From positions 8,040 through 72,039 of the forward strand of contig JARRMU010000007.1 in the NCBI GenBank assembly GCA_037385645.1: a stretch of 64,000 nucleotides of DNA, read 5' to 3'. Made by a program: the position numbers and the translations under genes. How positions within the stretch are numbered: the stretch's first letter is position 1; every line of letters begins with the position of its first letter. Below are positions 1 to 64,000 of this stretch, one piece after another. The notes under the pieces are model-generated. The model was not told the DNA's origin. It searched no databases and saw only the letters and a program-made list of their open reading frames with translations. Origin of the DNA: Gemmatimonadales bacterium. Its GTDB lineage: Bacteria; Gemmatimonadota; Gemmatimonadetes; Palauibacterales; Palauibacteraceae.

Positions 1-302
1 GATCCGGCCTCTGCGGGGAGGGACGCCACTTTCTTGGACTCGATCAGCGACTCCATGAAATCCTGCCGTTCGCCGAGAAGCGCCATGCGCTGATCGATTC
101 CCTCGACGAGCTGACGGATCTCCCGAACGCCCAGCTCCAGCCGCTCGAGCCGGTCCCGGTCCGGGGAGCTCTCGTGGCGCAGCTTGATCCACTCCTCGAG
201 CACTCTCCCGAGGCGGCGACTCAAAGGAAAGAGGAGGATGAAGATTCCGATCATGAACGTGGCGATCAGCGGGGCGATTGCGTCGACCATGCCTGGAGGC
301 AT
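1..302 (-). CDS. Small membrane protein, partial (runs off the window start). Single N-terminal TM helix followed by a charged coiled-coil-like tail; weak PspB-like resemblance.
   Basis: Reverse translation from ATG at 300-302 gives MPPGMVDAIAPLIATFMIGIFILLFPLSRRLGRVLEEWIKLRHESSPDRDRLERLELGVREIRQLVEGIDQRMALLGERQDFMESLIESKK with no stop before position 1. Not in the ORF track because it is open-ended. Confidence 0.35.
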   Translation of the reverse strand, partial: MPPGMVDAIAPLIATFMIGIFILLFPLSRRLGRVLEEWIKLRHESSPDRDRLERLELGVREIRQLVEGIDQRMALLGERQDFMESLIESKKVASLPAEAG

Positions 303-403
303 CTTGGATCCTTGTCGTGTCGCGGTTGTGGATGGTGGGGAGAACCTCCGAATCTGACGTTCCCGACTAATTTACGACACTTCGACCGGGGGGGTTTCAA
401 AGC

Positions 404-955
404 GTGAGTACGGATGTCGCAACCTTGGGCGGCGGGTGCTTCTGGTGCCTGGAGGCCGTGTTCGAGCTGCTGGAAGGGGTCGAGCGGGTGGAGTCGGGCT
501 ACGCAGGTGGCAGTGCGCCTAGCCCCACGTACGAGCAGGTCTGCGCTGGGGTCACGGGACATGCCGAGGTCGTGCAGGTCACCTTCGATCCCCACGTGAT
601 CGGCTTCCGAGAGATCCTGGAGGTGTTCTTCGCCACGCACGACCCGACGACCCTGAACCGACAGGGGCCGGATGTGGGGACCCAGTACCGCTCGGCCATC
701 TTCTATCACTCGGAGGCCCAGAAGGAGACGGCGCAGGAGCTGATCGCCGAGCTGGAACGGGAGAGTGTGTTTCCCGGCGCGATCGTGACGGAGGTGGCCG
801 CTCTCGAAGAGTTCTTTCCAGCCGAGGCATATCACCAGGAGTTCTTCCGCAACAACCCGAACCAGCCTTACTGCACGTTTCTCATAGATCCGAAGGTGGC
901 GAAGTTCCGGCAGCGGTTCGCCGACCGCCTCAAGAGCTCTCCTCCAGGCGTTTAG
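404..955 (+). CDS. msrA: Peptide methionine sulfoxide reductase MsrA
   Basis: 183 aa. N-terminal GGGCFWCLEAVF active-site motif and overall MsrA-length conservation (SAIFYHSEAQKE, EAYHQEFF). Confidence 0.9.
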   Translation: MSTDVATLGGGCFWCLEAVFELLEGVERVESGYAGGSAPSPTYEQVCAGVTGHAEVVQVTFDPHVIGFREILEVFFATHDPTTLNRQGPDVGTQYRSAIFYHSEAQKETAQELIAELERESVFPGAIVTEVAALEEFFPAEAYHQEFFRNNPNQPYCTFLIDPKVAKFRQRFADRLKSSPPGV

Positions 956-966
956 CGAGGAGCGGG

Positions 967-2367
967 ATGACGGCACGCCCCGACTCGCTCGGGCCCGAGA
1001 AGCCGCGTGTGGTGATCGTGGGCGGGGGGTTCGCTGGCCTGGAGGCGGCCAGGGCGCTGGCCGGTGCCGACGCCGAGGTGGTGCTCATTGACCGGCACAA
1101 CCACCATCTCTTCCAGCCTCTCCTCTACCAGATAGCGACGGCGGCACTGTCGCCCGCTAACATCGCGGCGCCGATCCGTAAGATCCTCGCCCGGCAGGAG
1201 AACTGTGAGGTGATCATGTCCGAGGTCACGGATGTCGACCTCGGGGCGCGAACCGTCACGATGACGGATCAGAAGTACGCCTACGACTACCTTGTGCTGG
1301 CCGCCGGCGCGCGTACCAACTACTTCGGTCACGACGTCTGGTCGGACGTGGCTCCGGGCTTGAAAAACATCGCCGAGGCCATCGATGTGCGCAGCCGCTT
1401 CCTGCTGGCGTTCGAGCAGGCGGAGATCGAGACGGACGAGGAGGCGCGGCGGGCCGCGCTCACGTTCGCCATCGTCGGCGCAGGCCCGACGGGCGTGGAG
1501 CTGGCGGGCGCGATGGCGGAGATTGCCCGTCAGACGCTGCGGGCCGATTTCAGACACATCGATACGAGCACCGTACGGGTCGTGCTCATCGACGCGGAGG
1601 ACCGCGTGCTGTCGACGTTCACGCCGGAGCTGTCCGATCGAGCGAAGCGCGATCTAGAGCAGCTGGGTGTCGAGGTCGTGCTCGGCACGAAGGTCGTCGA
1701 TGTTCAGCCCGGTCTGCTGACCGTCGAGACACCGAGTGGAGGGGAGAGGATCGAGGCGGCAAACGTGTTCTGGGCTGCCGGCGTCCGCGGTGTCCGGCTG
1801 GGGGAGACGCTGGGCGTGGAGCTCGACGGCGGTGGGCGGTTGATCGTTGGCGACGATCTTACGATTCCCGGGCGCGCCGAAGTGTTCGTGGTGGGGGACC
1901 TGGCTCATCGGGACGATCCTCACACGGAGGAGATCGTGCCCGGCGTCGCTCAAGGCGCGATCCAGATGGGCCGCTTTGCAGGGGAGACGATCGCGGCCGA
2001 GGTGCGGGCGATGGCTCGCGGAAGGCCGGTCCCCGATCGTGGCGTCTTCATCTACCGGGACAAGGGCTCGATGGCCACGATCGGTCGCAACCGGGCGATC
2101 GCCGACATCCGCGGGCTACGCTTCGGCGGCTACCTCGCCTTCCTGGCCTGGGCCTTCATCCACGTCCTTTCCCTGATCGGATTTCGCCGCCGGCTGATGG
2201 TGATGCTGGAGTGGATGTGGAGCTACCTGACGTTCGGCCGCGGCGTGCGGCTCATCACCGGAGAGGATCAGGTTCCGAAGCCCGTGCGGCCGCCTCCGGA
2301 TCCACGACTGATCGGCCGCGGGCCCGCAGTGCCGAGTACGACAGACCCGGGACCGAGGTCCGACTAG
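967..2367 (+). CDS. ndh: Type II NADH:quinone oxidoreductase (NDH-2), FAD-dependent pyridine nucleotide-disulfide oxidoreductase
   Basis: 466 aa. Two Rossmann dinucleotide motifs: VVIVGGGFAGLEAA and FAIVGAGPTGVELAGA. C-terminal amphipathic/membrane-anchoring tail. Confidence 0.85.
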   Translation: MTARPDSLGPEKPRVVIVGGGFAGLEAARALAGADAEVVLIDRHNHHLFQPLLYQIATAALSPANIAAPIRKILARQENCEVIMSEVTDVDLGARTVTMTDQKYAYDYLVLAAGARTNYFGHDVWSDVAPGLKNIAEAIDVRSRFLLAFEQAEIETDEEARRAALTFAIVGAGPTGVELAGAMAEIARQTLRADFRHIDTSTVRVVLIDAEDRVLSTFTPELSDRAKRDLEQLGVEVVLGTKVVDVQPGLLTVETPSGGERIEAANVFWAAGVRGVRLGETLGVELDGGGRLIVGDDLTIPGRAEVFVVGDLAHRDDPHTEEIVPGVAQGAIQMGRFAGETIAAEVRAMARGRPVPDRGVFIYRDKGSMATIGRNRAIADIRGLRFGGYLAFLAWAFIHVLSLIGFRRRLMVMLEWMWSYLTFGRGVRLITGEDQVPKPVRPPPDPRLIGRGPAVPSTTDPGPRSD

Positions 2368-2398
2368 AGGGCGGGAGGCCGGCTAGAGGTACGGGCGC

Positions 2399-2701
2399 TT
2401 AGAAGTCGTCGAAACCGCCGAAGTCCTCGAAGCCGCCCATGTCTTCAAAGCCGGCCGACGGCAGCGGCACAGCCTCGGGGATGTCCACGTCGGGATAGCC
2501 GATCCCACCGCCGCCACCACCGATGTAGATGGGACCTCCGTAGCCGTAGCGCGGGCCGTATCCCCACCAGGGGCCGCCGACGCCGACCCCCACGGAGTAA
2601 TGAACGGGCGTGCTCCGCACGTTGTTCGAGCACCCGGCCAGCGCCGGGGCGAGGATTCCGAGAGCGACGATCCCGAAGAGCAGGCTCCGCAAGGTTCTCA
2701 T
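2399..2701 (-). CDS. Small glycine-rich lipoprotein (hypothetical)
   Basis: 100 aa. Signal peptide plus lipobox (ILAPALAGCS), a Gly/Tyr-rich core and an acidic C-terminus with repeated GGFEDxGGFDDF. Overlaps the upstream VOC gene by 4 nt. Confidence 0.45.
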   Translation of the reverse strand: MRTLRSLLFGIVALGILAPALAGCSNNVRSTPVHYSVGVGVGGPWWGYGPRYGYGGPIYIGGGGGGIGYPDVDIPEAVPLPSAGFEDMGGFEDFGGFDDF

Positions 2702-3600
2702 TCCGGGCTCCTCTCTGAATCATGGACGAAGACCGCGAGCGCCGCGCCGGTCGGGTCGACGATGACCGCGGCCAGGCCCTCGGCGAACTCGGGATCCGGC
2801 TCGATGACCACCTGGCCTCCGAGCGCCACGGCCTTCTCTACCGTCACGGCAAGATCGTCGACGGCCACGTAGGGTAGCCATCCGGATCCTGCGTCTCCCC
2901 TCTCCAGCTCGACGACGCCAGCCTGCGGTTCACCGGCCACCTTGAGGACGCGGTAGGGCTCGTCGCCCCGAATCTGCAGCCCGCCCGCCGTGTAACCGAG
3001 CGAGACGTAGAAGGCAAGAGAGCCGGCGAGGTCGGACGTCCAGAGCTCGACCCAGCCGAAGTCACCCGCCGCCGGCCTCCGATCGGGAGGATCGCCGCCG
3101 CTCGCCCTCAGGAACGCCACGTCCGCGCCCTGGGGGTCGGTGACGAACGCCGTGCGGCCGCGATCCTTCAGGTCCTCGGGCGGATCGTGTACGACCCCCC
3201 CGGCTTCCCTCGTCTGCTCGGCGGCGCGGTCGACGTCGGGGACGGAGATCGAGCCGATCCACAGCGAGGCGTCTCCATCCGCCTCCGGGTCGGCCACGAT
3301 CCCCGCGATCATCCGGCTTTGGTTCTGGACGACCGTGTAGCGTACGTCTCCCTCCGCCAGATCGGAGAATCCCCACCCGAACAGCTCTCCGTAGAAGCGC
3401 TTCGCGGCTGCGACATCGTTTGTCGCGAGATCGAACCAGACGAACTTGCCGTACTGGAACTTCCCGGTGCTGGGCTGGGTCACGCGCGGTACGCGCACCT
3501 CCATGGGCCCACAGGCCGGCAGCAGGACGGACAGAGCCAGGACCGCAGCCGAGACGTAGCGCGATGGGAGCAGAGAGCGTCCTTCGTTGAACATGGTCAT
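2698..3600 (-). CDS. VOC (glyoxalase/bleomycin-resistance/dioxygenase) family protein, tandem VOC domains, lipoprotein signal
   Basis: 300 aa. N-terminal signal with LLPACG lipobox. FQYGKFVWFDLATNDVAAAKRFYGELFGWGF is typical of the VOC fold; a second repeat follows (FGWVELWTSDLAGSLAFY). Confidence 0.7.
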   Translation of the reverse strand: MTMFNEGRSLLPSRYVSAAVLALSVLLPACGPMEVRVPRVTQPSTGKFQYGKFVWFDLATNDVAAAKRFYGELFGWGFSDLAEGDVRYTVVQNQSRMIAGIVADPEADGDASLWIGSISVPDVDRAAEQTREAGGVVHDPPEDLKDRGRTAFVTDPQGADVAFLRASGGDPPDRRPAAGDFGWVELWTSDLAGSLAFYVSLGYTAGGLQIRGDEPYRVLKVAGEPQAGVVELERGDAGSGWLPYVAVDDLAVTVEKAVALGGQVVIEPDPEFAEGLAAVIVDPTGAALAVFVHDSERSPE

Positions 3601-3691
3601 CCTTTCATGTCACCATCTCGCCAAGGTGGGAGCTGCAGCCGCTCTACCGGTTGCGCTCCGCCGCTCCAAGATGCGGGCTGCGGCCGGCGGA

Positions 3692-6600
3692 TCAAGCCCC
3701 GGCCGGTGCCTCGGAGGGTGCTGGACCCATCGGCTGGGGTGAAACCCGGGCCGCCTCGGCCGCCTCGTCTCCGCCGTAGGGGATCCGGAAGAAGATCGTG
3801 TAGAGCACCGGCACCACGATCAACGTAAGAACGGTGGCTACGAGCAGCCCGGCCATGATCGTGACCGCCATCGAAATGAAGAAGGCGTCGGTGAGTAGCG
3901 GGATCATCCCAAGGATCGTGGTGGCGGCGGCCATCATGACGGGGCGCATTCTCGCCACGCCCGAATCCACCACGGCGTGGAAGCGGTTCTTCCCGGTCTC
4001 GATCTGCCGGCCGATTTCCTCCACGAGGACGATCGCGTTCTTGATCAGCATCCCGATCAGGCTCAGGAATCCGAGCAGGGCCATGAAGCCGAACGGTTGC
4101 CGGAAGAGCAGCAGTCCGGCCGTCACGCCGATGATCGCCAGCGGTGCCGTCAGCCAGATGACGAGCGTCTTCTTGATCGAGTTGAACAGCAGGATCACGA
4201 TCAGGATCATGAGGCCGAAGAAGATCGGGAGCGAGGCGGCGAGCCCGGCCTGCGCCCGCGAGCCATCCTCGGCCTCTCCCCCCCAGGCGATGAAGTAGCC
4301 GGGCATGCCCTTGATCGGAATCTGATCCATCTCGACGATCGGGATCGTGCTCGCGGTCAAGGTCTCGAGCGGATCCCGGTCCCCGAAGTCCTTCCCGGTG
4401 TAGGCGGCCAGGTCCACGTTGAGCGCTCGCTCGATGCGGGGCTTGACCCGGTCGAGCAGCTCGCTCGCCAGCTCTCCGTCCGGGTCCGCGTGGACGCGGA
4501 TCGTTCGGTTTCGGTTCCAGCGGAAGCGGGTCGCGTCCTCCCAGATGGTCTCGAAGCCGGCGAGGATCTGGCGCATCGGGATGTTCCGGCCGGCCGCCGC
4601 GCTCCAGATCTGGAGGTCGCGGATGTTGTCCACGTCGTCCCGCTCGTAGTCCGGCGCCCGTGCCACGATCGGCAGGAGCTCGTCGCGCTCGCGGTACACG
4701 CCCGTCTGCGCTCCCTGGAAGGCGACGCGCAGCTGCTTGGCCAGCTCGGGCCGCTCGATCCCGAGCTGACGCGCCTGAGCCTCTGCCAGGACTGGTTGAA
4801 CCGCCTTAACCCTCTCCCTCCACTCGTCCCGGACCCCCTTGCCGCCTTCCTCGCGGAGGATGTCCTTCACCGTCGCCGCCATCTCGCGCAGGATCGTCCC
4901 GTCCGGGCCGCTGATACGGAGCTGGATCTGGCCACCCTCCCCCGGTCCGAGACGGAACTTCCGGATGTTGACGATCGCTTCGGGCAGCAACTCCTGGAGC
5001 TCTCGCTGGCTCCTCGCCTGCAGATCGTCGATGATCGTCCAATCGTTCACGTCCACGAACATGGCGCCGAACGAGGAGCTGGCCGGGTTGGGCGTATAGG
5101 TGAGGAGGAAGCGCAAATCCCCGCCCCCGATCGCGGTCGAGACGTGCGTGACTCCCTCCAGGCCCATGAAGTATTCCTCCGCCTTCGCCAGCTCCCGCTC
5201 CGTATCGCGGATGTGGGTGCCCTCCGGCAGCCAGATGTCCGCGAAGAACTGCGGCCGCGTGGAGTTCGGGAAGAACATGTTGCTGACGAAGCCAAATCCC
5301 CACAGGGAGACGAGGAAGATCCCGATGATGGCGCCCATGGTGAGCCACCGTCGTCGAATCGCGCCCGACAGCAGGGCCTTGTATGCCCCGTAAAACTTTC
5401 CGCCGTACGCGTCCTTCGCCTCCTCTCCTGCGCTCTCCTTCTTTCCTTTGAGAAACATCTTTCCGACGAGCGGCGTGGTGGTGATGGCCGTCACCCAGCT
5501 GAGCATGAGGGAGATCAGGATGACCGTGTAGAGCGAGCGGCAGTACTCGCCGGTGCTGTCCTGAGACGTGCCGATCGCCGCAAAGGCGAGGATCGCGATC
5601 ACGGTGGCGCCGAGGAGGGGGATCATGTTCTGGCCGACGACTTCGGAGGCGGCTTTGATGCGGTCCATCCCCTGCTCGATCCGCACCTGCATCCCGTCGA
5701 CGACGACGATCGCGTTGTCGACCAACATCCCCAGGGCGATGATCAGCGCGCCGAGGGAGATCCGCTCCAGGATCACTCCCTGCAGCTGCATGAAGACGAA
5801 GGTGCCGAAGATCGTGAGGAAGAGAATCCCACCGATGATCGCGCCGCTGCGGATCCCCATGAAGATCATCAGGACGACGAACACGATCGCCACGGCCTCG
5901 AGCAGGTTAACCATGAAGCCGCCGATCGCCGCGGTCACGGCCTCCGATTGCAGCGACACCGCCCCGATCTCCATTCCGAGCGGCGTCTGGGCCTGAAGCT
6001 GCTCGAGCTTCCGCTGCAGAGCATCGCCCATCGTTACCACGTTGCCGCCCGCGACGGTGGAGATGCCGATCGCGATGCCCGGTTTCCCATCGTAGCGGAT
6101 GATCTGGGTGGGCGGATCCCGATATCCGCGCCGGATGGCCGCCACGTCCTTCAGGTAGACGAGCCCGCCCTCTCCTCCGCGGGTGGTGATGAGGAGCTCG
6201 CCGAACTCCTTCTCGGACTGGAACTCGCCGGTCGGGACGATCGCGATGTAGTTGAGGCCGAGCTCTACGCGGCCCGCGTCCGCCGGCAGGTTCTTCGCCT
6301 GCAGCGACCGAAAGATGTCGTCCTGCGAGATTCCAAGAGCGGCCATCTTGGCCCGCGACATCTCCACGTAGATGGTCTCTGGATTGTGTCCCCAGAGGAT
6401 GACCCGCTTCACGTCCTGAACGAGCAGGAGCTCCCGGCGGAGGAGCTTCGCGTACTCGTACAGCTCGGCCATCGTGTAGCCCTCGCCCGTCAAGACCGCG
6501 TAGATGCCGTAGACGTCGCCGAAGTCGTCGTTGACGATCGATGGCCCCGCGCCAGGCGGCAGTCGTCCCTGGTAGTCGTTCACTTTGCGCCGCAGCTCGT

Positions 6601-6925
6601 CCCACACCTGCGGGAGCGCCGCGGCGTCGTACTGGTCCTTGATCGTCGCCTTGACGGACGACATCCCGCGCGTGGACGTTGACTGAACCCGTTTGAGCTG
6701 CCCCAGCTCCTGGACGGCCCGCTCGATGACGTCGGACACCTCCTCCTCGACCTCGGCGGCCGAAGCGCCAGGATAGGGCGTGTTGATGATCGCTTCCTTG
6801 ATGGTGAACTCGGGGTCCTCGAGCCTCGAGAGACTGTTGAAGGAGGTGTATCCTACGACGAGGAGCAGGATGCTAAGCGTCCACGTGATCGTGCTCTTCC
6901 GGATGGCGAGCTCGGCGATGTTCAT
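3692..6925 (-). CDS. RND family efflux transporter permease (AcrB/CzcA-like)
   Basis: 1077 aa. 12-TM architecture with two large periplasmic loops; N-terminal motif MNIAELAIRKSTITWTLSILLLVVG matches the AcrB/HAE family start. Confidence 0.9.
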   Translation of the reverse strand: MNIAELAIRKSTITWTLSILLLVVGYTSFNSLSRLEDPEFTIKEAIINTPYPGASAAEVEEEVSDVIERAVQELGQLKRVQSTSTRGMSSVKATIKDQYDAAALPQVWDELRRKVNDYQGRLPPGAGPSIVNDDFGDVYGIYAVLTGEGYTMAELYEYAKLLRRELLLVQDVKRVILWGHNPETIYVEMSRAKMAALGISQDDIFRSLQAKNLPADAGRVELGLNYIAIVPTGEFQSEKEFGELLITTRGGEGGLVYLKDVAAIRRGYRDPPTQIIRYDGKPGIAIGISTVAGGNVVTMGDALQRKLEQLQAQTPLGMEIGAVSLQSEAVTAAIGGFMVNLLEAVAIVFVVLMIFMGIRSGAIIGGILFLTIFGTFVFMQLQGVILERISLGALIIALGMLVDNAIVVVDGMQVRIEQGMDRIKAASEVVGQNMIPLLGATVIAILAFAAIGTSQDSTGEYCRSLYTVILISLMLSWVTAITTTPLVGKMFLKGKKESAGEEAKDAYGGKFYGAYKALLSGAIRRRWLTMGAIIGIFLVSLWGFGFVSNMFFPNSTRPQFFADIWLPEGTHIRDTERELAKAEEYFMGLEGVTHVSTAIGGGDLRFLLTYTPNPASSSFGAMFVDVNDWTIIDDLQARSQRELQELLPEAIVNIRKFRLGPGEGGQIQLRISGPDGTILREMAATVKDILREEGGKGVRDEWRERVKAVQPVLAEAQARQLGIERPELAKQLRVAFQGAQTGVYRERDELLPIVARAPDYERDDVDNIRDLQIWSAAAGRNIPMRQILAGFETIWEDATRFRWNRNRTIRVHADPDGELASELLDRVKPRIERALNVDLAAYTGKDFGDRDPLETLTASTIPIVEMDQIPIKGMPGYFIAWGGEAEDGSRAQAGLAASLPIFFGLMILIVILLFNSIKKTLVIWLTAPLAIIGVTAGLLLFRQPFGFMALLGFLSLIGMLIKNAIVLVEEIGRQIETGKNRFHAVVDSGVARMRPVMMAAATTILGMIPLLTDAFFISMAVTIMAGLLVATVLTLIVVPVLYTIFFRIPYGGDEAAEAARVSPQPMGPAPSEAPAGA

Positions 6926-6946
6926 CGGCAGGCGCGTCTCCCTATC

Positions 6947-8107
6947 CTAGCTGTCCATCAGGCGGACTTGCTGGCCTTCCTCGAGCTGATGTATCCCCGC
7001 CACGGCGATGGTCTCACCCGGCGCCAGGCCGTCCAGCACGACGATGCTCTCCGTCCCGGTGACGGGTCCGATGCGCACGGGACGGCTGTGCACGGTCTCG
7101 GCCTGGGTGTCGACCACCCACACCTGCGCGGCCCCGGATGGGTCCGAGAAGACGGCGTGCGCCGGGACCGTGATCGGCAGGTCTTCGTCCTCGCCTAGCC
7201 GAAGGTCCGAGACGATGACGAGCGCCGTCATCCCGGGCAGGACGTTCAAATCGGTGGGCTGGGGCATCGTGAAGGTGATCGGAAACGTCTGAGTCGCCGG
7301 ATCGGCAGCCACGGCGAACTCCTTGACCCGCATCGGATAGGAACGATTGGGCGCGGCGTCGAAGGTCGTCACGATGGTGGGACGGCTGCCCGCCCGCAGC
7401 GTGGCCATGATCGACTCGGGGACGTTGATCACGATCTCCACTTCTTCGAGGTCGTGCAGGCTGAGGATGGGCTCTTTGGCGGCCACGTCCTCGAAATTCT
7501 CCACGTACTTGAACCCGACCTGGCCGGTGAAGGGTGCGCGGAGCTCGGTGTCCCTGAGGTCGGCCTGCGCCTGCTCGAAGCGTGCCCTGGCCACATCGCG
7601 ACGGGCGGTGGCCAGCTCCAGATCCGCCAGAGGCACCGCTTCACGTTCGTACAGCCGGCGGTAGCGCTGCGCATCCGCCTCCGCCTGGTCATACGCGGCC
7701 TTGGCCTCGGCCAGCGCGATCCGGTAATCGCGAGGGTCGATGCGGGCCAGAAGCTGCCCCTGCCGGACCTGATCCCCCTCGTTGACCGGGAACTCGATCA
7801 GCGGCCCCGCTACGCGGAACGACAGCTCGGCCCGGTCCGCCGCCTGGGTCGTACCGGGGAAGGTGAGGCGGCCGCCACTCATCCCGCCGACGACCATCGT
7901 GCTGATCGGGCGCGCGACCGGGGGCGGCTCGACCTCCGCGCCTCCGCCGCATCCGGATGCGGCCAGAGCGGCGACGAGCGGCAGAAGGAGGCCTCGTTTC
8001 GCTGCCGGCGGTCTGGTCATGATTTCTTCTCTTCGGTTCGTGTCGGGTCCGGTAGTCGGCCACTCGGGCTGTCTGTTCATCACTGCCAGTTCGTCGAGTT
8101 GGGTCAC
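6947..8107 (-). CDS. RND efflux periplasmic adaptor (membrane fusion protein)
   Basis: 386 aa. Lipoprotein signal (AALAASGCGG); coiled-coil hairpin (EAKAAYDQAEADAQRYRRLYE ... ARARFEQAQADLRDTEL); beta-barrel and MP domains. Abuts the permease gene. Confidence 0.85.
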   Translation of the reverse strand: MTQLDELAVMNRQPEWPTTGPDTNRREEIMTRPPAAKRGLLLPLVAALAASGCGGGAEVEPPPVARPISTMVVGGMSGGRLTFPGTTQAADRAELSFRVAGPLIEFPVNEGDQVRQGQLLARIDPRDYRIALAEAKAAYDQAEADAQRYRRLYEREAVPLADLELATARRDVARARFEQAQADLRDTELRAPFTGQVGFKYVENFEDVAAKEPILSLHDLEEVEIVINVPESIMATLRAGSRPTIVTTFDAAPNRSYPMRVKEFAVAADPATQTFPITFTMPQPTDLNVLPGMTALVIVSDLRLGEDEDLPITVPAHAVFSDPSGAAQVWVVDTQAETVHSRPVRIGPVTGTESIVVLDGLAPGETIAVAGIHQLEEGQQVRLMDS

Positions 8108-10495
8108 CTAGTTGGTCGCCAGGGCGGCATCGATGCGCTGCCGAAACTGCTCGCGTTCCTCCGGGGTCTGGTCGTCCTCGAACCAGGCGACGGCGCGCTG
8201 GAAGTTCACGAGATCGATGAGGAACGCATACACCGCTGCCGCCGCCCCCTGCTGGGCCACGAAGCTCTCGTTCTGGGCTTCGAGCAGATCGGTCACGTTC
8301 ACGAGCCCCTGGGCGTACTTGTCCTGGACGAGCTCGAAGTTGCGGCCCGCCGCCTCGGCTTGGCGGCGGTTGAAGGTGATTGCCGGGAAGGAGCTTTCCA
8401 GCTTCCGCAGCGCCGTGCGGGTCTGGCGCTCGACGATGTCGCCCGTCAGACGCTGCTGCCGGAACAGCCTCTCGAGCTCGGAGCTGGTGCGTCCCACCTC
8501 GAAGGCGCGCGAGGCTCCCTGAAAAATCGGGTAGGTCGCCGTGAAGTTGAAGCCCCAGAGGTTCTTGTCGATGTTCTCCAGCTCCGGCCTACGCGCGATC
8601 TGATAATCCCAGAAGAAGCCGGCGGAGAGCGACGGGAGGAACCACCTCCGCTTCCGCTGACCCACCTGGATGTCCTGCGCCTCGATCTGCTTCTCGACCG
8701 CCTGCAGCTCGGGGTCGTTCTCCCGCGCCAGCTGCACGGCCAGCGCCCGGAACCGCTCCAGCTCCGCGGCGTCGGTGAAGAGAGGGGTGAAGATCCCCAC
8801 GAGGAAGGGGAATTGCTCCTCCGGCTCGCCCACCTCCTGCGGCTGCCACCTCCGGCCCTGCTGCAGGGCGAGGATCTGGTTGAGGCGGATGCGCTCCGTC
8901 TCTATCCGGGCCAGGCTCGCGAACAGCAAGCTCTGGCGCTTTGCCACCTCCGCCTCCCACCGGTAGACCTCGTCTCGCCCGGAGTAGCCGACCTCGGCCC
9001 GGAACTTGGCCAGCTCGAGATTCTCCTGCGTGACCCGCAGGTTGCTCACGTCGATCCGGTAGAGGATCAAGGAGAGGGCGTATCGAAGGTACTCCGTTCC
9101 GGCCAGATTGAAGGCCTCGAGGCGCGTCGCCTCGTAGATCTGCTTCGTGCTCTCGAGTAGACGGCCGGAGCTGCGATATTCGCTGATCCTCGCGTCGTCG
9201 TAGATCATCTGGTTGGCTCGCACCCCGGCCGAAGCGACCCGGTCAGGCACGGTTCCCTCGAGGAAGAGCTGGCTGATCCCGCTGACATCTCCGATCGCGC
9301 CGATCTGAGGCAGGATCGGGCTCAACGCGAGATCCCGCTCCTTCTCGGCCGTCACGATGTCCTGTGCCTGGATCGCCAGCCTGAGGTTGCCGCGCTCGGC
9401 GTACTGCAGCACCTGCGCGAACTCCAGCGGTTCCCCCGGCGGTGCGAGGGCCCCCTCGTTGACCCAGGTGGCCAGGGCCATGGTGGCCACGCTCGGTTGA
9501 TAGCCGATCTGGACGGCCGTTTCCGCGTTCATGAGCAAGCGAGGGTCGGCGGAGACAAGGATCGGAAGATCCTCCATCGAAGCGCCGCGCATGAGCTCGC
9601 TGATGTTCACGGCGACCCGTCGCGCTGCGACGGTCGTAAGCTCGGGCGTTCGAGCGGCCAGAGCTCCCTGGAAGACGTCGCCATGTCCCTCCACGCTGAA
9701 CGTCGGGATTCGCCGGTCGTTCAAGCCTCCGATCAACCGCAGGTGTTCGTCGATCGTCAACCGGGGCAGGCGCGTTAGGATGGCGGCCTGTGCGTCGCCG
9801 AGTGCATTCAGGACCGCGTCGACGTCGGTCCCTACCGGAACTGGGATCAGCTCGGTCTCCGTCGCGCCCTCGAGAGCTTCAATCTCTCCAACCAGCGGCG
9901 CGAGCTCATCGAGCATCCTCGCGTCGATCAGAACATGGATCTGCTCGGCCGGCACCAGATCGAGGAGCTCTCGAATGTCGCCTTCCGCTCGATTGGCGAT
10001 GAGCATGAAGTTGAGGTTGGGCTTGGTCGATCGATCGCCCCGTGCATCGGCGACGTGGAACAGGTCCAGGCGCTGCACGTAGCCGCTGATCACCGGCTTG
10101 GCGAGCTCGATCCGCGTCGCCGCCTGCGTGATCAGGAGACCGGGTGTCAGGATCACGTCCACCTCGGGATCGTCCAGTGCCGCCCTCAGAGCGGGTTCCA
10201 TCCGATCGGCGTCCCAGCCCGCGTCGAACTCGGGGGCTTTCTTGAAGACCGCCCTCTCACCTCGCGCGCCGAGGATCGCCACGACCTCTCTCTCGATGCT
10301 GGCCAGTATCGTATCGCCAGGCGAAGGGCCGTCCACCACCACGGCGATGGTGACCGGCGTGTCGCGGACCGGCTCCAACGCTCCCTCCTGAGCGGTGGCG
10401 GGGGAGGGAAGCAGGAAGATGGCCGACAGCGCCATGGCCAAAGGGACGGCGTCTCCAACGAGGCGCCGTGCGAAGAGCCTGTACATCGGAAACAT
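8108..10495 (-). CDS. TolC-family outer membrane efflux protein with ~380-aa N-terminal periplasmic extension
   Basis: 795 aa. C-terminal ~400 aa show TolC/OprM-like coiled-coil and barrel repeats (LELAKFRAEVGYSGRDEVYRWEAEVAKRQSL..., LEAQNESFVAQQGAAAAVYAF). The N-terminal ~380 aa after the signal peptide is an additional alpha/beta domain not present in canonical TolC. Stop abuts the adaptor start. Confidence 0.75.
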   Translation of the reverse strand: MFPMYRLFARRLVGDAVPLAMALSAIFLLPSPATAQEGALEPVRDTPVTIAVVVDGPSPGDTILASIEREVVAILGARGERAVFKKAPEFDAGWDADRMEPALRAALDDPEVDVILTPGLLITQAATRIELAKPVISGYVQRLDLFHVADARGDRSTKPNLNFMLIANRAEGDIRELLDLVPAEQIHVLIDARMLDELAPLVGEIEALEGATETELIPVPVGTDVDAVLNALGDAQAAILTRLPRLTIDEHLRLIGGLNDRRIPTFSVEGHGDVFQGALAARTPELTTVAARRVAVNISELMRGASMEDLPILVSADPRLLMNAETAVQIGYQPSVATMALATWVNEGALAPPGEPLEFAQVLQYAERGNLRLAIQAQDIVTAEKERDLALSPILPQIGAIGDVSGISQLFLEGTVPDRVASAGVRANQMIYDDARISEYRSSGRLLESTKQIYEATRLEAFNLAGTEYLRYALSLILYRIDVSNLRVTQENLELAKFRAEVGYSGRDEVYRWEAEVAKRQSLLFASLARIETERIRLNQILALQQGRRWQPQEVGEPEEQFPFLVGIFTPLFTDAAELERFRALAVQLARENDPELQAVEKQIEAQDIQVGQRKRRWFLPSLSAGFFWDYQIARRPELENIDKNLWGFNFTATYPIFQGASRAFEVGRTSSELERLFRQQRLTGDIVERQTRTALRKLESSFPAITFNRRQAEAAGRNFELVQDKYAQGLVNVTDLLEAQNESFVAQQGAAAAVYAFLIDLVNFQRAVAWFEDDQTPEEREQFRQRIDAALATN

Positions 10496-10687
10496 CCTTC
10501 TTCAGCTAAGTGATCGAGGCCAAGCCATACCCGGGCGTAGGTGATCAATTGGCCACGTCGTATTGCTTTTGTCGAGGGGTCGGGTGATGAGTGGGGAAGC
10601 GGATCCCGGGCGTGAAGCCGGCAGGGTGGCCACTTATCTTCGAGGGTTCGAAGGCGGGATGATCCGCGTGCACACAGGAGTGTACGG

Positions 10688-12436
10688 GTGTCCATGAACG
10701 AGGCTGTCGAGAGGATCAAGGAGCGCAAGCTCTTCCAGTGGGCGATCGCCTACGTGGCAGGTGGCTGGCTTCTGCTCGAGCTCCTGGGCTTCGTGGCGGA
10801 CAACTTCGGGTGGCCCGGCTCAATCGTCCGCGCAGCTACCGTGCTGCTCGGGGTCGGGTTCCTCGCGACGCTCGTTCTGGCCTGGTACCACGGGGAGCGA
10901 GGGCACCAGAGGGTCGGCGGCATCGAGCTTCTCATGCTCGCCGCACTGCTGCTGGTCGCCGGCATCGCGGTGCGGTTGGTCACGGAATCCGAGGCCGCCC
11001 CGGGAGGCGGCGAAGCTTCCCAGCAGACAGTCCTGGCGCCGCCCCTGGGCGCCTCCGACGTGGACGACGCTTCGATCGCCATCCTGCCGTTCAAGAATCA
11101 GAGCCCCGACCCCGACAACGAGTACTTCAGCGACGGAATCACCGACGACATCATCACCCAGCTTGCCCAGATCGAGGAGCTTAAGGTGATCTCGAAGACC
11201 TCGGTCATGAGATACCGGGACCGCGGTAAGAGAAGCCTCCGCCAGATTGGCGAGGAGCTCCGGGTGGCGGCCATCCTGGAGGGTGGGGTGCGAAGGGCCG
11301 GAGACCGCGTCCGGATCACCGCACAACTGGTCGACGCGCGCACGGATCGGCACCTGTGGGCACAGACGTACGATCAGGAGCTCACGGCCGCGAACATCTT
11401 CGCGATCCAGAGCGACGTGGCCCTGGCGATCGCCCGAGCGCTGCAAGCCACACTGGCGCCGGAGGTAAGCGAGCGCATCGAGACCGCCCCGACCACGAGC
11501 CTGGAGGCCTACGATCTCTACGCCCGGGGCCGGTATCTGTGGGGACAGGCTTCACGGGAGGGTCTGAAGAGGTCGGTGGAGCTGTTTCAGCAGGCGATCG
11601 CGGTGGACTCGAGCTATGCGCTCGCCTATAGCGGCTTGGCGGATTCCTACCTTGCGATGTGGGCGCTGCTTTTCCACCCCGAGAGGGAGGTGCTCCCCAA
11701 GGCGCAGGCAGCGGCCGAGGAGGCCCTTCGGATCGATCCGGAATTGGCCGCGGCGCACACATCGCTCGGCCAGTTACACCAGATAGCTATGCGCTGGGAC
11801 GAGGCGCGCGCGGCCCACGAGAGGGCGCTCGAGCTGGATCCGGGAAACGCGATCGCCCGCCAGACATATGGCTCTCTCCTGGTCATGGTGGGGCAGGCCG
11901 AAGAGGGACTTGCCCAGGTGCGCCGGGCGGTGGAGTTGGACCCGCTCTCGGCGCAAAGCCGTACGGCGTACGCCGCGCTGCTTCTCTACGCGCGCGAGTA
12001 CGCGGCCGCCATCGAGGAGTCTGCCCGGACGCTGGAGCTCGAGCCCGAGCTCGACTACCTGCACTACGTCCAGGGCTTCGCGCACGCGCTGTCCGGTGAC
12101 GTCGAGGCCGGCATCGCGGCCGTCCGACGGGCCGACGAGATCAACGGTGGCGAGGCCTACAGCCGCGTGGGACTGGCCTATCTCCTCGCGATGGCCGGCC
12201 GCCGCGCCGAGGCGCTAGAGATTATCGAGGCACTGGAGGGGCAGACGCCATCTCTGCGGGAGATCGGGTTGGTCTACGGAGTGCTCGGCGAGATGGACCT
12301 CGCCTTCGAGTACTTGGATCGGGCGTTCGAGGAGGAGCCCGCCAGTCTGAGCTTCATGGCCACGGATCCCACGGCGGATCCAATCCGCGATGACCCGCGC
12401 TACGAGGCTCTGCTGAATAGGCTGGGCATGGAATAG
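10688..12436 (+). CDS. Membrane-anchored TPR-repeat protein with TolB-N/FlgO-like periplasmic domain
   Basis: 582 aa. N-terminal helix plus TM segments; AILPFKNQSPDPDNEYFSDGITDDIITQLAQIEELKVISKTSVMRY block (TolB-N-like). At least 6 TPR repeats at the C-terminus (AYSGLADSYLAMW, AHTSLGQLHQIAM, ARQTYGSLLVMVGQ ...). Confidence 0.7.
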   Translation: MSMNEAVERIKERKLFQWAIAYVAGGWLLLELLGFVADNFGWPGSIVRAATVLLGVGFLATLVLAWYHGERGHQRVGGIELLMLAALLLVAGIAVRLVTESEAAPGGGEASQQTVLAPPLGASDVDDASIAILPFKNQSPDPDNEYFSDGITDDIITQLAQIEELKVISKTSVMRYRDRGKRSLRQIGEELRVAAILEGGVRRAGDRVRITAQLVDARTDRHLWAQTYDQELTAANIFAIQSDVALAIARALQATLAPEVSERIETAPTTSLEAYDLYARGRYLWGQASREGLKRSVELFQQAIAVDSSYALAYSGLADSYLAMWALLFHPEREVLPKAQAAAEEALRIDPELAAAHTSLGQLHQIAMRWDEARAAHERALELDPGNAIARQTYGSLLVMVGQAEEGLAQVRRAVELDPLSAQSRTAYAALLLYAREYAAAIEESARTLELEPELDYLHYVQGFAHALSGDVEAGIAAVRRADEINGGEAYSRVGLAYLLAMAGRRAEALEIIEALEGQTPSLREIGLVYGVLGEMDLAFEYLDRAFEEEPASLSFMATDPTADPIRDDPRYEALLNRLGME

Positions 12437-12509
12437 GAGGGCTCGGACCCTTGGGGCGACGGTCGGCAGATCCAAACACCCGCAGCGCAGCGGCGCGTTC
12501 CTCGAGCCT

Positions 12510-13082
12510 CTAGGGTCCTCCGGACGTCAGGATTTCGTGCCGGAGCTTCACCCACGCGAGCCGTTGCTCGAGCGATGCCCGAATCGAGAACTCGGCGTCT
12601 CCGTACTCGTAGAGCACCATCATCCGACCGCGGATCTCCGCCTGTTCGGGTGAGAAGCCCATCTCCCTGAAGACGCCGGTGGTCCACTCGAGCCTCGCCT
12701 GGTCCACGCGTCTCACGGCCTGCTTGGCCCGCTCATCGGACTTAGCCCAGGTGCGCATGGCCGCCTCGTACCGGGCACGATCCTCGCGGGCGATGTCTTC
12801 CATCACCTCCAAGAGGTTCTGCGCCGGAGAGCCGGTCAGGTTGTCGTGGTCGCGCACCGCGCCCAACATCCTCGTGGCCCAGTAGTCGATCACGCTGGAG
12901 AGCAAGTCCTGCAGGTCCTCGAAGTGCCAGTAGAAGCTCCCCTTAGTCACGCCGAGCGACGCGGCCAGCGGTTCCACATGGACTCCTTCAGGCCCTGCAC
13001 TCAGCAGCGCGGCGAGCGCCGCGGAGAGCCAATCGTTCCGCGTGAGCTTTCGCGCGCTTCGGGGTTGCTTGGGTGCCGCCAT
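12510..13082 (-). CDS. TetR/AcrR family transcriptional regulator
   Basis: 190 aa. N-terminal HTH (LTRNDWLSAALAALLSAGPEGVHVEPLAASLGVTKGSFYWHF) typical of TetR_N. Confidence 0.85.
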   Translation of the reverse strand: MAAPKQPRSARKLTRNDWLSAALAALLSAGPEGVHVEPLAASLGVTKGSFYWHFEDLQDLLSSVIDYWATRMLGAVRDHDNLTGSPAQNLLEVMEDIAREDRARYEAAMRTWAKSDERAKQAVRRVDQARLEWTTGVFREMGFSPEQAEIRGRMMVLYEYGDAEFSIRASLEQRLAWVKLRHEILTSGGP

Positions 13083-13279
13083 GTGTTCGATCGATCGCGA
13101 GTGCGTGGGCTGATCCGCAGTGGCCCGAATAACGGATCATAGCGCTTGTGCTCCCATAAGAAAGCGAGAATCTGCAAAGCGCAACGCCCACCCGGCTTGC
13201 CACTTTCCATGCAGTCTCCCATGATGGCAGCAGTCGCTGGAACCTGCCGCTTTCTCGCGCTGGGGTGCTCACCGGTTGA

Positions 13280-15628
13280 ATGATCGAGGGAGATCAAATG
13301 GGGCCGGTCGGTAGAACCGCGTCCGCTCCGTGGCGCCGGCTCGGCAGGATCTTCCCCCTCTTGGCCGCGGTCCTCGTCCTCGCCGCCGCCATCCTCGCAA
13401 CCGCGCTCGTTCCACGACGTCTTCAGCAGCGAGTCCAGGAGGACCGGAGCGAGCTCGAGGAGATCGTCCGGCCCGCTCGCTCGCTCACCTCGGATCTGCG
13501 CGCGACGCTGGACCGGGAAGCCGCTGCCGTGCGCGGATACCTCCTCGACCGGGACGTGAGAAACAAGGAGCGATACGGGCGGGCGAGGGCCCGCGAAGAC
13601 TCGCTACTGCTGCAGCTCGCACCCTTGGCCCGGCGCCTCGGCCCGCTGACCGTGTCTCAGCTGGGCGATGTGCGCACGCGCGCCGCCGCCTGGCACGTCG
13701 ACCAGGAGCGGCTCCTGCTCGAAGAGCCTGGCTTCGCACCCGAGTTTCTCCGCCGCATGCCGGCGCAGCTGGAGATGTACGACGGTGCCTCGCTCGCCGC
13801 CGAGCGCCTGGGCGCAACGCTGGCTGGAATAGAGACGGCGCGGCTGGACCGACTGGCTCGACTCCGGGCGCTGGAGGAGCCCGTCATGCGCGGAGTGGCC
13901 TGGCTGGCCGGCCTGGCCCTCCTCATCACCCTGCTGCTCGCCTGGAGGTTGGCCGCGCTCCAGAGCCGGCCTCCCAGACGCCGACTGGAGGAGGCTGAGC
14001 GCCGGTTCGGGGAGCTGGTCGACGCCATGCGCGAGGTGTTCTGGATTCGGGATGCTCGGACGGGCCGGTTCGTCTATGTGAGCCCCGCCTACGAGAGCGT
14101 CTGGGGCCGGAGCCGGGAGCCGCTGTACGCCGGCTTCGGTCCGTTTCTGGCGACCGTTCATCCCGAGGACCGCCGACGCGTGGAAGCGGCCGCTCCGCCG
14201 GGGGAGCTCGAATACCGAATCGTTCGCCCCGACGGAACGATCCGCTGGATCGCCGAGCGGTGCTTGCCGATGTCGGCTCCGGCCGATGGCTCGGCCCGGT
14301 GGCTTGGCGTCGCCGCCGACGTGACCGAGCGATTCGAAGCGCGGCAGCATCTGAAGCACCTCGCGCTTCACGATCCGGTCACCGGCCTCGGCAATCACCT
14401 GCAGCTCCTCGATCGGCTCGAGCACGCCCTCACCCGGGCGAGGCGTGCGAGGGTGGCGGTCGCCGTTCTGGTCGTGGATGTCGTGGACTTTCGCTCCGTT
14501 AACGAGGAGTTGGGGTGGGCGGCCGGAGACCGGCTTCTGGCTGCCGTCGGCAAACGCCTGCAGGGCACGCTGCGGCAGGAGGACACGCTCGTACGCCTGG
14601 GGGACGACGCGTTCATGGCCGTGCTGGAGCAAGTGGAGGAGAGAGGGGGCGTTCTGCGAGCCGCGGCGCGGATATCGGCCGCCTTCGAGGCGCCGTTCAC
14701 GGTCGATGGGAAGGAGGTGGGGCTGAGGGTTCGGGTTGCGAGCGCGATCAGCGAGGCCGGGTCCCTGAGCTCCGCCGATCTGGGCCGACTGGCCGACGAG
14801 GCGCGGCACCGATCGAGCCTGGAGCCGAGCGCCCCGTTCGAGTCGGCGCACGCGATCACCGTCGAGTCTCCCGGTACGAAGGGCAGCCGGGGTCGGCTTC
14901 GCCAGGCTCTCGAAGAGGCGGAGTTCCGGGTCCACTACCAGCCGATTTTGGATCTTCACACCGATCGAGTGGCGGGGCTGGAGGCGCTGCTCCGTTGGGA
15001 GCACCCTGAACGGGGTTTGCTCCTTCCCCACGAGTTTCTGGGGCTGGCGGAGGAGACCGGACTGATCCATCCGCTCGGATTGTGGGTCCTTCGCCAGGTA
15101 TGCACGGATCTGCACCACTGGGAGAGTGAGTCGCTGCCGCTGCGGGACGCATGGGTCGCGGTGAACCTCTCTCGGCGGCAGTTCGAACTGCCCGATTTCG
15201 TCGAGGAGGTGGCCCGTATCCTGGCCACGACCGGAGCCCTTCCGGCGCGGCTGAGGGTCGAGGTGGATGAGACGACGTGGTTCAGGGCCCGCAGCCCGCT
15301 TCGGCGGCTTCGAGACCTCGGCATCGTCGTCGCGATCGACGGCTTCGGCGAGCGGTTCGGCGCCCTGGGTGCCCTTAGGCGTCTCCCCGTGGATGCCATC
15401 AAGCTGACCACCTCCGCGGCCGTGGCGTCGTTCGTCGGACTGGCCTCCGGGCTGGGGCTCGAAGTCACCGCCGTGGGCATCGAGAACGGCGGTGAGCTGA
15501 GGGGTCTGAAGGCTCTGGGGTGCCCGACCGGCCAGGGTTTCCACCTGGCGCCGCCGCTGAGCGGCGAGGCGCTCCTGGACTGGACGGTGGCTCGTGGCCC
15601 GGTACGCGCACAGGGCTCGCTGAGCTGA
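13280..15628 (+). CDS. Sensor c-di-GMP turnover protein: periplasmic sensor, TM, PAS, degenerate GGDEF, EAL
   Basis: 782 aa. PAS region (FWIRDARTGRFVYVSPAYESVWG). GGDEF domain with the signature degenerated to LGDDAF. EAL domain with intact EALLRWEHPERG and downstream conserved blocks. Likely a phosphodiesterase. Confidence 0.85.
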   Translation: MIEGDQMGPVGRTASAPWRRLGRIFPLLAAVLVLAAAILATALVPRRLQQRVQEDRSELEEIVRPARSLTSDLRATLDREAAAVRGYLLDRDVRNKERYGRARAREDSLLLQLAPLARRLGPLTVSQLGDVRTRAAAWHVDQERLLLEEPGFAPEFLRRMPAQLEMYDGASLAAERLGATLAGIETARLDRLARLRALEEPVMRGVAWLAGLALLITLLLAWRLAALQSRPPRRRLEEAERRFGELVDAMREVFWIRDARTGRFVYVSPAYESVWGRSREPLYAGFGPFLATVHPEDRRRVEAAAPPGELEYRIVRPDGTIRWIAERCLPMSAPADGSARWLGVAADVTERFEARQHLKHLALHDPVTGLGNHLQLLDRLEHALTRARRARVAVAVLVVDVVDFRSVNEELGWAAGDRLLAAVGKRLQGTLRQEDTLVRLGDDAFMAVLEQVEERGGVLRAAARISAAFEAPFTVDGKEVGLRVRVASAISEAGSLSSADLGRLADEARHRSSLEPSAPFESAHAITVESPGTKGSRGRLRQALEEAEFRVHYQPILDLHTDRVAGLEALLRWEHPERGLLLPHEFLGLAEETGLIHPLGLWVLRQVCTDLHHWESESLPLRDAWVAVNLSRRQFELPDFVEEVARILATTGALPARLRVEVDETTWFRARSPLRRLRDLGIVVAIDGFGERFGALGALRRLPVDAIKLTTSAAVASFVGLASGLGLEVTAVGIENGGELRGLKALGCPTGQGFHLAPPLSGEALLDWTVARGPVRAQGSLS

Positions 15629-15652
15629 GCTTTCGGGTTCGGCCGTCTCGAG

Positions 15653-17383
15653 CTAAACGGCCGTCGGCTCTCTGCCGAGATCGGAAGCGGGACCGGCGCC
15701 CTGCGGCGCTTCCGCCTCCGCCGCCTCGGTTGCCTGGTGCACTTCGAAGAAGAAGTGATCGGCGCCCACGAGATCCACGATGCCCGCTCGGTCGAGGACG
15801 TCTCGAACGGGGCCCTTCACCCCGACGAAGAAGAACCGGATCCCGGCGGCGTTGAATTCCTCGACGATCTCCTTGAGCGCATGGGCGGCCGTCGAGTCGA
15901 TCTGATTCACCGGGTAGGCGTCGAGCACGAGCGTGTCGAGCGCCGGGTCTCGATCCGCTATCTCCCGCAGCTTGTCCTTCAGGAAGGTGGCGTTCCCGAA
16001 GAAGAGGGGCGCGTCGACCCGGAAGACCACGACGCCGCTCCGCACGAGTGCCTCAGGGTGTCGACGCACGTTGCGGAAGGTAGCCGTGCCCGGCAGCCGG
16101 CCCATGACGGCCGTGTGCGGCCTGTAGCTCTCGTGCACGAGGACGATGAGGGACGCGATCACGCCCAGCAGAATGCCCTGCTCGATTCCCAGGGCTAGGG
16201 TCGCCACGAAGGTCATCGCCATCAGGAAGAAATCCCTGCGCTTTACGTGCCACAGGAAGCGCGCCTCCCGCCAGTCGATGAGTCCCGACACGGCCACGAT
16301 GACGATCGCCGCGAGAACGGCGTTGGGCAGGTAGTAGAAGAGCGGGGTCAGGAACAGCAATGTCAGGGCGATGACTCCGGCGGCGAACAGCGAGGAGAGC
16401 GGCGTACGGGCGCCCGCCCGATCGTTCACCGCCGTGCGGGAGAAGCCGCCCGTCGTCGGGTAGGCCCGGAAGATGGAGCCGACCACGTTCGCCAGGCCCA
16501 GGGCGACCAGCTCCTGGCTCGCCTCCACCTCGTAGCGGTCGCGACTCGCGTAGACCTTCGCGACGGCGATCGATTCCATGAAGCCTACCATCGAGATGAT
16601 CAACGCCGTGGGCAGCAGCGCCCGCAGATCGCCGGCGGCGATGGTGGCCATGCGGGGCGACGGGAGGCCTCGTGGCACGTCTGTCACGATCTGAACGCCG
16701 GCCGCATCGAGTGAGAGCGCGCCGACCGCGACGGTTCCGAGGACGACGACGGCCAGCGGAGCCGGGAGGCTCGGCCTCCATCGCCTCAGCGCCACGAGGA
16801 TCACGATGGCGGCGACGCCGATCGCCAGGGTGATCAGGTGGGTGGAGCCCGCCCGCTGAACGGCGCTCGCGATGATGATGTGGATCTGGGTGGACCGGGG
16901 CAGCGCGATCCCCAACAGGTGCTTGAGCTGGCTGAACCCGATGATGAGCGCCGCCGCTGCCGTGAAGCCCGTGAGCACCGGGTGCGAGAGGAAGTTCACC
17001 AGGAAGCCGAAGCGGGCGAGCCCGAGGGCGAGCTGGATCGCGCCCACCATGCCGGCCAGGAGGATGGCGAGGGCTACGTAGCGCGCCGGATCGGCTCCCG
17101 CGAGCGGACCGACCCCCGCCGCGACCAGCAGGGAAACCATCGCCACCGGGCCGACGGAGAGTGGGCGCGACGTGCCGAACGCCGCGTAAACCGCGAGAGG
17201 CGTGAGCGCCGCGTAGAGCCCGTAGATCGGCTCCAAGCCGGCGATGAGGGCGTACGCCATCCCCTGCGGGATGAGCATGACTCCCACCGTCAGGCCCGCG
17301 GAAAGATCACCTCTCAGCTTGCCGCGATCGTACGCCGTCAGCTCGCTCACGATCGGGACGAGCCGCCTCAGGAGCGCTGCCAT
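15653..17383 (-). CDS. SulP family anion (sulfate) permease with C-terminal STAS domain
   Basis: 576 aa. SulP N-terminal block (RGDLSAGLTVGVMLIPQGMAYALIAGLEP), multiple TM segments, C-terminal STAS (AVMGRLPGTATFRNV... VLDAYPVNQIDSTAAHALKEIVEEF). Confidence 0.9.
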   Translation of the reverse strand: MAALLRRLVPIVSELTAYDRGKLRGDLSAGLTVGVMLIPQGMAYALIAGLEPIYGLYAALTPLAVYAAFGTSRPLSVGPVAMVSLLVAAGVGPLAGADPARYVALAILLAGMVGAIQLALGLARFGFLVNFLSHPVLTGFTAAAALIIGFSQLKHLLGIALPRSTQIHIIIASAVQRAGSTHLITLAIGVAAIVILVALRRWRPSLPAPLAVVVLGTVAVGALSLDAAGVQIVTDVPRGLPSPRMATIAAGDLRALLPTALIISMVGFMESIAVAKVYASRDRYEVEASQELVALGLANVVGSIFRAYPTTGGFSRTAVNDRAGARTPLSSLFAAGVIALTLLFLTPLFYYLPNAVLAAIVIVAVSGLIDWREARFLWHVKRRDFFLMAMTFVATLALGIEQGILLGVIASLIVLVHESYRPHTAVMGRLPGTATFRNVRRHPEALVRSGVVVFRVDAPLFFGNATFLKDKLREIADRDPALDTLVLDAYPVNQIDSTAAHALKEIVEEFNAAGIRFFFVGVKGPVRDVLDRAGIVDLVGADHFFFEVHQATEAAEAEAPQGAGPASDLGREPTAV

Positions 17384-17405
17384 GGGCCGAACCCCCTGCC
17401 GGGGG

Positions 17406-18866
17406 TCAGACTGCTGCGGGCTCCGCCGCCTCGGTCGTCTCCAGCGGGCCGATGGCCGGATAGTCGGCGATCAGGTCGTCGACGTAACGCACGTCGAATC
17501 CCTGCCGTTTCAGGTACGAGGCGGCCGCGGCCGCACGGGATCCGGTCCGGCAGTAGACGAGCAGCGTTCCGTTCTCGGGGATACGGGGCTCGTACTCGGG
17601 GAGCCTCGTGTAAGAGGTGTTGAGGGCCCCCGGGACCCGACCCTCCTCGAACTCGGAGGAGAACCTGACGTCCAGTGGCAGCGCCCCGTCCTCCTTTCGG
17701 GCCGACTCGAGGTCCGCGAAGTCGATCACGTCGATCGAATCGTAGGCTCCGCCGTCGATGAAGTAGGCTTCCAGCGCTTCCGGCTCGACGAAGCCGGCCA
17801 CGTTGTCGTACCCGATCCGGACCAGGCTCCGGACCGCCTCGTCCAGATCCTCCTCGCGAACCACCAAGAAGAGCGGCGTCGTCTCATCTTCGACCAGCGA
17901 GCCGACCACTTGGCTGAACGCCCGGTCCAGCGGCGCGTAGAGGGAGCCCTCGAGGTGGCGGGCCATGTACGCGTCCCTGTCCAGCCGGGTGTCGACCACG
18001 AGCAGGTCCTCTCGTCCCGAGAGCTTCTCGAGCTCCGAGCGGGCGAGCTTGCGCGGCGAGGGCAGGTTGCCGAGGACGGGCGCGCCGAGCTTGTTGTCCC
18101 GCTTCATGCGTGCGAAATAGGTCGGCGGCTCGGGCTGGCCGGTGAGGATGAAGTCCACGAAGGCGTCCTCGCCGCGCATCGCGGCCTCGATCGCCGGGCT
18201 GAAGCGCCGCTCGTAGCCTACGGTCGTCTCCGGAACCGCCCCCAGGGCCTTCCCGCAGGCCGAGCCGGCGCCATGGGCAGGCCAGACCTGGAGGTAGTCG
18301 GGCAGCTTCAGAAAATCCTGAACGGAGGAGTAGAGACGCCGGGCCGATGGCTCCATCATGCCCTCGACTTTGGCGGCCGTCTCCAGCAGATCCGGTCGAC
18401 CCAAGTCTCCCACGAAGACGAAATCGCCGCTGGCCAGCCCGATCGGCTCGTCAGCACCCCCTCCCTCGTCGGTGATCAGGAAGACCATGTGCTCGGGCGT
18501 GTGACCGGGCGTGTGAACCGCCTGCACGCTGATGTTGCCGACGCGAAAGGTGTCTCCGTCCTTCAGGAGCTCGTAGTCGTAGTCACCGTCCTTGACCCAC
18601 TCGTACTTCCAGTTCGCGTCGCCCTCATCGGAGAGGTAGAGCTTCGTGCCGAAGCGCTCGGCGAACTCTCGCGCACCCGAGAGGAAGTCGGCGTGAATAT
18701 GTGTCTCGGTGACCGTGGTGATCGTGAGCCCTTCGGACTCGGCCAGCTCGACATACCGGTCGATGTCGCGCTCGGGGTCGATGACCAGAGCCTCGCCCGT
18801 GGCTTGGCAGCCGACCAGGTACGCGTACTGGGCGAGCTTGTCGTCGAAGATCTGTCGCAAGAGCAT
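17406..18866 (-). CDS. Persulfide dioxygenase (MBL-fold, ETHE1/CstB/Blh-like) fused to two rhodanese domains
   Basis: 486 aa. MBL metal-binding motifs (THIHADFLSG, HTPGHTPEHMVFL). C-terminal rhodanese domains with catalytic CRTGSRA (Cys-Arg-x-Gly-x-Arg). Confidence 0.85.
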   Translation of the reverse strand: MLLRQIFDDKLAQYAYLVGCQATGEALVIDPERDIDRYVELAESEGLTITTVTETHIHADFLSGAREFAERFGTKLYLSDEGDANWKYEWVKDGDYDYELLKDGDTFRVGNISVQAVHTPGHTPEHMVFLITDEGGGADEPIGLASGDFVFVGDLGRPDLLETAAKVEGMMEPSARRLYSSVQDFLKLPDYLQVWPAHGAGSACGKALGAVPETTVGYERRFSPAIEAAMRGEDAFVDFILTGQPEPPTYFARMKRDNKLGAPVLGNLPSPRKLARSELEKLSGREDLLVVDTRLDRDAYMARHLEGSLYAPLDRAFSQVVGSLVEDETTPLFLVVREEDLDEAVRSLVRIGYDNVAGFVEPEALEAYFIDGGAYDSIDVIDFADLESARKEDGALPLDVRFSSEFEEGRVPGALNTSYTRLPEYEPRIPENGTLLVYCRTGSRAAAAASYLKRQGFDVRYVDDLIADYPAIGPLETTEAAEPAAV

Positions 18867-18890
18867 CGTGCCTTCTCCTCCGAATCGTGC

Positions 18891-19325
18891 CTAGTGGTGT
18901 GGCAGCCGGGGCGCCAAGTAGCCGTAGGCCCAGGCGCCGGCCAGGGCAGTGAACAGCGCGACGAACATCACTGAGATGCCGTTCCCGATCAGCGCGTATA
19001 TCGGTCCCGGGCAGGCGCCCAGAAGGCCCCAGCCGAGCCCGAACAGCGATCCGCCGACCCAGTAGCGGTAGTTGAGGCCGGCCGAGGGTTTGACTTTGGT
19101 CACGATCTCCGAGCCGCCCAAGCTCCGCATCCCAAGGCGCTTGATCAGCCCTGTCGCCACGGCCGCCACCGCGACCGCGGAGCCGATGATCCCGAACATG
19201 TGGAAGCTCTGAAACCGGAACATCTCCTGGATGCGGAACCAGGAGATCACCTCTCCTTTTGTAAACGCGATTCCCAGGAAAACTCCGAGGAAGACGTAGC
19301 GCAGGAGGCCTCTTCGCTCGTCCAT
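18891..19325 (-). CDS. YeeE/YedE family (DUF395) sulfur-compound transporter half-protein
   Basis: 144 aa, 4 TM. GSLFGLGWGLLGACPGPIY matches the YeeE/YedE conserved Gly/Cys motif. Confidence 0.75.
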   Translation of the reverse strand: MDERRGLLRYVFLGVFLGIAFTKGEVISWFRIQEMFRFQSFHMFGIIGSAVAVAAVATGLIKRLGMRSLGGSEIVTKVKPSAGLNYRYWVGGSLFGLGWGLLGACPGPIYALIGNGISVMFVALFTALAGAWAYGYLAPRLPHH

Positions 19326-19329
19326 CGGG

Positions 19330-19867
19330 TTACCAGGCGCCGAAAATGAGCGGGAGCAGGAGATGGGTCGCCACGAGCCCGCCGGCGAAGAAGCCCAGCA
19401 CGGCGATCAGCGACGAGATCTGGAATGTCGAGAGGCCGCTGATCGCGTGACCGGAGGTGCATCCGTCCGCGTTACGAGCGCCGAAACCCACGATGAAGCC
19501 GCCGATCACGACCATCGCTGAAGAACTCGCTGGGCACCATGCCGTTGAAGTCGCGGATGCCGAGTGCCTCGAGGTCCGCGCGGGTGGACTCGGAGATGGC
19601 GATGACCGGATCGGGGCTGGCCAGCGTCGTGGCCGCGATCGCCGCTCCGCCGATGATCCCGAGGATGAGCATCAGCCGCCACATCCCCCGCTTCCAGTCG
19701 TAGCGGAAGTACTCGATCCGGCCGGGGGCGGTCGCGGCGCATATCTGGCGGAAGCTCGTCGAGAGCCCGAACTGCTTGCCCCCGGCCAGGAGAAGAAGTG
19801 GCACGATGAGGCCGATCAGCGGTCCGGCCACCCACCAGGGCCACGGCTGCGACAGCGTTTCAACCAT
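19330..19867 (-). CDS. YeeE/YedE family transporter half-protein, apparent frameshift near 19516
   Basis: ORF 19472..19867 reads plausibly up to ...NGMVPSEFFS. ORF 19330..19515 (MVVIGGFIVGFGARNADGCTSGHAISG, the canonical YeeE motif) continues in another frame. Joined, the two give a ~178-aa protein. Confidence 0.55.
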
Positions 19868-20009
19868 GTGCTAGGCCCTCCTTGCGGCTATCGCCCCGCG
19901 CTTCGGGCGCTCGTCGAGGAGCCTCTACGATGCTTGGGAGACGCGCCAAACACCGGAGGTTTCCGAGTCATCCGACCGTCGCCAGCCAGGCTGCCATTAT
20001 CCCCGGGCG

Positions 20010-20819
20010 TCACATCCCGGCGAATCTCTCCTTGAGCACGCGACGGACGGCATCCGGAAGGTCTCCGTCCGAGATACGTTGGCACGCCTCGTGGGCCATG
20101 TCCAGTGACAGGAAGAGGGAACGGCAGCGCTCGCACACGGACTCGCGGGGGACGGGGAAGGGCACGCCCTTGTCGAGCGCGTCCTGCTTGGCCTTGAGGA
20201 GATCGAGGCACTCCCGGCGCGCATGGTCGGGCGGTGCGCCCGCCCGGGTCGGCAGCTCGGCGCTCAAGGCCCGCCTGAGCTTCATGCGCGCCCGGTATAG
20301 GCGCGTCTTGATCGTTCCCTCCGTCAGGCCCATGATCTCCGCGATCTCCGCCACGGAGAGATCGGCCATCTCTTTGAGAACCAGCGGGATGCGGAAGGCA
20401 TGCGGAAGCTCGCCGATCGCCCGCTGGACACTCTCCCGTACCCGCTGCCGGTCGAGCGCCTCCACCGGGTGCTCGTCATCGACCGCGGTCAGGACCCCGT
20501 CCTCCCGGGTGGGAAGAAGCTCGGAGAGCGATTCCAGCTGCCGGGGCTCGCCGGCCCGCTTCCGCTTCATCCGCTGACAGGTGCGCGCCGCGATCGTGTA
20601 CAGCCAGGTGGAAGGCTTGGACCGGCCTTCGAAGTTCTCCCAGCCTTTGTAGGCCCGAATGAACGTCTCCTGCACCAGGTCCTCGGCGCCCTGCGGGTCC
20701 CCGCATATCTGCAAGCCCAGCCGGTAGATCTGGTCGCCGTGCTCGTCCAACAGGCGGGGGACTGCCACCTCCGCCGTCTCGGTCGTCATCGGGTCCGTTC
20801 CCGCTCCAGCGGTCCTCAT
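20010..20819 (-). CDS. ECF-type RNA polymerase sigma factor with Cys-rich C-terminal extension
   Basis: 269 aa. Sigma-70 region 2 (DLVQETFIRAYKGWENF) and region 4 (LSVAEIAEIMGLTEGTIKTRLYRARMKL). An extra ~80-aa tail holds 4 Cys and 2 His (HARRECLDL...SVCERCRSL...MAHEAC), suggestive of a fused redox or metal-sensing (ZAS/CRD-like) module. Confidence 0.8.
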   Translation of the reverse strand: MRTAGAGTDPMTTETAEVAVPRLLDEHGDQIYRLGLQICGDPQGAEDLVQETFIRAYKGWENFEGRSKPSTWLYTIAARTCQRMKRKRAGEPRQLESLSELLPTREDGVLTAVDDEHPVEALDRQRVRESVQRAIGELPHAFRIPLVLKEMADLSVAEIAEIMGLTEGTIKTRLYRARMKLRRALSAELPTRAGAPPDHARRECLDLLKAKQDALDKGVPFPVPRESVCERCRSLFLSLDMAHEACQRISDGDLPDAVRRVLKERFAGM

Positions 20820-20881
20820 CTCATCTGCACTCCAGCGGTCCTCATGGCATCTGCACTCCAGCGGTCTTCATGGCATCTGCA
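20804..20881. repeat. Three tandem copies of a 26-bp unit (ctccagcggtcctcatggcatctgca, 1-3 mismatches) spanning the sigma-factor start codon
   Basis: Direct inspection: copies at 20804-20829, 20830-20855 and 20856-20881. On the mRNA strand each copy reads GGAG-UGCAG-AUG... Confidence 0.85.
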
Positions 20882-20970
20882 TTCCGCCCGCCTGCCGGCA
20901 AAACCAGACTGGCGCCGCTCGCGGAATCGTGTTAAGAGAATAGGCGACTTCGGCTTCCGGAGGCTCCGAG

Positions 20971-21609
20971 ATCGACAAGAACCTGCGCTATCGTCTGCCG
21001 TTAATCTGCGTTGCCCTGGGCCTGGCGATCAACGCCGGCGACCTTCTCGGTCAGCAGGAGAATCGGAAGGGCTTCGGGTTCAGCGGATCACTCGGCTGGT
21101 CGACGATCGGCGGCGACTACGGCGAGTTGATGAGCAGCGGCATACCGGCCGAGGGTGCCATCTGGTACCAGCCGAGCTGGTGGCGCATCGGCGTATCCAT
21201 CCACGCGGCCTCCTACGATGTCATCGAGCCCTACACCGACCAAAGCATCAGCCAGGTCGTGTTCCAGCTGCTCGGTACGTTCCTCTTCCTCCGCGGCGAC
21301 CTCGTCCAGCCGTACGCGCAGGTGAGAGTCGGGACCACGCGTTGGCGGCCGGAGGGTCCGCTGTTCGATCCCAACCCGCCGCCCCCCGACGTGCCTCCGG
21401 GAGAAAACCCCGCACCGGGCCGGAACGGCTTCCAGGGAGGGCTCGGCGTCGGCGCGGAGTTCTGGGTCACGAAGAACTTCGGCATCGACGTGGGCGGCCT
21501 GTTCTCGGCGTTCTCCACCCAGGAGCTGGATGTGCCGATCCTCGGAATCACGGGCCTCGAGTCAGGCAGGGAAATCGGCTTTCACGCCGGCGTGGTGTGG
21601 TTCCCGTGA
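20971..21609 (+). CDS. Outer membrane beta-barrel protein (OmpA-like/porin-family barrel); start codon uncertain
   Basis: Frame is open from 20944. A signal-like segment (LRYRLPLICVALGLAINAGDLLGQQ) precedes the first ATG at 21127, so a non-ATG start is likely. Alternating hydrophobic beta-strand pattern, and a C-terminal aromatic residue (VVWFP) typical of OM barrels. Confidence 0.5.
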   Translation: MDKNLRYRLPLICVALGLAINAGDLLGQQENRKGFGFSGSLGWSTIGGDYGELMSSGIPAEGAIWYQPSWWRIGVSIHAASYDVIEPYTDQSISQVVFQLLGTFLFLRGDLVQPYAQVRVGTTRWRPEGPLFDPNPPPPDVPPGENPAPGRNGFQGGLGVGAEFWVTKNFGIDVGGLFSAFSTQELDVPILGITGLESGREIGFHAGVVWFP

Positions 21610-23336
21610 GGCCTCCGCGGCTGTCACGTCCCGCGCGTCTGGCGGCGGCGATGCTCGTCGCCGCGGCCCCGTCGTCGCTCCTTGCCCAGGAGGCGGGGCC
21701 CCGGGCGCCGGAGGTCACGCCGGCCTCGGTGGCGAGCTCGTCCCTGCCGGGCGATACCAGCCGTGCCACCGACTTCTTCCCGCCCGGCGCGCTCAGCCTC
21801 TCAGGCAGGACGGGGTCGGTCGATGTGGGCGCCACGAATCGCGCTCGGTTGATGACCGCCTCGGGCGGAACGGCCCGCCTGTTCCAGGAGCTGTTGGAGG
21901 AGAGCAGCGAAGATCCGCGGGCCGCAGCAGGTTCGTCCGCCGGGGGGTCTTCGGTCGCAGCCGCCAGCAACGCCAAGGATGACGGCGCCCGTTACGATGT
22001 CTGGGGCGCCAAGCGCAACCCGGGCCTGGCGATCGGAGAGGTCGCCGGGATCAACGCGGTCGTCTGGTTCTTCAACGAGTACATCAGGGAAGGGGGGTTC
22101 ACGGCGACCAACCCGAGCACCTGGTGGTTCAACATCTCGCACGGCTTCTTCTACGACGACAACCACTTCAAGACCAACATGTTCGCGCATCCCTACCACG
22201 GGAGCCTCTACTTCAACGCGGCGCGCTCGAACGGTTTGAACTACTTCGAGTCCGTCCCGTTCGCCATTCTCGGCAGCTTCTTCTGGGAGTGCTGCGGCGA
22301 AACGCATCTGATGGCCTGGAACGACTGGGTGATGACCAGCCTCGGCGGTGCCACGATCGGCGAGATTCTGTACCGGGCCGGCTCCACCTTCCTGGACAAC
22401 GAGAAGGCGGGTGGCAGCCGGACCATGAAGGAGATCGGCAACTTTTTCCTCAACCCGATGCGCGGTTTCAACCGGCTCACGTCGGGCCGCGCCAGCCGGA
22501 TCTACCCGAACCCGGCCAGCCCCTACGACCGGCTGACTCCTTTCCTGCGCAACTTCATGAAGCTGGGTGTGCGGTTCACGGGCGACCGCACATCGAACGA
22601 GACGTTCGAGACGGACACGACGGAGACGCACGGCTTCTTCGAGTTCGAGATGACGCACGGCAACGTCTTTCGGGCCGCGCGCCGGAAGCCGTTCGACTAC
22701 TTCACCTTGAACCTGCAGCTCAATTTCAAGGACACGGAGACCCTCGGGCGCCTCCAGATCTCCGGGAACCTCTACACGAGCGACGTCGCACAGAGCAAGC
22801 GGACCCATCACGTCTTCGGGATCACTCAGAACTACGACTACGTCAACAACTCCGTGGTGGAGTTCGGCGGCATGAGCTACGGTGCGGCGCTCTTCTCCAG
22901 GTTCGGGATATCCGAGAAGTGGGACTTCTTTACGGAGGTGAACGCCCACGTCTACCTGCTGAATGCGGTGAACTCCGAGTTCGCGTTCATCGGCGGTCGC
23001 CCGCCGAATGTGGAGCGCTTCCGGGAGTACGACTTCGGCATGGGCCCCGGCGCCTGGGTCAAGTTCGGGTTCACCAACAAGGGGCGAAGAGTCGCGGGCT
23101 TCGTCTACCGCTTTACCTACAACGAGGTGTTGAACGGCTCCGACGCGAACGGTGGGGACACCCACCACACGATCCAGTGGGGCGGCTTCCAGGGGGTCTT
23201 CCCGATCGGCCGCTGGGGCGTCGGCGCGGACGTGCTCGCGTACGTGCGGCGGAGCTACTACGAGGCCATCGGCTTACAGAACATCAAGCAGAACGTCGGC
23301 CAGGTTCGCTTCTACGGGGTCTTCCAGAGCTTCTGA
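21606..23336 (+). CDS. Large exported hypothetical protein (possibly DUF3943-like), signal peptide
   Basis: GTG at 21606 overlaps the upstream stop (GTGA). Signal peptide (AAAMLVAAAPSSLLAQEA). Aromatic-rich sequence (WWFNISHGFFYDDNHFKTNMFAHPYHGSLYF), C-terminal Phe. The 978-aa ORF in the track is a composite with the upstream antisense frame. Confidence 0.55.
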   Translation: MRPPRLSRPARLAAAMLVAAAPSSLLAQEAGPRAPEVTPASVASSSLPGDTSRATDFFPPGALSLSGRTGSVDVGATNRARLMTASGGTARLFQELLEESSEDPRAAAGSSAGGSSVAAASNAKDDGARYDVWGAKRNPGLAIGEVAGINAVVWFFNEYIREGGFTATNPSTWWFNISHGFFYDDNHFKTNMFAHPYHGSLYFNAARSNGLNYFESVPFAILGSFFWECCGETHLMAWNDWVMTSLGGATIGEILYRAGSTFLDNEKAGGSRTMKEIGNFFLNPMRGFNRLTSGRASRIYPNPASPYDRLTPFLRNFMKLGVRFTGDRTSNETFETDTTETHGFFEFEMTHGNVFRAARRKPFDYFTLNLQLNFKDTETLGRLQISGNLYTSDVAQSKRTHHVFGITQNYDYVNNSVVEFGGMSYGAALFSRFGISEKWDFFTEVNAHVYLLNAVNSEFAFIGGRPPNVERFREYDFGMGPGAWVKFGFTNKGRRVAGFVYRFTYNEVLNGSDANGGDTHHTIQWGGFQGVFPIGRWGVGADVLAYVRRSYYEAIGLQNIKQNVGQVRFYGVFQSF

Positions 23337-23382
23337 CCGTCCCGTGCCTGCCCGTTCTCCACGGGCAACCTGCCCACTCCGC

Positions 23383-24024
23383 ATGAGATCCCCGACACGG
23401 CTGCTGGCGGCGGTCTGTTGCATCTCCTTTCTTGCATTGGCTCCCGGCGGAGCTGTCGAGGCACAGGCGCAGAAGACGTCCGGCTCGGCCGGCGCCGCCA
23501 TCGGAGGCGCGGCGCTCGGCGTCGCATCCGGCGCGATGCTGGGCGTGACGGCGAGCCTGATCCCCTGCACGAAGACCCTCTCGCAGCTCACGTGCGTACG
23601 TGTCTCGACGCTCTCCGCCGGCCTGGTCGGTCTGGGGAGCGGAACGCTCGTCGGAGCCTGGGATTCGGGGCGTCTCGGACGCTCGGCAAAGGGAGCGGCG
23701 ATCGGTTTCGGGGCGGGTGCTGCCGTCGGCTTCGTGCTCAAGGAGGTCGTGAGGCAGTACGGCTGGCTGGACGTGCTCTCGACAGGTGCGATCGGCATGG
23801 CGATCGGAGCCCAGCCGGAAGGGGCCGTGCTCGGCCTCGGAGCCGGTGTGTTCGTGGGCTCGATCCTCTGGCTCACGGTGCCGTCCTACGGGATCCCGGA
23901 TCTGGCCGCGGCGGGCCTGATCGGCGTAGCCGCGGGAGGCCTCGCCGCCTGGGTGTTCGATGCCGTCGAGGCGAACTCGAGCGAGGGTGCCGGCGTCACG
24001 ATTCCGTTTTCGTTTCGGATATGA
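23383..24024 (+). CDS. Glycine-zipper membrane/secreted protein (hypothetical)
   Basis: ATG at 23383 gives MRSPTRLLAAVCCISFLALAPGGAVEAQA (signal) then repeated GxxxGxxxG zippers (GAAIGGAALGVASGAMLGV; GLVGLGSGTLVGA; GFGAGAAVGF). The track ORF start at 23152 lies inside the upstream gene. Confidence 0.55.
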   Translation: MRSPTRLLAAVCCISFLALAPGGAVEAQAQKTSGSAGAAIGGAALGVASGAMLGVTASLIPCTKTLSQLTCVRVSTLSAGLVGLGSGTLVGAWDSGRLGRSAKGAAIGFGAGAAVGFVLKEVVRQYGWLDVLSTGAIGMAIGAQPEGAVLGLGAGVFVGSILWLTVPSYGIPDLAAAGLIGVAAGGLAAWVFDAVEANSSEGAGVTIPFSFRI

Positions 24025-25184
24025 TCCCGCCGGCTCGCCTGTGGAGCGCCGTGCCGGTCGGATTGCTGTCGGCTGCGTGCGCCACGTCCGCCGGCATGCA
24101 GCTCGCGCCGGAGGTCGGGGGGTGCCCGGAGAGGGAGGCCTCCTCCGCCTTCGGCACCATCGCCTGGTACGTCCCGTCCGGGTCGGGAGACAAGGCGAGC
24201 AACGAGCGGTGGTGCCGAACGGTCGGCCCCCCCGTCGTCCGCACGGTCCCGAGCGTCTCGCCCCCGGATCCCGCTGACGGGGATTCGTTGGCGGTCATCG
24301 GCTGGAACATCCTGATCGGTGGCGGCGACATTACCCGCCTCCTGGAGGAGAAGCTGGGATACGGCTGCCATCCCACGGCTCCCGAGCTAACAGCCGGCTT
24401 CTCTCACTTCGTCCTCCTGATCCAGGAGGCCCACCGGCGGTCCGAAGCGGTCCCCGACGTTCCGGAGTCGTTCAGGTTCCCTCCGCGGATCGTCCCCGCC
24501 TCCCATCCCGAGGGTTGGCCGGACATCGTGGAGCTCGCCCGCCGCTGCGGCCTGGCGCTTTTCTACGTGCCTTCCCAGCGCAACGGGCCGGAGACCGTGG
24601 CGGGTGGTCGGGAGGACAAGGGAAACGCGATCCTCGCTACGCTGCCGCTGAGCGATCTGCTCGCGATCGAGCTCCCGTTCGAAGCCGGTCGTAAAGTGGC
24701 CGTCGGAGCCATGATATCGCTCGCCGGAACGCGGCTCCGGGTCGTGAGCGCACACCTGGATGTCGCGTCGACGCTGTACCGTACGCTGACGACGGCGAAC
24801 ACGGCACGGCTGCGACAGGCCGTGGGCGTCGTGGAGGCGCTCGCGCTCAGCGAGAGCGGCGAAATCACGAGCGGGATGGTCCCCGTGGGATCCGGCGGTG
24901 TCTCGTGCGGAGTCCGACCGCACACCATCGCCACGGTGTTGGCCGGCGACTTCAACACCTGGTCCGCCGGCGAGAGCACGGTCGATCAGCTGCTGGCGTG
25001 CTTTCCCGATTCCGCGCCCTGGGATGGACAACCTACACACGGATCGTACCCGACCGACTTCATCTTCTTCCGTCGTGCGGCAGAGGGGCGTATCTGGCGC
25101 CTGGATCGGTCAGAAGAGCGCGTGGCGGATAGCTACGGCTCGGACCATCACGCGAGGATCGCGTGGCTGGAGTGGAGCGAATAG
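24021..25184 (+). CDS. Endonuclease/exonuclease/phosphatase (EEP, DNase I-like) family protein, exported
   Basis: ATG at 24021 overlaps the upstream stop (ATGA). Signal peptide (LWSAVPVGLLSAACA). EEP motifs: IGWNILIGGG, FVLLIQEA, VLAGDFNTW, SDHHARIAWLEW. Confidence 0.75.
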   Translation: MIPPARLWSAVPVGLLSAACATSAGMQLAPEVGGCPEREASSAFGTIAWYVPSGSGDKASNERWCRTVGPPVVRTVPSVSPPDPADGDSLAVIGWNILIGGGDITRLLEEKLGYGCHPTAPELTAGFSHFVLLIQEAHRRSEAVPDVPESFRFPPRIVPASHPEGWPDIVELARRCGLALFYVPSQRNGPETVAGGREDKGNAILATLPLSDLLAIELPFEAGRKVAVGAMISLAGTRLRVVSAHLDVASTLYRTLTTANTARLRQAVGVVEALALSESGEITSGMVPVGSGGVSCGVRPHTIATVLAGDFNTWSAGESTVDQLLACFPDSAPWDGQPTHGSYPTDFIFFRRAAEGRIWRLDRSEERVADSYGSDHHARIAWLEWSE

Positions 25185-25213
25185 ATTGCCTGTAGCGGAG
25201 GAGCCATGCCTGT

Positions 25214-25768
25214 TTGGTCGACGGGTCGAACGTGAGCTTCACAGCGGAGATCCCGAGAATGAGTGCCTTTGACGCGAGGTGGCGGACGCGGCCTCACCGC
25301 CGCGTTCTGACCGGGCTGTCGGTCTCGGCGGCCTGTCTTGCCGGCCTCGTCGGCTGCGGGGACCTGAATGACTTCGTCCAGCCGACGATTACCCCCGCCC
25401 AGTTATCGGGCGAGTGGCATGCGACCGATCTCGTGCTCACCAACCAGGCGGATCCGACCCAAACGTTCGACGTGATCGACGCGGGAGGCAGCCTCTTTCT
25501 CCGCTTCTCGCTCGAGGGTGAATTCCAGTCGATCATTCAGGCCCCCGATCAGGATGATAACGTCGAAACCGGCACGTACGAGATCGTGAACGACTTCATC
25601 CTGGTGCTGCCCACCGAGGCGCCGCAGGACACCATCCAACTCTCGTACGAGTTCCAGGACTCGAACACCACGTTCACCCTCGTGATTCTGTCCGACGACT
25701 TCGACTACGACTTCGACGGCGACGGGAACGAGGTGCCCGCTCTGCTGTTCACGATCGTGAACCGCTAG
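25214..25768 (+). CDS. Hypothetical lipoprotein
   Basis: 184 aa. Lipobox LAGLVGCGD after an Arg-rich n-region; beta-rich, acidic C-terminal part. The true start may be the internal Met at ~25262. Confidence 0.5.
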   Translation: MVDGSNVSFTAEIPRMSAFDARWRTRPHRRVLTGLSVSAACLAGLVGCGDLNDFVQPTITPAQLSGEWHATDLVLTNQADPTQTFDVIDAGGSLFLRFSLEGEFQSIIQAPDQDDNVETGTYEIVNDFILVLPTEAPQDTIQLSYEFQDSNTTFTLVILSDDFDYDFDGDGNEVPALLFTIVNR

Positions 25769-25831
25769 CGCGAACCGCTCCGGTGGGTCGGCGTCCTTCG
25801 TCCTCCCGCTCCGCCCGCCTCTGGAACCCGC

Positions 25832-28800
25832 TCAGAGCATCTCCTTGAAGCTTCTTGCGAGCATGTATTTGAGCCCGCCGTAGGCGGGCAGGTACTCCTC
25901 GAGCTCCTCGAGAGAATCCACCCAGGTAGCCGTACCGAGGAGGCTCAGATAGTCGATGAGCCCATAGATCACAGCCCCGCCCTCGACCGTGAGCATCACC
26001 TCTCCGTCCATCAACATCGAGCGGTAATTCTGATTGTAGGATCCGACCATCAGGTAGGCCACGAACTTCTCCAGCGTCTCCGGCGGCGTCTCCTCCATGA
26101 CCGCTTGTTGTACCATGAGCTGGATGGGAACCCCATCGGAGAGGGACGGGTCGTCGCCGTTTTGTTGGGGCGGCTCTATCCGCCTCATCATCTGCCGGAT
26201 AAAGGAATCGACGAGCAGGCCCAGTTCCGGTCGCTCCGTGATCGCCCGCCACGCCTCCGCGGAGGCGAGAAAATGCGTCTTGGCGTGCAGCTTGGGCGTT
26301 CCCTTCGCGTTCCCGTCCGCATCCGACCCGCCGGCCGGGGCCCCGATCATGCGCTCGCTACGCGCCGACCACGCGACCGTCGATTGAAGTCCCACGACAT
26401 CCCGCAAGAAGGGCTCGGTGGAGAAGCCCTTCTCGATCACTCTCATCCTGGCCGGTATATCAGCGGCATTCACGTCGAGGGCATAGAGGCCTGTCTTGAG
26501 CATGCCTCCGGCCGTGCGGATCTGGGGCTCCAGAGCCCTCTGGATCAAGATGAGACGAGCGAACAGCTCCTGCGCGCGCGACATCTGAGCGAACCGGTTG
26601 CTGGGCGCGTTGTCGAGTGCCGGGGCGACGATCATCACGCGACCACCCCGCAGGCAGTTGCCCACGAGCCACGCAGCGAGAATCGGAGCATTCCACAGGG
26701 AATCCGGGATGATCAGCACCGAGCCGGGCGGCATCAGGGTGTAGAGTGTCGCCTTGAGGACGTTGATCAGCTTCGGTCCATATCCCGTGTCGTTATGAAG
26801 CTCGAGCGCGTGCGAGATGGCGCGCCCGCTCTCCACCTCGGCCCGGACGATCTCGTCGTAGTTTGCCGGTTTCGGCCGCGGGCGCAGCGGGAAGGGGATC
26901 TCCTCTTCGGAGAAGCCCTGCTGACGCAGCAGCTCTCTCGCGGCATCCTTGATCGACAGCGCGGCCGGTCCCTGCAGAAGGATCCCGCGGTCCTCCCAGC
27001 CCGGTCCGGAGTAGTGTTCACCGATTCCCATCCCGCCGTAGACCACCATGCCGCGGTAGGGGTCCTCCTCGGTGATGTCGTAGAAGGCCAGCTTTCGGTG
27101 ATCGCGCATCACGTTGTCCGGCCACCTGACTGCCGGCAGTACCTGGTTCGACCAATAGGTGGGGTCGGCCGGGTTCGTGATGCTCACGTGAACCTTGACC
27201 CGGTTCTCGAGCCACTTCTCGCCGTACCGCAAGGCCCGCTCCTGAAGGAGCCGTGAACGGGCCACGGCCTCTCGCAAGTTCGCTTGGGCCACCTCGATCG
27301 AGTCGGCCATGTAGGCGAAGTCGTCCGGAAGACTCAACCTGTAGTTCATGGGGTCTTCGAGGAGCTTCATCCACGGCCGCGCCTTGTTGTCCTCGAAGCG
27401 ATGCTGGTCGAAGAAGACGAGATGCACCGGCATCTTCATCGTCCTGTCGTACCGACGCACACCCTCGATCAAGGCGCGGAGATACCCCTGCACCACCGTG
27501 TGGAACGTGACCGCGTCCGGATCTCCGTTCTCGTTCCGACCCTGGATGTCATGGATCCACAGGACGCTGTAATCTTCGGCACGACGGATGATCGCGCCGA
27601 TCTCCTGGTGGAACTCTCGGTTGTCGACGTACCAGACCCGGTTGCCGTCCACGAACGGCTTGCCGACCGCGCGTTCCACGATGGCGTTCAGCTCCGACTG
27701 CGTATCGTGCTGTTCGGGAAGAAGCGCGTACTGAAGCGGAATCCAGACCAGCCTTGGACTGCCCCACCTCTCCCGAGAGAGCTTCCGGTTCTCCTCCACG
27801 ATCTCGGCCAGACGTCGAAAGACATACGAGACCACATCCAGCCGTTCCGGTGCCACGAGGCCGGAAGTGCCGACCCAGCTCCTGAAAGCCGCGTCGGCTT
27901 CCCGGGCCAGCCCGAGCGCCGAGTCGTTCTTCTTTCTCAGGCCGAGAAGCCGGTTGTAGGGGAAGATCACGTAGTCGAGGAGCATCTCCTTCGCCTGCGC
28001 CGCCACCCTGCGGCCCTCGGCGGTACTGCTGCCGATCGGGAGAGCGAGACCGGAGGCCGCCACGGAGAAGGCCCGCTCCAGCTCGGCGTGATAGGCCCGC
28101 ACCTCCGCCTGTGCGGTGAGACCGGTCGGGAACAGGGCCGTCCGGGAGGCGAAGTGCGCCTCGAGCTCTCCGAGCCATGTCTCGAAGCTGGCCAACGCCT
28201 CTTCTGGGTCGCCGCCTCCCTGATCGATGAACGGCGTCGTGAGCCGGTTCACCCAGCCCGCCGTTTCGGCGACGTTGTCGAGGGCGTCCTCGAGCGCAGG
28301 CTCATCGCTTGGCGAGGGCATGTGCTCGAGTCGGTCGTCGGGCAGACTGGCATGGGCCTTCCGCGCTCTGGTGTCGCCGAGCGCCCCCTGGCCCAATGGC
28401 ACCGTCAGCCCAAAGCTGACGGTCTGTCCTCTCCAGGGAAGCCAGTTCAGTCGGAAGCGGCTTCCGTTTCCGATGATTCCGCTCCGCCGCAGCGGAGCGG
28501 AGAAGCGGACGAGGAAGTCGAGCGATGTGTCTCGAAAGTTGTAGTCGGCGCCGAATCCGAGCCGGACGATGGGTATCGCCACGAGGGCACGCAGTCCACC
28601 GTCCGGACCCGACTCCCGGGCACCGACGTACCCTTCGCCCTGTAGACCGGGCGCGCCGATCGTCGGGTTGAAGAGGTCCTTGAAGACCCCGACATCCATC
28701 AGGACGCCGAACTGCGCATCGTCGCTGGGGCGATAGGCGCCGGCTTCCCACCCAAGGTACGGCTTCCAGATAAGCGGGAGTCCCATCGACTTGGTGAGCC

Positions 28801-28888
28801 CGCCGGCGTCGGGATCGCCGGAGACCTGCGCGGCCAGACCCGCCGGCGAAGCGAGAACGATCGCGAGAGTCAGAAGCGACACCCGCAT
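25832..28888 (-). CDS. Large exported protein of unknown function (1018 aa), translationally coupled to the upstream YbdK-like ligase
   Basis: Signal peptide [22 protein letters not shown]-terminal ~150 aa with beta-strand amphipathic pattern; the remainder is a mixed alpha/beta domain with no motif I can assign confidently. Start ATG overlaps the ligase stop (ATGA at 28886-28889). Confidence 0.7.
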   Translation of the reverse strand: MRVSLLTLAIVLASPAGLAAQVSGDPDAGGLTKSMGLPLIWKPYLGWEAGAYRPSDDAQFGVLMDVGVFKDLFNPTIGAPGLQGEGYVGARESGPDGGLRALVAIPIVRLGFGADYNFRDTSLDFLVRFSAPLRRSGIIGNGSRFRLNWLPWRGQTVSFGLTVPLGQGALGDTRARKAHASLPDDRLEHMPSPSDEPALEDALDNVAETAGWVNRLTTPFIDQGGGDPEEALASFETWLGELEAHFASRTALFPTGLTAQAEVRAYHAELERAFSVAASGLALPIGSSTAEGRRVAAQAKEMLLDYVIFPYNRLLGLRKKNDSALGLAREADAAFRSWVGTSGLVAPERLDVVSYVFRRLAEIVEENRKLSRERWGSPRLVWIPLQYALLPEQHDTQSELNAIVERAVGKPFVDGNRVWYVDNREFHQEIGAIIRRAEDYSVLWIHDIQGRNENGDPDAVTFHTVVQGYLRALIEGVRRYDRTMKMPVHLVFFDQHRFEDNKARPWMKLLEDPMNYRLSLPDDFAYMADSIEVAQANLREAVARSRLLQERALRYGEKWLENRVKVHVSITNPADPTYWSNQVLPAVRWPDNVMRDHRKLAFYDITEEDPYRGMVVYGGMGIGEHYSGPGWEDRGILLQGPAALSIKDAARELLRQQGFSEEEIPFPLRPRPKPANYDEIVRAEVESGRAISHALELHNDTGYGPKLINVLKATLYTLMPPGSVLIIPDSLWNAPILAAWLVGNCLRGGRVMIVAPALDNAPSNRFAQMSRAQELFARLILIQRALEPQIRTAGGMLKTGLYALDVNAADIPARMRVIEKGFSTEPFLRDVVGLQSTVAWSARSERMIGAPAGGSDADGNAKGTPKLHAKTHFLASAEAWRAITERPELGLLVDSFIRQMMRRIEPPQQNGDDPSLSDGVPIQLMVQQAVMEETPPETLEKFVAYLMVGSYNQNYRSMLMDGEVMLTVEGGAVIYGLIDYLSLLGTATWVDSLEELEEYLPAYGGLKYMLARSFKEML

Positions 28889-30000
28889 CAGTCGACGATC
28901 CCTTCAGCCGTCTCCGCGATCAGGCTGTCCACGACGGCCTTGAGGTCGCCGGTCTGCTCGAACACACGCAGCTGACGCTCGGCGCTCGATCCCTCCTCCA
29001 GGATCTGGAAGGCGTACTCGACCTCGTTGCGGCTGCCCAACTCGTCGAGCACATCGTCCAGAAACCACTCGATCATCTCGCGGATGAGATCACGGGCCGG
29101 AAGCTCCGCCTGCTTTCCGAAGTCGATCAGCTCGCCCTCTACGCCATAGCGGGCGGCGCGCCACTTGTTCTCGGCGATGAGCTCGGCGGGATAGAGACGG
29201 AACGTCATGTTGTCGCGACGCAGCTTCCAGAGCTTGGCCACGATCGCCTGGAAGATCGCGGCGATGCAGATGACTTCGTCGACGCGGGTGCAGATGTCGG
29301 TAATGCGGAACTCGAGTGTCGGGTAGACCCAATGCGGCCGGACGTCCCACCAGATCTTCGTTCCATCGGGGATCGAGCCCGCACGCACCAACGTCTCGAC
29401 CATGTACTCGAATTCACCCCAGCTCGAGAACTCGCGCGGGATCCCCGTTCGCGGAAAGGCGCGCCAGGTGACGGTTCGGTAGGACCTGAGCCCGGTGTTC
29501 CGGCCCATCCAGAACGGCGAGCTGGTGGAGAGCGCCAGAACGTGCGGGAGGAAGTAACGGGCGACGTTCATGGCGTCGATCAGGAACTCGCGGTCCTCTA
29601 TCCCGACATGGACGTGCATACCGAAGATGAGGTTCTTCTTGGCGATGTCACGGAGGTCCTCGTAGATCCCCAGGTAACGCTCCAGCGGCGTGATCTCCTG
29701 TTCCAGCCAGGAGGAGAAGGGATGGGTGCCGGCGGCCGCGATCCTCAGTCCGCTCTCCGCCACCTTCTCCGAGACGAGGCGTCGCAAACGCACCACCTCT
29801 TCCCTGGCCTCGGCCACGCTCTGGCAGACCTTGCTACCGACCTCGACGACGGACTGGTGCAGCTCCGGCTTCATCTGCTCTCGAAGGACGACCTGGTCCG
29901 AATCGAGGATCTCGGTGATGTAGGAGGCGAGCTCCCGGGTCTCCGGGTCGATGACCTGGTACTCCTCCTCGATCCCGATCGTGAGTGACGGTTTCTTCAT
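28888..30000 (-). CDS. Carboxylate-amine ligase, YbdK / glutamate-cysteine ligase family 2 (GCS2)
   Basis: 370 aa. N-terminal [19 protein letters not shown] and conserved blocks ([24 protein letters not shown]) match the YbdK/GCS2 family. Confidence 0.85.
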
Positions 30001-30210
30001 CGGATCACCGTATCTCTGGGCTATAACGTCGGCAAGCCGCCAGCCTCTTCCTGCTCCCAGCGGACTCTCGCGACTCCTGATGCGAGCTAGTGCGAGGGTC
30101 GGGGGCCATTCCTACATTGGCCCCTCGGTGGCACCCCCGCTCGCCCGATTCCTGACGGGTCGCGACGAACGGCGGCGTTGGCGCACAGTGTTTCCTCGAC
30201 GGAGGTAATC

Positions 30211-31011
30211 ATGAGAGTTCACAGGCTCTGGCTTGCCGGCCTTGCGGCTCTGCTCCTGCCGACGGCAGCGGCGGCGCAGGAGGACGAAGGGCCGCAGATG
30301 TTCTTCGTCCATCAGGAGGTCGTGAAGCCGTCGATGATCGCCGAGTACGAAGCGGCGGCGGCCGATTGGATGAAGCTGTTGAGCGGCAGCACGGAGGCGA
30401 AGGGCAAGATCGCCTACTACGCGTACTCCGGCCCACAGATTGGCTTCGTGTACGTCGTGCCGATCGACGACTTCAGCCATTTCTCGGAGATGGGGGACGC
30501 CTTCGACGCCGTGGCCGACGAGGTCGGCGCACCGTGGGAGGAGGCCGGGAATCGATCGGATATGGCGGCGGATCACTTCGAGAGCGGCTTCTACGTGCAC
30601 AGGCCCGACCTCTCCTACGAGCCGGCGAATCCCCGCCTGGGCGATGACGAGGTCAAGATGGTCCACTGGGACTTCTGGTATGCGCTGCCCGATAAGACCG
30701 ACGATCTGGAGGCGGTGGCCAAGGAGTTCGTCGAGCTCTATACGTCGGAGAGCCTCGATACCGGCTGGAATGTCTACCAGGCGATCACGGGTGGCGACCT
30801 GCCGCTCTACGTCGTCGCGGTGCAGGCTCGGGATGAGGCCGATTTCTACGCGAACGAGGCGCGGCTGAACGAGCTCGTCGGCGCCGAGGCACAGAAGCTG
30901 GGGATGAAGGCGTTGAAGGCGGCGCGACGAGTCGAGCCGTTTATCGGCTGGTACCGGCCGGATCTTTCCTACCCGCAGGCGACGGAGATGGCGACGGAGG
31001 GTGGCGAATGA
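30211..31011 (+). CDS. Exported hypothetical protein
   Basis: ATG at 30211 with GGAGG 6 nt upstream. Signal peptide MRVHRLWLAGLAALLLPTAAAAQ. No recognisable domain. Confidence 0.55.
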   Translation: MRVHRLWLAGLAALLLPTAAAAQEDEGPQMFFVHQEVVKPSMIAEYEAAAADWMKLLSGSTEAKGKIAYYAYSGPQIGFVYVVPIDDFSHFSEMGDAFDAVADEVGAPWEEAGNRSDMAADHFESGFYVHRPDLSYEPANPRLGDDEVKMVHWDFWYALPDKTDDLEAVAKEFVELYTSESLDTGWNVYQAITGGDLPLYVVAVQARDEADFYANEARLNELVGAEAQKLGMKALKAARRVEPFIGWYRPDLSYPQATEMATEGGE

Positions 31012-31313
31012 TGCTCGGTTGGCTGGGCGCGTTCTGCCTGTTTTGGGTGGTTTCCTCGCTCTACCTGGGCGGAATGGACGTGGAGCTGGAGGGGGGCTCC
31101 GGCTTCCGTCAGCTTCTGGGGCTGCTGGTCATGAACGTGCTCTTCCTGGTTGCCTGGCGGGCTCTGGCCGCCGCGATTGGGGGTCTGGGTGGTGTGCCTG
31201 GCGTGGTTCTGCCATACCTGGCCACTGTCCTGCTCGTGCCGTTGCTTGCGAGGGGGGCGTTCGGCGTGATGGGGGTCAAGCTCAGCCGAGGGGGCGGCGC
31301 CCACGCCCACTAG
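31008..31313 (+). CDS. Small integral membrane protein (hypothetical)
   Basis: 101 aa, three hydrophobic helices. ATGA overlap with the upstream gene. Confidence 0.45.
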   Translation: MMLGWLGAFCLFWVVSSLYLGGMDVELEGGSGFRQLLGLLVMNVLFLVAWRALAAAIGGLGGVPGVVLPYLATVLLVPLLARGAFGVMGVKLSRGGGAHAH

Positions 31314-31945
31314 CGGGGAGACTCGTGGGGGTCGGGATCCGGCGGTGGCTGGCCGTCCGGTCCCGGCTCCTCGCCCCAGGGCCGGATGAAGTCCTCGGCC
31401 TCCACGCCGAGGCCGTCCGCGATTCGCGTGATGTAGTTGAAGTAGGCGATCACCTGAGCCGCGTCGTGGATCCCGGTGTCGTCGAATCCGTGGGTTCGGA
31501 GCCGCTCAAGATCCGCGGGTGACATCTCCTGTTGGCGGTGCGTGAGCTTCTCGGCGAACTCGCACAGCGCCCGGTCGGCGGTGGGGAGCTCCGCCTCCCG
31601 CCAGTTCCGCGCGACATCGTGGACGAATCTGTCGGCTTCCTCTTCGGTCTCGAAGTGCCCGGCGACCTCGGCCCGGAGGTCGTGCGCGTGCGCCTGCGTT
31701 CAGTAGTGGCAGTCGAGCTCGGCCGAGACCACGGTGGCGAGGAGCTCGCGCTGGGCGCGCGACAGGGGTGAGCGACCGAACATCAGCGCGCCGTAGAAAC
31801 CGATGCCTTCCTTCAGCACCCGCGGGTTCAAGCTCATGATGTGGACGATCTTCCACACCCGCCCCGCACGCTCGAGCGCCTTGTCGAACTCCTGCTTCAG
31901 CAGTCCGGTGGCCTCATCGATCGGTATCTGGCGGATCCAGGGCAT
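31310..31945 (-). CDS. AhpD-like (carboxymuconolactone decarboxylase family, peroxidase-related) selenoprotein; in-frame TGA (Sec) at 31700-31702
   Basis: Track ORFs 31700..32188 and 31310..31525 are in the same frame (177 nt apart), separated only by TGA. Read-through gives ...RELLATVVSAELDCHY-U-TQAHAHDLRAEV..., i.e. Cys-x-x-Sec-x-x-x-His at the AhpD catalytic Cys-x-x-Cys-x-x-x-His position. Start placed at MPWIRQIPIDEATGLLKQEF (31945). Confidence 0.7.
31663..31682 (-). other. Candidate bacterial SECIS hairpin ~18 nt downstream of the UGA
   Basis: mRNA reads UGA-ACGCAGGCGCACGCGCA-CGACCUC-CGGGCC-GAGGUCG: a perfect 7-bp stem with a 6-nt G-rich loop. Confidence 0.4.
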
Positions 31946-32068
31946 TCCTTCGCTCCCTCCTGGTCGAGACCTGGGCACGAGGCGGTCGTTGACCAAAGAT
32001 GTCATGGCCCGCCGAAGCCGCGCCAGTGCAAGTTGTTTGACTGTTGCCACATACGTTATGATCCGGCT

Positions 32069-33508
32069 GTGACGAACGGGACTTCCGACGCCGTGTGGGA
32101 GAAGCTTCCGCCGATCGTCGAGCCGGTTTTCGGCATCGATGAGCGGCCGGAGAGCTGGTGGGAGACGCTGCTCTACGGTTGGCAGCACACGCTTGTGGAC
32201 ATCTCGCCCTTCGTGCTCCCACTCGCGGTCGCCGCCGCGATCGGGATGTCTCCCGACGATGAGGCGTCGCTCATCAACTTCGGCCTCTTCTCCATGGGCG
32301 TGGCGACCCTCATCCAGACGACGATCGGCAACCGCCTCCCGATCATCCAGGGACCGTCGGCCACGCTGACCGGAACCCTGGCTCCGGTCGCCTCACAGCT
32401 CGGTCCGGGTGCGATGTGGGGCGCTGCCTTCGCGGGCGGCTTGGCGGAGATGGCATTCGGTGCCACCCGCGCGCTCACTCTGCTCCGGCGGTTCTTTCCT
32501 CCCGCCGTGGCGGGAGTGGTGGTGCTGACGATCGCCCTCGCCCTCGGCCAGGTAGCCGTTCGCCTTATGGTCGGAGACGGTCAGGCTCTGAACTTCGTGC
32601 TGGCCGCCGCGGTGCTGGCTCTCGTGGCGCTCCTCCAGCTGCGCCTCAAGAACGTCTGGGGCGGAATCCTGTCTCGCGGAGCGATCTTCGTCTCGATCTG
32701 GGTGGTGGGGATCGGTCTCGCCGGCCTGCTCGGAAAGGTCGACTGGGCCCTGGTCGGGGCCAAGGAGTGGATCGCCTGGCCGGACCTGTTCCCCTGGGGA
32801 GGCCCGGGTTTCGGTTGGAGCTTCGTCGGCGCGGCGTTTCTGGCTGTCGTGGCCGGATACTTCGGGTCGATGGTAGAGTCGCTGGGCGACTACGCGGCGA
32901 CCTGCGCGGTGGCCGGAGAGCGCTACACGGTGCGCCACATGAACCGCGGCATATTCGCCGAGGGTCTCGGCAGCGCGCTGGCCACAGTGCTCGGCGGTCT
33001 GCCCTGCACGAGCTACACGCAGAACGTCGGCATCATTGCGACGACCCGGGTGGCCAGCCGCACGGTCGTGCGCGTCGCGGCGTTGATCCTCGCTCTGTAC
33101 GGCCTCAGCCCCAAGTTCGGAGCGCTCCTCGTGGCCATGCCGCGACCCGTGCTCGGGGGCGTCTTCGTGCTGGTATGCGGGATGATCGCGGTTTCCGGGA
33201 TCCGGCTCCTCGGAGCGGCGAAGCAGACGACGACCAACTACCTCGTCAGCGGCCTCACGCTCGTGCTGGCGATCGGCCTGCCGACGTACGTCCGGTACGG
33301 TCTCGGGGAGCCGTGGCTGCAGGAGCTTCCGCTGCTGCTTCGGCTCGTCCTCACCAATCCTGTCGTGCTCGCCGTGCTGGCGGCCGTCGGCCTCAACGCG
33401 CTGACCTCCCTGGCCGCCACGCCCGACGTCGAGCCGGCCGGGGGAGGGGAGGAGGAGACGGGCCAGGCCGACAGCCGGACCGATGCGGAAGGGCCGTCCG
33501 AGGATTAG
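32069..33508 (+). CDS. Nucleobase:cation symporter-2 (NCS2) family permease (xanthine/uracil/purine permease-like)
   Basis: GTG at 32069 (track ORF begins earlier in non-coding-looking sequence). NCS2 blocks QHTLVDISPFVLPLAVAAAIG, GNRLPIIQGPSATL; 12+ TM. Confidence 0.8.
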   Translation: MTNGTSDAVWEKLPPIVEPVFGIDERPESWWETLLYGWQHTLVDISPFVLPLAVAAAIGMSPDDEASLINFGLFSMGVATLIQTTIGNRLPIIQGPSATLTGTLAPVASQLGPGAMWGAAFAGGLAEMAFGATRALTLLRRFFPPAVAGVVVLTIALALGQVAVRLMVGDGQALNFVLAAAVLALVALLQLRLKNVWGGILSRGAIFVSIWVVGIGLAGLLGKVDWALVGAKEWIAWPDLFPWGGPGFGWSFVGAAFLAVVAGYFGSMVESLGDYAATCAVAGERYTVRHMNRGIFAEGLGSALATVLGGLPCTSYTQNVGIIATTRVASRTVVRVAALILALYGLSPKFGALLVAMPRPVLGGVFVLVCGMIAVSGIRLLGAAKQTTTNYLVSGLTLVLAIGLPTYVRYGLGEPWLQELPLLLRLVLTNPVVLAVLAAVGLNALTSLAATPDVEPAGGGEEETGQADSRTDAEGPSED

Positions 33509-33948
33509 GTGACGAGCATCTCCTCGATCGCAGGACGGGGAAGGGCGCCGGTCCGGCGTTCCACCGGCTCACCGGCTCGGTAGAGAATGAGGGTGGGAAT
33601 CCCCTGGATTCCGAACCGACGCGCGATGTCGGGGTTGCGGTCCGTGTCCAGCTTTGCCACGAGCAGCTCGCCGGTGCGCTCCCTGGCGATGTCATCCAGG
33701 ATCGGCGCCATCATCTTGCAGGGGCCGCACCAGTCCGCGTAGAAATCGACCAGCACGGGGATCTCCGCGTCGGAGATCAGCTTGTCGAAGTCTTCGCCAT
33801 TCACCCGCACAGGCCGGTCGACGAGGATCGGCTTTCGGCACTTCCCGCAGATCGGGCGTCCCTCGGCTCCGAGGTCCAGGCGGTTCAGTGTGAGACAGAA
33901 AGGGCAGCGGAGGGTGACGTTGCCGGAGGCGGTCGTACTCTTGGACAT
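33505..33948 (-). CDS. trxC: Thioredoxin with N-terminal zinc-finger (Trx2/TrxC-type)
   Basis: 147 aa. N-terminal CPFC...CGKC zinc ribbon and WCGPC active site (FYADWCGPCKMMAPIL). Confidence 0.9.
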   Translation of the reverse strand: MSKSTTASGNVTLRCPFCLTLNRLDLGAEGRPICGKCRKPILVDRPVRVNGEDFDKLISDAEIPVLVDFYADWCGPCKMMAPILDDIARERTGELLVAKLDTDRNPDIARRFGIQGIPTLILYRAGEPVERRTGALPRPAIEEMLVT

Positions 33949-34087
33949 GCGCGCTCACTCCTTGAATGACCTCGGTACCAACTCTGTGGGATCTTCCCCT
34001 ACAACGGGTTGCGCCCGTTTCCCGACAGACTCGGATTGCCGGCCGTGATACCCTGATGTCGGACTGGGATCCCGAAACGGGGAGCAC

Positions 34088-35248
34088 ATGCGAGAGATTT
34101 GCGGAGGCCGCCTCGAGCGCCCGCTCGCGCTGATCGGCTTACTGGGGTTGTTGGCGTGCCGCTGGCCATCCGATCTGTCCGCCCAGGTCGAGTCGACGGG
34201 CGAACAGTTGTACGGCATCGGCTGTGCGAGTTGCCACGGGCAGGATGGGCGCGGAGCCGAGCCCGACAAAGTCGCCTTCGACGTCACCCTGCCGGACTTC
34301 TCGGACTGCAGCTTCGCTTCGCGTGAGCCCGACGCCGACTGGATCGCGGTGGCGCATCAGGGCGGACCGGTGCGCGGCTTCGACCGAACGATGCCCGCCT
34401 TCGGCGAGGCATTCTCGGAGGAGCAGCTGCAGGAGATCGTCGACCATGTCCGGAGCTTCTGTGGCGATCCGAAATGGCCCCGCGGGGAACTGAACTTCCC
34501 GCGGGCCCTGGTCACCGAGAAGGCCTTTCCGGAGGACGAGTTGGTCTACGAGCTGGGGGTGCGGACCGAGGGGCCGGGTGCCGTCGGGAATGCGTTCGTC
34601 TACGAGCGTCGTTTGGGCTCCAAAAGCCAGATCGAGGCCAAACTGCGCTTCGGCTTCCAGGACGTGATGCCCCGCGATCCCGAAGCCATCCCGGCGGACT
34701 CGGCCGCGACGGACTGGAGGGCCGGGCTGGGCGATGTGGAGCTCGCCTTCAAGCATGCCTTCCTACATAGCCTTGAGAGCGGCACGATCGTTAGCGGAGC
34801 GTTGGCCGTGCAATTGCCGACGGGCACCACGAGCAACGGGTTCGGCGCCGGGACGACCCTGTTCGAGCCCTTCCTGTCCTTCGGTCAGGTGCTGCCGGCG
34901 GAGGCCTTCCTTCAGGGGCAGGGTGGCTTCGAGATCTCGACGAACACCGAAAAGGCATCGAGCGAGGCGTTCTGGAGAGCGGCCTTCGGCCGGAGTTGGA
35001 TGCAGGGTGGCTGGGGCAGAGCGTGGACGCCGATGGTGGAGCTCCTCGGGAGCGCCGAGCTGGAGAGCGGTGGTACCACCCAGTGGTCCCTGGTGCCCCA
35101 GCTCCAGGTCACGCTCAGCAGGCGACAACACATCATCGCGAACATCGGTGTCGGCCTCCCGCTCGACGACACGGAGGTCCGTCGCCCCGAGATCCTCTTC
35201 TACTTGCTGTGGGAGTGGTTCGACGGCGGCTTCTTCGCAGGATGGTAG
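34088..35248 (+). CDS. Mono-heme c-type cytochrome fused to an outer-membrane MetA/phenol-degradation-like beta-barrel domain
   Basis: 386 aa. Signal peptide; heme motif CASCHG with downstream Met (FDRTMPAF). The C-terminal ~270 aa have beta-strand periodicity and end ...FDGGFFAGW, typical of OM barrels. Confidence 0.65.
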   Translation: MREICGGRLERPLALIGLLGLLACRWPSDLSAQVESTGEQLYGIGCASCHGQDGRGAEPDKVAFDVTLPDFSDCSFASREPDADWIAVAHQGGPVRGFDRTMPAFGEAFSEEQLQEIVDHVRSFCGDPKWPRGELNFPRALVTEKAFPEDELVYELGVRTEGPGAVGNAFVYERRLGSKSQIEAKLRFGFQDVMPRDPEAIPADSAATDWRAGLGDVELAFKHAFLHSLESGTIVSGALAVQLPTGTTSNGFGAGTTLFEPFLSFGQVLPAEAFLQGQGGFEISTNTEKASSEAFWRAAFGRSWMQGGWGRAWTPMVELLGSAELESGGTTQWSLVPQLQVTLSRRQHIIANIGVGLPLDDTEVRRPEILFYLLWEWFDGGFFAGW

Positions 35249-35278
35249 GGACATGATGACAGCAGATAGGAGCGTCGG

Positions 35279-36088
35279 ATGAGCAGCATGCAAAGATCGT
35301 CGGAGGCCCGTGAAGGGAGCGCCGGGCGATGGGTTTTCGGAGCGGTTCTGGCCTTCATCGTGCTGAGCCTGGCGGCGTACTCGACGTTCACGATATCCGG
35401 CGCGGTGCTCCTGGCCGGCGCGCACGATGAGAGCGGCACGATTCGGGGCCGCGTCAGCCTCTCGGGCGGTGTCCACTTCGCGGGAGAGGCCCCCGCGCCC
35501 GAGCCGATCGACATGGCGGCGGACGACTACTGCCTTTCCGCCCACGAGGGCGCAGCGGTTCTGGATGCGCCCGTGATGACGGACGAGAACGGATTCTTGC
35601 GCGATGCGGTCGTGTACGTGAAGGAGGGGTTGGCAGACGGCGTGCTCCCGGCGCCCGAGGCCGCGGCGCTGCTGGATCAGGAGGGCTGCCTCTACGCCCC
35701 GAAGGCCCTCGCCGTGCGGGCCGGCCAGACGCTCGTGATCCGCAACAGCGACGCGACTCTTCACAACGTGAACGTCACGGCGCGTGAGAACCGCGGCTTC
35801 AACATCGGTCAGCCCATCCAGGGAATCGAGGCAAAGCGCTCGTTCGAAGCCCCGGAGATCGGGATCGAGGTGGCGTGTGACATTCACGGCTGGATGCACG
35901 CCACGATCTCGGTCTTCGACCATCCCTTCTTCGACGTCACCGGGCCGGATGGCGGCTTCACGATCGAGGGTCTGCCTCCCGGCGACTACGTCATCGAAGC
36001 CTGGCACCCGGCACTCGGCGCGGCGGAGACGCCCGTCAGCGTCCCCGCGACGGGAAGCGCGGAGGTCGAGCTGGTCTTCGAGCCCTAG
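35279..36088 (+). CDS. Membrane-anchored cupredoxin-like (type-1 copper, amicyanin/pseudoazurin-type) protein with C-terminal carboxypeptidase-regulatory-like beta-sandwich
   Basis: 269 aa. N-terminal TM anchor. Candidate Cu ligands H(LHNV)...C-D-I-H-G-W-M (Cys-x-x-His-x-x-Met as in amicyanin CTPHPFM). C-terminal GGFTIEGLPPGDYVIEAWHP. Confidence 0.5.
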   Translation: MSSMQRSSEAREGSAGRWVFGAVLAFIVLSLAAYSTFTISGAVLLAGAHDESGTIRGRVSLSGGVHFAGEAPAPEPIDMAADDYCLSAHEGAAVLDAPVMTDENGFLRDAVVYVKEGLADGVLPAPEAAALLDQEGCLYAPKALAVRAGQTLVIRNSDATLHNVNVTARENRGFNIGQPIQGIEAKRSFEAPEIGIEVACDIHGWMHATISVFDHPFFDVTGPDGGFTIEGLPPGDYVIEAWHPALGAAETPVSVPATGSAEVELVFEP

Positions 36089-36111
36089 TCGCCCGGGCGG
36101 GCGATCCATCG

Positions 36112-37314
36112 TCAGGCGGATCGCACCTCTGCCCACCATTCGCGCGGTTTCCAGCGCTCGCCGAACCCCAGCTTCTTGTCGACCCACAGCATCAAGCGGC
36201 GGAGGGGGGTGCCGGCGAGGGTGCGTCCCAGGCGCGCCCACCAACGGGAGAAGTCCTTGTTGTAGGGGCAGACGCGGAGGCAGATGGCGCAGTCGCTATT
36301 CTGCTTCACCCAGTAGTCGAAGCAGCGCTCCCCGTCGATCGACCACTTCCGCACGCCGCGCAGGTTGGACTCGTTGAAGCCCTCCGTCGTCGGCTCGCCG
36401 TCGGAGATCGCCTTGACCGGGCAGGCGTCGCTACAGCGGCGGCACACGTCGCAGAATTCCTTGACCCCGAACCGGATGGGCGCGTCCAATGCGAGCGGAA
36501 GGTCGGTGAAGACTTTCCCCAATCGCACCCGCGGGCCGAACTCTTTCGTGATCAGGAGCCCGAGCCGGCTGTACTCTCCGAGTCCCGCTTTGATGGCATA
36601 CGGGATGGCCAGCGAAGAGTCGTTCATGCTAGCGACCGCGTTGTAGCCGAGGTTCCGGATGTACTGAGCCGTCGAGAGGACGACGAGTGCATCGTGTGAG
36701 TAGCCGAGACCCGTCGCCGCGCCGCTGAGCGCCGAGGGTACGGTCCTGATCCAGTCGTAGTCCATCTGCTGCGCCGTGACGACCACCCAATCCAGGCCGG
36801 TGGGGATGTCGTTGGGCCGCTCCGTTAGAGAGATGTCGCTGAACTTCGAGGCGTACATCCAGCGCTCATCGTACTCCGTGATGCCGACGAGGCTGGCGCC
36901 AAACGCTTTCGCGACCCGTTTGATTTCCCGCGCAGCTGCCTCGGGCGACTCGAACTCGCTCCTCTCGCTGGCGATATCGCGCTGGAGCGTAAAGGCGTCC
37001 GTGAACCCCTCGCGCCGATCCTCGGACTCCTTGAGCTCGGTGAAGATGTCGCTCACGTGCCAGGCGGCGTTTCGGAGAGCGTAGTCCTTCTGGGTGAACC
37101 CGTCCGCCTTCCGCCAGCTCTCCAGCGCCTCCCGGTAGGTCTTGTAGAAGAGAGCGGATTTGTCGCTCTTGATGCGCTCGTCCCACCAGGAGCGCCGGAA
37201 GACGTCGTACTTTTGATGGAAGCGCTCGAAGTCCGAGGTGATCTCGAAGCCGGCCCGCCGGTCGGAGGTAGCATGGTCGCGACCGACGTCGAGGCCGGCC
37301 CGCTCGTCACTCAA
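36112..37314 (-). CDS. Reductive dehalogenase (RdhA)/QueG superfamily Fe-S protein, cytoplasmic (no TAT signal)
   Basis: 400 aa. Two ferredoxin-type motifs at the C-terminus: CDVCRRCSDACP (CxxCxxCxxxCP) and C-x11-CAICLRVCP, preceded by the RKWSIDGERCFDYW block typical of RdhA-family proteins. Confidence 0.6.
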   Translation of the reverse strand: MSDERAGLDVGRDHATSDRRAGFEITSDFERFHQKYDVFRRSWWDERIKSDKSALFYKTYREALESWRKADGFTQKDYALRNAAWHVSDIFTELKESEDRREGFTDAFTLQRDIASERSEFESPEAAAREIKRVAKAFGASLVGITEYDERWMYASKFSDISLTERPNDIPTGLDWVVVTAQQMDYDWIRTVPSALSGAATGLGYSHDALVVLSTAQYIRNLGYNAVASMNDSSLAIPYAIKAGLGEYSRLGLLITKEFGPRVRLGKVFTDLPLALDAPIRFGVKEFCDVCRRCSDACPVKAISDGEPTTEGFNESNLRGVRKWSIDGERCFDYWVKQNSDCAICLRVCPYNKDFSRWWARLGRTLAGTPLRRLMLWVDKKLGFGERWKPREWWAEVRSA

Positions 37315-37320
37315 CGACCG

Positions 37321-37539
37321 TCACCCGGCGCTCGCCTGGGACCGGACCACCAGACGGTCGAACAGCCTTCGGGAGGCTTCCGCGATCTCCGCCACCGCCG
37401 TGTCGAACGCGTCGCGGTTAGCCTTGGACGGCTCACGGTATCCGCTGATCTTGCGGACGAACTGGAGCGCAGCATCCCGCAGCTCGTCTTCGGTCGGCAG
37501 ACCCGTCGGTTGCCTGAGCTTTCTTATGTTTCTGCACAT
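37321..37539 (-). CDS. Small conserved hypothetical protein (DUF2277-like, MCRNI... start)
   Basis: 72 aa beginning MCRNIRKLRQP. 6 nt downstream of the RdhA-like gene on the same strand. Confidence 0.45.
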   Translation of the reverse strand: MCRNIRKLRQPTGLPTEDELRDAALQFVRKISGYREPSKANRDAFDTAVAEIAEASRRLFDRLVVRSQASAG

Positions 37540-37668
37540 GGCTCACGTTCTCTCCGTTCGCGGGCGCCGATGGAACAGATAAGGACGTCGACTCCCTGGT
37601 GAATGGCGGATTTTTCCACTCGAGGGCCCACCTTCTCCAGAGGTAGAGGCGGTCGGTTTCCAGCATCA

Positions 37669-38499
37669 TCAGCCGTCGACGTCGGTCCGCTTCTGTACGG
37701 TCTCGCCGATGCGGGCCACGACGCGGTCGACGCGGCGGCCGGCCTCGACGATCATCTCCCAGTTCAGCGGCACGATCGGCTGCGCGTGCGCCAGGTTGTT
37801 GCGAAGGGAGCCCAGCTGCTTGATCCATCGCTCGCCATCCCGGCGCGAGGAGAAATCGAACTCCTCGAGCCATTCTTCGTCTCGGATGAGGAGCTGCATC
37901 TTGTCGCCCACCTGCAGGCAGTCCACGAGCCGCACGGGCTGCTGTCGCCGCATACGTTCCGCGAACAACTCCCGCGCTTTCCGCACTCGACCGCTGGAGA
38001 CCAGTTCGGTCCACGAGTCGTCCGGGTAGAGCGACTCGATCGTCTCGGTCAGGAATATCTCGACAATGGTGATCATCCCGAACAGCCACATCCTGGCAGG
38101 CGGCTTCTCGAAGTGCATGCGAACCACGAAGGCGTCGATCTGGCCGAGAACCGACACGAAACAGTACTCGCGGTCATCGCTCAGGCGCTCCACGACCTCG
38201 GGAAGGGATGCATGATGCGGGACGACGCGGGCGGGTTCGACGTCTCGCGCGTGATCCGCGCACGTTCCCCCCGATTGAAGGTCGCTCGCGCGTACGTAGC
38301 CGGACACGCGGCCTTCTCGACGCACTCCTCCGACGGGATCGCGCGAGCCTTCCAGCGCTTCCAGCGCCGTCGCGGCAGCCGCCGTGGCGTCGAAGGAAAG
38401 CAGAGGCTCGGCGATGTCGAGGACCGTAAAACCCTCGGTGAAGAGTCTCTTCATGCGAAGCTGCAGAGCTTCGCGGTCCATGGGGTCGCGGGAGATCAT
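37669..38499 (-). CDS. CBS-pair domain protein with C-terminal alpha-helical domain carrying an R-N-x3-H (HEPN-like) motif
   Basis: 276 aa. Two CBS-like repeats (VLDIAEPLLSFDAT...GYVRASDL; ARVVPHHASLPEVVERL...FVSVLGQID). C-terminal LGSLRNNLAHAQPI = Rx4H. Confidence 0.5.
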   Translation of the reverse strand: MISRDPMDREALQLRMKRLFTEGFTVLDIAEPLLSFDATAAAATALEALEGSRDPVGGVRREGRVSGYVRASDLQSGGTCADHARDVEPARVVPHHASLPEVVERLSDDREYCFVSVLGQIDAFVVRMHFEKPPARMWLFGMITIVEIFLTETIESLYPDDSWTELVSSGRVRKARELFAERMRRQQPVRLVDCLQVGDKMQLLIRDEEWLEEFDFSSRRDGERWIKQLGSLRNNLAHAQPIVPLNWEMIVEAGRRVDRVVARIGETVQKRTDVDG

Positions 38500-38533
38500 T
38501 CGCCGGCGATCTGCGGGAAGCCGCGCCGCGAGC

Positions 38534-39562
38534 TCACCAGATCTTCCATGCCGGAATCCGGTGTGGCACGAACGAGAACCGTGGCCCGGCCGTGTCCACC
38601 ACGACGCGCACCCAACCCACTTCCGGCGATCCCATGACCTGCATCCGCGTGAAGTTCTCGAGGAGTCGGCCCGTACGCCGGTCGACCAGCGGGGAATCGA
38701 CGGTGTAATGGTGGCTGTCGCCGTGGACGAGGAGGACAGGCCCGTCGAAGGTCGCCACCTCTTCCTCCAGGGCTCTCAGAAACGGTTCGAACGCTCGCCG
38801 ATACTCGTCGGCCGGGTCTTCGAACACGAGGTCCGCGTGTTCTATGAGGACGATCGCGCCTGCCGCCGTGGCGCGCGCGTCCTCGAAGGTGTCGCGAAGC
38901 CACGCGGTGGCCGCCTCGGTCCGGCGGAGCGCCTCTCGGTCGTTGGCGTCGGCGCGGCCTGGAAAGCCCTCCATGCCGTTTCTGCTTCCCACGAGATGCA
39001 GGGTGGCGAAGACGATGCCGCCTCTCGTCCAGCGTTGGTGCTCCACGAACTCCGACCACACGGAGTCCGAAGCCTGGGAGACGACCTCCATCGGTGAGCC
39101 CCCGAGGCTCTGGCCCGGACTCGGAAAGTAGAGGTCGCGCAGCCTTCCAAGACGTTCGAGCGGCTCGAACCCGCCCTCGCGCCGTCCCCAGCAGTCCGTC
39201 CATTCGTTGTCACCGGGTGTGTAGACGACGGGGTGCCTGATCCGCTGCATCGCCTCGAGGCGCTCGAGCATCCTCTCGTCCGAGCAGGGCTTCCAGAACA
39301 GGTCGCCCACGTGGATCACCCAGTCGAGCGAATCCGCGTTCAGCGCCGCGACGAGATGCTCGTAGCGGCGGGCCTCGTGCCAGTAGTAGGGAGCATCCCC
39401 CATCACCGCGAACGTAAGGTCACCGCTGACCGGCTCCGACCCGGCCGAGCCTCCGCAGGCCAAGGCGCCGAGCAGGGCGACGACGACGCCCGGCCGCCGC
39501 GCCACTCGATTACCCGGTCGTGCTGCCCGTATCTCAGCGATTGAGCCGGCGGGGGCCCTCAA
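38534..39562 (-). CDS. Calcineurin-like metallophosphoesterase, lipoprotein
   Basis: 342 aa. Signal plus lipobox (LLGALACGGS). Phosphoesterase motifs GDAPYY, GDLFWK, GDNEW, LVHGDSHH. Confidence 0.8.
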   Translation of the reverse strand: MRAPAGSIAEIRAARPGNRVARRPGVVVALLGALACGGSAGSEPVSGDLTFAVMGDAPYYWHEARRYEHLVAALNADSLDWVIHVGDLFWKPCSDERMLERLEAMQRIRHPVVYTPGDNEWTDCWGRREGGFEPLERLGRLRDLYFPSPGQSLGGSPMEVVSQASDSVWSEFVEHQRWTRGGIVFATLHLVGSRNGMEGFPGRADANDREALRRTEAATAWLRDTFEDARATAAGAIVLIEHADLVFEDPADEYRRAFEPFLRALEEEVATFDGPVLLVHGDSHHYTVDSPLVDRRTGRLLENFTRMQVMGSPEVGWVRVVVDTAGPRFSFVPHRIPAWKIW

Positions 39563-39564
39563 CG

Positions 39565-42500
39565 CTACTCGGGGACGATGATCGCAGGCGCGCCGGACGC
39601 GGCCAGCGCCGCGTTGAACGCCGCCACCTCCCCGTCGAGCACCTCCCGAAGCTCCGAGAGGACGACCTGCAGTTCCTGGCTCAGGTCGTCGAAACGCTCG
39701 TACGCGCCGTCCGTCGGAGGAGCGTCGGCGCTTCCTACGACGCCGTAGAGGTACACGAGCTGCGCGTCCAGTCTGGGCGGGAAGTTGAGCGGATCCTGGC
39801 GGCTCTCGTTCTTCGTCTGCATGAGCTGTTCCTCGACCGCCGTCAGCCTCGAAGCGATCGAGTCCGCCTGAGCTTCGAATCCGTCTCCGAACCCCGCCTC
39901 CTCGGCGAGCTTCGCCTGCGCCTTCACCTGCTCGCGGACCGACCGGAGCGTGCGGATGGCGTCGTGAGCTTCCTGGATGCGATCGCGTACCCTTGTCATG
40001 AGCTCGTACTGCGCCTCACGCTCGGCGGCCGTCAGGGTGACCCGAGGGTCGGGCAGGAGCTCGAACCCGCGCGTCTGGCTCCAGTCTCCTATCGTGAGCC
40101 GCACCTGGTAGCGTCCGGGGGCGACCATGGGTCCGAAGGTCGGGCCGAAGTAGACGGCGTCCTCGACGATCTCCGGAGCCTCGTGGCGGAGATTCCAGTT
40201 CGCCCGGTTCAGCCCGGCCCGGACCGAGATCGAATCGCCCTTGGCGCTACGTTCGAACGGCTCGTCCGAGCTCGCCGCCTCGCCGGCATCCTCCGCGGCG
40301 CTCTCGCTTTTCGCGCCCGTTCCCTCGGCCATGTCCTTCTTCGGCTCCCAGGTGTAGGTCCGGATCGGTTCTCCCGATTCATCGAGGATCTGGAGGGCGA
40401 CCTGTTCCGTCGGAGCCTCCGCCAGGTAGAAGTGAAAGAGCGCTCCACCCGGCACCGTGTCGGGCGAGAACCCGAAGTTGTCGTTGTAGCCGAACCGGGC
40501 TCGATAGGCGTTCGCCGGCTCGTAGAGGTAGGCGTCGGATCGAGCTACCTCCTCCGTCAGCTGTCGCAGCGGAGAGAGGTCGTCCAGGATCCAGAACGAG
40601 CGCCCCTGGGTGGCGACCACGAGGTCGCCGTGGTGGACCTGAAGGTCGGTGATCGGCGTCACCGGCAAGTTGAGCTGAAGAGGCTGCCACCGTGCTCCAT
40701 CGTCAAAGGAGATGTACATCCCGTACTCGGTACCGGCGAACAGGAGGCCCTGGCGCTCCGGATCCTCTCGGATGGCACGGACGAAATGGCGCGCGCCGAT
40801 GCCGTTGTCGCGGGTCAGGAGGCTCCAGGAGGCGCCGTAATCGTTCGTCCGGAAGATGTAGGGTGTGAAGTCGTCCTCACGGTACCTGTACACGGCGATG
40901 AAGGCGCGTCCGGGAGCATGCGGCGACAGCTCGATGGCGTTCACGGTCCCGCCCTCCGGCATCGCGGAGGGCGTGATATCCGTCCACGTCGCCCCGTCGT
41001 CGCGCGAGATATGCACCCGGCCGTCGTCGGAGCCCACCCAGAGCACGCCCCGCTCATAGGGTGAGTCCTCGAAGGCGAAGATCGTCCCGTAGACCTCCAC
41101 TCCCGTGTTGTCCATCGTGATCGGCTTGCCGGCATACTCTTGCTTCGTGACGTCGTCTTTCGTCAGGTCGGGGCTGATCGTCTCCCAGCTCTGCCCGCCG
41201 TTCGTCGAGCGGTGCACATACTGGGAGGTGTGGTAGAGGACATCCGGGTCCCAGGGGGAGATTCGGATCGGGGCGTTCCACTGGAACCGGTACCGCAAGT
41301 TCTTGGCGGCCTCGCCGATCGCGAGCTGCGGATAGGAGAGGACGTTGCGGTTGGTTCGGTTCCCGTAGTCCCGCCGGGTGATCGACCCGCCGTACGACCC
41401 GGCATACGTGACGTCCGGGTTTCTGGGATCGATCGCGATGTGGCCGCTCTCGCCGCCACCCACGGACCGCCAGTTCTCGTACGGGGTCAGGCCGCCGATT
41501 CCGCGGCTGGGAAGCGAGATCGTGCTGTTGTCCTGCTGAGATCCGTACACCCGGTAGGGAAACTGGTCATCCACGAAGAGCCGGTACATCTCGGCCGTGG
41601 GCTGATTGTACATCGTGGACCAGGATTCCCCGCCGTTGTGACTCACCTGGGCGCCGCCGTCGTCGCCGATGATGAGCGTTCGAGGGTTCGTCGGGTTGAT
41701 CCACAGATCGTGCGTGTCACCGTGAAGCACCTGGATCGGCTCGAACGTCTTCCCGCCATCGATCGATTTCCAGAAGCGCACATTGAGCACGTAGACGGTG
41801 TTCTCGTCCCCCGGGTCCGCGTAGACATGCGTGTAGTACCAGGCCCGCTGCCGGAGCTTGCGTTCCTTGTTGACCTGTTTCCAACTGTCCCCGCCGTCGT
41901 CGGACCGGTAGAGGCCGCCCTTTTCCCGGGGTGCCTCTATCAGGGCCCAGACCCGGTCGGGATCGGCCGCGGATACGCTGACGGCCGTCCGCCCGACGAG
42001 GCCATTCGGCAGTCCCTTTTCCAGCTGCTCCCAGGAGTCGCCGCCGTCCTTGGTGCGCCAGATGCCACCCTCGAAAGCCCCGCTGATCATCGTCCACGGC
42101 TTCCGCTCTGCCCGCCACATCCCGGCGAAGATGATCCGAGGATTGTCCGGCCGCATGGCGAGGTCGACGGCGCCCGTGGAATCGCTGATGAACAGGACGT
42201 TCTCCCAGCTGGCGCCGCCGTCACGGGTTCTGAACACGCCCCGCTCCGGATTCGGCCCGAACGGATGGCCCAGAGCCGCGACAAAGGCCACGTCCGGGTC
42301 GCGCGGATCGACGATGATTCGTCCGATCTGCCCGGCCTCGGACAAGCCCGCGTGGCTCCACGTCGTCCCGCCGTCGAGAGAGCGATAGACGCCGTCGCCC
42401 ATCGAGGTGTTGCCGCGGAGGCAGGCCGAGCCCATCCCGGCCCAGATGACGCTCGGGTCCGAATCGGCGATATCGATCGCGCCGACGGATGCGGATTCGA

Positions 42501-42825
42501 GGTACTTGTCCGCGACGTTGTTCCAGCTGCCGCCGGCGTCCTCCGTCTTCCAGATCCCGCCGCCGGTGCTTCCCATGAAGTAGACGAGCGGATTCTCGGC
42601 GATCCCGGCCACGGCGGTCACCCGGCCGCCGCGGTGCGGCCCGATCATGCGGTAGCGCATGCCGTCGAAGAGGGTGGAGTCGAAAGCCGCGTCGGCCGGA
42701 GCCTGGGCTCCAAGCGCCGAAGCAAGCCACAACTGCACGACGAGGAGGATGGCGAGAAACGTGACTGCGACGGTCACAAGCCGTAGCGTGCGAATCTGCG
42801 GTGACTCGAGTCGCACCGGAACCAT
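39565..42825 (-). CDS. BNR/Asp-box repeat (sortilin-Vps10 / glycoside-hydrolase-like) giant exported protein
   Basis: >10 S/T-x-D-x-G-x-(T/S)-W repeats (TEDAGGSWNNV, SLDGGTTWSHA, TRDGGASWENV, TKDGGDSWEQL ...). Start placed at ATG 42825 (MVPVRL..., followed by a TM/signal) so that it does not overlap the convergent cytochrome gene; the track start 43083 is probably too far upstream. Confidence 0.75.
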   Translation of the reverse strand: MVPVRLESPQIRTLRLVTVAVTFLAILLVVQLWLASALGAQAPADAAFDSTLFDGMRYRMIGPHRGGRVTAVAGIAENPLVYFMGSTGGGIWKTEDAGGSWNNVADKYLESASVGAIDIADSDPSVIWAGMGSACLRGNTSMGDGVYRSLDGGTTWSHAGLSEAGQIGRIIVDPRDPDVAFVAALGHPFGPNPERGVFRTRDGGASWENVLFISDSTGAVDLAMRPDNPRIIFAGMWRAERKPWTMISGAFEGGIWRTKDGGDSWEQLEKGLPNGLVGRTAVSVSAADPDRVWALIEAPREKGGLYRSDDGGDSWKQVNKERKLRQRAWYYTHVYADPGDENTVYVLNVRFWKSIDGGKTFEPIQVLHGDTHDLWINPTNPRTLIIGDDGGAQVSHNGGESWSTMYNQPTAEMYRLFVDDQFPYRVYGSQQDNSTISLPSRGIGGLTPYENWRSVGGGESGHIAIDPRNPDVTYAGSYGGSITRRDYGNRTNRNVLSYPQLAIGEAAKNLRYRFQWNAPIRISPWDPDVLYHTSQYVHRSTNGGQSWETISPDLTKDDVTKQEYAGKPITMDNTGVEVYGTIFAFEDSPYERGVLWVGSDDGRVHISRDDGATWTDITPSAMPEGGTVNAIELSPHAPGRAFIAVYRYREDDFTPYIFRTNDYGASWSLLTRDNGIGARHFVRAIREDPERQGLLFAGTEYGMYISFDDGARWQPLQLNLPVTPITDLQVHHGDLVVATQGRSFWILDDLSPLRQLTEEVARSDAYLYEPANAYRARFGYNDNFGFSPDTVPGGALFHFYLAEAPTEQVALQILDESGEPIRTYTWEPKKDMAEGTGAKSESAAEDAGEAASSDEPFERSAKGDSISVRAGLNRANWNLRHEAPEIVEDAVYFGPTFGPMVAPGRYQVRLTIGDWSQTRGFELLPDPRVTLTAAEREAQYELMTRVRDRIQEAHDAIRTLRSVREQVKAQAKLAEEAGFGDGFEAQADSIASRLTAVEEQLMQTKNESRQDPLNFPPRLDAQLVYLYGVVGSADAPPTDGAYERFDDLSQELQVVLSELREVLDGEVAAFNAALAASGAPAIIVPE

Positions 42826-42976
42826 GACGACGCTCCTGCGTTCCTGTGTCAGCGGATAGGGTCGATCGAAGGCTACTGCGCATCTTCGGCCCCCTATCGC
42901 GTCTACGCCACCCCCGGACAGCAAGAGGAGGAGCCAGGTGAGGATACCGAAGCCGCTCTGCCGATGCCTGCGCACG

Positions 42977-43756
42977 ATGGGGCGAATCGATCGCCGGAGT
43001 CTGGTCGCTGCCTCTGGCCTGTTCCTGCTCGGCGCCGGGCTGCCGCGGTCCGGGTCGGCCCAGATTCCCGAGGAGTTCCACAATCTTCAGGTGCTCCCCG
43101 AGGAGATCGAGCAGCGTCAGCTGGTCGACGTCATGCGGGGCTTCGCCTTGGGCCTCGGCGTTCGGTGCTGGTATTGCCATGTCGGCGAAGAGGGGAAGCC
43201 TTTCTCCGAGTTCGACTTCGAGTCGGATGAGAAGACGACGAAGAAAAAAGCCCGCTTCATGCTGGAGATGACCCGGTACCTTAACGACGAGCGCCTGCCT
43301 GGCTTGAGCGAGATCGGCGAGCGCGCCGATCCGGCCGTTCGAGTCAACTGCTATACCTGCCACCGCGGCCGGCCGGTGCCACGTAGCCTGGAGGAGGAGC
43401 TCGGTCACGTGATCGCCGAGGAGGGCGTCGACGCCGGGGCCGCTCGCTACCGGGAGCTGAGGGATGAGTTCTATGGTCGGGGGGCGTTCAACTTCGGCGA
43501 GTTCACCCTGCTCAACGTCGCCGAGAGTCTGAGTAACGAGGGCCGCTCGCAAGACGCCATCGAGATCGTCGAGCTCAACCTCGAGTTCTTCCCCAAGTCC
43601 GGCTTCTCCTACTTCGCGCTCGGCGAAGGTTACCGGATGGTGGGAGATACGGCGGGGGCTATCACCGCCTACCAGGAGGCCCAGGAGCTGGTCCCCGGCA
43701 ACCCGATGATCGGGCGCCGGCTCCGGGAGCTTCAGGCCGCCGTCCAGGGCTCCTGA
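42977..43756 (+). CDS. Di-heme c-type cytochrome with TAT-like signal and C-terminal TPR-like region
   Basis: Start at MGRIDRRSLVAASGLFLLGAG (twin-Arg). Two heme motifs: CWYCH and CYTCH. Confidence 0.7.
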   Translation: MGRIDRRSLVAASGLFLLGAGLPRSGSAQIPEEFHNLQVLPEEIEQRQLVDVMRGFALGLGVRCWYCHVGEEGKPFSEFDFESDEKTTKKKARFMLEMTRYLNDERLPGLSEIGERADPAVRVNCYTCHRGRPVPRSLEEELGHVIAEEGVDAGAARYRELRDEFYGRGAFNFGEFTLLNVAESLSNEGRSQDAIEIVELNLEFFPKSGFSYFALGEGYRMVGDTAGAITAYQEAQELVPGNPMIGRRLRELQAAVQGS

Positions 43757-43843
43757 GGCTAACGACAGGAGCTTCAGACCGGATCGGCAGGCAGGCGGCC
43801 TCGAGGTCGGGGGGCACCCAGCCCGTGCGGGGCCGGGTCGGGC

Positions 43844-46096
43844 CTAGGGAGCCGCCCCGCCCGCGGCTGCCTGGCGGCGAAAGGTCTCAAGTCGGGCTTC
43901 GATCCGCTCCGCCAGTGCCATCTCTCCTTCCGAGCGAGCCAGGCCGTAGGCGCGCTGCGCCATGGCCACGGCGTCACTCGGTCTACCGGCCGAGGCGTAG
44001 GCAAACGCCAGCGCCTCCAGGGCGATGGCCGATCCGTAAGCCGTGAGACCCGCAGCTCGCTCGGCCAGGCGAACGGCTTCGTCCGGGTCCCGCACGTTCT
44101 CGTCGGGGTAGGCGGCCAGCAGCTCGGCCAGCGTGATCAGCGGGCCCGGAGAGCCGGGCGCCGCATCGATCGCGGCTCGAAGATGCTCGAGTGCGGCCTC
44201 AATGTAGCCGAGGTTGGCGAGCGTCATGCCGAGGCGGCGGTGCGCCCCCGCGAACGTGGGTTGAAGCTCCACCGCGCGCTGGTAATGCTTCACCGCCTCC
44301 TCGAGCCGGCCGCGCTGGCGCAGGACGTCGCCCATCTTGTCCTCGGCGAGAGCCAGGCTGCTATCCGCCTCGATTGCCCGGCGGTAATGAGCCAACGCCT
44401 CATCCATCCTCCCCGCGGCGTGCGCGCTGACCCCCAGATTGTAGTGCGCGCGCGCGAAGTCCGGTCGCACCTCGATCGCATGGCGGAACGCCGCGTTGCC
44501 GGCGTCCGTATCTCCCTCTCGGAGTAGGATCATGCCCAGGTTGTTGTAGGCTTCGGCGAACCCGGGATCGATGCGGAGGGCCTCCCGGTACTGCTCGATC
44601 GCCTCCTCGGCTCGCCCCTCCTGCGCCCGTTTGACGCCCAGGTTGAAGTGTGCCACGCGATGATCGGGATTCAGGCGGATCATGTGCTCGAGACCGGCAA
44701 TCTCGTAGTCCCGATACTTCAGCCCGAAATCCCGCTCCAGCACTACGCGGTCCGCCTCGCTTCGCGGCAGGACCTGTAGCACGAGATCGCCCATCTCGTC
44801 GTCCGAGTTGGGCCCATATACGACGCGCCTCGGCGGACGGTTCGGATTCTGCGGGTTCGATGCCGAGTTGTCGTAGGTGTACTCCATCCGAAGAGTGGAG
44901 CCGCGGGGGAGATGGACCGGCTGGGCATAGCGGTACTCGTCCTGCCAATTGAAGTCCCAGTCGTCGATCCGGAGGAGCCACTCGCGGCCCTTTTCCGGTA
45001 GATCAGCCCAGACCCGCATCTCGTCGCCCAAGTAGTGCGCGTGCGGATATATGCCCAGCACCTCCACGTCGACCGGAAGCGTGTAGGAGTCCCGGATCTC
45101 GTAGTCGTCCTCGCCGGGCGGTATGTCAATGACCTGCGAGCCCAGGGTGATGAGCACGGGATTCAGGGTGGGTGCCTCGTCGGCGAAGTACAGGCCGATG
45201 CTGGCATCCAGGATCTCTTCCTGCCCGGTTGGCCGCAGGTGGAGCTGGAGCACGAGGTCCGTTGCCGGCTCGAGGCGCCAGGCCGCGCCCTCGATCGGTG
45301 GCCGCGGTACCTTCCCAGGCGTCCAGCCGATGAAGAAGCCGCTCGGAGAATGGGACGTGTTCTGGGCGGCCATGCCCTCGAACCCGGCGCCAGGATCGAG
45401 CTCCTGGAGCCGTCTCGACGCTCCGCTCTCGTCGATCTGGACTACGGCGTGGTGGACGACGCGCCGGTTGTGCGGCCGAAGCTCCAGGGCCTCGACCCAC
45501 CTTGTCGAGGGAATCGGGACGTCAATCACGAAGTTCCGGAACACGTCGGGGCCCTCCGCCCGGACTCGGTACTCGGGCATGCGAACGACGAGGTCGGGCT
45601 CTCCGAGCTGCCACTCTTCCGTCCATTCGGGTATCGCCGGCAGCTCTTCCGGCTCGCCCTCGACGAGTCCTTCGTCGATCCAGCGGCGGATGATCTCGAT
45701 CTCCTCGTCGCTCAGGCTGCGGTCGCCGGCGAACGAGCCATGCCCCGCGGTGGGCAGCCACGGAGGCATGAAGCGACGTCCCGTGACCGCGCCCACGAGC
45801 TCGGCGCGAGAGCTGACGTCCTCATAGCCGAGCAGGCTGAACGGAGCCATCTGGCCCGGGCGGTGACATCCCGAGCAGCTGGCGAAGATGATCGGCGCGA
45901 CGTCGCGGTTGAAGGTCACCGGCTCCGCACTCGTAGGCGAAGCGGCGCCAGGAGGGGTCGAGGCGTCGACAGCTTCCGCCCCCGCTCCGCCAGTATCGCC
46001 GCCGCAGCCCGCAACGAGCGCCGCGATCGAGACCGCCGCGACGGCAGCCGGCTGCGTCCCATTCCCTGAACCGAACATGTGGCGACCTATGTCCAC
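43844..46096 (-). CDS. Lipoprotein with planctomycete-type cytochrome c (PSCyt1-like) N-domain and C-terminal TPR repeats
   Basis: 750 aa. Lipobox LVAGCGG. FNRDVAPIIFASCSGCH heme site. At least 7 TPR repeats (AHFNLGVKRAQEG, AYNNLGMILLREG, AHYNLGVSAHAAG ...). Confidence 0.7.
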   Translation of the reverse strand: MDIGRHMFGSGNGTQPAAVAAVSIAALVAGCGGDTGGAGAEAVDASTPPGAASPTSAEPVTFNRDVAPIIFASCSGCHRPGQMAPFSLLGYEDVSSRAELVGAVTGRRFMPPWLPTAGHGSFAGDRSLSDEEIEIIRRWIDEGLVEGEPEELPAIPEWTEEWQLGEPDLVVRMPEYRVRAEGPDVFRNFVIDVPIPSTRWVEALELRPHNRRVVHHAVVQIDESGASRRLQELDPGAGFEGMAAQNTSHSPSGFFIGWTPGKVPRPPIEGAAWRLEPATDLVLQLHLRPTGQEEILDASIGLYFADEAPTLNPVLITLGSQVIDIPPGEDDYEIRDSYTLPVDVEVLGIYPHAHYLGDEMRVWADLPEKGREWLLRIDDWDFNWQDEYRYAQPVHLPRGSTLRMEYTYDNSASNPQNPNRPPRRVVYGPNSDDEMGDLVLQVLPRSEADRVVLERDFGLKYRDYEIAGLEHMIRLNPDHRVAHFNLGVKRAQEGRAEEAIEQYREALRIDPGFAEAYNNLGMILLREGDTDAGNAAFRHAIEVRPDFARAHYNLGVSAHAAGRMDEALAHYRRAIEADSSLALAEDKMGDVLRQRGRLEEAVKHYQRAVELQPTFAGAHRRLGMTLANLGYIEAALEHLRAAIDAAPGSPGPLITLAELLAAYPDENVRDPDEAVRLAERAAGLTAYGSAIALEALAFAYASAGRPSDAVAMAQRAYGLARSEGEMALAERIEARLETFRRQAAAGGAAP

Positions 46097-46129
46097 CCAA
46101 GCGGGCCGAGCGCGCGGTCCGCGGGGGCG

Positions 46130-47341
46130 TTACCTGGCCGGTTCTGACTTCCAGATATCAATGCCGCCCGGCTGGTAATGGACCTCGGTTGAGGCGACGA
46201 GCTGCAGCGAATCTAGATCGATCACATCGACCGTACCTCGCGTCGCCCCGATGGCCTCGTTCGACACGAAGGCGTACCGGTCATCGGCGCTTACCACGAC
46301 GCCGTGTGTGATCGGCTGCGTGGTCGGGACGCGGGCGACCTCTTCGCCGGTGACAAGATCGAAGATGCTCACCGACTGTGCTCCCTTGTTCGTGGCCAGA
46401 AGCAGTCGCCCGTCGGAGGTGACGTCCAGGTTGTAGGGGCCCTTGCCGGTCTGGAATCGCCGCTTGACGGTCAGGTCTTCGGCATCCAGCTCCAGAACCT
46501 CCCCGTGCTTGTTGCAGGCGACGTACACGTGCGCGTCGTCGAAGGAGGGCGTCGCCCAGGTGGGGCCGCAGACGGGGCCACCTCCGCTCCCGGTCGAAGC
46601 CTCACCGGGTCGAGCCAGGACCCGCTCCGATCCCGGCGTGAGCTTCACGGCCCGGCTGACCTCGAGCCGATCCACGGAGATCTCGATCAGGTAGTCGTCT
46701 CCCACACAGACGGAATAATGCCGAGTCCCTGCGTGGTTCACGCGGCTGCCGTGCGGCTTGATGCAGGTCTCGATGCGGGCCATCTCGGTCATCTCCGGAA
46801 CGAAGATCGCCGAGACGGAGGACGGGACGAGATTCCCGTGGAGGTTGAAGTTGACGACGAACGCCATGCCTCCATCCGGCGTGAACGCGATCGTCGCCGG
46901 GAAGAGGCCGACCGACACGCTGTCTGCCAGCTCTCTGTCCGCCGTGTCGTAGCTCCACAGCTTGCCGAACGGCGTGCCGTGCGCCAGCGAGACGAACACA
47001 CGGCGGCCGTCGGGCGAGACCCTCACTCCGTGCGCGCCGTCCAAGTCTGCGGGCATGATACCGACCGGGATGTCGTCTTCCACGGTCGCTCCATCGGGGC
47101 CGAAGCGCACGAGGCTGACGAGGTCCGAAGACTCGTTGGCCACGAACACCCAATAATCGGCGGCCGGCATCCGTGCGCCGGCGTACAGCGTATCCGCCCC
47201 CACGTGGCCCGGTGCCGCCGACGTCTTCTCCCTCCCGCCCCCGCCGAGAGGCGCAGCAGTCGTCGAAGCCGTCCCAAGCGTCAAAACCCAGCCTGCACAC
47301 CCAAAAACCACGAGATTCCGCAACCGCACCCCTCTGTCCAT
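46130..47341 (-). CDS. YVTN-type beta-propeller repeat protein, exported
   Basis: Start at ATG 47341 (MDRGVRLRNLVVFGCAGWVLTLG). Repeated ~40-aa units (HGVRVSPDGRRVFVS; PATIAFTPDGGMAFVVN; PYNLDVTSDGRLLLATN; THGVVVSADDRYAFVSN). The upstream part of the track ORF is Arg-rich junk. Confidence 0.7.
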   Translation of the reverse strand: MDRGVRLRNLVVFGCAGWVLTLGTASTTAAPLGGGGREKTSAAPGHVGADTLYAGARMPAADYWVFVANESSDLVSLVRFGPDGATVEDDIPVGIMPADLDGAHGVRVSPDGRRVFVSLAHGTPFGKLWSYDTADRELADSVSVGLFPATIAFTPDGGMAFVVNFNLHGNLVPSSVSAIFVPEMTEMARIETCIKPHGSRVNHAGTRHYSVCVGDDYLIEISVDRLEVSRAVKLTPGSERVLARPGEASTGSGGGPVCGPTWATPSFDDAHVYVACNKHGEVLELDAEDLTVKRRFQTGKGPYNLDVTSDGRLLLATNKGAQSVSIFDLVTGEEVARVPTTQPITHGVVVSADDRYAFVSNEAIGATRGTVDVIDLDSLQLVASTEVHYQPGGIDIWKSEPAR

Positions 47342-47385
47342 CGCTGATCGCTTCACGGTAAAAAATGTCGAAGGCTCCACCTGCC

Positions 47386-49542
47386 CTAAGGAACGAGCGG
47401 CCGCTCCGGTGGTTCGACCTGGATCACCCAGAGTCCGCTGTTCATGTCCGACATGAAGACGTTGCCCTTGTGCGGCTGAGGTCCCCAGGCCAGGGGGGCG
47501 TTCGGCACGATGGCCTCGCCCTCCTCGCCGGCCGACTGGAACCACGCCACTTCGCGGCCCTGCTTGTACAGGTCGCCACGGAGCTCGCCCGAGACATCCA
47601 CCACTCGGAGTCCGCCCTGGTAGTAGGCGATGTACAGCAGCCCATCCTCGACCCAGATGTTGTGGGCTCCGGCCTCGGGCACCTCGTAGCGGGCGACCTG
47701 CTTCGGGTTCTCGATGTCGCTCACGTCCACGACGTGAATGTAGCCGCGCGGGCCGTTCACGCAGTCGCCGCACCCGAAGATCTCGTCTCCCGTGAAGACG
47801 TAGTCGCCGTATCGGTAGGCGGTGTGGGTGTTGCCGAACTCCTCCGGCTGGTAGGTGCGATACTGGTATTGCGAGACGAACTTCGGCTTCCGCGGCGTGC
47901 CGCCCTTGATGCCATCTCCGACGTCCAGGATGATCAGTCCATCGTCCCAGTAGGAAAGGTAGGCGAGCCCGTTTTCCGCCCACACGTCGTGCAGGCTCTT
48001 GTTCTGATCGCCCGGCCTCACCTCCCAGCGACCGATGTGCCTGGGGTTGGCCGGATCTACCATCTCGATGATGTGCATGGCGCTGGTGCCGTCGTTCACC
48101 GCGTAGACGACGTCCCCGTTGATCCAGACATTGTGGATCCCCGCGGTCAGGCTATCGGTCAGCTCCGCGATGATCGTGGGGTGCGCGGGATCGGCGAGAT
48201 CCAACACGATGATTCCGTTGCGCCGGCTGCTGGCTCCCTCGCGGGTAATCATCGCCCAGCTCGCGTCCGCGTTCACCTTCACGTCGTTCACGACCCGTGC
48301 GTCCACCACCACCGAGTCGGTCAACACCGGCGAGCTCGCGTCCGTCACGTCCCATGCGTACATCCGCTCGCCACCTCCCTGGGCGTGAGTGCCGGTGTAC
48401 GCGTAATCACGTCCGTCCTGTCCCTGGAAGACCCAGAGATCGCTCGTCGTCACGTGCGAGACGGCGCCGCGGCCGACGAGCTGACTCACGCGGTGAGCCT
48501 CTCTCGGCGCCGCCTCGACGACCGCCGTCGCTGATTGCCCGCCTGCCGTCATGATGACGCGGTACGCGCCGGGCGAGTTCGCCACGAAGGTGCCGTCGCC
48601 GAAGACCTCGGCTCCATCCGCCGGACCGTCGACAGCCGATATGGAGTAGCTCACGTTCACATCGTTCAGCGGCCGGTTGCCGCTCCCGGACACGGTGGGC
48701 GATAGGTGGACGACGTCGCCGGTGCGGACCTCGCTCGCGTCCGCCTCGAGATGGACCGATCGCACCGGATTGGGCTTCACGTCGACTGACAACGAGCCGT
48801 CGAAGCCTTCGGCCGAAGCCGTCAACACGGCCTGGCCGGCCGTCCGGAAGGTGGCGATGCCATCAGGCGTGACCGAGACGATCTCGGGGTTCGAGCTGGA
48901 CCACAGGACCTTGGCCGTCGCGTGCTCGGTCTCTCGAGTCGTGATTGCGCGAGCCTTCAGGCCAAACACACTTCCGGCGTACGTCCCGAAGGCTGGCTCG
49001 TCGACATCGATGCGAGCGACCGGCCAGTCGTTCACGATGACATCGAAGCTCGCGATGCGGTTCCACTCGACACCCTGCTCCGTCGGCTTCGGGAGGACGA
49101 CGTAGATTTCCGTGGAACCCGGGCTGACTCCCCGAAACAGATAGCTGTCGGGGATGCTGTCTTTGATCGACTCGATCTCTACCGGTCCCCCTGCTCCGAT
49201 CCCCCACCTGGCGCCTCTCACTTGGTTCCCATCGGCGTCGGTCAGATGCCCCTCCACGAGGATCGTCTCTCCGCGGGTGAGAACGATCGGCGACGGGGAG
49301 AGCTGGATGTCCGTCACGCGGGCCGATGCCGCCATATCGCCGGTGATGTGCGGATTCCGGTCCTGAGGCGGCTGATCGGCGTCTGTCTCGGTGCTGGCCG
49401 CCTGGTCGTCGCCGGCCGCCTGCTCGTCGCTGGCCGGCTGGGAGACGGCGGGGTCTGGCGCGCCGGTCGGCGCGCTGCCTGTCGTCGAGCTTGCGCAGGC
49501 CGCGAGCACGAATGCTAAGAGGGTCACGCTGAGGATGCGCAC
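47386..49542 (-). CDS. Lipoprotein with bacterial Ig-like (Big_2) domains and LVIVD beta-propeller repeats
   Basis: 718 aa. Lipobox LAACAS. Ig-like segments (VSVTPDGIATFRTAGQAVLTASAEG). LVIVD-like repeats (GLAYLSYWDDGLIILDV, GLLYIAYYQGGLRVVDVS). Confidence 0.7.
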   Translation of the reverse strand: MRILSVTLLAFVLAACASSTTGSAPTGAPDPAVSQPASDEQAAGDDQAASTETDADQPPQDRNPHITGDMAASARVTDIQLSPSPIVLTRGETILVEGHLTDADGNQVRGARWGIGAGGPVEIESIKDSIPDSYLFRGVSPGSTEIYVVLPKPTEQGVEWNRIASFDVIVNDWPVARIDVDEPAFGTYAGSVFGLKARAITTRETEHATAKVLWSSSNPEIVSVTPDGIATFRTAGQAVLTASAEGFDGSLSVDVKPNPVRSVHLEADASEVRTGDVVHLSPTVSGSGNRPLNDVNVSYSISAVDGPADGAEVFGDGTFVANSPGAYRVIMTAGGQSATAVVEAAPREAHRVSQLVGRGAVSHVTTSDLWVFQGQDGRDYAYTGTHAQGGGERMYAWDVTDASSPVLTDSVVVDARVVNDVKVNADASWAMITREGASSRRNGIIVLDLADPAHPTIIAELTDSLTAGIHNVWINGDVVYAVNDGTSAMHIIEMVDPANPRHIGRWEVRPGDQNKSLHDVWAENGLAYLSYWDDGLIILDVGDGIKGGTPRKPKFVSQYQYRTYQPEEFGNTHTAYRYGDYVFTGDEIFGCGDCVNGPRGYIHVVDVSDIENPKQVARYEVPEAGAHNIWVEDGLLYIAYYQGGLRVVDVSGELRGDLYKQGREVAWFQSAGEEGEAIVPNAPLAWGPQPHKGNVFMSDMNSGLWVIQVEPPERPLVP

Positions 49543-49680
49543 TTGATGAAGCTCCTTGCTGTCGTCTGAGGCTGCGGCAGGACACCGCCGGGGAGGCGGG
49601 GGCGCCCACGAATCGATTCACTGCTTAGGACACGACGAGCCATCCTTTCGTTGTACCGTGGTTGTGGCGTCGGAGTGCCG

Positions 49681-50370
49681 CTACGGAAAGCCGTAGGAGA
49701 TGCCGAACAGGATGGTCGTGTCGAACTGCGTCCTGGTGTTGGAGGTGACCTCGACGTTGAACGGAGAGATGTATCCGCGAAGATCGAGCCGTATCGCCCA
49801 GTGGTCAGATAGGAGCGTGAACGCTCCGAACCCGAAGTCGAAGACCCCGTTCGTGGCGTCGGTCGCCTCGGGCGCCGCGATCGGGTCGACGTTCAGATTC
49901 CTGATGCCGCCGCCGACCAGGACGTAAGGCTCTACCATCCCGGCCGGACCCTTCAGGTCGACCCGGTACATGAGGTTCGCCGTGACCGTCGTCCACTTGG
50001 CGTCGCCCAGATCGGGGGGTACCGCGATCGGCACATCTTCCGGTGAGATCGTGAGCTTCGCCGGAGCGTAGAGCCCGGTGATTCCGACGCCGAAACCGCT
50101 CTTGAAGAAGTAGTCGAACTCGCCGCCGAAGGCGATCGCGATGCTCACGTCGGTGCTGAACGTCTCGGGGTTTTCGGTCAGATTCGCCAGCGGTGCCAAC
50201 ACGCCGAAATAGCCGGTAACCACGCCGACGCTCCGGACCCTTTCCCGGTCATCCCGCTGCTCGAGCTCCGGGAAATCCTGCCCGAAGGCGAGTGACGGGG
50301 CGGTGAGCCCGATTCCCATCCACAAGAATGTCGCCGATCGCACGAGCCTGTTCATCGCTTGCCTTCTCAT
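49681..50370 (-). CDS. Small outer-membrane beta-barrel protein (OmpW/OmpA-barrel-like)
   Basis: 229 aa. Signal peptide; alternating-strand pattern; C-terminal ...ILFGISYGFP with terminal aromatic residue. Confidence 0.65.
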   Translation of the reverse strand: MRRQAMNRLVRSATFLWMGIGLTAPSLAFGQDFPELEQRDDRERVRSVGVVTGYFGVLAPLANLTENPETFSTDVSIAIAFGGEFDYFFKSGFGVGITGLYAPAKLTISPEDVPIAVPPDLGDAKWTTVTANLMYRVDLKGPAGMVEPYVLVGGGIRNLNVDPIAAPEATDATNGVFDFGFGAFTLLSDHWAIRLDLRGYISPFNVEVTSNTRTQFDTTILFGISYGFP

Positions 50371-50444
50371 CGGTATTCGATGACGAGGAGAGGGTGGAGG
50401 AAGTTTCGTCGAAGGGCGCGTGCTGTCCAGTCCGACCGGCCCCG

Positions 50445-53129
50445 TCAGCGTGTTCTCATGATCAGGACCTGCGCGGTCGCCGTGGGCGGCAGGGCCGCCC
50501 CATCCTGCCCAAACAGCTCGATCGCGAGAGCTGGGGCCCCGCTCCGACCCAAGAGCGCGAAATAGGCTTCTGTCGACGCGTTCAGTTCGTAGTCCAGCGC
50601 TCGCGTCGAAAAGCCGAGAGGCGAGAGAGCCAGTGGGTACGGGATGGGAAAGCGTTGTCCGGCGGACGGATTCTCGTTCAGTGCCGCGAACACGTCACGC
50701 AGATTCCACGTCGTGATCTCGAAGCGGGTCTCGAGACCCCGGACGTCCGTGTCGTCGACCGCGAGAGCCATCGCGAACTCGGCGATCAAGTCCTCCCAGG
50801 CGCGGCCGGTCTCGTTCTCGACGTTCGCGATCCCCTGACGCTGCCCGCCGCCGCCGCTCGCGAGCCCACGGATCAACGCCGCGGGATCGTCGCCTCCGTG
50901 GTGATCCAGCAGCCAGCGCAGGAAGAAGAGCCCGAAGCCTCTCATCTGCTCACTGCCGAGTCCGCCGGGATCGAGGGGCGCCAGAACGGGAGCGATCCCA
51001 GGGGCGGCCATGTAAAGCCCGAGGCTGAAGAAGTTCGGGATGAGGTAGATGTTGAAGATATCCAGCCTGTCGCGGTCGCTCCCGATCAGGTCGAACGTGA
51101 TGTTCTGACCCTCAGGAAGCCCCATCAGACGCAGGCCGACGAGCTCCTCGGCGAGATGCGAGAGCCCTTCGTCGAGCCAGCTCTCCTCGACCGATCCGAA
51201 GTCCTGGCTGGCCAGAACGACGCGTTGCTCGGCAGCCAGCAGATGCTGGAGCTCGTGCGCCGCCGTCCGGCGAGCTGCCCTCAACGCCTGAGCCTTGGTG
51301 AACGGGCTCCCGAACTCCCCGGTCGGATCCGCCACGCCGATGTAGAGGATCTCGCCCTCGTTGCTCGACGGACAGGTGGCGTCGCCTTCCCCCGGAACCC
51401 CCGCTCCGCCCGCTCTGCCGCTGGCGGCGAGGTCGGCGAGCAGGAAGAAGCCGTTGATGCGGCCACCCCCCGGAGGAGTCAGGCTGTTCACCTCGGGCGT
51501 GAAGACGAGCGTCACCCGCCCGTTGCCATCCAGATCCGCCGCTTCGCCGAAGTAGGTCGCAACGGTGGGATAGACGCTCTGGTCGAACTCATCGGCGATG
51601 AGTCGCCAGTCGGCATCGGCAAAGCCGGCGGCCGGAGCCTGCGGGTCCTCGACGATGACGATTCGCTCTCCGACGGCTCGCACCACGCCGTCGATGATCC
51701 GGACGGGCGTTTCGCAGGAAACCGACAAGTCGGCATTCACGGCGAATCGGACCGGGAGAACGTCCCCGACCGCAAGGTCGGTGGGCTGAACGGTAGCGCG
51801 AACGGCTGGCTCGACGACCCGAAGCGGACGTACCTCCCGATCCAGCAGCTCCGTGAGCGCCGCCGAAGAGATAAAGGCCTCGCCGAAGGCGTCGCCGTAA
51901 TAGCCGACCTCGTCGATCGCCTCGACCTCCGCCTGGAGCAGATCGGCCGCACCCAGTTCGCTCTCATCGGGCGTTCTAACGCCCATCCGGATGTTCGCGA
52001 CGACCTCGGGCGCCCGACTGGCGCTCTGGACGTGGAAGACGAAATCGGCTCTCTCGGATGCCGACGGAAGCTGGACGCACAACGCCTCTTCACCTCGCAG
52101 GAGTGCCGCCTGCCCGACCCCGAGCTCCACCGGAGTCTGAGCCGGTTGAAGCTGGATCAGCTGGCCGTTGCTCGCCTCTCCGCGAACGAGCGCGCGGACC
52201 CCCACTTCGCGCTCCGGGAGGCAACGGTCGAGGAAGGCCGGAACGACGAACGAAATCTCCGTCGGCGTCGCCGATACGATCTCGGCGGCGACCCCTTCGA
52301 CCCGGATCTCGTTCTCACCGAGCGTTTCGCTGAAGCCTGCACCGAACATCGTGGCTTGCTGGCCCGCCAGCAGCGGCAGCGGGTCGACGAAGTCCACGAT
52401 CACGCCCGTCTCCAGCTCAGCCCGCGCCGACGCGGTGAACCGGATCGTGTCGGAGGCAGTCGTGCGTGTCGCATAGGCGGAGACCGTCACCGGGCCCGTC
52501 TCGGGGCCGAGGGTCAGCAGGTTCTCCGCCCGGCCGTTGTCATCCGTGAACGTCGTGTCGGCGCTGAGTCGGCTGCCAAGCTCGCTCTCCACGGTCCAAG
52601 CGATCGGTATGCCGGAAACAGGCATGCTCTCCCCCACCGAGGCGTTTACGACGAACGGCAGCGGGAGCTGAGACTCGACCTCGGCGACCTGGCCATCTCC
52701 CTGCTCGAGGGCGAGCTGGACGAAGGCGGACGGTACCGTCAGGACGTCGAAAGTGACCGCCTCTACGTTGCTCGCGCTGGGAATGTCGGCTCGGATGCGG
52801 CTCTCGTCCGCCACCCCATCTGCCTCGAAGAACGCCTCGGCCACCCCCTCTTCGTCCGAGACCGCGAGGCTTGGAAAGACCCGACCGGGGCCCGACTCGA
52901 GCAGAAAGCGAACGGGGATGCCCTCAACCGGCTCACTGGTGGTGGAGACGACGCGAACGGCGATGGACGGTTCGATGACCGTCCCCATTTCGACCGTGTC
53001 CACCGCCGCAGAGAGGGCCTCGAGAAGGGCCGGCCCGACCCCGGGCTGGGTCGAAGCCGTCTGGCTATCGGTGCAGCCGACGAGCGACAGTGCCACCACT
53101 GCCCCGAGCCACCGGCCGGAGCGTCTCAT
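50445..53129 (-). CDS. Large lipoprotein with Ig-like N-terminal domains and an HExxH zinc-metalloprotease-like motif
   Basis: 894 aa. Lipobox LSLVGCT. AAHELQHLL...E (HExxH). Many beta-sandwich-like repeats upstream. Confidence 0.6.
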   Translation of the reverse strand: MRRSGRWLGAVVALSLVGCTDSQTASTQPGVGPALLEALSAAVDTVEMGTVIEPSIAVRVVSTTSEPVEGIPVRFLLESGPGRVFPSLAVSDEEGVAEAFFEADGVADESRIRADIPSASNVEAVTFDVLTVPSAFVQLALEQGDGQVAEVESQLPLPFVVNASVGESMPVSGIPIAWTVESELGSRLSADTTFTDDNGRAENLLTLGPETGPVTVSAYATRTTASDTIRFTASARAELETGVIVDFVDPLPLLAGQQATMFGAGFSETLGENEIRVEGVAAEIVSATPTEISFVVPAFLDRCLPEREVGVRALVRGEASNGQLIQLQPAQTPVELGVGQAALLRGEEALCVQLPSASERADFVFHVQSASRAPEVVANIRMGVRTPDESELGAADLLQAEVEAIDEVGYYGDAFGEAFISSAALTELLDREVRPLRVVEPAVRATVQPTDLAVGDVLPVRFAVNADLSVSCETPVRIIDGVVRAVGERIVIVEDPQAPAAGFADADWRLIADEFDQSVYPTVATYFGEAADLDGNGRVTLVFTPEVNSLTPPGGGRINGFFLLADLAASGRAGGAGVPGEGDATCPSSNEGEILYIGVADPTGEFGSPFTKAQALRAARRTAAHELQHLLAAEQRVVLASQDFGSVEESWLDEGLSHLAEELVGLRLMGLPEGQNITFDLIGSDRDRLDIFNIYLIPNFFSLGLYMAAPGIAPVLAPLDPGGLGSEQMRGFGLFFLRWLLDHHGGDDPAALIRGLASGGGGQRQGIANVENETGRAWEDLIAEFAMALAVDDTDVRGLETRFEITTWNLRDVFAALNENPSAGQRFPIPYPLALSPLGFSTRALDYELNASTEAYFALLGRSGAPALAIELFGQDGAALPPTATAQVLIMRTR

Positions 53130-53491
53130 GCCGCCTCTGCTCTATGGACCCGACGCGTGCCGGCGCCCGGTCCCTCGCACCCGTTCCGCATGCCTTCTCT
53201 CGAACCGCCGGCCCGCCCGATCGAGATCGCCCACTCCCTGCGGTGCGACCGCGTGCCGGGCCTGTACAGAAAAATACCCGGAATCCAGGCCCAAACAGAT
53301 CGTCGCTGCAGCCTGGATTGAACGGATACCCGCACACCTAAACTATGCTCCGCGTGCCGCTTGAGACAGTCTGTCCCGGGCGAGAAAGGATGATCGTGGA
53401 CCGTCTCCGCGCTGGGGGCTCGCTCGCGGCAGGAGACCATCGGCAACCGCGGCGTGGAAACCATTGGCTGCCAACCGCTGTAACACCTCCC

Positions 53492-53884
53492 GGCGGAGGG
53501 ATGGGAGGTCGCGGGCCGGCATCGAGCGAGTCTCGAGGTGCGGTTCGAGGAAAGTCCGGGCTCCGCAGGGCACGGTGCCGGGTAACGCCCGGGCGCCGCG
53601 AGGCGACGGAAAGTGTCACAGAGAACAGACCGCCGATGGCGGCTTCGGCCGCACAGGCAAGGGTGAAAAGGTGGGGTAAGAGCCCACCGCGCCGCTGGAG
53701 ACAGCGACGGCACGACAAACCCCACCGGGAGCAAGGCCAAATAGGGAGCGAGCGGCGGCCCGCCGCAGTCGAGCTCCGGGTAGGCCGCTAGAGACGCCGG
53801 GCAACCGGTCGTCCGAGACAGATGACCTCCGCGGGGCGTCCTGCAACGCCCCGTAACAGAACCCGGCTTACGTCCCTCCGCCAC
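53492..53884 (+). ncRNA. rnpB: RNase P RNA, bacterial type A
   Basis: Hallmark GAGGAAAGUCCGGGCUCC (53547-53564), GGUGCCGGGUAACGCCCGG, GAAAGUGUCACAGAGAACAGACCGCC, GGUAAGAGCCCACC, ACAAACCCCACCGGGAGCAAGGCCAAAUAGGG, GGGUAGGCCGCUAGAG and 3' ACAGAACCCGGCUUAC. P1 helix 5' GGCGGAGGGA (53492-53501) pairs with 3' UCCCUCCGCC (53873-53882). Confidence 0.85.
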
Positions 53885-53978
53885 CTTCACTACATTCGGC
53901 GGCCGTCACTGGCCACCGAACCTCATCCGGCCAGCGAGGCACGAACGATCACGCGCTCAGGAAAGGAGCCGCACGGAC

Positions 53979-55266
53979 TTGGGTCATTCATCTTCGCCCC
54001 CTCCCCGGTCGCGCGACGCGAGCGAGGTCAGCTTCGATTTCGAGGAGCGGGTCCTCGACAACGGTCTCAGGGTCGTCCTGCACGAGGATCGGGCGGCTCC
54101 CATAGTGGCTGTGCATCTCATGTACCACGTCGGGTCCAAGGACGAGAGGGCCGGCCGGAGGGGCTTCGCCCACCTGTTCGAGCACCTTCTCTTCCAGGGA
54201 CATCCAGAACGCCGGCGGAACCCTGAACGGCTCGACGTGGTTCGATCGCACCAACTACTACGAAACGCTGCCGTCCAGCCACCTCGACCTCGCGCTCTGG
54301 CTCGAGTCGGACCGCATGGGCTTCTTCGCCCCCGCGATCACTCAGGAGAAGCTGGACAACCAGCGGGACGTGGTGAAGAACGAGCGGCGACAGGCTTACG
54401 AGAATCGGCCGTACGGACTGGCGTTCGAGACCGTGCTCCGGATGGCATATCCCGAGGACCATCCGTATCAGCACCCGACCATCGGCTTCATGGAAGATCT
54501 CGACGCGGCGACGTTGGAGAACGTCCACGAGTTCTTCGATCTCTACTACGGCCCGAACAACGCGGTTCTGGTTCTGGCCGGCGATTTCGACACGCAGGAC
54601 GCGCTTCGTCGCATCGAGCGGTACTTCGGCGAGATTCCGGCCCGGCCCCGACCCGTTGCGGTGGAGGTTCCACCGCCTGCTCTGGACGGCGAGCGTCGCG
54701 GGACGATCGAGGACCAGGTCCATGTGCCGCGAGTCTACCTGATGTACCACGCCCCGTCGTTCAACGAGCCCGATTTCGAAACGTCGGATCTCCTGAGTCA
54801 TCTTCTGGCGGACGGCAAGAGTTCCCGTCTTCATCACGAGCTGATCTATGACAAGCGCCTCGCAGGAGAGGTCCACGCGTTCACCTGGCCCATCGAGTGC
54901 GCCGGCATGTTCTTCGTCGTCGCGACGGCGCGGCCCGGCGTGTCGGCGGCGAATCTCGAGGAAGCGATGCTCGAGTCCATCGCCGGGCTCCAGGGTGACG
55001 GGTTGAGCGAGGACGAGGTGGAAGGAGCCCGGAACCGGGCGCGTCGGGCGCTGGTGCAACAGCTGAACGGCGTGGGAGAGCGGGCCGACGCCTTCGCCCA
55101 CGCGGCCGTGCTGAGAGGCGAGCCGGGATACGTGAACGATGCATTCACCCGCTACCGGGAGGTGTCCGTGCACGGGTGTGCGGGGCTGGCGAGCGAGATC
55201 TTCAAACAAGAGCGGCTCGTGGCGCTTCATGTCGTCCCCGCGAGCGAAGACGCGGTGGTGGAATGA
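53979..55266 (+). CDS. M16 (pitrilysin) family zinc peptidase, catalytic subunit; apparent frameshift at ~54200
   Basis: Frame 1 (53979) carries the inverted zinc motif HLFEHLLFQG. The M16 sequence then continues in the +1 frame (DIQNAGGTLNGSTWFDRTNYYETLP ... MGFFAPAITQEKLDNQRDVVKNERRQ...) through to 55266. Both frames are open across the junction. About 10 residues between FQG and AGG seem missing relative to typical M16 enzymes. Confidence 0.6.
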
Positions 55267-56630
55267 GCGTGCCTGGCTCGTTGGATCGCACCCGTCCCCC
55301 GCTGTCCGAGCAACTCCGCCCCCTCGAGCTGCCCTTCTTCCATCGCTTCCAGCTGGACAACGGCCTCAAGCTACTGGTCGCCGAGAACCCGAAGCTCCCG
55401 GAGGTCTCGTTGCGCCTCATCGTGGAGGGAGGCGCCGCGGGTGAGCCGCCCGAGCTGGGTGGTGTGGCCGAGTTGACGGGCCGCTTGCTCAGCGAGGGAG
55501 CGGCGGGCCGCTCGGCGCTGGAGATGGCGGCCTGGCTGGATCGCTTGGGTGCTGCCTTCAGGGCCAGCGTCGGCTACGATGTAGCCAGCCTCTCGATGCA
55601 CTTCCTCAGTGAGGTCTCGGATGGAGCGCTGGACTACCTTCGAGCGGTGGTCCGGGAGCCCGCGTTCGAGGGAGAGGAGGTCGCCCGGGTCCGCCAGGAG
55701 CGGTTGGACGAGATCGAGCGCCACCTGGATGAGCCGGCGGTGCTTGCCGACCTGCGGCTCATTCGTGCGATCTACGGAGACCACCCCTATGGTCGACCCG
55801 CCGGTGGGGAACCGGGGACGGTGGCCAGCTTGGGTGCCGGCGACGTGGCCGGGTTCCACGCCGACCGGTACGTGCCCGACGGTACCGTGCTGATTGCGTG
55901 CGGAGCGCTGGATGCCCTTGCGTTCAGGGATGCGGTGGCGCTTCGGTTCGAGGACTGGACCGGCAGCGCCGGTCTCAGCGAGCTCCCGTCGCCATCGAGC
56001 GGAGCGTCTGCCGGCGGGCTGCTCCTCGTGGATCGGGGGCACAGCGCTCAGGCGGAGGTCCGGGTGGGTCGGATCGGCATGGAGCACGCAGCACCCGATT
56101 TCTTCCCCGCGAAGTTGGCGAACGCGATCCTGGGCGGGCTGTTCAACTCGCGGATCAACATGAACTTGCGGGAAGCCAAAGGCTGGACGTACGGGGCTCG
56201 CAGCTCTTTCAGATTTCGTCGCGGCGCGGGCCCGTTCGTGGTCAACGCAGCCGTGGAGAGCGCGGCGGCCGCCGGTGCCTTCCGAGAGATACTGGCCGAG
56301 ATCCGAAGCCTGGTGGAGCGTCCGCCCGACGATGATGAGCTGCGGCTGGCGAAGAACGCCCTCACTCTCTCGCTGCCGCGCCAATTCGAGACGCCGAGCC
56401 AGGTGACGCGGAAGGTGGCGACCCAGCAGATCTACGACTTGCCGGAGGACTACTGGGAGGCGTACGTGGACCGGGTCGAGGCGGTGACCGCTGACGAGAT
56501 CGTCGCAACGGCCAGCTCGCGAATCTCTTCCGAGTCGATGACGCTTCTGGCGGTGGCCTCAGCCGCCGAGGTGAAGCCGATGCTGGAAGAGGTGGGGGAA
56601 GTGGACGTTGAAAACGCCGAAACCAGTTGA
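55263..56630 (+). CDS. M16 family peptidase, non-catalytic (beta-like) subunit lacking HxxEH
   Basis: 455 aa. ATGA overlap with the upstream gene. M16 fold blocks (FQLDNGLKLLVAENPKLPEVSLRLIVEGGA...) but VAELTGRLLSEG in place of HxxEH. Confidence 0.8.
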   Translation: MSVPGSLDRTRPPLSEQLRPLELPFFHRFQLDNGLKLLVAENPKLPEVSLRLIVEGGAAGEPPELGGVAELTGRLLSEGAAGRSALEMAAWLDRLGAAFRASVGYDVASLSMHFLSEVSDGALDYLRAVVREPAFEGEEVARVRQERLDEIERHLDEPAVLADLRLIRAIYGDHPYGRPAGGEPGTVASLGAGDVAGFHADRYVPDGTVLIACGALDALAFRDAVALRFEDWTGSAGLSELPSPSSGASAGGLLLVDRGHSAQAEVRVGRIGMEHAAPDFFPAKLANAILGGLFNSRINMNLREAKGWTYGARSSFRFRRGAGPFVVNAAVESAAAAGAFREILAEIRSLVERPPDDDELRLAKNALTLSLPRQFETPSQVTRKVATQQIYDLPEDYWEAYVDRVEAVTADEIVATASSRISSESMTLLAVASAAEVKPMLEEVGEVDVENAETS

Positions 56631-56743
56631 TGGGCCTTGACTTTCGGGAAACCTTCGGCTATGTTCGGGGCTGATTCGTATCGGGCAGTACCAAGGAGCC
56701 GAAGCTGAAGTCCTCCGATACCGGGCGGATCGAAAGCCGCGTC

Positions 56744-57280
56744 GTGTATGGAGGCACTTTCTTCAAGGTACGCCGCGACCGGGTTCGCCTGCCGGATGGC
56801 TCCGTGGGCGAGCTGGAGATTCTCCGCCATCCAGGCGCGGTAGCCGTCCTTCCTGTTTACAGGCCGGGAGAGTGGTCGAGCGGCGACGGAGCCGCGGTCG
56901 TTCTGCTCCGGCAGTACAGATACGCGGCCGGCGGCTATGTGTGGGAGGTTCCGGCGGGGAAGCTCGAGGCGGGCGAAGCCTCGGAGCTCTGCGCACGACG
57001 CGAGCTTGAGGAGGAAGCGGGTCTGCGTGCGGCGGATCTGCGGAGGCTGACGTCGATCTACACGACGCCGGGGTTCACGGACGAGCGGATCGACATCTAT
57101 GCCGCGACCGGTCTTTCGGAAGGGCGAGCCGCCCCCGAGAGCACCGAGTTCATAGAGACGGAGACGCTGCCGGTGGCGGAAGCGCTTCGTCTCGTCGAGG
57201 AGGGCGAGATCGTAGACTCCAAGACGATCTGTTCCCTCCTCTGGGCGCGATGCTTCACGGACCTGATGGATGGGTCCTGA
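56744..57280 (+). CDS. NUDIX hydrolase (ADP-ribose pyrophosphatase-like)
   Basis: Nudix box GKLEAGEASELCARRELEEEAGL. The start may lie upstream at a non-ATG codon. Confidence 0.8.
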   Translation: MYGGTFFKVRRDRVRLPDGSVGELEILRHPGAVAVLPVYRPGEWSSGDGAAVVLLRQYRYAAGGYVWEVPAGKLEAGEASELCARRELEEEAGLRAADLRRLTSIYTTPGFTDERIDIYAATGLSEGRAAPESTEFIETETLPVAEALRLVEEGEIVDSKTICSLLWARCFTDLMDGS

Positions 57281-57348
57281 TGGATGGGTGATGTGACAAT
57301 CCTCGACTCTCGTGCGTCCTATTAGATGGAGGCGGGACGGGGAAGCGT

Positions 57349-58104
57349 TTGGAGCCGATGTCTGAGATAGATCAATCAGCTGTCGCTCGCGACGGTGACC
57401 TCAGCGAAGAGGGAGCCGCGACGGAGACGCGTCGCGACCGGGCGAGCGCCGGGGAGGGTACAACCAGAATGCCGAAGTCGCTGGCTGTACAGCATGCCAA
57501 GGGAGAGCCGCGATCCCGGCTCGAGCTCAAAGACCTCAACGACGCCGAGCTCGTGGCCGAGTACCTTGAGGGAGGGCGGTTCGCCTTCCAGGAGCTGGTC
57601 GGGCGCTATCACGACCGCCTGCTGAACTTCATCTACAGGACGATCGGAGATCGCGACCGCTCGGAGGATCTCGTTCAGGAGACGTTCGTGCGGGTCTACC
57701 GGCATCTGCACCGTTTCGATCCGACGAAGAAATTCTCGACGTGGATCTACACGATCGCGAGCAACCTGGCGAAAAACGAGCTCAGGAACCGGTCGCGCAA
57801 TCCCATGGTCCTGTTCCAGGCGATCAAGAAGAACTGGGATGCCGATCACCGGCCGCTGCAGTGGGAGGACCGGTCGTATGCGCCGGACGATCTCTTCCGG
57901 AAGCGGCATCTGAGGGCACAGGTCGAGAAGGCCGTGGAGGAGCTGCCGGAGCATCACCGCGTCGTCTTCGTGCTTCGTGAGATGGAGGGCAAGACGTACG
58001 AGGAGATCTCGGAGATCACGGGCGTGACGTTGGGGACCGTAAAATCACGCCTCAACCGCGCCAGGAACAAGTTCGCTCAGATCATCGCACCCATGCTCCA
58101 GTAG
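57349..58104 (+). CDS. ECF RNA polymerase sigma factor (RpoE-like) with ~70-aa N-terminal extension
   Basis: Region 2 (DLVQETFVRVYRHLHRFDPTKKFSTWIYTIASN) and region 4 (YEEISEITGVTLGTVKSRLNRARNKF). Confidence 0.85.
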   Translation: MEPMSEIDQSAVARDGDLSEEGAATETRRDRASAGEGTTRMPKSLAVQHAKGEPRSRLELKDLNDAELVAEYLEGGRFAFQELVGRYHDRLLNFIYRTIGDRDRSEDLVQETFVRVYRHLHRFDPTKKFSTWIYTIASNLAKNELRNRSRNPMVLFQAIKKNWDADHRPLQWEDRSYAPDDLFRKRHLRAQVEKAVEELPEHHRVVFVLREMEGKTYEEISEITGVTLGTVKSRLNRARNKFAQIIAPMLQ

Positions 58105-58144
58105 TCGTCGAGCGGCATCCGCCGACGTCAAGACACGCGCCGAA

Positions 58145-58172
58145 GGGCGGCCCTGGGGCCGCCCTTTTTCTT
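58145..58172 (+). terminator. Rho-independent terminator or attenuator between sigma and anti-sigma genes
   Basis: GGGCGGCCC-UG-GGGCCGCCC stem followed by UUUUUCUU. Confidence 0.55.
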
Positions 58173-58284
58173 CGGGAACCCCCCCTGCCCAAACGAGTAG
58201 AAATTGCCGGTTCCCAAAGCGTAGACGGGCCTTCGGGTTCGCATCGAAAGAGCGAACGTCCGTGGGGAAGGTGCCGTTGCCCGC

Positions 58285-58857
58285 GTGAGAGGGTTGCTCG
58301 CGATGGATTGTGGGGAGTTTCTCCAAGGTTACTCTGACTACTCGGATGGTCTTCGGACGCCCGAGCAACTTCGGGAATTCGACTCCCACCTCCGAGAATG
58401 TCCGACCTGCGCGCGATACCACCGCGTGGTCAGACAGGGGATCGACCTGTTCCGAGAGCTCCCGCGACCCGACGCCTCGCCCGATTTTCTCCCTCGCCTG
58501 CGACACCGCCTCTACCACATCGACGACCACACGGTCTTGGGATCGCGACTCGGCGGCGGCGCCGCGCTGGTCGCGATGGCCGCGGTGGGGCTGCTTGCCG
58601 TCGTGTGGCTGCCGTTCGCGAGCAGGATTCCGGTCGAGATCGAGCTCGCGCCTGTGGCGGTGACCGTCCCGGCGCCGAGCGCGGAGATCCCGTCCCTGTT
58701 CAGCCCCGGACCGTTCGTGACCCCGGTGATCTACGAGGGAGTCTGGGTCGGGGGCGCGGTTCCGACGATCTGGGAGCGCCGGTCCGGATCCGAAGATCTT
58801 TTCGAGCCCCTCTTACAGACCGGGTCATCTGTGTCGGAGAGCGATCCGTCGCGCTAG
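58285..58857 (+). CDS. Anti-sigma factor, zinc-finger (zf-HC2/ZAS) N-domain plus TM segment
   Basis: H-x3-C-x2-C (HLRECPTC) near the N-terminus; TM helix (AALVAMAAVGLLAVVWLPF); adjacent to the ECF sigma gene. Confidence 0.75.
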   Translation: MRGLLAMDCGEFLQGYSDYSDGLRTPEQLREFDSHLRECPTCARYHRVVRQGIDLFRELPRPDASPDFLPRLRHRLYHIDDHTVLGSRLGGGAALVAMAAVGLLAVVWLPFASRIPVEIELAPVAVTVPAPSAEIPSLFSPGPFVTPVIYEGVWVGGAVPTIWERRSGSEDLFEPLLQTGSSVSESDPSR

Positions 58858-58932
58858 CCGGTCCGTCGGAGATCCCGGATCGTCGGATAGGATTACGGCC
58901 ACCCATCACTCATAACGCTGACCGAAGCACCG

Positions 58933-59952
58933 ATGGCTCTGCCACCGGATAACCAACTGCAGCAGGCGCTGAGCCGCGGCGACGTGGAAGGCGCTTTTTT
59001 CTTGTTCGGCGATGCGCCGCAGCAACGCGATGCCGCCGCACGCCGGATCGTCGATGAAGCCCTCGAGCCGTCCACCAGGGACTTCAACCTCGACCGGTTT
59101 CGTGCCGATGAGGTAGATGCGGAGACGCTCGCCGCCGCCCTGCACACTCCACCCATGTTGGGCGATCGGCGAGTGGTTCTGCTTGTGGAGGCTCAAGAGC
59201 TGGGCACCGCGGCGGTCAACGTTGTCGAGGCCGCGCTCGACGCTCTCCCGTGCGGGCTCACCTTCGTGATCACGGCCGGGCCCGCATCCGGGAAGGCCGA
59301 GAAGACGATGAAGGGATTCGCCAGGCGGTGCCGGAGCTTCGAGTGGCGGGTCCCTCGTGAGGATGCCCTGCCCGGGTGGCTGCTCGATCAGGCAAGGGCG
59401 CGCCACGGATACGAGCTGTCGGAGCGAGCCGCGCAAGCGGTGGCCGACGCGATCGGGCCGGAGCTCGGTCTGCTGGAGAGCGAGCTGGAGAAGCTCGTGC
59501 ACGCCGCGGAGGACGGCCGCGTATCGCTGGAAGCGGTCCGCCGCCTGGTGCCCAACGTACGCCAGGTGAACCGCTGGGAGTGGCTGGATCAGGTCGCGGC
59601 GCGCCGGTACGAGGATGCACTCGCAAAGCTGCCCGCGCTCCTGTCGGACAGCCGCGAGAGCGCCGTCGGCCTGCTGGCGGCCATGATCGATCAGCACATC
59701 TGCCTCGGCATCGCCATCGAGGGCGGTGCGGGCATGCTCGGCAGCGCCCTGAGCGAGGCCGGGAAGCCCTATCTCAAGTGGAAGGCGCGGATCTACGCGC
59801 AACAGGCACGGGCATGGGAAGCGGAGCAGCTCGAGCGAGCCTTACGGCTCATGAGAGACGCCGATTGGCGATCCAAATCAGGTGTAGGCGACCGAGCGAC
59901 TCTCGAGGAGCTGTTGCTGTCGCTTCGCCTCGAAGCCGGAAGGGCCGCGTGA
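58933..59952 (+). CDS. holA: DNA polymerase III delta subunit
   Basis: 339 aa. HolA-like blocks (FFLFGDAPQQRDAAARRIVD, RVVLLVEAQELG) and overall delta-subunit length. Confidence 0.75.
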   Translation: MALPPDNQLQQALSRGDVEGAFFLFGDAPQQRDAAARRIVDEALEPSTRDFNLDRFRADEVDAETLAAALHTPPMLGDRRVVLLVEAQELGTAAVNVVEAALDALPCGLTFVITAGPASGKAEKTMKGFARRCRSFEWRVPREDALPGWLLDQARARHGYELSERAAQAVADAIGPELGLLESELEKLVHAAEDGRVSLEAVRRLVPNVRQVNRWEWLDQVAARRYEDALAKLPALLSDSRESAVGLLAAMIDQHICLGIAIEGGAGMLGSALSEAGKPYLKWKARIYAQQARAWEAEQLERALRLMRDADWRSKSGVGDRATLEELLLSLRLEAGRAA

Positions 59953-60743
59953 ACCGCGGCACGCTCGTGCTTGCCGTGGGCACCCTGTGGATCGCCGTTG
60001 CCGGCCACGCGGGTGCCCAAACTTCGGGCTCGGGCGTCTCGGAGCTCGACAGGGCGCAGGCGCTGGCGGACTCGGGGCGCACGGACGCGGCCCGTGCGTC
60101 CCTCGACGCCTGGTACGGCGCCAGCGAGGCGCCCGGCCCCGTCGAGCTCTCCCGGGCGCGTCTGTTAAGAGCGCGGCTCGCCTCCGATCCGGATTCCGCC
60201 GAGCTGGATTACGTTTGGGTGACGATCGAGGGCGATGCCGCGCACGCGCCCGAGGCGCTCCTGCGGCTCGCCCAGCTGAGGCTGCTTCGAGGCGAGCCCG
60301 AGAGGGCGCTCGCCGACCTGGAGCGCCTGCGGTCCAGCCATCCCGAGGACCCGCGCATCGGCGAGTCGTGGCTATGGACAGGCCACGCTCACGAGGCTCT
60401 CGGCGAGCTGGAGGCGGCCTGCGCCGCCTGGCGGCGTGCGGAGCCCGCTGATTCGGTGACGCGTCCAGCCGTTACGGAGGCTCTGAAAGCCTGCGAGGAG
60501 GGCGGCGCCGTCTTCGCGGTACAGGTCGGGGCGTTCGGAGAGACCTCCGGGGCCGAGACGGTACGTCGCCGGTTGGAGAGCGCGGGCTTCGAGACCTACG
60601 TGGTGACGAACGGCGAAGACGGACTGCACCGCGTGCGGACCGGCCGATTCATGCACCTCACATCGGCCGCCCTCTACGCGGAGCGTGTACGCCGGCACGG
60701 ATTCGAGGCCGTGGTCGTCCTGAGCGCTCCGGCCTCCGGCTAG
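59949..60743 (+). CDS. SPOR-domain (peptidoglycan-binding) protein with TPR-like region
   Basis: GTG 59949 overlaps the holA stop. Signal peptide. C-terminal SPOR (FAVQVGAFGETSGAETVRRRLESAGFETYVV...VRTGRF). The track ORF start 59376 lies inside holA. Confidence 0.7.
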   Translation: MNRGTLVLAVGTLWIAVAGHAGAQTSGSGVSELDRAQALADSGRTDAARASLDAWYGASEAPGPVELSRARLLRARLASDPDSAELDYVWVTIEGDAAHAPEALLRLAQLRLLRGEPERALADLERLRSSHPEDPRIGESWLWTGHAHEALGELEAACAAWRRAEPADSVTRPAVTEALKACEEGGAVFAVQVGAFGETSGAETVRRRLESAGFETYVVTNGEDGLHRVRTGRFMHLTSAALYAERVRRHGFEAVVVLSAPASG

Positions 60744-60754
60744 CGGGGAACGAG

Positions 60755-63430
60755 ATGGTCGTGCCCCCACACAGTCCCGCTTACGCCGCCCACACGCCGC
60801 TGATCCGGCAGTACCTCGACATCAAGTCACGCCACCCCGAATCGATTCTGTTCTTCAGGGTCGGCGACTTCTACGAGATGTTCTTCGAGGATGCCGAGGA
60901 GGGCAGCCGACTGCTGGGCATTACGCTGACCAGCCGGAACAACGGGGCCAGTGCCGACGTGCCGCTGGCGGGCGTTCCCGCAAAGGCCGTCGACGAGTAC
61001 CTGCCGAAGCTCGTGAGTCTCGGAAGGAGCGTCGCGGTGTGCGATCAGGTCGAAGAGGCTGCCGAGGCCGAGGGACTGGTGCGCCGAGAAGTCGTCGCGG
61101 TCATCACCCCCGGAACGGCGATCGAAGATGTCCTCCTCGACGCGCGGCGCAACAACTTCGTCGTTTCCGTGGCGGGCACGGACCCTGTGGGGATCGCCGT
61201 GGCGGACCTGTCTACCGGCGAATTCGACCTTCAGGAATGCTCGCGCGGCGAGCTGCCCGACGCGATCGCGCGCCTGGAGCCGGCCGAGCTCGTGGTGAGC
61301 TCCGATCGGGATGCGGTCCCCGCAGGCGCCTGGACCGTAACGCGCCGCGAGGGCTGGCGCTTCGATCCCGAGTTCGGAGAGGAGGCGCTTCGCCGCCGCT
61401 TCTCCGTGGCGAGCAGTGAGGGCTTCGGCCTGGCAGCGGCCGCGGATCGACACCTGGTATCGGCTGCCGGCGCGCTCGTCGCCTATCTCGAAGAGGTGCG
61501 GCCCGCGGGTCTGGCACACCTGCGCTTTCCGAAGGTCGAGCGATCGGATCGCGCGATGCACCTGGACGAGATGACGCGTCGGAACCTGGAGCTCGTCGAA
61601 CCGCTCCGGGCCGATGGGGGGGCGACTCTCCTGGACGTGCTCGATCGTACTCGAACCGCCATGGGGGCGCGCCTGTTGCGACGCTGGCTTCTCCGGCCGC
61701 TTCTCGACCCGGCTGGGATCGCCGCGCGCCAGGATGCCGTAGGTACGCTGGTCGAGGACCCGGAGCTCCGTGGCTCGCTGCGGGCGAGGCTCGGTAGGGT
61801 CCGCGACCTCGAGCGCTCGGTGACCCGCATCTCTGCGGGCCGGGCGGCACCGCGCGAGATCCTCGGCTTCGGCCAATCACTCGGTGAGCTGCCCCACGTC
61901 AGCGAACTGGGAAGCGGGCGAGAAGGAAGAATCGGGGAGCTGTGCGAGAGCCTGGATCTGCTCGACGACCTTCACGACCTCGTGGAGCGGGCGATCTCGC
62001 CCGAAGCGCCGGCCGCTCTGGCCGATGGGGGTGTCATCCGATCGGGGCATTCGGCCGAGCTGGACGGTCTGCGAGAGCTGAGGTCGGGGGCTGTGGAATG
62101 GATCGCCTCGTTGCAGGAGCGAGAGCGGCGACGAACGGGCATCCGAACCCTGAAGATCGGCCACAACAAGGTGTTCGGATACTATCTGGAGGTCACGCGC
62201 CCCAACTTGGATCGGGTCCCCGACGACTACCAGCGCAAGCAGACCCTCACCGGCTCAGAGCGCTTCGTGACGCCGGAGCTGAAGGATTGGGAAGAGAAGA
62301 TCGTCGATGCGGACGTGAGAATCGGCGAGTTGGAGTTGCGTCTTTATCGCGAGGTTCGCGACGCGATCGCGGCTCGGGTGGAGCAGATCCAGCAGGCCGC
62401 GCTGCGCATCGCGGAGCTGGACGTGTTGGCCGCTCTGGCCGCCGCGGCGGCGCGGGGCGGTTACTGCCGCCCGGAAGTCGTCGAGGAGTTCGGCCTAGAG
62501 ATCCGCGGAGGTCGGCACCCGGTCGTCGAGACGATGATGCCGAGGGAAGAGTTCATACCAAACGATGTGGTGCTGGACCGCGAGGGGTTCGTGATGGTGC
62601 TCACCGGCCCCAACATGGCCGGGAAGTCCACCGTGCTCCGCCAGGTCGGCCTGATCGTCCTGATGGCTCAGATCGGCTCCTACGTGCCCGCCAATAGCGC
62701 GCGGATCGGGCTCTGCGACCGCGTCTTCACCCGCGTCGGCGCCTCGGACAGCCTGACTCGAGGTCAAAGCACGTTCATGGTCGAGATGACCGAGACGGCG
62801 ACGATTCTCAACTCTGCCACAGAGCGGAGCCTGGTGCTGCTGGACGAGATCGGGCGCGGAACCTCGACCTACGACGGCGTTTCGATCGCCTGGGCGGTCA
62901 CCGCCTACATACACGAGCGCATCGGGGCGAGGACGATATTCGCCACGCACTACCACGAGCTCGTGGAGCTCGCCGATCTGCTGAGCGGCGTGGTTCCGGC
63001 CAACGTGGCGGTCCGGGAACACGGTCACGAGATCGTCTTCCTCCGCCGCCTCGAGCCGGGAGGGAGCGATCGCTCCTATGGCGTCCAGGTGGCACGCCTC
63101 GCCGGCCTCCCGCGGGAGGTGTTGGACGAAGCCACACGGGTTCTGCACGAGCTTGAAGGCGGCCCATCGGGCGCCGGCAGCCGGCTCGCCGGCCTGCTGG
63201 ATCGTCATCAGTACTCGCTGTTCGCGGAGCCCGAAGAGGTCGAGGTGCGTCCTGGCGAGGCTCGGTCCCCCTCGAGCGAGAAGCTTCTGGCGAGACTGTC
63301 CGAGCTCGACCCGGAGCGGCTGACGCCAATCGAGGCGCTTCTCAGCCTGGCGGAGCTGAAGCGCCTTGCAGAGGCTGACGAAGTCGGCCGCGAGGCCTCG
63401 GGGCCGGGTGGGGAGGCCCGAGCGGGATGA
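60755..63430 (+). CDS. mutS: DNA mismatch repair protein MutS
   Basis: 891 aa. N-terminal mismatch-binding TPLIRQYLDIKSRHPESILFFRVGDFYEMFFEDA; Walker A GPNMAGKST; DEIGRGTSTYDG; C-terminal HTH. Confidence 0.95.
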   Translation: MVVPPHSPAYAAHTPLIRQYLDIKSRHPESILFFRVGDFYEMFFEDAEEGSRLLGITLTSRNNGASADVPLAGVPAKAVDEYLPKLVSLGRSVAVCDQVEEAAEAEGLVRREVVAVITPGTAIEDVLLDARRNNFVVSVAGTDPVGIAVADLSTGEFDLQECSRGELPDAIARLEPAELVVSSDRDAVPAGAWTVTRREGWRFDPEFGEEALRRRFSVASSEGFGLAAAADRHLVSAAGALVAYLEEVRPAGLAHLRFPKVERSDRAMHLDEMTRRNLELVEPLRADGGATLLDVLDRTRTAMGARLLRRWLLRPLLDPAGIAARQDAVGTLVEDPELRGSLRARLGRVRDLERSVTRISAGRAAPREILGFGQSLGELPHVSELGSGREGRIGELCESLDLLDDLHDLVERAISPEAPAALADGGVIRSGHSAELDGLRELRSGAVEWIASLQERERRRTGIRTLKIGHNKVFGYYLEVTRPNLDRVPDDYQRKQTLTGSERFVTPELKDWEEKIVDADVRIGELELRLYREVRDAIAARVEQIQQAALRIAELDVLAALAAAAARGGYCRPEVVEEFGLEIRGGRHPVVETMMPREEFIPNDVVLDREGFVMVLTGPNMAGKSTVLRQVGLIVLMAQIGSYVPANSARIGLCDRVFTRVGASDSLTRGQSTFMVEMTETATILNSATERSLVLLDEIGRGTSTYDGVSIAWAVTAYIHERIGARTIFATHYHELVELADLLSGVVPANVAVREHGHEIVFLRRLEPGGSDRSYGVQVARLAGLPREVLDEATRVLHELEGGPSGAGSRLAGLLDRHQYSLFAEPEEVEVRPGEARSPSSEKLLARLSELDPERLTPIEALLSLAELKRLAEADEVGREASGPGGEARAG

Positions 63431-63840
63431 ACGGTGGGTGGATCAGGGGCCGTCTCGGGCTCTGTGTGCTGGGAGTGCTACTGGCGGGCTGCAGCGAGAC
63501 GATGAGGCCGGTATTGGGTGGCCTCGCGGTCGGTGAACAGGGGTCAGCCTTCCACATGCCGACGCTGCTGAACGAGCAGCTCCCGTTCGAGTATCCTCAG
63601 GATGCGTGGGCGAGCCGGATCGGTGGAGAGACGGTGCTGCGAATCCGGATCTCGACCGCGGGTGCCGTCGACTCGGTCGCCGTCCAGAAGACCAGCGGTC
63701 ACCGAAGCCTTGATTCAGCCGCCGTGGCGGGCGCTCGCGAGCTACGTTACAAACCGGCTCGGCAGGGAGAGCGGTCCGTTCCCGTCTGGGCGACTCTCCC
63801 CGTCCGGTATCCGATGCCAGAAAGGAACGGAGAGCCGTGA
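63427..63840 (+). CDS. TonB C-terminal domain lipoprotein
   Basis: Lipobox LLAGCS. TonB_C block ([59 protein letters not shown]). Confidence 0.7.
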
Positions 63841-64000
63841 AGATACACCGTAAGCCCTACGACAACGTCCTTCAGACGGTCGGCCAGACGCCGCTCATAC
63901 GCCTGAGCCGGGTGACCGACGGGGCGCGAACGCCGGTCTACGCCAAGGCCGAGATGTTCAACCCCGGGGGTTCCGTGAAGGACCGAATCGGGCTCGCGAT
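63837..64000 (+). CDS. cysK: Cysteine synthase (CysK/CysM family), N-terminal fragment running off the window
   Basis: GTG start overlapping the upstream stop. [26 protein letters not shown]...[19 protein letters not shown] matches the PLP-dependent cysteine synthase N-terminus (Lys of SVKDR). Confidence 0.75.

Follow-up and report, generated by a model that had tools for sequence, protein, structure and literature searches.

The question raised by this locus is how a gene set for persulfide detoxification is controlled when the regulator gene beside it encodes an ECF sigma factor carrying a cysteine-containing C-terminal tail. A 2026 review gives CsoR, ArsR, and Fis as the only classes of sensor for reactive sulfur species (RSS), and the dedicated RSS sensors known so far contain cysteine pairs that form di- or polysulfide bridges (PMC13467558). 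Among the ORFs scanned across the 64-kb window (the whole stretch of DNA that was analyzed), there are no CsoR-, ArsR-, or Fis-type regulators, in agreement with the preliminary description of this DNA, which had named an ECF sigma as the regulator instead of a repressor of the CstR, SqrR, or BigR type.

Gene content of the cluster

The cluster is made up of five minus-strand genes separated by gaps of 142, 4, 24, and 22 nt, with the sigma gene first, as originally described (Table 1). Domains were assigned to the five genes using Pfam and NCBIfam. The enzymes and transporters (CstB-type PDO-rhodanese, split YeeE, and SulP-STAS) are ordinary, while the regulator is not. The PDO fusion aligns over its full length with 3TP9 (E 7e-117) and 3R2U (CstB; E 5e-96), supporting the earlier assignment of a CstB-type persulfide/sulfide detoxification module. 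Two rhodanese domains had been reported, and CRTGSR is indeed located in the C-terminal one; the middle copy (residues ~270–375), however, is degenerate, contains no catalytic Cys, and scores 20.5 bits to Rhodanese, just below the cut-off. CstB also has a degenerate middle rhodanese lacking the catalytic Cys. The SulP permease with its STAS domain was likewise recovered. Both YeeE/YedE halves are recognizable by their domains, as claimed, but half 1 is broken. Its ORF is split by a frameshift: 32 nt are deleted between window positions 19517 and 19516, relative to three loci that contain the same five genes (L084, L085, and L151). In all three, yeeE-1 encodes 189 aa, including L151, whose contig is 99.6% identical to the window. 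An RND system is also present within the window, 5 kb from the cluster.

Table 1. Coordinates (window numbering) of the genes, domains, and sequence elements of the cluster.
Feature	Position	Strand	Evidence or remark
26-nt x3.2 tandem repeat, leader/5' end of sigma gene	20804..20885	.	repeat in sequence
ECF sigma factor gene	20010..20819	-	longest ORF 269 aa; Sigma70_r2, Sigma70_r4_2; TIGR02937 94 bits vs cut-off 42.9
Sigma-2 domain, residues 23-89, with Cys39 and Cys81	20553..20753	-	Pfam Sigma70_r2
Sigma-4.2 domain, residues 129-181	20277..20435	-	Pfam Sigma70_r4_2
C-terminal three-helix Cys4 tail, residues 190-269	20013..20252	-	C204-x24-C229-x2-C232-x13-C246
Predicted ECF-type promoter of sulfur genes, GGAAAC CTCCGGTGTTTGGCGC GTCTCC	19937..19964	-	-35 GAAAC, 16-nt spacer, -10 GTCTC
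YeeE/YedE half 1, whole stretch (538 nt)	19330..19867	-	not an intact ORF
YeeE/YedE half 1, N-terminal part, 131-aa ORF	19472..19867	-	Sulf_transp 29 bits; frame lost after residue ~117
YeeE/YedE half 1, C-terminal part, other frame, 61 aa, GCTSGH cysteine motif	19330..19515	-	Sulf_transp 42 bits; weak TsuA C-terminus match
YeeE/YedE half 2, 144 aa	18891..19325	-	Sulf_transp/DUF6691
CstB-type persulfide dioxygenase (MBL fold) + degenerate rhodanese + catalytic rhodanese (CRTGSR), 486 aa	17406..18866	-	Lactamase_B + Rhodanese
SulP-family anion transporter with STAS domain, 576 aa	15653..17383	-	Sulfate_transp + STAS; TIGR00815 519 bits vs cut-off 380

The sigma factor and its cysteines

The annotated ATG of the sigma gene (20819) sits within the tandem repeat, which is present in L151 and absent in L084 and L085. 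Because the N-termini of homologues begin MTETAE, the true start is likely the ATG at 20789, giving a protein of 259 aa. The AF2 model of the sigma factor matches SigH, SigW, and AlgU, and its core shares ~30% identity with SigH. Its ECF group may be ECF270, some members of which are fused, but this is only a lead. No partner anti-sigma gene is adjacent to the sigma gene.

The C-terminal extension of ~80 aa (residues ~190–269) contains the four Cys and two His originally noted (Cys204, Cys229, Cys232, and Cys246; His199 and His243). The tail is seen solely as a fusion to this sigma family (142 clusters among 1.84 billion representatives), with no stand-alone homologue found. Searches against Pfam and the PDB and fold comparison gave no match, and no known sensor or anti-sigma domain shows detectable similarity to it. 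The four tail cysteines are at fixed spacing in 129–134 of the 139 members. Moreover, C39 and C81 in the sigma-2 domain are invariant in the homologue alignment A1, and they occur together in 59 of 64 tail-bearing loci versus 0 of 70 ECF loci that truly lack the tail. The preliminary description had proposed the four tail cysteines as the sensor; these stand, but the sensor probably comprises six cysteines with the addition of C39 and C81. We infer only that these cysteines could plausibly be persulfide sensors.

It is also conceivable that an Fe-S cluster is bound by the cysteine module and, by a WhiB-like logic, reports on O2, NO, iron, or the supply of sulfur instead of on persulfides. Six invariant cysteines would suit such a cluster, OrbS is an earlier example of an ECF sigma with its own iron sensor, and the C-x24-C-x2-C spacing of the tail recalls that of the first three Wbl ligands. 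However, the tail has neither a Pfam Whib match nor a WhiB fold match, and in the confident AF2 tail model (pLDDT 89) C232 and C246, which are 14 residues apart on one continuous helix, would lie an estimated ~21 A apart. This distance is too great for one cluster, and we regard the Fe-S explanation as very improbable.

The identity of the tail as a CorE-like CRD, raised in the preliminary description, was rejected. The CorE CRD consists of 28–38 aa with six clustered Cys and an essential CxC in the sigma2-sigma4 linker, whereas this tail is 80 aa long and helical with four widely spaced Cys, and none of the 139 members has a linker CxC.

A conserved promoter motif and the genes behind it

The five genes were first described as a single sigma-led operon. 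This is probably not the case, as the sulfur genes have their own predicted sigma-type promoter in the 142-nt gap, ~70 nt upstream of the yeeE-1 ATG. We infer that the adjacent sigma factor would read this predicted promoter. The family motif, GGAAC-N16-GTCTC, is located just 3' of the sigma gene or directly 5' of PDO genes. Over the 280 nt 3' of each sigma stop codon, which add up to 17.9 kb, the strict form GGAAC-N15-17-GTCTC has 12 matches versus 0.22 expected (P~2e-17); the -35 element of the window, GAAAC, differs from the strict GGAAC. The weighted motif has its sole match in the window in the 142-nt gap. By itself the motif does not reach significance in the window (4 one-mismatch matches versus 7.6 expected); its weight rests only on cross-locus conservation. 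The motif occupies the same place in L084, L085, and L151, as well as in at least 12 distant loci, and as an independent check it was found at the predicted place in 3/3 loci fetched later (L148–L150). The 'distant' matches in L109, L126, and L134 immediately precede PDO, and the one in L104 precedes thioredoxin. The promoter is conserved across three bacterial phyla.

Gene neighborhoods are similarly conserved, as the preliminary description had suggested checking. The tailed sigma is found in linkage with genes for PDO, YeeE, TauE, and rhodanese in Gemmatimonadota, Acidobacteriota, and unassigned metagenomic contigs, and PDO or YeeE is near 13 of 71 tail-bearing loci versus 0 of 70 tail-less ECF loci (Fisher 1.3e-4). 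The gene order is sigma, PDO, YeeE in L010 (Thermoanaerobaculia), while in L148–L150 the genes for TauE, PDO, YeeE, and rhodanese-YgaP adjoin sigmas that are only ~50% identical. Within the DNA fetched, both the motif and the sulfur genes are absent in about half of the tail-bearing loci.

In L081, a complete Gemmatimonadota genome, only the sigma and PDO-rhodanese genes are present, with a 33-nt gap and no motif; control there must therefore act on the sigma gene's own promoter. This arrangement, together with the triple 26-nt repeat in the sigma leader of the window, would fit an explanation in which the tail serves constitutively in structure or promoter recognition and the sigma merely relays control exerted through its own transcription or an unlinked partner, and the extension is needed for activity rather than inhibitory in ECF42 and CorE. 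We consider this improbable. In the absence of metal or redox chemistry, a structural role would hardly account for six invariant cysteines. In addition, the sigma gene is usually not preceded by the motif, and across loci it is not accompanied by any conserved regulator gene. In the window, the ECF-type motif is absent upstream of the sigma gene, and thus there is no obvious autoregulation here.

The genes behind the motif encode PDO-rhodanese, YeeE, SulP, TauE, rhodanese-YgaP_TM, DUF302, CMD/AhpD-like proteins, 1-Cys peroxiredoxin, thioredoxin, and glutaredoxin, and the motif is also carried by RND/OEP efflux operons (L102, L111, and L130). The link from the sigma factor to a sulfur regulon is well supported. 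As general redox genes and RND efflux genes are part of the regulon, the sigma factor could be responding to thiol stress in general and not to RSS in particular. In this alternative, which is unlikely but the most credible of those weighed here, the same architecture responds to disulfide, electrophile, or peroxide stress, the tail is a fused zinc-holding anti-sigma, and the persulfide genes are one part of a broad thiol-homeostasis regulon. Consistent with this, GCS2 glutamate-cysteine ligase is a recurrent neighbor, SigH and SigW, which are under ZAS anti-sigmas, are among the closest solved sigmas, and the first three tail Cys are spaced C...CxxC, like C11...C41xxC44 of RsrA, with which they pair in hhalign. 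However, no ZAS domain is detectable in the tail. Pfam zf-HC2 has no match even at E<=10, yet matches a genuine anti-sigma elsewhere in the window (58285–58857), the hhalign probability against RsrA is 0.55%, and the histidine of H-x3-C-x2-C is absent. Furthermore, the targets seen most often and with the tightest linkage are sulfur-specific (PDO-rhodanese, YeeE, TauE, and rhodanese-YgaP). The thiol-oxidative stress systems SigR-RsrA and SigH-RshA have a thiol-based switch on an ECF sigma, like the one proposed for this locus, and share with it a thioredoxin in the regulon; their anti-sigma is a separate zf-HC2 protein, whereas the tail here is part of the sigma itself and failed all of the ZAS tests.

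The efflux operons behind the motif and the RND system in the window could instead point to a metal sensor of the CorE/CorE2 kind, in which the cysteine module binds Cu, Cd, or Zn to enable DNA binding and the sulfur genes serve metal-sulfide handling. Cys-rich C-terminal extensions are a hallmark of the metal-dependent ECF44/ECF238 sigmas. Nevertheless, the tail differs from the CorE CRD as described above, and the genes found behind the motif include none for a P-type ATPase, CDF, or multicopper oxidase. We regard this as the least probable of the explanations considered.

A proposed switch and its relation to known systems

The observation in the preliminary description is confirmed and its interpretation is partly supported. 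The explanation that we favor, with moderate confidence, is that the cluster consists of an ECF sigma gene and its target operon, in which the tail is a switchable cysteine module and the sulfide/persulfide detoxification set is driven from the gap promoter. The CstB-type PDO-rhodanese would turn persulfide sulfur into sulfite or thiosulfate, the YeeE pair would form a two-piece YeeE/PmpAB-type sulfur-compound transporter, and SulP-STAS would be the anion transporter of the set. The sigma would be produced constitutively, and the reduced cysteine module, perhaps metal-bound, would keep it inactive or at least switchable, with the tail acting as a built-in anti-sigma domain. Persulfides, polysulfides, or related thiol oxidants may then convert cysteine pairs to di- or polysulfide links; helix geometry suggests C204/C246 and C229-xx-C232 as likely pairs, possibly with C39 and C81. 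The altered conformation would allow the sigma to recognize GAAAC-N16-GTCTC in the gap, and the sulfur and thiol regulon would be transcribed. The identity of the signal and the role of the tail as inhibitor rather than activator (or structural element) are speculative. If this explanation is correct, the protein is a previously undescribed type of sulfur-stress regulator; the literature searched contains no report of one, in keeping with the novelty originally claimed.

The cst system of S. aureus (CstR-regulated cstA-cstB-sqr, tauE) has the same detoxification logic and key enzyme architecture, and TauE-type and other sulfur-anion transporters likewise accompany PDO in loci related to the window. 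In contrast, the cst regulator is a CsoR-family repressor rather than a sigma factor, SQR and CstA are absent from the window, and the transporters here are split YeeE and SulP. In the blh-YeeE/PmpAB operons of Xylella, Agrobacterium, Rhodobacter, and Serratia, regulated by the ArsR-family proteins BigR, SqrR, and PigS, a PDO-rhodanese fusion adjoins two small YeeE/YedE-type membrane proteins, as it does here, and sensing by cysteine pairs that form polysulfide bridges is a further likeness to the switch proposed for this sigma. Those operons are derepressed, whereas the sequence of this locus suggests positive control by a dedicated sigma with its own promoter class. FisR of Cupriavidus (sqr-pdo) also exerts positive control of sulfide-oxidizing genes via an alternative sigma pathway; however, FisR is an enhancer-binding protein working with sigma-54, while here a sigma-70-family ECF itself bears the putative sensor. 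Finally, ECF41 SigJ, ECF42, ECF44/238 CorE/CorE2, and ECF287/288 are likewise 'one-component' sigmas with a fused C-terminal domain and no anti-sigma gene, and, similar to the sigma of the window, they have conserved cysteines outside the extension and mostly lack autoregulation. The tail of the window sigma differs from these extensions in fold, length, and cysteine pattern, and the targets of this sigma are sulfur and thiol genes instead of metal efflux genes.

The gene cluster and its surroundings

The cluster comprises five co-directional minus-strand genes separated by gaps of 142, 4, 24 and 22 nt, encoding a 269-aa ECF sigma factor, two YeeE/YedE halves, a CstB-type persulfide dioxygenase-rhodanese (PDO) and a SulP permease with a STAS domain. 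The preliminary description of this arrangement agrees with the ORF list, and the domain identities that it gave to all five products are borne out by Pfam and NCBIfam. An Rfam scan of 15000-21500 gave no match, and no SQR gene was found across the 64-kb window. The regulator had been described as an ECF sigma rather than a protein of CstR/SqrR/BigR type; consistent with this, neither the window ORFs scanned nor five other loci bearing this sigma (L081, L084, L148-L150) yielded a gene for a CsoR-, ArsR- or Fis/EBP-type regulator. The regulators closest to the cluster are a TetR protein and the PAS-GGDEF-EAL protein at one boundary. The latter is syntenic in L081-L084 and is thus a conserved neighbour in Gemmatimonadota.

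Features of the window and of other loci (window positions unless a locus is named)
Feature	Position	Strand	Basis or remark
ECF sigma gene	20010-20819	-	ORF list; Pfam and NCBIfam
YeeE half 1	19330-19867	-	ORF list; Pfam and NCBIfam
YeeE half 2	18891-19325	-	ORF list; Pfam and NCBIfam
MBL-rhodanese (PDO)	17406-18866	-	ORF list; Pfam and NCBIfam
SulP-STAS	15653-17383	-	ORF list; Pfam and NCBIfam
PAS-GGDEF-EAL gene	13280-15628	+	convergent to SulP; bounds cluster on one side
OMP-like gene	21127-21609		divergent; bounds cluster on other side; DUF3943 gene next
TetR gene	12510-13082
Second, canonical ECF sigma	57349-58104	+
zf-HC2 (ZAS) anti-sigma	58285-58857	+	after second ECF sigma; detected by PF13490
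OEP-MFP-AcrB RND efflux system	3692-10495	-	~5 kb from cluster
MsrA	404-955
NDH-2-like pyridine-nucleotide-disulfide oxidoreductase	967-2367
Thioredoxin with N-terminal extension	33505-33948
HEPN_Swt1-like protein	37669-38499	-	276 aa
Fer4/dehalogenase-like protein	36112-37314	-	400 aa
GCS2-type glutamate-cysteine ligase	28888-30000	-
GCS2-type glutamate-cysteine ligase	L082, 785-1894
GCS2-type glutamate-cysteine ligase	L148, 3789-4866		adjacent to sigma, divergent; in three fragments
Sigma inside target operon	L104, 1384-2656		thioredoxin-sigma
Sigma inside target operon	L109, 2540-7309		PDO-rhodanese-SulP-sigma
Sigma inside target operon	L126, 5391-7261		TauE-sigma

The enzymes and transporters of the cluster are ordinary, and together they make up a familiar kind of detoxification module; small Sulf_transp/DUF6691 pairs and SulP-STAS proteins are standard companions of PDO-rhodanese-type enzymes. 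The PDO (486 aa) aligns end to end with two MBL-rhodanese proteins of known structure, 3TP9 (E = 7e-117) and 3R2U (E = 5e-96), the latter of which we take to be S. aureus CstB. Pfam places a Lactamase_B domain at residues 11-169 and a rhodanese domain with the CRTGSR motif at residues 385-463. Two rhodanese domains had been described in this fusion; the C-terminal one is predicted to be catalytic, but the middle copy is degenerate (20.5 bits) and lacks a Cys, giving the predicted CstB-type order of MBL dioxygenase, non-catalytic rhodanese and catalytic rhodanese. The SulP protein has the Sulfate_transp membrane domain (PF00916, E = 1.5e-116) and C-terminal STAS domain (PF01740, E = 1.6e-21) by which its family is recognized, and its TIGR00815 score of 519 bits points to the same predicted assignment.

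The two YeeE/YedE halves are both present above the Sulf_transp Pfam cut-off of 27 bits (29 and 42 bits for half 1, 34.5 bits for half 2), but half 1 is not a single ORF. The loss of 32 nt between positions 19517 and 19516 puts it out of frame, so that the conserved C-terminus with its GCTSGH motif falls in a separate 61-codon ORF. The absent stretch reads TGGGACGGGCTCCTGACATTGCCGGGATTCGT in L151, a contig 99.6% identical over 1.43 kb that keeps all 32 nt, and half 1 is intact in L151 as well as in the close relatives L084 and L085. The defect in the window therefore reflects either strain-level variation (a pseudogene) or a mistake in the assembly.

The sigma factor and its six cysteines

Residues 23-181 of the sigma factor form a normal ECF core (Sigma70_r2, 73 bits; r4_2, 54 bits), its TIGR02937 score of 94.2 bits exceeds the cut-off of 42.9, and the AF2 model resembles SigH, SigW, AlgU and RpoE, placing the protein in the ECF (group 4) sigma-70 family. 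Full-length relatives of 50-57% identity are numerous in MAGs of Gemmatimonadota, Acidobacteriota and Planctomycetota, and the family may well already bear a number in the ECF classification. ECF270, some members of which are fused, is a lead for its group; 'ECF270' and 'ECF01-Gob' are mentioned in the literature in passing only. The annotated start (ATG at 20819) falls within a 26-nt tandem repeat of 3.2 copies (20804-20885; unit CTCCAGCGGTCCTCATGGCATCTGCA on the plus strand, with one ATG per copy), and homologues start at a position corresponding to Met11 (ATG at 20789). The repeat is shared by L151 but lacking in L084 and L085, and may be a leader element, an operator or neutral.

The core is followed by a tail of about 80 residues (approximately 190-269), which matches no Pfam family at E<=10 when searched alone and whose profile finds only chance matches among PDB sequences. 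Because a genome-contig scan with a full-length alignment was swamped by generic ECFs (tail in 10/80 loci), the search was re-run on metagenomes with a tail-only alignment. Furthermore, when 1.84 billion cluster representatives were searched exhaustively with HMMER for the tail profile, 142 proteins were retrieved, in which the tail lies at the C-terminus of a sigma-sized protein or in a fragment. A split sigma/anti-sigma ancestor would be visible as stand-alone tail proteins; these representatives and a further search yielded only fragments and none that was free-standing. One representative of 745 aa (P0175), with the tail at residues 194-267, is a longer fusion unless its gene call has run on.

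The spacing C-x24-C-x2-C-x13-C does not vary among 129-134 of the 139 full-length tail-bearing members, with a His five residues ahead of the first Cys in 98 of them. The preliminary description had placed the putative sensor in these four tail cysteines, whose conservation holds, but the signature is larger. C39 and C81 in the sigma-2 region are invariant in the alignment of homologues and occur together in 59/64 tail-bearing loci vs 0/70 truly tail-less ECF loci, the latter being by-catch of the locus searches; the signature therefore consists of six cysteines. In the AF2 model C232 and C246 are 14 residues apart along one helix, so the four tail cysteines cannot make one compact site. Judged from the geometry of a helix hairpin, C204 would instead lie near C246, with C229-xx-C232 at the opposite end.

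Two known types of cysteine-rich extension were compared with the tail. The CorE-like sigmas (ECF44 and part of ECF238) carry a cysteine-rich domain (CRD), 28-38 residues long, in which about six Cys cluster, and an essential CxC in the sigma2-sigma4 linker (PMC4937300), whereas the tail spans about 80 aa with four widely spaced Cys. None of the 139 full-length tail-bearing members has a linker CxC (residues 86-135). The match to a metal-sensing CRD against which the preliminary description had asked for the tail to be checked was thus not found, and a CorE-like identity was rejected. Similarly, the zf-HC2 profile PF13490 does not match the tail at E<=10, while the anti-sigma encoded after the second ECF sigma of the window served as positive control for this profile. 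The histidine of the ZAS motif H-x3-C-x2-C is missing, the position four before C229 being Arg or variable, and hhalign of the tail against RsrA returned a probability of 0.55%; homology to ZAS domains thus lacks support at the sequence level and was set aside. In reviews of non-canonical ECFs, Cys-rich extensions appear only in ECF238, ECF287 and ECF288 and ZAS-type fusions in ECF48, ECF52, ECF53 and some ECF270 members; none of these groups is linked to sulfur metabolism.

A shared promoter motif and the genes behind it

Across loci, the DNA 3' of the sigma stop codon contains GGGAACC-N12/13-CGTGTCTC(T), or GGAAC-N16-GTCTC. ECF promoters have an AAC-containing -35 element and a short GC-rich -10 element (CGT/GTC) spaced by about 16-17 nt, and the motif, conserved beside the gene across loci, has the shape expected of a predicted promoter of this type. 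The strict motif occurs 12 times in the 280-nt zones after the sigma gene (17.9 kb in total) against 0.22 expected from the remainder of the same loci (P~2e-17). Several of the matches counted as lying elsewhere stand directly before PDO in L109, L126 and L134 and before thioredoxin in L104. A weighted form gave 30 matches in 1.15 Mb of tail-bearing loci vs 7 in 1.90 Mb of tail-less loci. In an independent test on three further loci (L148-L150), the motif follows the sigma stop and directly precedes the sulfur genes in 3/3, and L150 has a second copy ahead of a divergent PDO operon; L147 has neither motif nor sulfur genes. From this distribution we infer that this sigma uses the motif.

The single match in the 64-kb window, GGAAAC-CTCCGGTGTTTGGCGC-GTCTCC at 19964-19937, sits in the 142-nt gap about 70 nt ahead of the yeeE-1 ATG; taken alone, a motif search of the window is not significant. 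The cluster had been described as one sigma-led operon, but the sulfur genes have their own predicted promoter in this gap. No terminator was found there, which leaves room for read-through from the sigma gene as well; generic scans for sigma-70 promoters and terminators told little. No motif was found 5' of the sigma gene in the window, close relatives or most loci. Only in L104, L109 and L126 does the sigma gene lie 3' of the motif within the target operon, indicating that some family members are autoregulated, unlike the window sigma.

The genes behind the motif form a coherent sulfur and thiol stress set. Sulfur handling is represented by PDO-rhodanese, YeeE halves, SulP, TauE, rhodanese-YgaP_TM, DUF302 and a small DUF2892/YgaP-TM-like membrane protein, and thiol redox by a CMD/AhpD-like protein, 1-Cys peroxiredoxin, thioredoxin and glutaredoxin. 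OEP/RND efflux operons also follow the motif in three distant loci (L102, L111, L130), and efflux may therefore belong to the regulon. The RND system of the window, whose arrangement recurs in L081, has no motif that could be found upstream.

The neighbourhood is conserved to different depths. The whole five-gene cluster is kept in the close relatives L084, L085 and L151. Only the sigma and PDO-rhodanese genes, 33 nt apart, are kept in the complete Gemmatimonadota genome L081, which marks this pair as the conserved core. Further afield, where the sigmas share just 42-53% identity with that of the window, PDO-rhodanese and/or YeeE lies beside the sigma in L010 (Thermoanaerobaculia), L109, L116, L122, L126, L129, L134, L138 and L139. 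Additionally, L148 has TauE-PDO-YeeE-YeeE, L149 has YeeE-YeeE with rhodanese, TauE and DUF302 close by, and L150 has PDO-glutaredoxin-YgaP and rhodanese-YgaP-TauE. PDO or YeeE is found nearby in 13/71 tail-bearing loci, many of them short, vs 0/70 tail-less ECF loci (Fisher 1.3e-4), so that the proposed association of a tailed ECF with YeeE and PDO-rhodanese extends beyond this genome.

Proposed mechanism and context

The comparative evidence strongly supports a predicted link between this sigma, its promoter class and its regulon, and the proposed sensing of sulfur through its cysteines is plausible. On the reading with the best support, the sigma would be a one-component ECF regulator made without autoregulation and without an anti-sigma partner. 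The fused tail and sigma-2 would together form a six-cysteine module that governs its activity, and it would drive a dedicated class of promoters ahead of persulfide and sulfide detoxification genes. The tail may inhibit the sigma in the manner of an anti-sigma or be needed for its activity, as in CorE or ECF42; the module may hold a metal or an Fe-S cluster; and the signal may be reactive sulfur species in particular or thiol oxidants at large.

Bacterial sulfide and persulfide sensing is currently attributed to the modules CstR (CsoR-type), SqrR/BigR (ArsR-type) and FisR (Fis-type), all characterised, to our knowledge, in Proteobacteria and Firmicutes. Soils and sediments, in which sulfide fluxes are important, harbour Gemmatimonadota, Acidobacteriota and Planctomycetota in abundance, and we know of essentially no sulfur-stress regulators from these phyla. 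A compact, self-contained sigma with a defined promoter and a predictable regulon offers a testable candidate for this role. A 2026 review of sensors of reactive sulfur species (RSS) lists only the CsoR, ArsR and Fis classes, and describes dedicated sensors as acting via Cys pairs turned into di- or polysulfide bridges (PMC13467558); the same chemistry would be the simplest proposal for the sigma. The fullest form of the proposal, put forward tentatively as possible rather than probable, is a fourth RSS-sensor class and the first in which the sigma subunit itself senses: bridging by persulfides or polysulfides of Cys pairs between the family-specific three-helix tail and sigma-2 would release an intramolecular lock and turn on genes for persulfide dioxygenase, sulfurtransferase and sulfur-anion transporters in the three phyla. 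Full-text literature searches combining ECF or sigma with persulfide dioxygenase, RSS, polysulfide, YeeE or rhodanese returned nothing relevant, in keeping with the earlier view that a sigma whose own Cys tail responds to RSS would be an unreported solution for this pathway. Should the signal prove to be thiol stress in general, the family would nevertheless be the first fused, non-ZAS counterpart of SigR-RsrA to be described. The tail would represent a new type of sensory extension for the ECF 'one-component' concept, and the sigma might serve synthetic biology as an orthogonal switch that responds to sulfide or thiols.

Several other genes of the window deserve mention. MsrA, the NDH-2-like oxidoreductase and the thioredoxin with an N-terminal extension have no motif upstream. 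The HEPN_Swt1-like protein and the Fer4/dehalogenase-like protein, the latter probably of epoxyqueuosine-reductase type, are unrelated to the sigma and sulfur genes. A GCS2-type glutamate-cysteine ligase recurs near members of the sigma family in the window, L082 and L148, which suggests a possible connection with the synthesis of low-molecular-weight thiols.

Follow-up and report, generated by a model that had tools for sequence, protein, structure and literature searches.

Tandem copies of its own translation start precede an ECF sigma factor gene in a Gemmatimonadales bacterium: a lineage-specific duplication with a putative role in translation

Why would a sigma-factor gene be preceded by repeated copies of its own translation start, and do these copies serve a purpose? 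The question arises from a 64,000-nucleotide stretch of a Gemmatimonadales contig (JARRMU010000007.1), here called the window, in which the start of the sigma-factor gene, on the minus strand, holds three tandem copies of a 26-bp unit at 20803-20880 and a 5-bp partial copy. Tandem Repeats Finder delimits the array at 20804-20885 (period 26, 3.2 copies, 92% matches, 0 indels). A motif search with the middle copy as the query, allowing up to 3 mismatches, returned three sites in the window (minus strand) against none in 100 shuffles; relative to this query (copy 2), copy 1 has one mismatch and copy 3 has three. By both measures (Tandem Repeats Finder, and three matches against 0 expected) the array is a head-to-tail tandem repeat, which confirms the triplicated 26-bp repeat reported by the first-pass annotation, although the copies had been placed one base out of phase. 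No further copy of the unit occurs in the 64-kb window at up to 3 mismatches, and a degenerate pattern of the unit, searched against a metagenome collection that evidently lacks this organism, gave two single matches, both unrelated. The parts of the array are as follows.

20855-20880, minus strand: repeat copy 1, GCAGATGCCATGAAGACCGCTGGAGT, 5'-most on the mRNA (motif search and Tandem Repeats Finder).
20829-20854, minus strand: repeat copy 2, GCAGATGCCATGAGGACCGCTGGAGT, the query of the motif search (also Tandem Repeats Finder).
20803-20828, minus strand: repeat copy 3, GCAGATGAGATGAGGACCGCTGGAGC (motif search and Tandem Repeats Finder).
20881-20885, minus strand: partial copy GGAAT (GGAGT in the related lineage L066), the source of an extra AUG at 20882.

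On the mRNA strand the order across 20900-20780 is ...GGCGGAAT GCAGATGCCATGAAGACCGCTGGAGT GCAGATGCCATGAGGACCGCTGGAGT GCAGATGAGATGAGGACCGCTGGAGC GGGAACGGACCCG ATGACGACCGAGACGG..., and the partial copy at 20881-20885 represents a microhomology mark at the boundary of the duplication. Read as mRNA, the array contains a series of nested short ORFs and SD-like motifs.

20842-20871, minus strand: uORF1, MKTAGVQMP*, AUG at 20871 and stop at 20842-20844, its UGA overlapping the AUG of uORF2.
20842-20850, minus strand: minimal ORF AUG-CCA-UGA inside uORF1, in the same frame.
20816-20845, minus strand: uORF2, MRTAGVQMR*, AUG at 20845 and stop at 20816-20818, its UGA overlapping AUG 20819.
20816-20824, minus strand: minimal ORF AUG-AGA-UGA inside uORF2.
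20868-20882, minus strand: 4-codon ORF MQMP*, AUG 20882 in the partial copy, its stop overlapping the AUG of uORF1 as AUGA.
20868-20876, minus strand: minimal ORF AUG-CCA-UGA nested in MQMP*.
20856-20859, 20830-20833 and 20804-20807, minus strand: GGAG, weak SD-like cores (-5.9 kcal/mol).

The AUG of each unit opens a 9-codon frame closing on a UGA that overlaps the AUG of the next unit, and the AUGA stop-start overlaps lie at 20868-20871, 20842-20845 and 20816-20819. The array in the window therefore has the stop-on-start arrangement (ATGA/TGATG) that characterizes uORF-mediated translational coupling, and the leader as a whole holds seven AUGs in ~95 nt. Both mini-ORFs described earlier are indeed found on the minus strand, as are the minimal ORFs (AUGs 20876, 20850 and 20824), but the statement that the mini-ORFs begin with the five residues MRTAG is too generous for uORF1, which matches at four of the five. 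The chain of nested ORFs in itself needs no selection, because each unit contains ATGA and the period of 26 equals 2 modulo 3; AUG 20819 is in frame with the sigma factor because the final spacer measures 30 nt and not 26. The GGAG motifs are situated 5 nt upstream of each minimal-ORF AUG and 10 nt upstream of each 9-codon or long-ORF AUG. They are 4-nt cores with -5.9 kcal/mol to the anti-SD, at about the 10th-25th percentile of all ATGs in the window, and for all AUGs of the leader the anti-SD complementarity ranges from -5.8 to -6.3 kcal/mol. The motifs are thus present as first described, but to call them SDs is too strong in view of the -11.9 kcal/mol of the neighbouring Sulf_transp gene.

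The gene that follows offers two candidate starts.

20010-20819, minus strand: ECF sigma factor, longest ORF, 269 aa (MRTAGAGTDPMTTETAEV...), AUG 20819 within copy 3.
20787-20789, minus strand: ATG aligned with the conserved start (MTTETAEV...) in the alignment of relatives.

The ORF matches Pfam Sigma70_r2 (1.4e-20) and Sigma70_r4_2 (1.2e-14) and scores 94 bits with TIGR02937 sigma70-ECF (cutoff 42.9); with sigma-70 regions 2 and 4 only, the protein belongs to the ECF (group 4) type. It also has a C-terminal extension of ~80 aa (20010-20260, minus strand) with conserved cysteines in the pattern C...CxxC...C. In every relative the gene is accompanied by YeeE/YedE-type sulfur transporters and a persulfide-dioxygenase-like Lactamase_B-Rhodanese fusion (17406-19867, minus strand, in the window), and, where the contig reaches far enough, by a SulP/STAS transporter; no anti-sigma gene is adjacent to it. 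We consider the protein a candidate sulfur- or persulfide-responsive ECF sigma factor with a built-in sensor domain.

In the relatives a Met is conserved (M-[T/S/A]-ETA...), which aligns to ATG 20789, 30 nt downstream of 20819, and not to 20819 itself, so that, judged from the alignment, 20789 is the likely ancestral start. The 10-codon extension between the two, MRTAGAGTDP, is without counterpart in other relatives and differs from that of L066 by 2 nonsynonymous and 0 synonymous changes, while the codon differences in the sigma CDS of the same pair are mostly synonymous (26, against 7 nonsynonymous). The length of the N-terminus was considered as a criterion and dropped, since in the family the conserved (A)IP motif is preceded by 2-64 residues, a range that fits both 20819 and 20789. 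It had been stated that the third copy starts the full-length protein; AUG 20819 does open the 269-codon ORF, but the conserved start aligns to 20789, and the annotation of 269 aa probably reflects the choice of the longest ORF and not of the conserved start. In the window, ATG 20789 is abutted by no uORF stop.

Where the repeated unit comes from is revealed by comparison with ~15 distinct orthologous loci of 78-96% protein identity. All share the same neighbourhood, with a divergent outer-membrane-like gene and DUF3943 on one side and two Sulf_transp genes, Lactamase_B-Rhodanese and SulP on the other. In one of them (L011, ENA contig, 4351-5816) the calls give three short ORFs in place of one Lactamase_B-Rhodanese gene and omit the second Sulf_transp, which probably reflects assembly frameshift errors and not biology. 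The loci were aligned from an intergenic core (TATTCTCTTAACACGAT...CGCCAGT) to the coding sequence for IPRLLDEHGD.

20908-20945, minus strand: conserved core TATTCTCTTAACACGAT-N-CGCCAGT, aligned in all orthologous loci, including those at 78% protein identity.

Conservation is high in the core and in the coding sequence, whereas the stretch between them, which begins immediately downstream of the core, varies in length and in sequence: the two most distant loci have 59 nt, most loci 94-116 nt and the window 176 nt. In this alignment the array is shown to occupy the variable region between the core and start codon 20789. By this comparison, its unit was duplicated from the translation start of the sigma gene itself (GCAGATGnnATGAnGACCG); GCAGATGCCATGAGGACCG of the window and GCAGATGTGATGATGACCG of L028 match at 16 of 19 positions, a similarity that 3 of 1000 shuffles attained. 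The three closest lineages are about equally distant from the window (CDS nucleotide identity 95.3-96.0%). One of these, L066 (95.8%), likewise holds three copies; 8 substitutions fall inside the array, and the AUGA chain is intact, although the minimal-ORF AUG of copy 3 is lost. In another, L067 (95.3%), there is a single upstream unit, reading GGAGG, 8 nt, AUG ACG ACC GAU GGA UGG CAG AUG CGA UGA. This encodes MTTDGWQMR*, the AUG of which lies exactly 26 nt upstream of the conserved main AUG, with the UGA overlapping the latter. As L067 holds a one-unit version, the array of the window can be read as an expansion of an L067-type start duplication (MTT...), and the slipped-strand origin proposed earlier is borne out by this version and by the match to the start region of L028. 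The aligned loci show the array to be specific to the lineage: a 26-nt duplicate of the start segment (...GCAGATGnnATGAnGACCG...) was expanded in tandem from a single upstream unit to three. The duplication is real but young.

At this position other relatives have duplications of their own, independent of that in the window: L028 has 24 bp x 2.2 copies (96% matches), L016/L030 24 bp x 2 (84% matches), L025/L027 9 bp x 2, and L068 a perfect in-frame duplication of 24 bp (MTTETADA-MTTETADA). Since several such events arose independently, the sigma start region seems to be a recurrent target of short tandem duplication in this clade. The in-frame 24-bp duplications of L028 (~2460-2515) and L068 (77-125) would add 8 N-terminal residues. 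In L030/L016 (~2455-2525) the upstream copy of the duplicated first 8 codons supplies an SD for the real GTG start, because the coding sequence ACG GCG GAG GCG contains GGAGG.

Any short repeat carries a general risk of being expanded or collapsed during assembly, and it is this risk, and nothing else, that speaks for an assembly artefact, a possibility raised when the array was first noticed. The exact 269-aa protein is on record in 23 contigs, and in all 10 of those examined (NCBI MAGs, JGI metagenomes and Logan assemblies, from different samples) the three-copy array is identical. In the 99%-identical strain P0001 (L021) the intergenic spacing is as in the window, so that no copy-number variation occurs among the 11 assemblies. 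The array is also present, with substitutions, in the diverged lineage and, at 78 bp, it is shorter than a typical read. Because it is the same across pipelines and below typical read length, we regard the array as real and stable in this uncultured Gemmatimonadales population, and the probability of an artefact as negligible. The same observations bear on the earlier suggestion of a variable-number repeat, i.e., a contingency locus at which frequent slippage would change the copy number and thereby switch or tune sigma expression within populations. This suggestion draws on the head-to-tail repeat in the translation initiation region and on the unequal sister lineages, with one and three upstream units. 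However, the 11 assemblies, from varied samples and sources, are invariant, L066 likewise has exactly three copies, only L067, ~5% distant, has one upstream unit, and the 1-3 substitutions by which the copies differ imply age and stability and not rapid turnover. As copy-number polymorphism was not found, we do not consider the array a contingency VNTR, an explanation that is extremely improbable.

If the array is a stable element, it might act through the structure of its RNA or as DNA. The RNA fold of the array with its flanks gave z = +0.56, with 139 of 200 shuffles folding as well; Rfam returned no match at E <= 1 in 19800-21800, and neither sigma-70 promoters nor intrinsic terminators were found in 19800-21300. 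Structured-RNA and attenuator ideas were rejected on the basis of this fold. The leader peptide that had been suggested, if understood as attenuation, fails on the same non-significant z and on the missing terminator: with no hairpins and no terminator, the array is not an attenuator. We also rejected an ECF-type promoter in or near the array, as GGGAAC occurs just past copy 3 without a CGTC-type -10 partner. Throughout the window, matches to GGAAC/GAAAC-N14-18-CGTC are at chance level, and the only convincing one is located upstream of the Sulf_transp operon, not of the sigma gene. There (19868-19964, minus strand) an ECF-type promoter-like GG(G/A)AACCT-N~15-GTGTCTCC is conserved in 11 lineages and is followed by a conserved leader of ~60 nt, AAGGAGG and ATG 19867; the consensus fold of this leader shows no compensatory changes, and conservation is the sole evidence for it.

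The conserved core at 20908-20945 has no match to the sigma-70 consensus; judging by its conservation, it probably holds promoter or operator elements for one or both of the divergent genes. On its other side, the outer-membrane-like gene (20959-21609, plus strand) is called from an internal ATG at 21130 (159 aa). Upstream of this call, there is a conserved GGAGG (20959-20963) and, 7 nt further on, a conserved ATC (20971-20973) that is in frame with a signal-peptide-like N-terminus (IDKNLRYRLPLICVALGLAINAGD...). Ten of 13 lineages have no Met codon between this SD and the signal-peptide-like segment, which suggests that translation begins at a non-canonical codon (AUC, possibly CUG) and that the N-terminus is mis-annotated. 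In this stretch GTG and TTG are excluded by reading L011 and the window only, and CTG is present as the third codon in L024 and as the fifth in the window.

The position between two divergent genes also invites the idea that the repeats form an array of binding sites, either operators of the direct-repeat type, recognized by a DNA-binding regulator, or multiple GGA motifs through which a CsrA-like RNA-binding protein would occlude the starts. Indeed, six GGA motifs (GAGGA or GAAGA, and UGGAG) overlap AUGs within ~80 nt. Yet the unit is missing from most orthologues with the same gene neighbourhood, the rest of the 64-kb window has no second site, a spacing of 26 bp would put successive sites on opposite faces of the helix, and neither a regulator nor a CsrA homologue was identified here. 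We consider such an array very improbable.

The short ORFs themselves provide a more promising lead, as several relatives carry one directly before the sigma gene. Besides the uORF of L067, uORFs of 4-5 codons with their UGA on the main AUG are found in L024 (MILR*), L026 (MTRER*), and L029 and L011 (both MNRAR*), and an AUGA overlap at the main start is common to all five. In L024 and L067 it is the uORF that has a strong, well-spaced SD (GGAGG, at 9 and 8 nt, respectively), and not the main AUG; in L026, L029 and L011 the SD-like motifs are weaker or farther away (in L011, GGAGAGG at ~9-12 nt upstream). L030/L016, in turn, lack the uORF; there the GGAGG lies 6 nt upstream of the main GTG itself. 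This complementary pattern is consistent with translation of the sigma factor by termination-reinitiation. Applied to the window, it leads to the following scenario. The array would be transcribed within the 5' leader of the sigma gene, as the core at 20908-20945 upstream and the variable leader downstream would imply. Ribosomes initiating on the short ORFs would be handed from AUGA to AUGA by termination-reinitiation and would finally start at 20819, yielding a sigma factor with a poorly constrained N-terminal extension of 10 residues, possibly alongside direct initiation at 20789. That the relay ends at AUG 20819 we infer by analogy, because in the relatives the uORF stop overlaps the main AUG. 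Taken as a whole, such a relay would keep the efficiency of sigma translation at a fixed level and would not work as a switch. By this analogy, the array, if it has any role, probably serves as a termination-reinitiation relay that feeds sigma translation; such a relay is plausible, and the array would represent at most a fixed setting of translation efficiency.

The serious rival is that the array is a neutral relic: replication slippage was fixed by drift, the uORFs are barely translated, the sigma factor is made from AUG 20789, and the repeats are mere filler of the 5'-UTR. Between the window and L066 the leader differs at 13 of 146 nt (8.9%), without indels, and the third codon positions of the CDS at 8.5%; since these values are equal, there is no detectable purifying selection on the leader, which evolves at the rate of synonymous sites. 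None of the 8 substitutions in the array falls on an AUGA or GGAG position, but with P ~0.15 this is not significant. A relic would also accord with the weak GGAG motifs, with an array devoid of RNA structure and Rfam match, with an ORF chain that follows automatically from ATGA and a period of 26, with the loss of one minimal ORF in L066 and with the exclusively nonsynonymous changes in the N-terminal extension. The relay is weakened by much the same facts, i.e., the weak anti-SD complementarity, the lack of RNA structure, Rfam match, promoter or terminator in the regions searched, and a leader diverging at the third-position rate. On the other hand, copy number and a leader length of 146 nt were kept without indels across two lineages 4% apart, the strong SD in relatives precedes the uORF and not the main AUG (in L067 and L024; in L011 it is more distant), which suggests that coupling is used, and seven AUGs in a leader of ~95 nt would be expected to capture ribosomes. 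Weighing these points, we consider a neutral relic somewhat unlikely, whereas the whole reading of a tandemly expanded start segment that acts as a termination-reinitiation relay for the sigma factor is moderately probable.

At least four to five independent duplications of the start region occurred among the ~15 closely related lineages. It is conceivable, albeit quite unlikely, that this region is an evolvable "relay cassette" in which selected, repeated duplications build one to several AUGA-coupled uORFs that set the dosage of the sigma factor; if so, copy number would tune translation over evolutionary time by endogenous means, in the manner of MIRUs. In that case the relay could even tie sigma synthesis to the supply of initiator or Met-tRNA, since the gene always has sulfur-transport and persulfide-dioxygenase genes as neighbours and Met codons are unusually frequent in the duplicated segments. 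To our knowledge, it has not been described that evolution repeatedly took this path, the duplication of a start region into coupled mini-ORFs, at a regulator gene. A lesson that is surer than the relay is that duplications of start regions can misdirect gene callers with respect to N-termini in high-GC genomes. Overall, the array is a well-documented lineage-specific duplication with a putative regulatory role.

How does the array compare with known systems? N-terminal isoforms of an ECF sigma factor from alternative starts exist in Streptomyces, where sigR gives rise to sigmaR and the longer sigmaR'. Similarly, initiation at one or the other of the two in-frame candidate starts, 20819 and 20789, would produce sigma factors that differ by a short N-terminal extension; this extension, however, comprises just 10 residues and is not conserved, and there is no sign of two promoters or of differential stability. 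The principle of a relay is already known from ATGA coupling, from MIRUs and from synthetic bicistronic designs. Experiments in bacteria have demonstrated strict translational coupling of the downstream gene where two ORFs overlap at ATGA (Huber et al., 2019, PMC6728339), and uORFs that "deliver" ribosomes, as well as MIRU repeats coupled at -4 nt, have been reviewed (PMC12548453). The array resembles such cases in that every junction is an AUGA stop-start overlap between co-directional ORFs, and in that its relatives L067 and L024 have a good SD before the uORF (more distant in L011) and none at the main AUG. It differs in having three to four successive junctions, derived from tandem duplication before one gene, and in its weak SD-like motifs. 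MIRUs, as described by Supply et al. (1997) according to the same review, are repeat units at gene starts, which can be tandem and whose internal ORF is coupled downstream at -4 nt. The units of the array are likewise located at a gene start, with internal ORFs that meet the next start at -4 nt. MIRUs, however, are dispersed over many mycobacterial loci and apparently mobile, whereas the 26-bp unit is found at one locus in the window, in the Gemmatimonadota; as it is home-grown from the sigma gene's own start and, within the window, occurs at this locus only, the array is not a MIRU. In synthetic bicistronic designs, as cited in the review (PMC12548453), a leader cistron is coupled to the gene of interest, i.e., the stop of a short first ORF lies at or on the start codon of the expressed gene, to which ribosomes are passed on, much as proposed here, although the array is natural, comprises several units and has no engineered strong SD inside a leader cistron. 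If the relay works, the array would be a natural case in which gene dosage is set by duplicating the start region of the gene itself into a chain of coupled mini-ORFs.

Follow-up and report, generated by a model that had tools for sequence, protein, structure and literature searches.

An AhpD-like (TIGR01926) gene with a conserved in-frame UGA and SECIS-like hairpin in a Gemmatimonadales bacterium

A gene found in a Gemmatimonadales bacterium, on the minus strand of the 64-kb stretch of DNA that was analysed as a whole (the window), codes an AhpD-like protein of family TIGR01926 and very probably decodes an in-frame UGA as selenocysteine (Sec). The gene is intact on both sides of the UGA, its product belongs to a defined enzyme family, the UGA is conserved among homologues and a hairpin placed shortly 3' to it is under selection at the RNA level. 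Coordinates are given in Table 1.

Translation from 31945 to 31310 gives 212 codons that end in TAG and are interrupted once, by the TGA at 31702..31700 (codon 82). The earlier note had proposed that ORFs 31700..32188 and 31310..31525 of the minus strand, which are separate entries in the ORF list, are one reading frame split by this TGA, and the translation bears this out: the two ORFs share the same frame and there is neither a frameshift nor another stop in between. The read-through context at codon 82 is LATVVSAELD-C-H-Y-UGA-T-Q-A-H, yielding the motif C79-H-Y-U82-T-Q-A-H86. A GGAGG is read directly ~10 nt 5' of the ATG at 31945, a start that agrees with the amino termini (MPWI...) of homologues. 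The GC codon-position bias is kept on both sides of the TGA and the sequence 3' to it is conserved coding sequence among homologues, which do not end at this position as the earlier note had considered. The TGA is also present in three more near-identical MAG assemblies of essentially the same organism, with 4 nt differences over the gene, and is therefore not a sequencing error. A scan of the window for in-frame TGA codons with coding bias on both sides returned the AhpD-like gene only, plus a doubtful case at 37323. Gene callers split the gene, as had been foreseen, and GenBank holds the two fragments from Gemmatimonadales MAGs as hypothetical proteins.

Table 1. Features of the AhpD-like gene and its SECIS-like hairpin (positions in the window).
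Feature	Position	Strand	Remarks
AhpD-like (TIGR01926) selenoprotein CDS (Sec decoding very probable)	31310..31945	(-)	211 aa; ATG 31945..31943; TAG 31312..31310
UGA codon 82, putative Sec	31700..31702	(-)	TGA in 81/81 aligned genes
Cys79 codon TGC, putative Sec82 partner in C-x-x-U	31709..31711	(-)	TGC/TGT in 81/81 genes
His86 codon, conserved His of C-x-x-[C/U]-x-x-x-H	31688..31690	(-)	His in 81/81; aligns with 6k40 His
SECIS-like hairpin CGACCUC/CGGGCC/GAGGUCG	31663..31682	(-)	fold -10.5 kcal/mol; conserved pairing
Hairpin core 6-bp stem	31681..31676 with 31669..31664	(-)	apical loop 31675..31670
Shine-Dalgarno-like GGAGGGAG, 5' of ATG	31953..31960	(-)	direct sequence reading
GenBank N-terminal fragment, 'hypothetical protein', e.g. 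MEJ2310990.1	31700..31945	(-)	81 aa; exact look-up and near-identical-MAG gene calls
GenBank C-terminal fragment, 'hypothetical protein', MEJ2334301.1	31310..31525	(-)	71 aa; exact look-up and near-identical-MAG gene calls

The read-through product was scored against family profiles with a Cys placed at codon 82. It matches NCBIfam TIGR01926 ('peroxidase-related enzyme') at 124.4 bits (cutoff 81.8) and Pfam CMD (PF02627) at 34.7 bits (cutoff 23), so that both profiles suggested beforehand for a check of the assignment are matched above cutoff. The TIGR01926 match runs from residue 3 to residue 183 and covers positions 2-175 of the 178 in the profile, on both sides of the TGA. Matches over ~170 residues of both halves are also found to the PDB structures 6k40, 2pfx, 2oyo, 3c1l and 2prr, each of them one single domain of ~190 residues; the family profile retrieves the five with E-values from 4e-41 to 7e-27. 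In the printed alignments (6k40, 2pfx and 2oyo) a C-x-Y-C followed by a His four residues on stands opposite C-H-Y-UGA-T-Q-A-H, the CVYCAVSH of 6k40 aligning with C79-H-Y-U82-T-Q-A-H86. The UGA is found, as claimed before, at the second Cys position of a CxxC-type motif with a His following, a position that is Cys in the structures. The 211-aa product is predicted to have the all-helical CMD/AhpD fold and is best assigned, from its sequence, to the TIGR01926/COG2128 members of the CMD/AhpD superfamily and not to the AhpD type of Mycobacterium tuberculosis (MtAhpD). No AhpD equivalog is found among its NCBIfam matches, the ahpD_dom core model TIGR00778 scores 26.5 bits, just below its cutoff of 27.8, and a PDB search at E<=10 retrieves no MtAhpD chain.

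Relatives of the gene were collected from one genome per bacterial species by a scan with two codon-degenerate peptide patterns, one of them inside the hairpin-encoded peptide, which is a caveat, and the other far downstream. Out of 581 relatives the 80 best loci were retained. Four phyla are represented among these 80, namely Gemmatimonadota, Chloroflexota (Anaerolineae and others), Acidobacteriota and Actinomycetota; the top locus (L001), at 85% identity, belongs to a Gemmatimonadota MAG. Together with the window gene, and with the column mapped by local alignment, these best 80 of 581 loci make a set of 81 genes. The Sec column is TGA in all of them, and no TAA, TAG or sense codon is found there in the best 80 loci. 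A TGC or TGT occurs three codons before the TGA and a His at the His86 column, in each case in 81/81 genes. More distant homologues feature a Cys at the Sec column, in TxxC and CxxC forms (TGC in L084 and L096); the question raised earlier, whether homologues align Cys or Sec at this column, is thus answered by TGA in the close set and by Cys in the solved structures and distant forms. In a few natural homologues the Sec column is occupied by TGG, AGA or GGA, the TGG of P0007 being genuine, which means that column 82 can accept a non-Sec residue, or at least that such a residue is not removed at once. TGA ends 19 of the 41 confidently called window genes and the code is therefore not reassigned; the recoded lineage that the earlier note had named as a counter-argument is not what is observed.

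The SECIS-like hairpin has its first base at the 18th nucleotide after the UGA, with 17 nt in between, exactly where it had been placed before. Its fold as a single sequence is no better than chance in DNA of 66% GC, the z-scores against shuffles being -1.8 for the 20-nt element and -0.4 and +0.6 for longer stretches. Its significance comes from comparison: with a fold that is unremarkable alone, the case beyond chance rests on the recurrence of the TGA and the hairpin in 80/80 homologous loci. The same hairpin can form in the same register in 81/81 sequences (best 80 of 581 and the window gene), with the consensus GACCUC-CGKGNN-GAGGUC, that is a 6-bp stem closed by a C-G-K-G-N-N loop. The 7-bp hairpin described earlier is perfect in the window gene, while the conserved stem has 6 bp, the outermost of the seven pairs being open in 14/81 sequences. 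Bacterial SECIS elements are stem-loops found right after the UGA with a G in a small apical loop (PMC1088965), and the hairpin fits this description. Searches against Rfam gave no SECIS-type match in the whole window at gathering threshold and, at E<=10, a single chance-level unrelated match within 31560-31760. A general model of bacterial SECIS elements is not known to exist in Rfam.

Paired cells amount to 97.4% over the 81 sequences; shifting the 3' partner by 1-3 columns lowers the figure to 22-48%. Pair 24-37 is C-G in 71 sequences, U-A in 7 and U-G in 3, and is never unpaired: the synonymous change of GAC to GAU is paired with a change of GUC to AUC or AUU in 7 sequences and leaves a G-U wobble in 3, while an A-C mismatch is not found in any. 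A distant marine Sec-form (L087) keeps the register and has a second compensatory change, from CUC/GAG to UUC/GAA, whereas the TxxC Cys-form L084 has a changed peptide (D-Y-R) and the stem is gone. The stem overlaps the conserved peptide H-D-L-R-x-E-V, so its conservation is partly at the protein level. Synonymous usage was for this reason compared, within this set of 81 genes, between the hairpin and other invariant columns with an identical amino acid. Within the hairpin Leu at +8 is coded by CTC in 81/81 genes, while the other invariant Leu columns use 5-6 codons with CTC at 28-43%, and Glu at +11 is GAG in 81/81, to be compared with 74% GAG at the single other invariant Glu column. Arg at +9 is coded only by CGT or CGG, which makes loop base 3 a G or U, while CGC leads at all four other invariant Arg columns; Val at +12 is GTC in 89%, against 40-55% at the other invariant Val columns. 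Judged from these alignments, the hairpin is under RNA-level selection.

Taken as annotated, the locus would hold two independent small genes, one for the 81-aa N-terminal and one for the 71-aa C-terminal protein; callers do output the fragments separately and the second one has an ATG at 31525. The 59 codons that separate the TGA from this ATG are nevertheless conserved coding sequence, the homologous solved structures are single domains extending over both parts, and neither fragment alone had a Pfam match in precomputed calls, so that this reading has hardly any probability. The two GenBank hypothetical proteins are also what is expected from a pseudogene, or from a sequencing or assembly error, in which a Cys codon TGC or TGT became TGA, only one substitution away, and the protein is truncated at residue 81. 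Such an origin does not account for a TGA shared by all 81 orthologues across four phyla and by the three other same-species assemblies, nor for 129 downstream codons that keep coding periodicity and conserved residues with no frameshift or extra stop; it is effectively refuted by conservation and its probability is negligible. The conserved TGA, the same-species assemblies and the use of TGA as a stop together remove the pseudogene, sequencing-error and recoding readings.

The UGA might instead be read without Sec, be it through a genome-wide reassignment of TGA to Trp or Gly or through programmed read-through by a near-cognate (Trp, Cys or Arg) that the hairpin stimulates. Many database entries have Trp at this column, a few homologues truly encode Trp, Arg or Gly there, and the 64-kb window is devoid of sel genes. 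TGA is, however, the terminator of 19 of the 41 window genes, and of four 'Trp' entries that were checked, three proved to have a TGA codon in the DNA that had been translated with genetic code 4. The column is moreover that of the redox-active Cys of CxxC in the solved structures, a classic Sec/Cys pair, the loop keeps the G and G/U bases as bacterial SECIS elements do, and catalogues of selenoprotein families include this one; reading without Sec is accordingly considered highly unlikely. It could also be argued that the hairpin is a by-product of the peptide H-D-L-R-x-E-V and has no function as RNA, because the residues coded by the stem hardly vary and the single-sequence fold is not significant. 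This is very improbable in view of the synonymous codons, frozen at the hairpin alone (CTC and GAG throughout, never CGC) and mixed elsewhere, of the compensatory changes from C-G to U-A and, in distant homologues, to UUC/GAA, and of the concomitant change of peptide and loss of stem in the TxxC Cys-form. Decoding of UGA82 as Sec in an AhpD-like protein is thus the preferred explanation.

The AhpD-like gene sits alone on the minus strand between plus-strand genes and is monocistronic by arrangement, in agreement with the earlier reading. Its neighbours code for an NCS2/xanthine-type permease and a TrxC-type thioredoxin that has an N-terminal zinc-finger-like CxxC pair, which confirms the identities given to the two flanking proteins. 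A gene call in a near-identical contig puts the true start of the permease near 32069, and the permease gene is thus divergent from the AhpD-like gene without overlapping it. A YbdK-type carboxylate-amine ligase and a reductive-dehalogenase-like protein are also encoded nearby. A conserved operon, or the 'redox island' that had been proposed, was rejected: nine neighbour proteins compared by tblastn with the 80 loci (best of 581) matched L001 only, the closest relative and the only one to share the arrangement, and de novo clusters of flanking ORFs gave no partner, of any family, in more than 9/80 loci. No selA, selB or selD is found within the 64-kb window, where an NCBIfam scan of 40 proteins returned no SelA, SelB or SelD, nor in the flanks of the 80 related loci; ARAGORN found no tRNA-Sec in the window nor in the 80 related loci. 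An oxidoreductase coded at 967-2367 has a weak, sub-threshold match to 'Nterm_to_SelD'. The literature on Sec use in Gemmatimonadota gave nothing usable.

The following sequence of events can be proposed. When the ribosome reaches UGA82, the downstream hairpin would be bound by SelB-GTP carrying Sec-tRNA(Sec). Docking of SelB on the 6-7 bp stem and its 6-nt loop (C-G-G/U-G-N-N) would lead to Sec insertion in place of termination. We infer that Cys79 and Sec82 then work as the redox pair of the C-x-x-U motif, and that His86 lies one turn of the helix further on, a layout that corresponds to CxxC...H in the active site of AhpD-type enzymes. The nucleophilic attack, on a peroxide or on an oxidised partner of the peroxiredoxin or Ohr/OsmC type, would come from Sec82, and Cys79 would resolve the intermediate to give a selenenylsulfide, His86 probably assisting proton transfer. 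The selenenylsulfide could be re-reduced by a thiol system, either thioredoxin or of the lipoamide type. The enzyme may thus reduce peroxides directly or recycle a peroxiredoxin-type or Ohr/OsmC-type partner. A function in peroxide defence, which would depend on the CxxC pair, is supported by DR1765, the closest relative that has been characterised.

In databases the family is marked by artefacts. The catalytic position is given as 'Trp' in 82 of the 120 homologues listed, and alignments and profiles of the AhpD-like family built from such databases inherit the false Trp as well as false C-terminal extensions. The generalisation that all CxxW entries are table-4 artefacts was discarded, since at least one entry, P0007, has a true TGG. 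For the organism, a Gemmatimonadales bacterium, the gene implies that selenocysteine is very probably used. It also provides a clean example of a SECIS-like element in a coding region, where constraints on the RNA visibly fix the choice among synonymous codons and leave their mark on the peptide D-L-R-x-E-V.

A near-identical SECIS is seen in four phyla. The hairpin is perfectly intact in lineages where UGG, AGA, GGA or UGC replaces the UGA.

The C-x-Y-UGA...GACCUC-CGKGNN-GAGGUC module might be horizontally mobile across the four phyla and its hairpin might outlive the UGA, as a fossil or in a second role, a combination that we regard as rather unlikely. The module may have spread almost unchanged among Gemmatimonadota, Chloroflexota, Acidobacteriota and Actinomycetota. 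An intact hairpin after replacement of the UGA could reflect a very recent and repeated loss of Sec decoding, leaving a 'fossil SECIS', or could have a Sec-independent second role, for example in translational pausing or regulation.

Among known systems, MtAhpD was the one to which the protein had been likened first. The two have in common the CMD-superfamily helical fold and the C-x-x-C-x-x-x-H spacing (Cys130, Cys133 and His137 in MtAhpD). Cys133 is the nucleophile of MtAhpD, and presumably Sec82 matches it, as judged by spacing. MtAhpD differs in having no detectable sequence relation to the 211-aa product, the kinship being remote: of the parallel with its catalytic triad, the motif spacing and the analogy of fold hold, while membership of the same family does not, no MtAhpD chain being found at E<=10.

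The protein is closer to DR1765, the Deinococcus radiodurans 'AhpD' (PDB 6k40), which belongs to the same family, has a similar length and features C-x-Y-C-x-x-x-H in the same columns; the alignment has an E-value of 1.5e-23 with the single sequence and 3.8e-41 with the profile. DR1765 itself is reported to share 12% identity with MtAhpD; a mutant lacking it is sensitive to H2O2, and complementation is complete only with the cysteines of its CxxC motif (PMC8945050). It differs from the window protein, like 2pfx, 2oyo, 3c1l and 2prr, by a Cys instead of Sec at the second position, and these relatives of solved structure do not have the D-L-R-x-E-V/SECIS segment (GAALREF in 6k40). Another relative is NF041238 (AhpD_rel_CFYUT), an alkylhydroperoxidase-related (seleno)protein, the 'hypothetical protein 1' of the Sargasso Sea, whose C-terminal CMD domain is related and carries a motif of the C-F-Y-U-T type. 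Membership in NF041238 was rejected, with 75.1 bits for a cutoff of 175 and a match that covers only positions 216-338 of 357.

The hairpin resembles the SECIS of Escherichia coli fdhF in being a stem-loop within the coding sequence just 3' of the UGA, with G/U bases in the apical loop, the presumed SelB contacts. The fdhF SECIS stem begins ~11 nt after the UGA. The conserved stem described here differs in starting at 18 nt, in its 6-nt loop and in having no evident bulged U or conserved lower stem. In the low-GC homologue L086 we take the hairpin to be drawable with an fdhF-like GGUC tetraloop.

The closest known system is the AhpD-like selenoprotein family, first reported from the Sargasso Sea selenoproteome in 2005 by Zhang, Fomenko and Gladyshev, with 27 sequences and a CXXU motif (PMC1088965). 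The GOS selenoproteome of 2008 lists it as AhpD-like 1 (COG2128, CxxU), with 299 sequences the fourth most abundant prokaryotic selenoprotein family (PMC2398784), a review table of 2026 in AEM has it as 'AhpD-like protein, TIGR01926, CxxU' (PMC13188914), and in BSepDB it serves as the worked example for browsing by selenoprotein family. What is new here is only the mis-annotation of the locus, present in GenBank as two hypothetical proteins with no selenoprotein label. The gene itself is already known in kind and shows every defining feature of the 2005/2008 family that was tested: the HMM family, the CxxU motif and a SECIS hairpin just 3' of the UGA with a G in its small loop. Nothing essential differs, the Gemmatimonadales copy having a short Pro/Asp-rich C-terminal tail.

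GenBank splits the gene for the AhpD-like selenoprotein of the window: in MAGs of Gemmatimonadales (loci L091-L093) it is entered as a pair of neighbouring genes, each labelled 'hypothetical protein'. The amino-terminal fragment (81 aa; MEJ2310990.1 and others) carries the JGI name 'alkylhydroperoxidase family enzyme', while the carboxyl-terminal fragment (71 aa) is found with the exact window sequence in MEJ2334301.1 and as close variants in MEJ2310991.1 and others.

A C-x-x-W motif is present in 82 of the 120 database homologues listed (P0001-P0120). The DNA behind the 'Trp' was read for four such entries (contigs L085-L089) and is TGA in three; in these three the Trp is thus a gene-caller artefact of using translation table 4 on short contigs. 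Calling with table 4 also passes the true TGA stop and leads to false carboxyl-terminal tails (e.g. P0001 and P0025).

Other homologues have a sense codon at the Sec column, each one nucleotide from TGA, and all keep an intact SECIS hairpin: TGG (Trp) in P0007, found on 12 contigs from several samples, AGA (Arg) in P0020 (3 contigs), GGA (Gly) in P0004 (1 contig) and TGC (Cys) in P0029. They are encoded at loci L081-L083, L094/L095, L090 and L096 (positions 3001-3582 in L081). Where a variant occurs on a single contig, the sense codon could be a sequencing error. The homologues that combine such codons with the hairpin may otherwise represent recent losses of Sec decoding that left a 'fossil' SECIS.

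The AhpD-like gene converges with an ORF for a predicted small membrane protein of 101 aa, the two stop codons overlapping in a CTAG palindrome. This small ORF is also called in related MAGs and is partially conserved in L001, the closest related locus. The 41 genes called in the window end with TAG (19), TGA (19) or TAA (3), TAG being unusually common for a genome of 66% GC. A second in-frame TGA lies just upstream of a reductive-dehalogenase-like gene. Coding-like GC3 bias extends on both sides of it, over 73 codons upstream and 402 downstream; probably a neighbouring ORF simply ends here, or the reading frame is extended at the N-terminus. None of the four redox or sulfur-related genes at 404-2367 and 15653-18866 codes for Sec machinery.

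Features of the window
Feature	Position	Strand	Remark
MsrA	404-955		Cys form
Pyridine-nucleotide-disulfide oxidoreductase	967-2367		weak sub-threshold likeness to 'N-terminal to SelD' domain family
SulP permease	15653-17383
Metallo-beta-lactamase-fold protein	17406-18866		sulfur-dioxygenase-like
Small membrane ORF	31008-31313	+
Stop codon overlap	31310-31313
AhpD-like gene	31310-31945	-
Reductive-dehalogenase-like gene	36112-37314
Second in-frame TGA	37323	-
RNase P RNA	53493-53885	+	bacterial class A; full-length Rfam match, 266 bits

Among the best 80 of 581 related loci (L001-L080), similarity to the window protein is 67-71% for the orthologues found in Anaerolineales, Acidobacteriota and Actinomycetota; those from other Gemmatimonadota, at 64-71%, are no closer. 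The SECIS is almost identical across the orthologues of these 80 loci. Cross-phylum similarity equal to that within Gemmatimonadota, together with the near-identical SECIS, suggests that the AhpD-like gene may have moved horizontally between phyla.

Follow-up and report, generated by a model that had tools for sequence, protein, structure and literature searches.

The window analysed here is a 64,000-nucleotide stretch of a Gemmatimonadales bacterium contig, and the gene under study in it is complete and encodes a protein of 276 amino acids in which a pair of CBS motifs precedes a HEPN-type domain (Table 1). The encoded protein is 100% identical to P0001, which carries the NCBI name 'Swt1 family HEPN domain-containing protein [Gemmatimonadales bacterium]'; neither an NCBIfam nor a PADLOC scan was informative about it, and it has no PADLOC or Cas match. 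A calcineurin-like metallophosphoesterase is encoded 34 bp upstream on the same strand and a DUF2277 protein (90.9 bits) 130 bp downstream, with an RdhA-like gene beyond the latter; domain scans thus bore out the neighbours that the earlier note had named. Given that only 7 bp separate the DUF2277 and RdhA-like genes, co-transcription of these two is suggested. The RdhA-like gene is also syntenic with DUF2277 in loci L006, L007, L009 and L010, and RdhA is found in L011 as well. G+C content (approximately 65–68%) is even over the whole window and gives no sign of a foreign island around the CBS-HEPN gene.

Gene order around the CBS-HEPN gene is stable in Gemmatimonadota: TPR/cytochrome, BNR-sortilin, (metallophosphoesterase), CBS-HEPN, (methyltransferase), (GNAT), DUF2277 and RdhA, in which the three bracketed genes are variably present. 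The metallophosphoesterase was found in just four of the ten Gemmatimonadota loci compared (the window, L007, L009 and L010) and, as its N-terminus also resembles a lipoprotein signal peptide, the protein is probably exported and unrelated to the cytoplasmic CBS-HEPN protein. Between the CBS-HEPN stop codon and the DUF2277 start lies the remnant of a GNAT pseudogene, the first approximately 10 codons of which (MMLETDRLYL) overlap that stop codon. The final 37 codons (EKVGPRVEKSAIHQGVDVLICSIGARERREREPCAET) share 65% identity with the intact 177-amino-acid GNAT of L010, L006 and L007; the pieces lie in different frames, implying an internal deletion of approximately 130 codons. A JGI protein of 425 amino acids annotated as 'RimJ/RimL family N-acetyltransferase' (P0019) has the appearance of a CBS-HEPN::GNAT fusion, which we reject as a frameshifted read-through: the frameshift loses the RNxxxH motif and continues into the downstream GNAT gene, and in the species-representative genome (L010, locus 3097-4460) the two genes are separate and intact. 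A general link to GNAT proteins was likewise rejected, because the adjacency is confined to particular lineages and GNATs of the Planctomycetota type are not closely related to those of Gemmatimonadota. The immediate neighbours are the metallophosphoesterase, the GNAT remnant and DUF2277, in agreement with the earlier statement that no antitoxin or MNT gene adjoins the gene; none was found in the neighbourhoods of its relatives either.

Table 1 Coordinates of the CBS-HEPN gene, its domains and motifs, and other features of the window
Feature	Position	Strand	Basis or remark
CBS-pair/HEPN gene, complete, 276 aa, ATG start, TGA stop	37669..38499	-	ORF
CBS pair (Bateman module), aa 20-131; CBS1 ~aa 24-76, CBS2 ~aa 87-131	38107..38442	-	
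CBS2 ribose-phosphate motif position, AFVVRMH, aa 123-129, non-canonical	38113..38133	-	V126/H129 replace T/S and D
Junction motif KPPARMWLFG, aa 132-141, family-specific, start of HEPN helix 1	38077..38106	-	Conservation
HEPN domain, aa 133-262, Abi2/Swt1 clade	37714..38103	-	
Ex3[KR] motif ERMRR (E181-R185), accessory active-site acid, HEPN helix 2	37945..37959	-	Motif definition, PMC3710099
DCLQ motif, aa 193-196	37918-37929	-	Cys194 in 148/149 representatives
Catalytic Rx4H motif RNNLAH (R233, N234, H238), end of HEPN helix 3	37786..37803	-	Conservation
GNAT (Acetyltransf_3) pseudogene remnant	37527-37675	-	
RdhA-like gene, reductive-dehalogenase family	36112-37314	-	TIGR02486, 188.8 bits vs NCBIfam threshold 160.35
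Metallophosphoesterase gene	38534-39562	-	N-terminus resembles lipoprotein signal peptide (RRPGVVVALLGALAC), read from sequence
Bacterial RNase P RNA, class A	53493-53885	+	RF00010, 266 bits, full length; sole Rfam gathering-threshold match in the window

Structure prediction gave the C-terminal half of the protein as a four-helix up-and-down bundle whose second and third helices are separated by an insert, which is the HEPN fold. Fold searches with the whole model were swamped by the CBS pair, which hid the HEPN domain, and residues 128–276 were instead modelled alone. The solved HEPN structure closest to this model is that of the Abi protein PbAbiF (PDB 8vz6; 14% sequence identity); among PDB sequences, neither sequence nor profile searches turned up a solved relative of this half. 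A HEPN active site is defined by three elements (PMC3710099): helix 3 ends in Rx4-6H, the arginine is followed by a polar residue (N, D or H), and an acid within an Ex3[KR] motif lies upstream. All three elements are present in the window protein (R233-x4-H238, N234 and E181-x3-R185), with ERMRR borne on the helix spanning residues 169–184 and R233–H238 placed at the end of the helix spanning residues 219–237. Across 104 relatives, R233, N234 and H238 are invariant; among representatives clustered at 50% identity, the arginine is present in 148/148 and the histidine in 147/148, and only N, D or H occurs at position 234. In the accessory motif, E181 is conserved in 102/149 representatives (113/149 are acidic when 11 with Asp are included), R182 in 142/149 and R185 in 104/149. 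The Pfam HEPN_Swt1 model (PF18731) matched residues 147–243 of the window protein at 27.9 bits (E 3.1e-6), which is marginal against the gathering threshold of 27.5, and matched 95 of the 104 relatives at E<=0.01 (best 9.6e-9). The HEPN-type domain with an RNxxxH motif that had been read from the sequence alone stands, because the fold is a HEPN bundle and the motif's arginine and histidine, along with the asparagine, are essentially invariant. The HEPN RNase active site is complete in the window protein, which we predict to be a nuclease. The junction that leads into the domain, KPxxRMWLFG, is nearly invariant from R136 to G141 (R136 and F140 each in 146/149 representatives). W163, R171 and R182 are also nearly invariant and lie outside the canonical HEPN active site, as does Cys194; residues of this set may serve in RNA binding, at a dimer interface or in redox sensing.

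In the N-terminal half, two CBS motifs of the beta-alpha-beta-beta-alpha type follow each other in tandem and pack together as a pair. The Pfam CBS model (PF00571) has no match on the window protein at E<=1 and matches 32 of the 104 relatives (best 3.7e-9), so that membership of the window protein rests on its fold and on homology to the relatives that do match; on these grounds the CBS pair claimed previously is confirmed. CBS motifs canonically each carry a ribose-phosphate motif, G-h-h-T/S-x-x-D/N, and many CBS domains bind ligands without it. The canonical motif is absent from the window protein, in which the corresponding positions read G-Y-V-R70-A-S-D73 in CBS1, with Arg at the T/S position, and A-F-V-V126-R-M-H129 in CBS2. 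Distant relatives have a canonical CBS2 site ([G/A]-h-V-[T/S]-R-x-D; T/S in 76/93 and D in 86/93), and the 50%-identity representatives have T/S in 103/149 and D in 127/149, with His at the Asp position in 4/149. In the Gemmatimonadota clade of the window protein, A, V or I stands for T/S and His for Asp in 10 of 11 members, and D28, G58, R60 and G63 do not vary. With V126 and H129 standing where CBS2 canonically has Thr and Asp, gating by a ligand is less well assured for this protein than for most family members.

Relatives of the protein form 1330 clusters at 90% identity (E<=1e-3) or, at 50% identity, 2751 representatives at E<=1e-3, 578 of them reaching E<=1e-30. They are encoded in 483 of approximately 185,579 GTDB species-representative genomes, from phyla that include Gemmatimonadota, Planctomycetota, Desulfobacterota, Krumholzibacteriota, Acidobacteriota, Nitrospirota and Chloroflexota, together with sulfur-oxidising and symbiotic Gammaproteobacteria. 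Clustering of the ORFs around 85 loci revealed no universal neighbour and no antitoxin, MNT or cyclase partner, and no nucleotidyltransferase family was listed among the tightly linked neighbours of the relatives. The largest apparent neighbour clusters proved to be shadow ORFs on the strand opposite the CBS-HEPN gene and were discarded. None of 2.9 M viral contigs, 72.5 k plasmids and 50.7 k phage genomes encoded a relative, the phage and plasmid collections being biased to cultured taxa, and PADLOC gave only scattered generic matches (MotA/B, AAA ATPases and kinases) among 150 neighbouring genes. The family appears to be chromosomal, without mobile elements or a defence-island context. Searches of the literature under 'CBS-HEPN' and 'alr3009' brought no experiments on it to light.

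An association with HD phosphohydrolases, for the most part of the Mesh1 or small-alarmone-hydrolase type, recurs in the family in four independent arrangements. N-terminal HD_4-CBS-HEPN fusions of approximately 445–490 amino acids account for approximately 27/83 loci, mostly in Gammaproteobacteria and also in one Nitrospirae genome; two C-terminal fusions have the orders CBS-HEPN-HD_4 (P0125) and CBS-HEPN-HD (P0158); and in eight Desulfuromonadales-type loci a separate HDIG gene of approximately 190 codons either overlaps the stop codon by 4 nt or lies within 293 bp downstream. The HD_4 domain matches Mesh1 (3nqw, E 2.3e-16), human HDDC3, the hydrolase domains of Rel/SpoT and small alarmone hydrolases (SAH), and has an intact LHDTVED motif, and what the separate HDIG protein resembles most is the HD domain of the CCA-adding enzyme and of GlnD. 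That fusion has occurred repeatedly and independently is a good argument for a functional link between CBS-HEPN and HD proteins. The Mesh1-type domain suggests that the ligand is an alarmone-like phosphorylated nucleotide, the hydrolysis of which would reset the switch; the CCA-type HDIG partner could instead process the 2',3'-cyclic phosphate ends of RNA rather than the signal molecule. As both HD types occur, the HD partner does not point to a single ligand. The Gemmatimonadota clade of the window protein lacks either type, and the metallophosphoesterase of the window is unsupported as a functional stand-in, given its presence in a minority of Gemmatimonadota loci and its probable export. 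In Sedimenticolaceae and tubeworm and clam symbionts (L039, L040, L050, L052, L053, L057, L058 and L077), the HD_4-CBS-HEPN gene lies downstream of a gene for a hybrid histidine kinase/response regulator of approximately 694 amino acids, with a gap of 5 bp in most of these loci and overlapping ORFs in L053 and L077; a representative protein of 860 amino acids (P0191) apparently fuses HD_4-CBS-HEPN to PAS and histidine-kinase domains. These arrangements hint at a tie to two-component signalling in this lineage.

A regulated RNase is the best and a plausible reading of the window protein, because both domain assignments are correct and relatives scarcely vary at the catalytic R, N and H. The explanation that we favour, with moderate confidence, is a CBS-HEPN sensor-effector with a physiological role in stress or RNA turnover. 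The protein would act in the cytoplasm as a single polypeptide, in which the CBS pair is joined through the KPxxRMWLFG junction to an RNase of the Abi2/Swt1 HEPN clade. As in known HEPN RNases, which act without a metal and yield 2',3'-cyclic phosphate ends (PMC3710099), a homodimer would bring its two Rx4H motifs together into a composite site for cutting RNA, with such ends as the product. By the precedent of Bateman modules, a small phosphorylated nucleotide bound in the CBS clefts would re-orient the dimer and thereby activate or silence the nuclease. To judge from the fused Mesh1/SAH-type HD_4 domain, this ligand may in much of the family be an alarmone-like or related nucleotide, and the HD partner would return the switch to its starting state by destroying it, the part that ring nucleases play for CARF-HEPN effectors. 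The ligand-gated RNase resembling CARF-HEPN effectors that was first proposed for this gene is, accordingly, a reasonable analogy that the HD fusions support, but one in which the gating part is weakened for this protein by V126 and H129. The clade of the window protein probably has a different ligand or weaker gating, as it is without an HD partner and has Val and His for the CBS2 Thr and Asp. A more specific version, which we regard as rather doubtful, would make the whole family a housekeeping, alarmone-gated switch for RNA degradation: the CBS pair would sense (p)ppGpp, (p)ppApp or a related nucleotide, the dimeric HEPN RNase would be switched in response, the fused or adjacent Mesh1/SAH-type HD would reset the system by destroying the ligand and the clade of the window protein would be re-tuned to another ligand. 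Were this so, the family would be a CBS-based counterpart of CARF-HEPN effectors with their ring nucleases and would tie the stringent response directly to RNA turnover.

How far the sensing half of this sensor-effector applies to the window protein is a matter on which the evidence divides. The CBS pair may here be merely a dimerisation scaffold, such that, at least in the Gemmatimonadota clade, RNase activity would depend on expression level, on the substrate or on some different input, for example redox acting via Cys194, a residue of the DCLQ motif that is conserved almost universally. The missing Pfam CBS match, the Arg in CBS1, the substitutions in CBS2 throughout most of the clade and the absence of an HD partner all point in this direction. 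However, the CBS fold and many of its residues, the four invariant ones among them, are strongly constrained in the clade, the consistent change of Asp to His resembles re-specification rather than decay, and ligand binding by CBS domains often dispenses with the canonical motif; we consider a non-sensing scaffold unlikely. Doubt about the effector half is far smaller. A catalytically inactive HEPN domain with an RNA-binding or regulatory function, like that of eukaryotic Swt1 or MtlR, would hardly be expected to retain an essentially invariant R233 and H238, N, D or H after the arginine in all relatives and the Ex3R motif, and the 2013 survey of HEPN domains classes the bacterial versions fused to CBS and HD as 'active' (PMC3710099). 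We regard this reading as very improbable.

The role of the RNase is the more serious point of contention. In the DefensePredictor study, DeWeirdt et al. (Science 2026) describe DS-11 (WP_000257686.1), a validated one-protein anti-phage CBS-HEPN system from E. coli, in which the HEPN substitutions R330A and H335A and the CBS substitution Y157A each abolish phage defence, and conclude that the CBS pair regulates the HEPN nuclease through an adenine derivative, the molecule being unidentified (PMC13092281). The window protein could accordingly be an abortive-infection or anti-phage effector of this type, in which the CBS pair senses an adenine-derived nucleotide altered by infection and the HEPN domain degrades host or phage RNA. 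The domain order is shared, the HEPN domain of DS-11 likewise has an RNxxxH motif, the two family profiles align collinearly through 201 columns that stretch from CBS1 to RNxxxH, the nearest HEPN domain of known structure belongs to an Abi protein and the distribution of the family among sequenced species is patchy. Against this, similarity to DS-11 is marginal: BLASTP gave non-significant E values of 0.26 and 1.1 (with the HEPN halves in register), the family profile against the single DS-11 sequence was not significant and hhalign of the two family profiles reached E 1.6e-3 at a probability of 15.7%. The N-terminal domain of approximately 130 amino acids that precedes the CBS pair of DS-11 (residues 134–241) is missing from the window protein, the CBS pair of which begins at approximately residue 20, and the family has no conserved aromatic residue at the position equivalent to Y157. 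The gene also has housekeeping neighbours in a stable Gemmatimonadota synteny (72–87% protein identity), and neither the mobile-element searches nor the PADLOC survey described above associates the family with defence. Vertically conserved synteny among housekeeping genes, without mobile elements or defence neighbours, favours a physiological role in stress or RNA turnover over dedicated phage defence. The absence of a defence context is in itself weak evidence for housekeeping, because DefensePredictor systems frequently lie outside defence islands and DS-11, which defends, is among them. We therefore favour the physiological role and keep phage defence as a live alternative, to which we assign a real but minority share of our confidence.

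Several known systems share parts of this design, and comparison with them sets the limits of what is new in the window gene. The earlier note held a stand-alone CBS-HEPN protein to be undescribed, which is wrong on two counts. Anantharaman, Makarova, Burroughs, Koonin and Aravind listed 'CBS and HD (alr3009), active' within the Swt1-like HEPN clade in 2013, with alr3009 and gi 118580987 from Pelobacter propionicus as exemplars, and put forward the hypothesis that nucleotide sensing by CBS regulates RNA stability (PMC3710099); DS-11 was validated in 2026 (PMC13092281). The window protein has in common with the 2013 set its architecture, its Abi2/Swt1 clade and its predicted activity, and its family likewise has Desulfuromonadales members and HD-fused forms. 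The match is made on architecture, clade and taxon, and the window protein differs from that set in being a short form without HD and with a non-canonical CBS2 site. The architecture was thus already anticipated by a prediction and an experimental example, and the window gene is a correctly recognised further case.

Other HEPN systems differ from it in how the nuclease is controlled. AbiF is governed by an adjacent non-coding RNA. AbiF/Abi2 proteins such as PbAbiF have no CBS pair, whereas the window protein has one, and its gene offers no counterpart of such an RNA: only 34 bp separate it from the upstream gene, tandem repeats are absent from its surroundings, no Rfam match was found within 15 kb and terminator-like sites are not enriched. 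With no RNA gene or repeat array adjoining the gene, control of the AbiF kind is ruled out. In CARF-HEPN effectors (Csm6/Csx1) the sensor is a Rossmann-like CARF domain, in place of which the window protein would sense with a CBS pair; the resemblance is one of analogy, as the sensors are not homologous, and the window gene has neither a CRISPR-Cas nor a cyclase neighbour. HEPN/MNT pairs (for example, SO_3166/SO_3165, PDB 7ae2) have an antitoxin, whereas control of the window protein is predicted to act in cis through the CBS pair.

DS-11 is the sole CBS-HEPN protein studied by experiment, and both it and the window protein place a CBS pair before an RNxxxH HEPN domain in one polypeptide without a partner gene. 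That DS-11 needs both its HEPN catalytic residues and a CBS residue supports the sensor-effector logic proposed here. We nevertheless do not assign the window protein to DS-11, given the marginal similarity, the extra N-terminal domain of DS-11 and the different scoring of both halves: the DS-11 HEPN domain was assigned to HEPN_SAV2148 by HHpred in the original study (PMC13092281), and DS-11 scores 58 bits on Pfam CBS, for which the window protein has no match. The taxa differ too, DS-11 occurring in Enterobacteria, Pseudomonas and Burkholderia and the family of the window protein in Gemmatimonadota, Planctomycetota, Desulfobacterota and sulfur-oxidising Gammaproteobacteria. The two are machines of one kind, with a relationship that is distant at best. 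If the mechanism holds, a large and widespread bacterial family would couple a nucleotide signal directly to RNA cleavage within a single polypeptide; the repeated fusion to Mesh1-type alarmone hydrolases provides a concrete shortlist of candidate ligands, and the contrast between canonical members and the V126/H129 clade of the window protein is one that nature has supplied for studying how CBS pairs select their ligands. It is also relevant to the origin of DS-11 and other CBS-HEPN proteins, which may be dedicated immune effectors or may have been drawn from a broader class of physiological RNases that this family represents.
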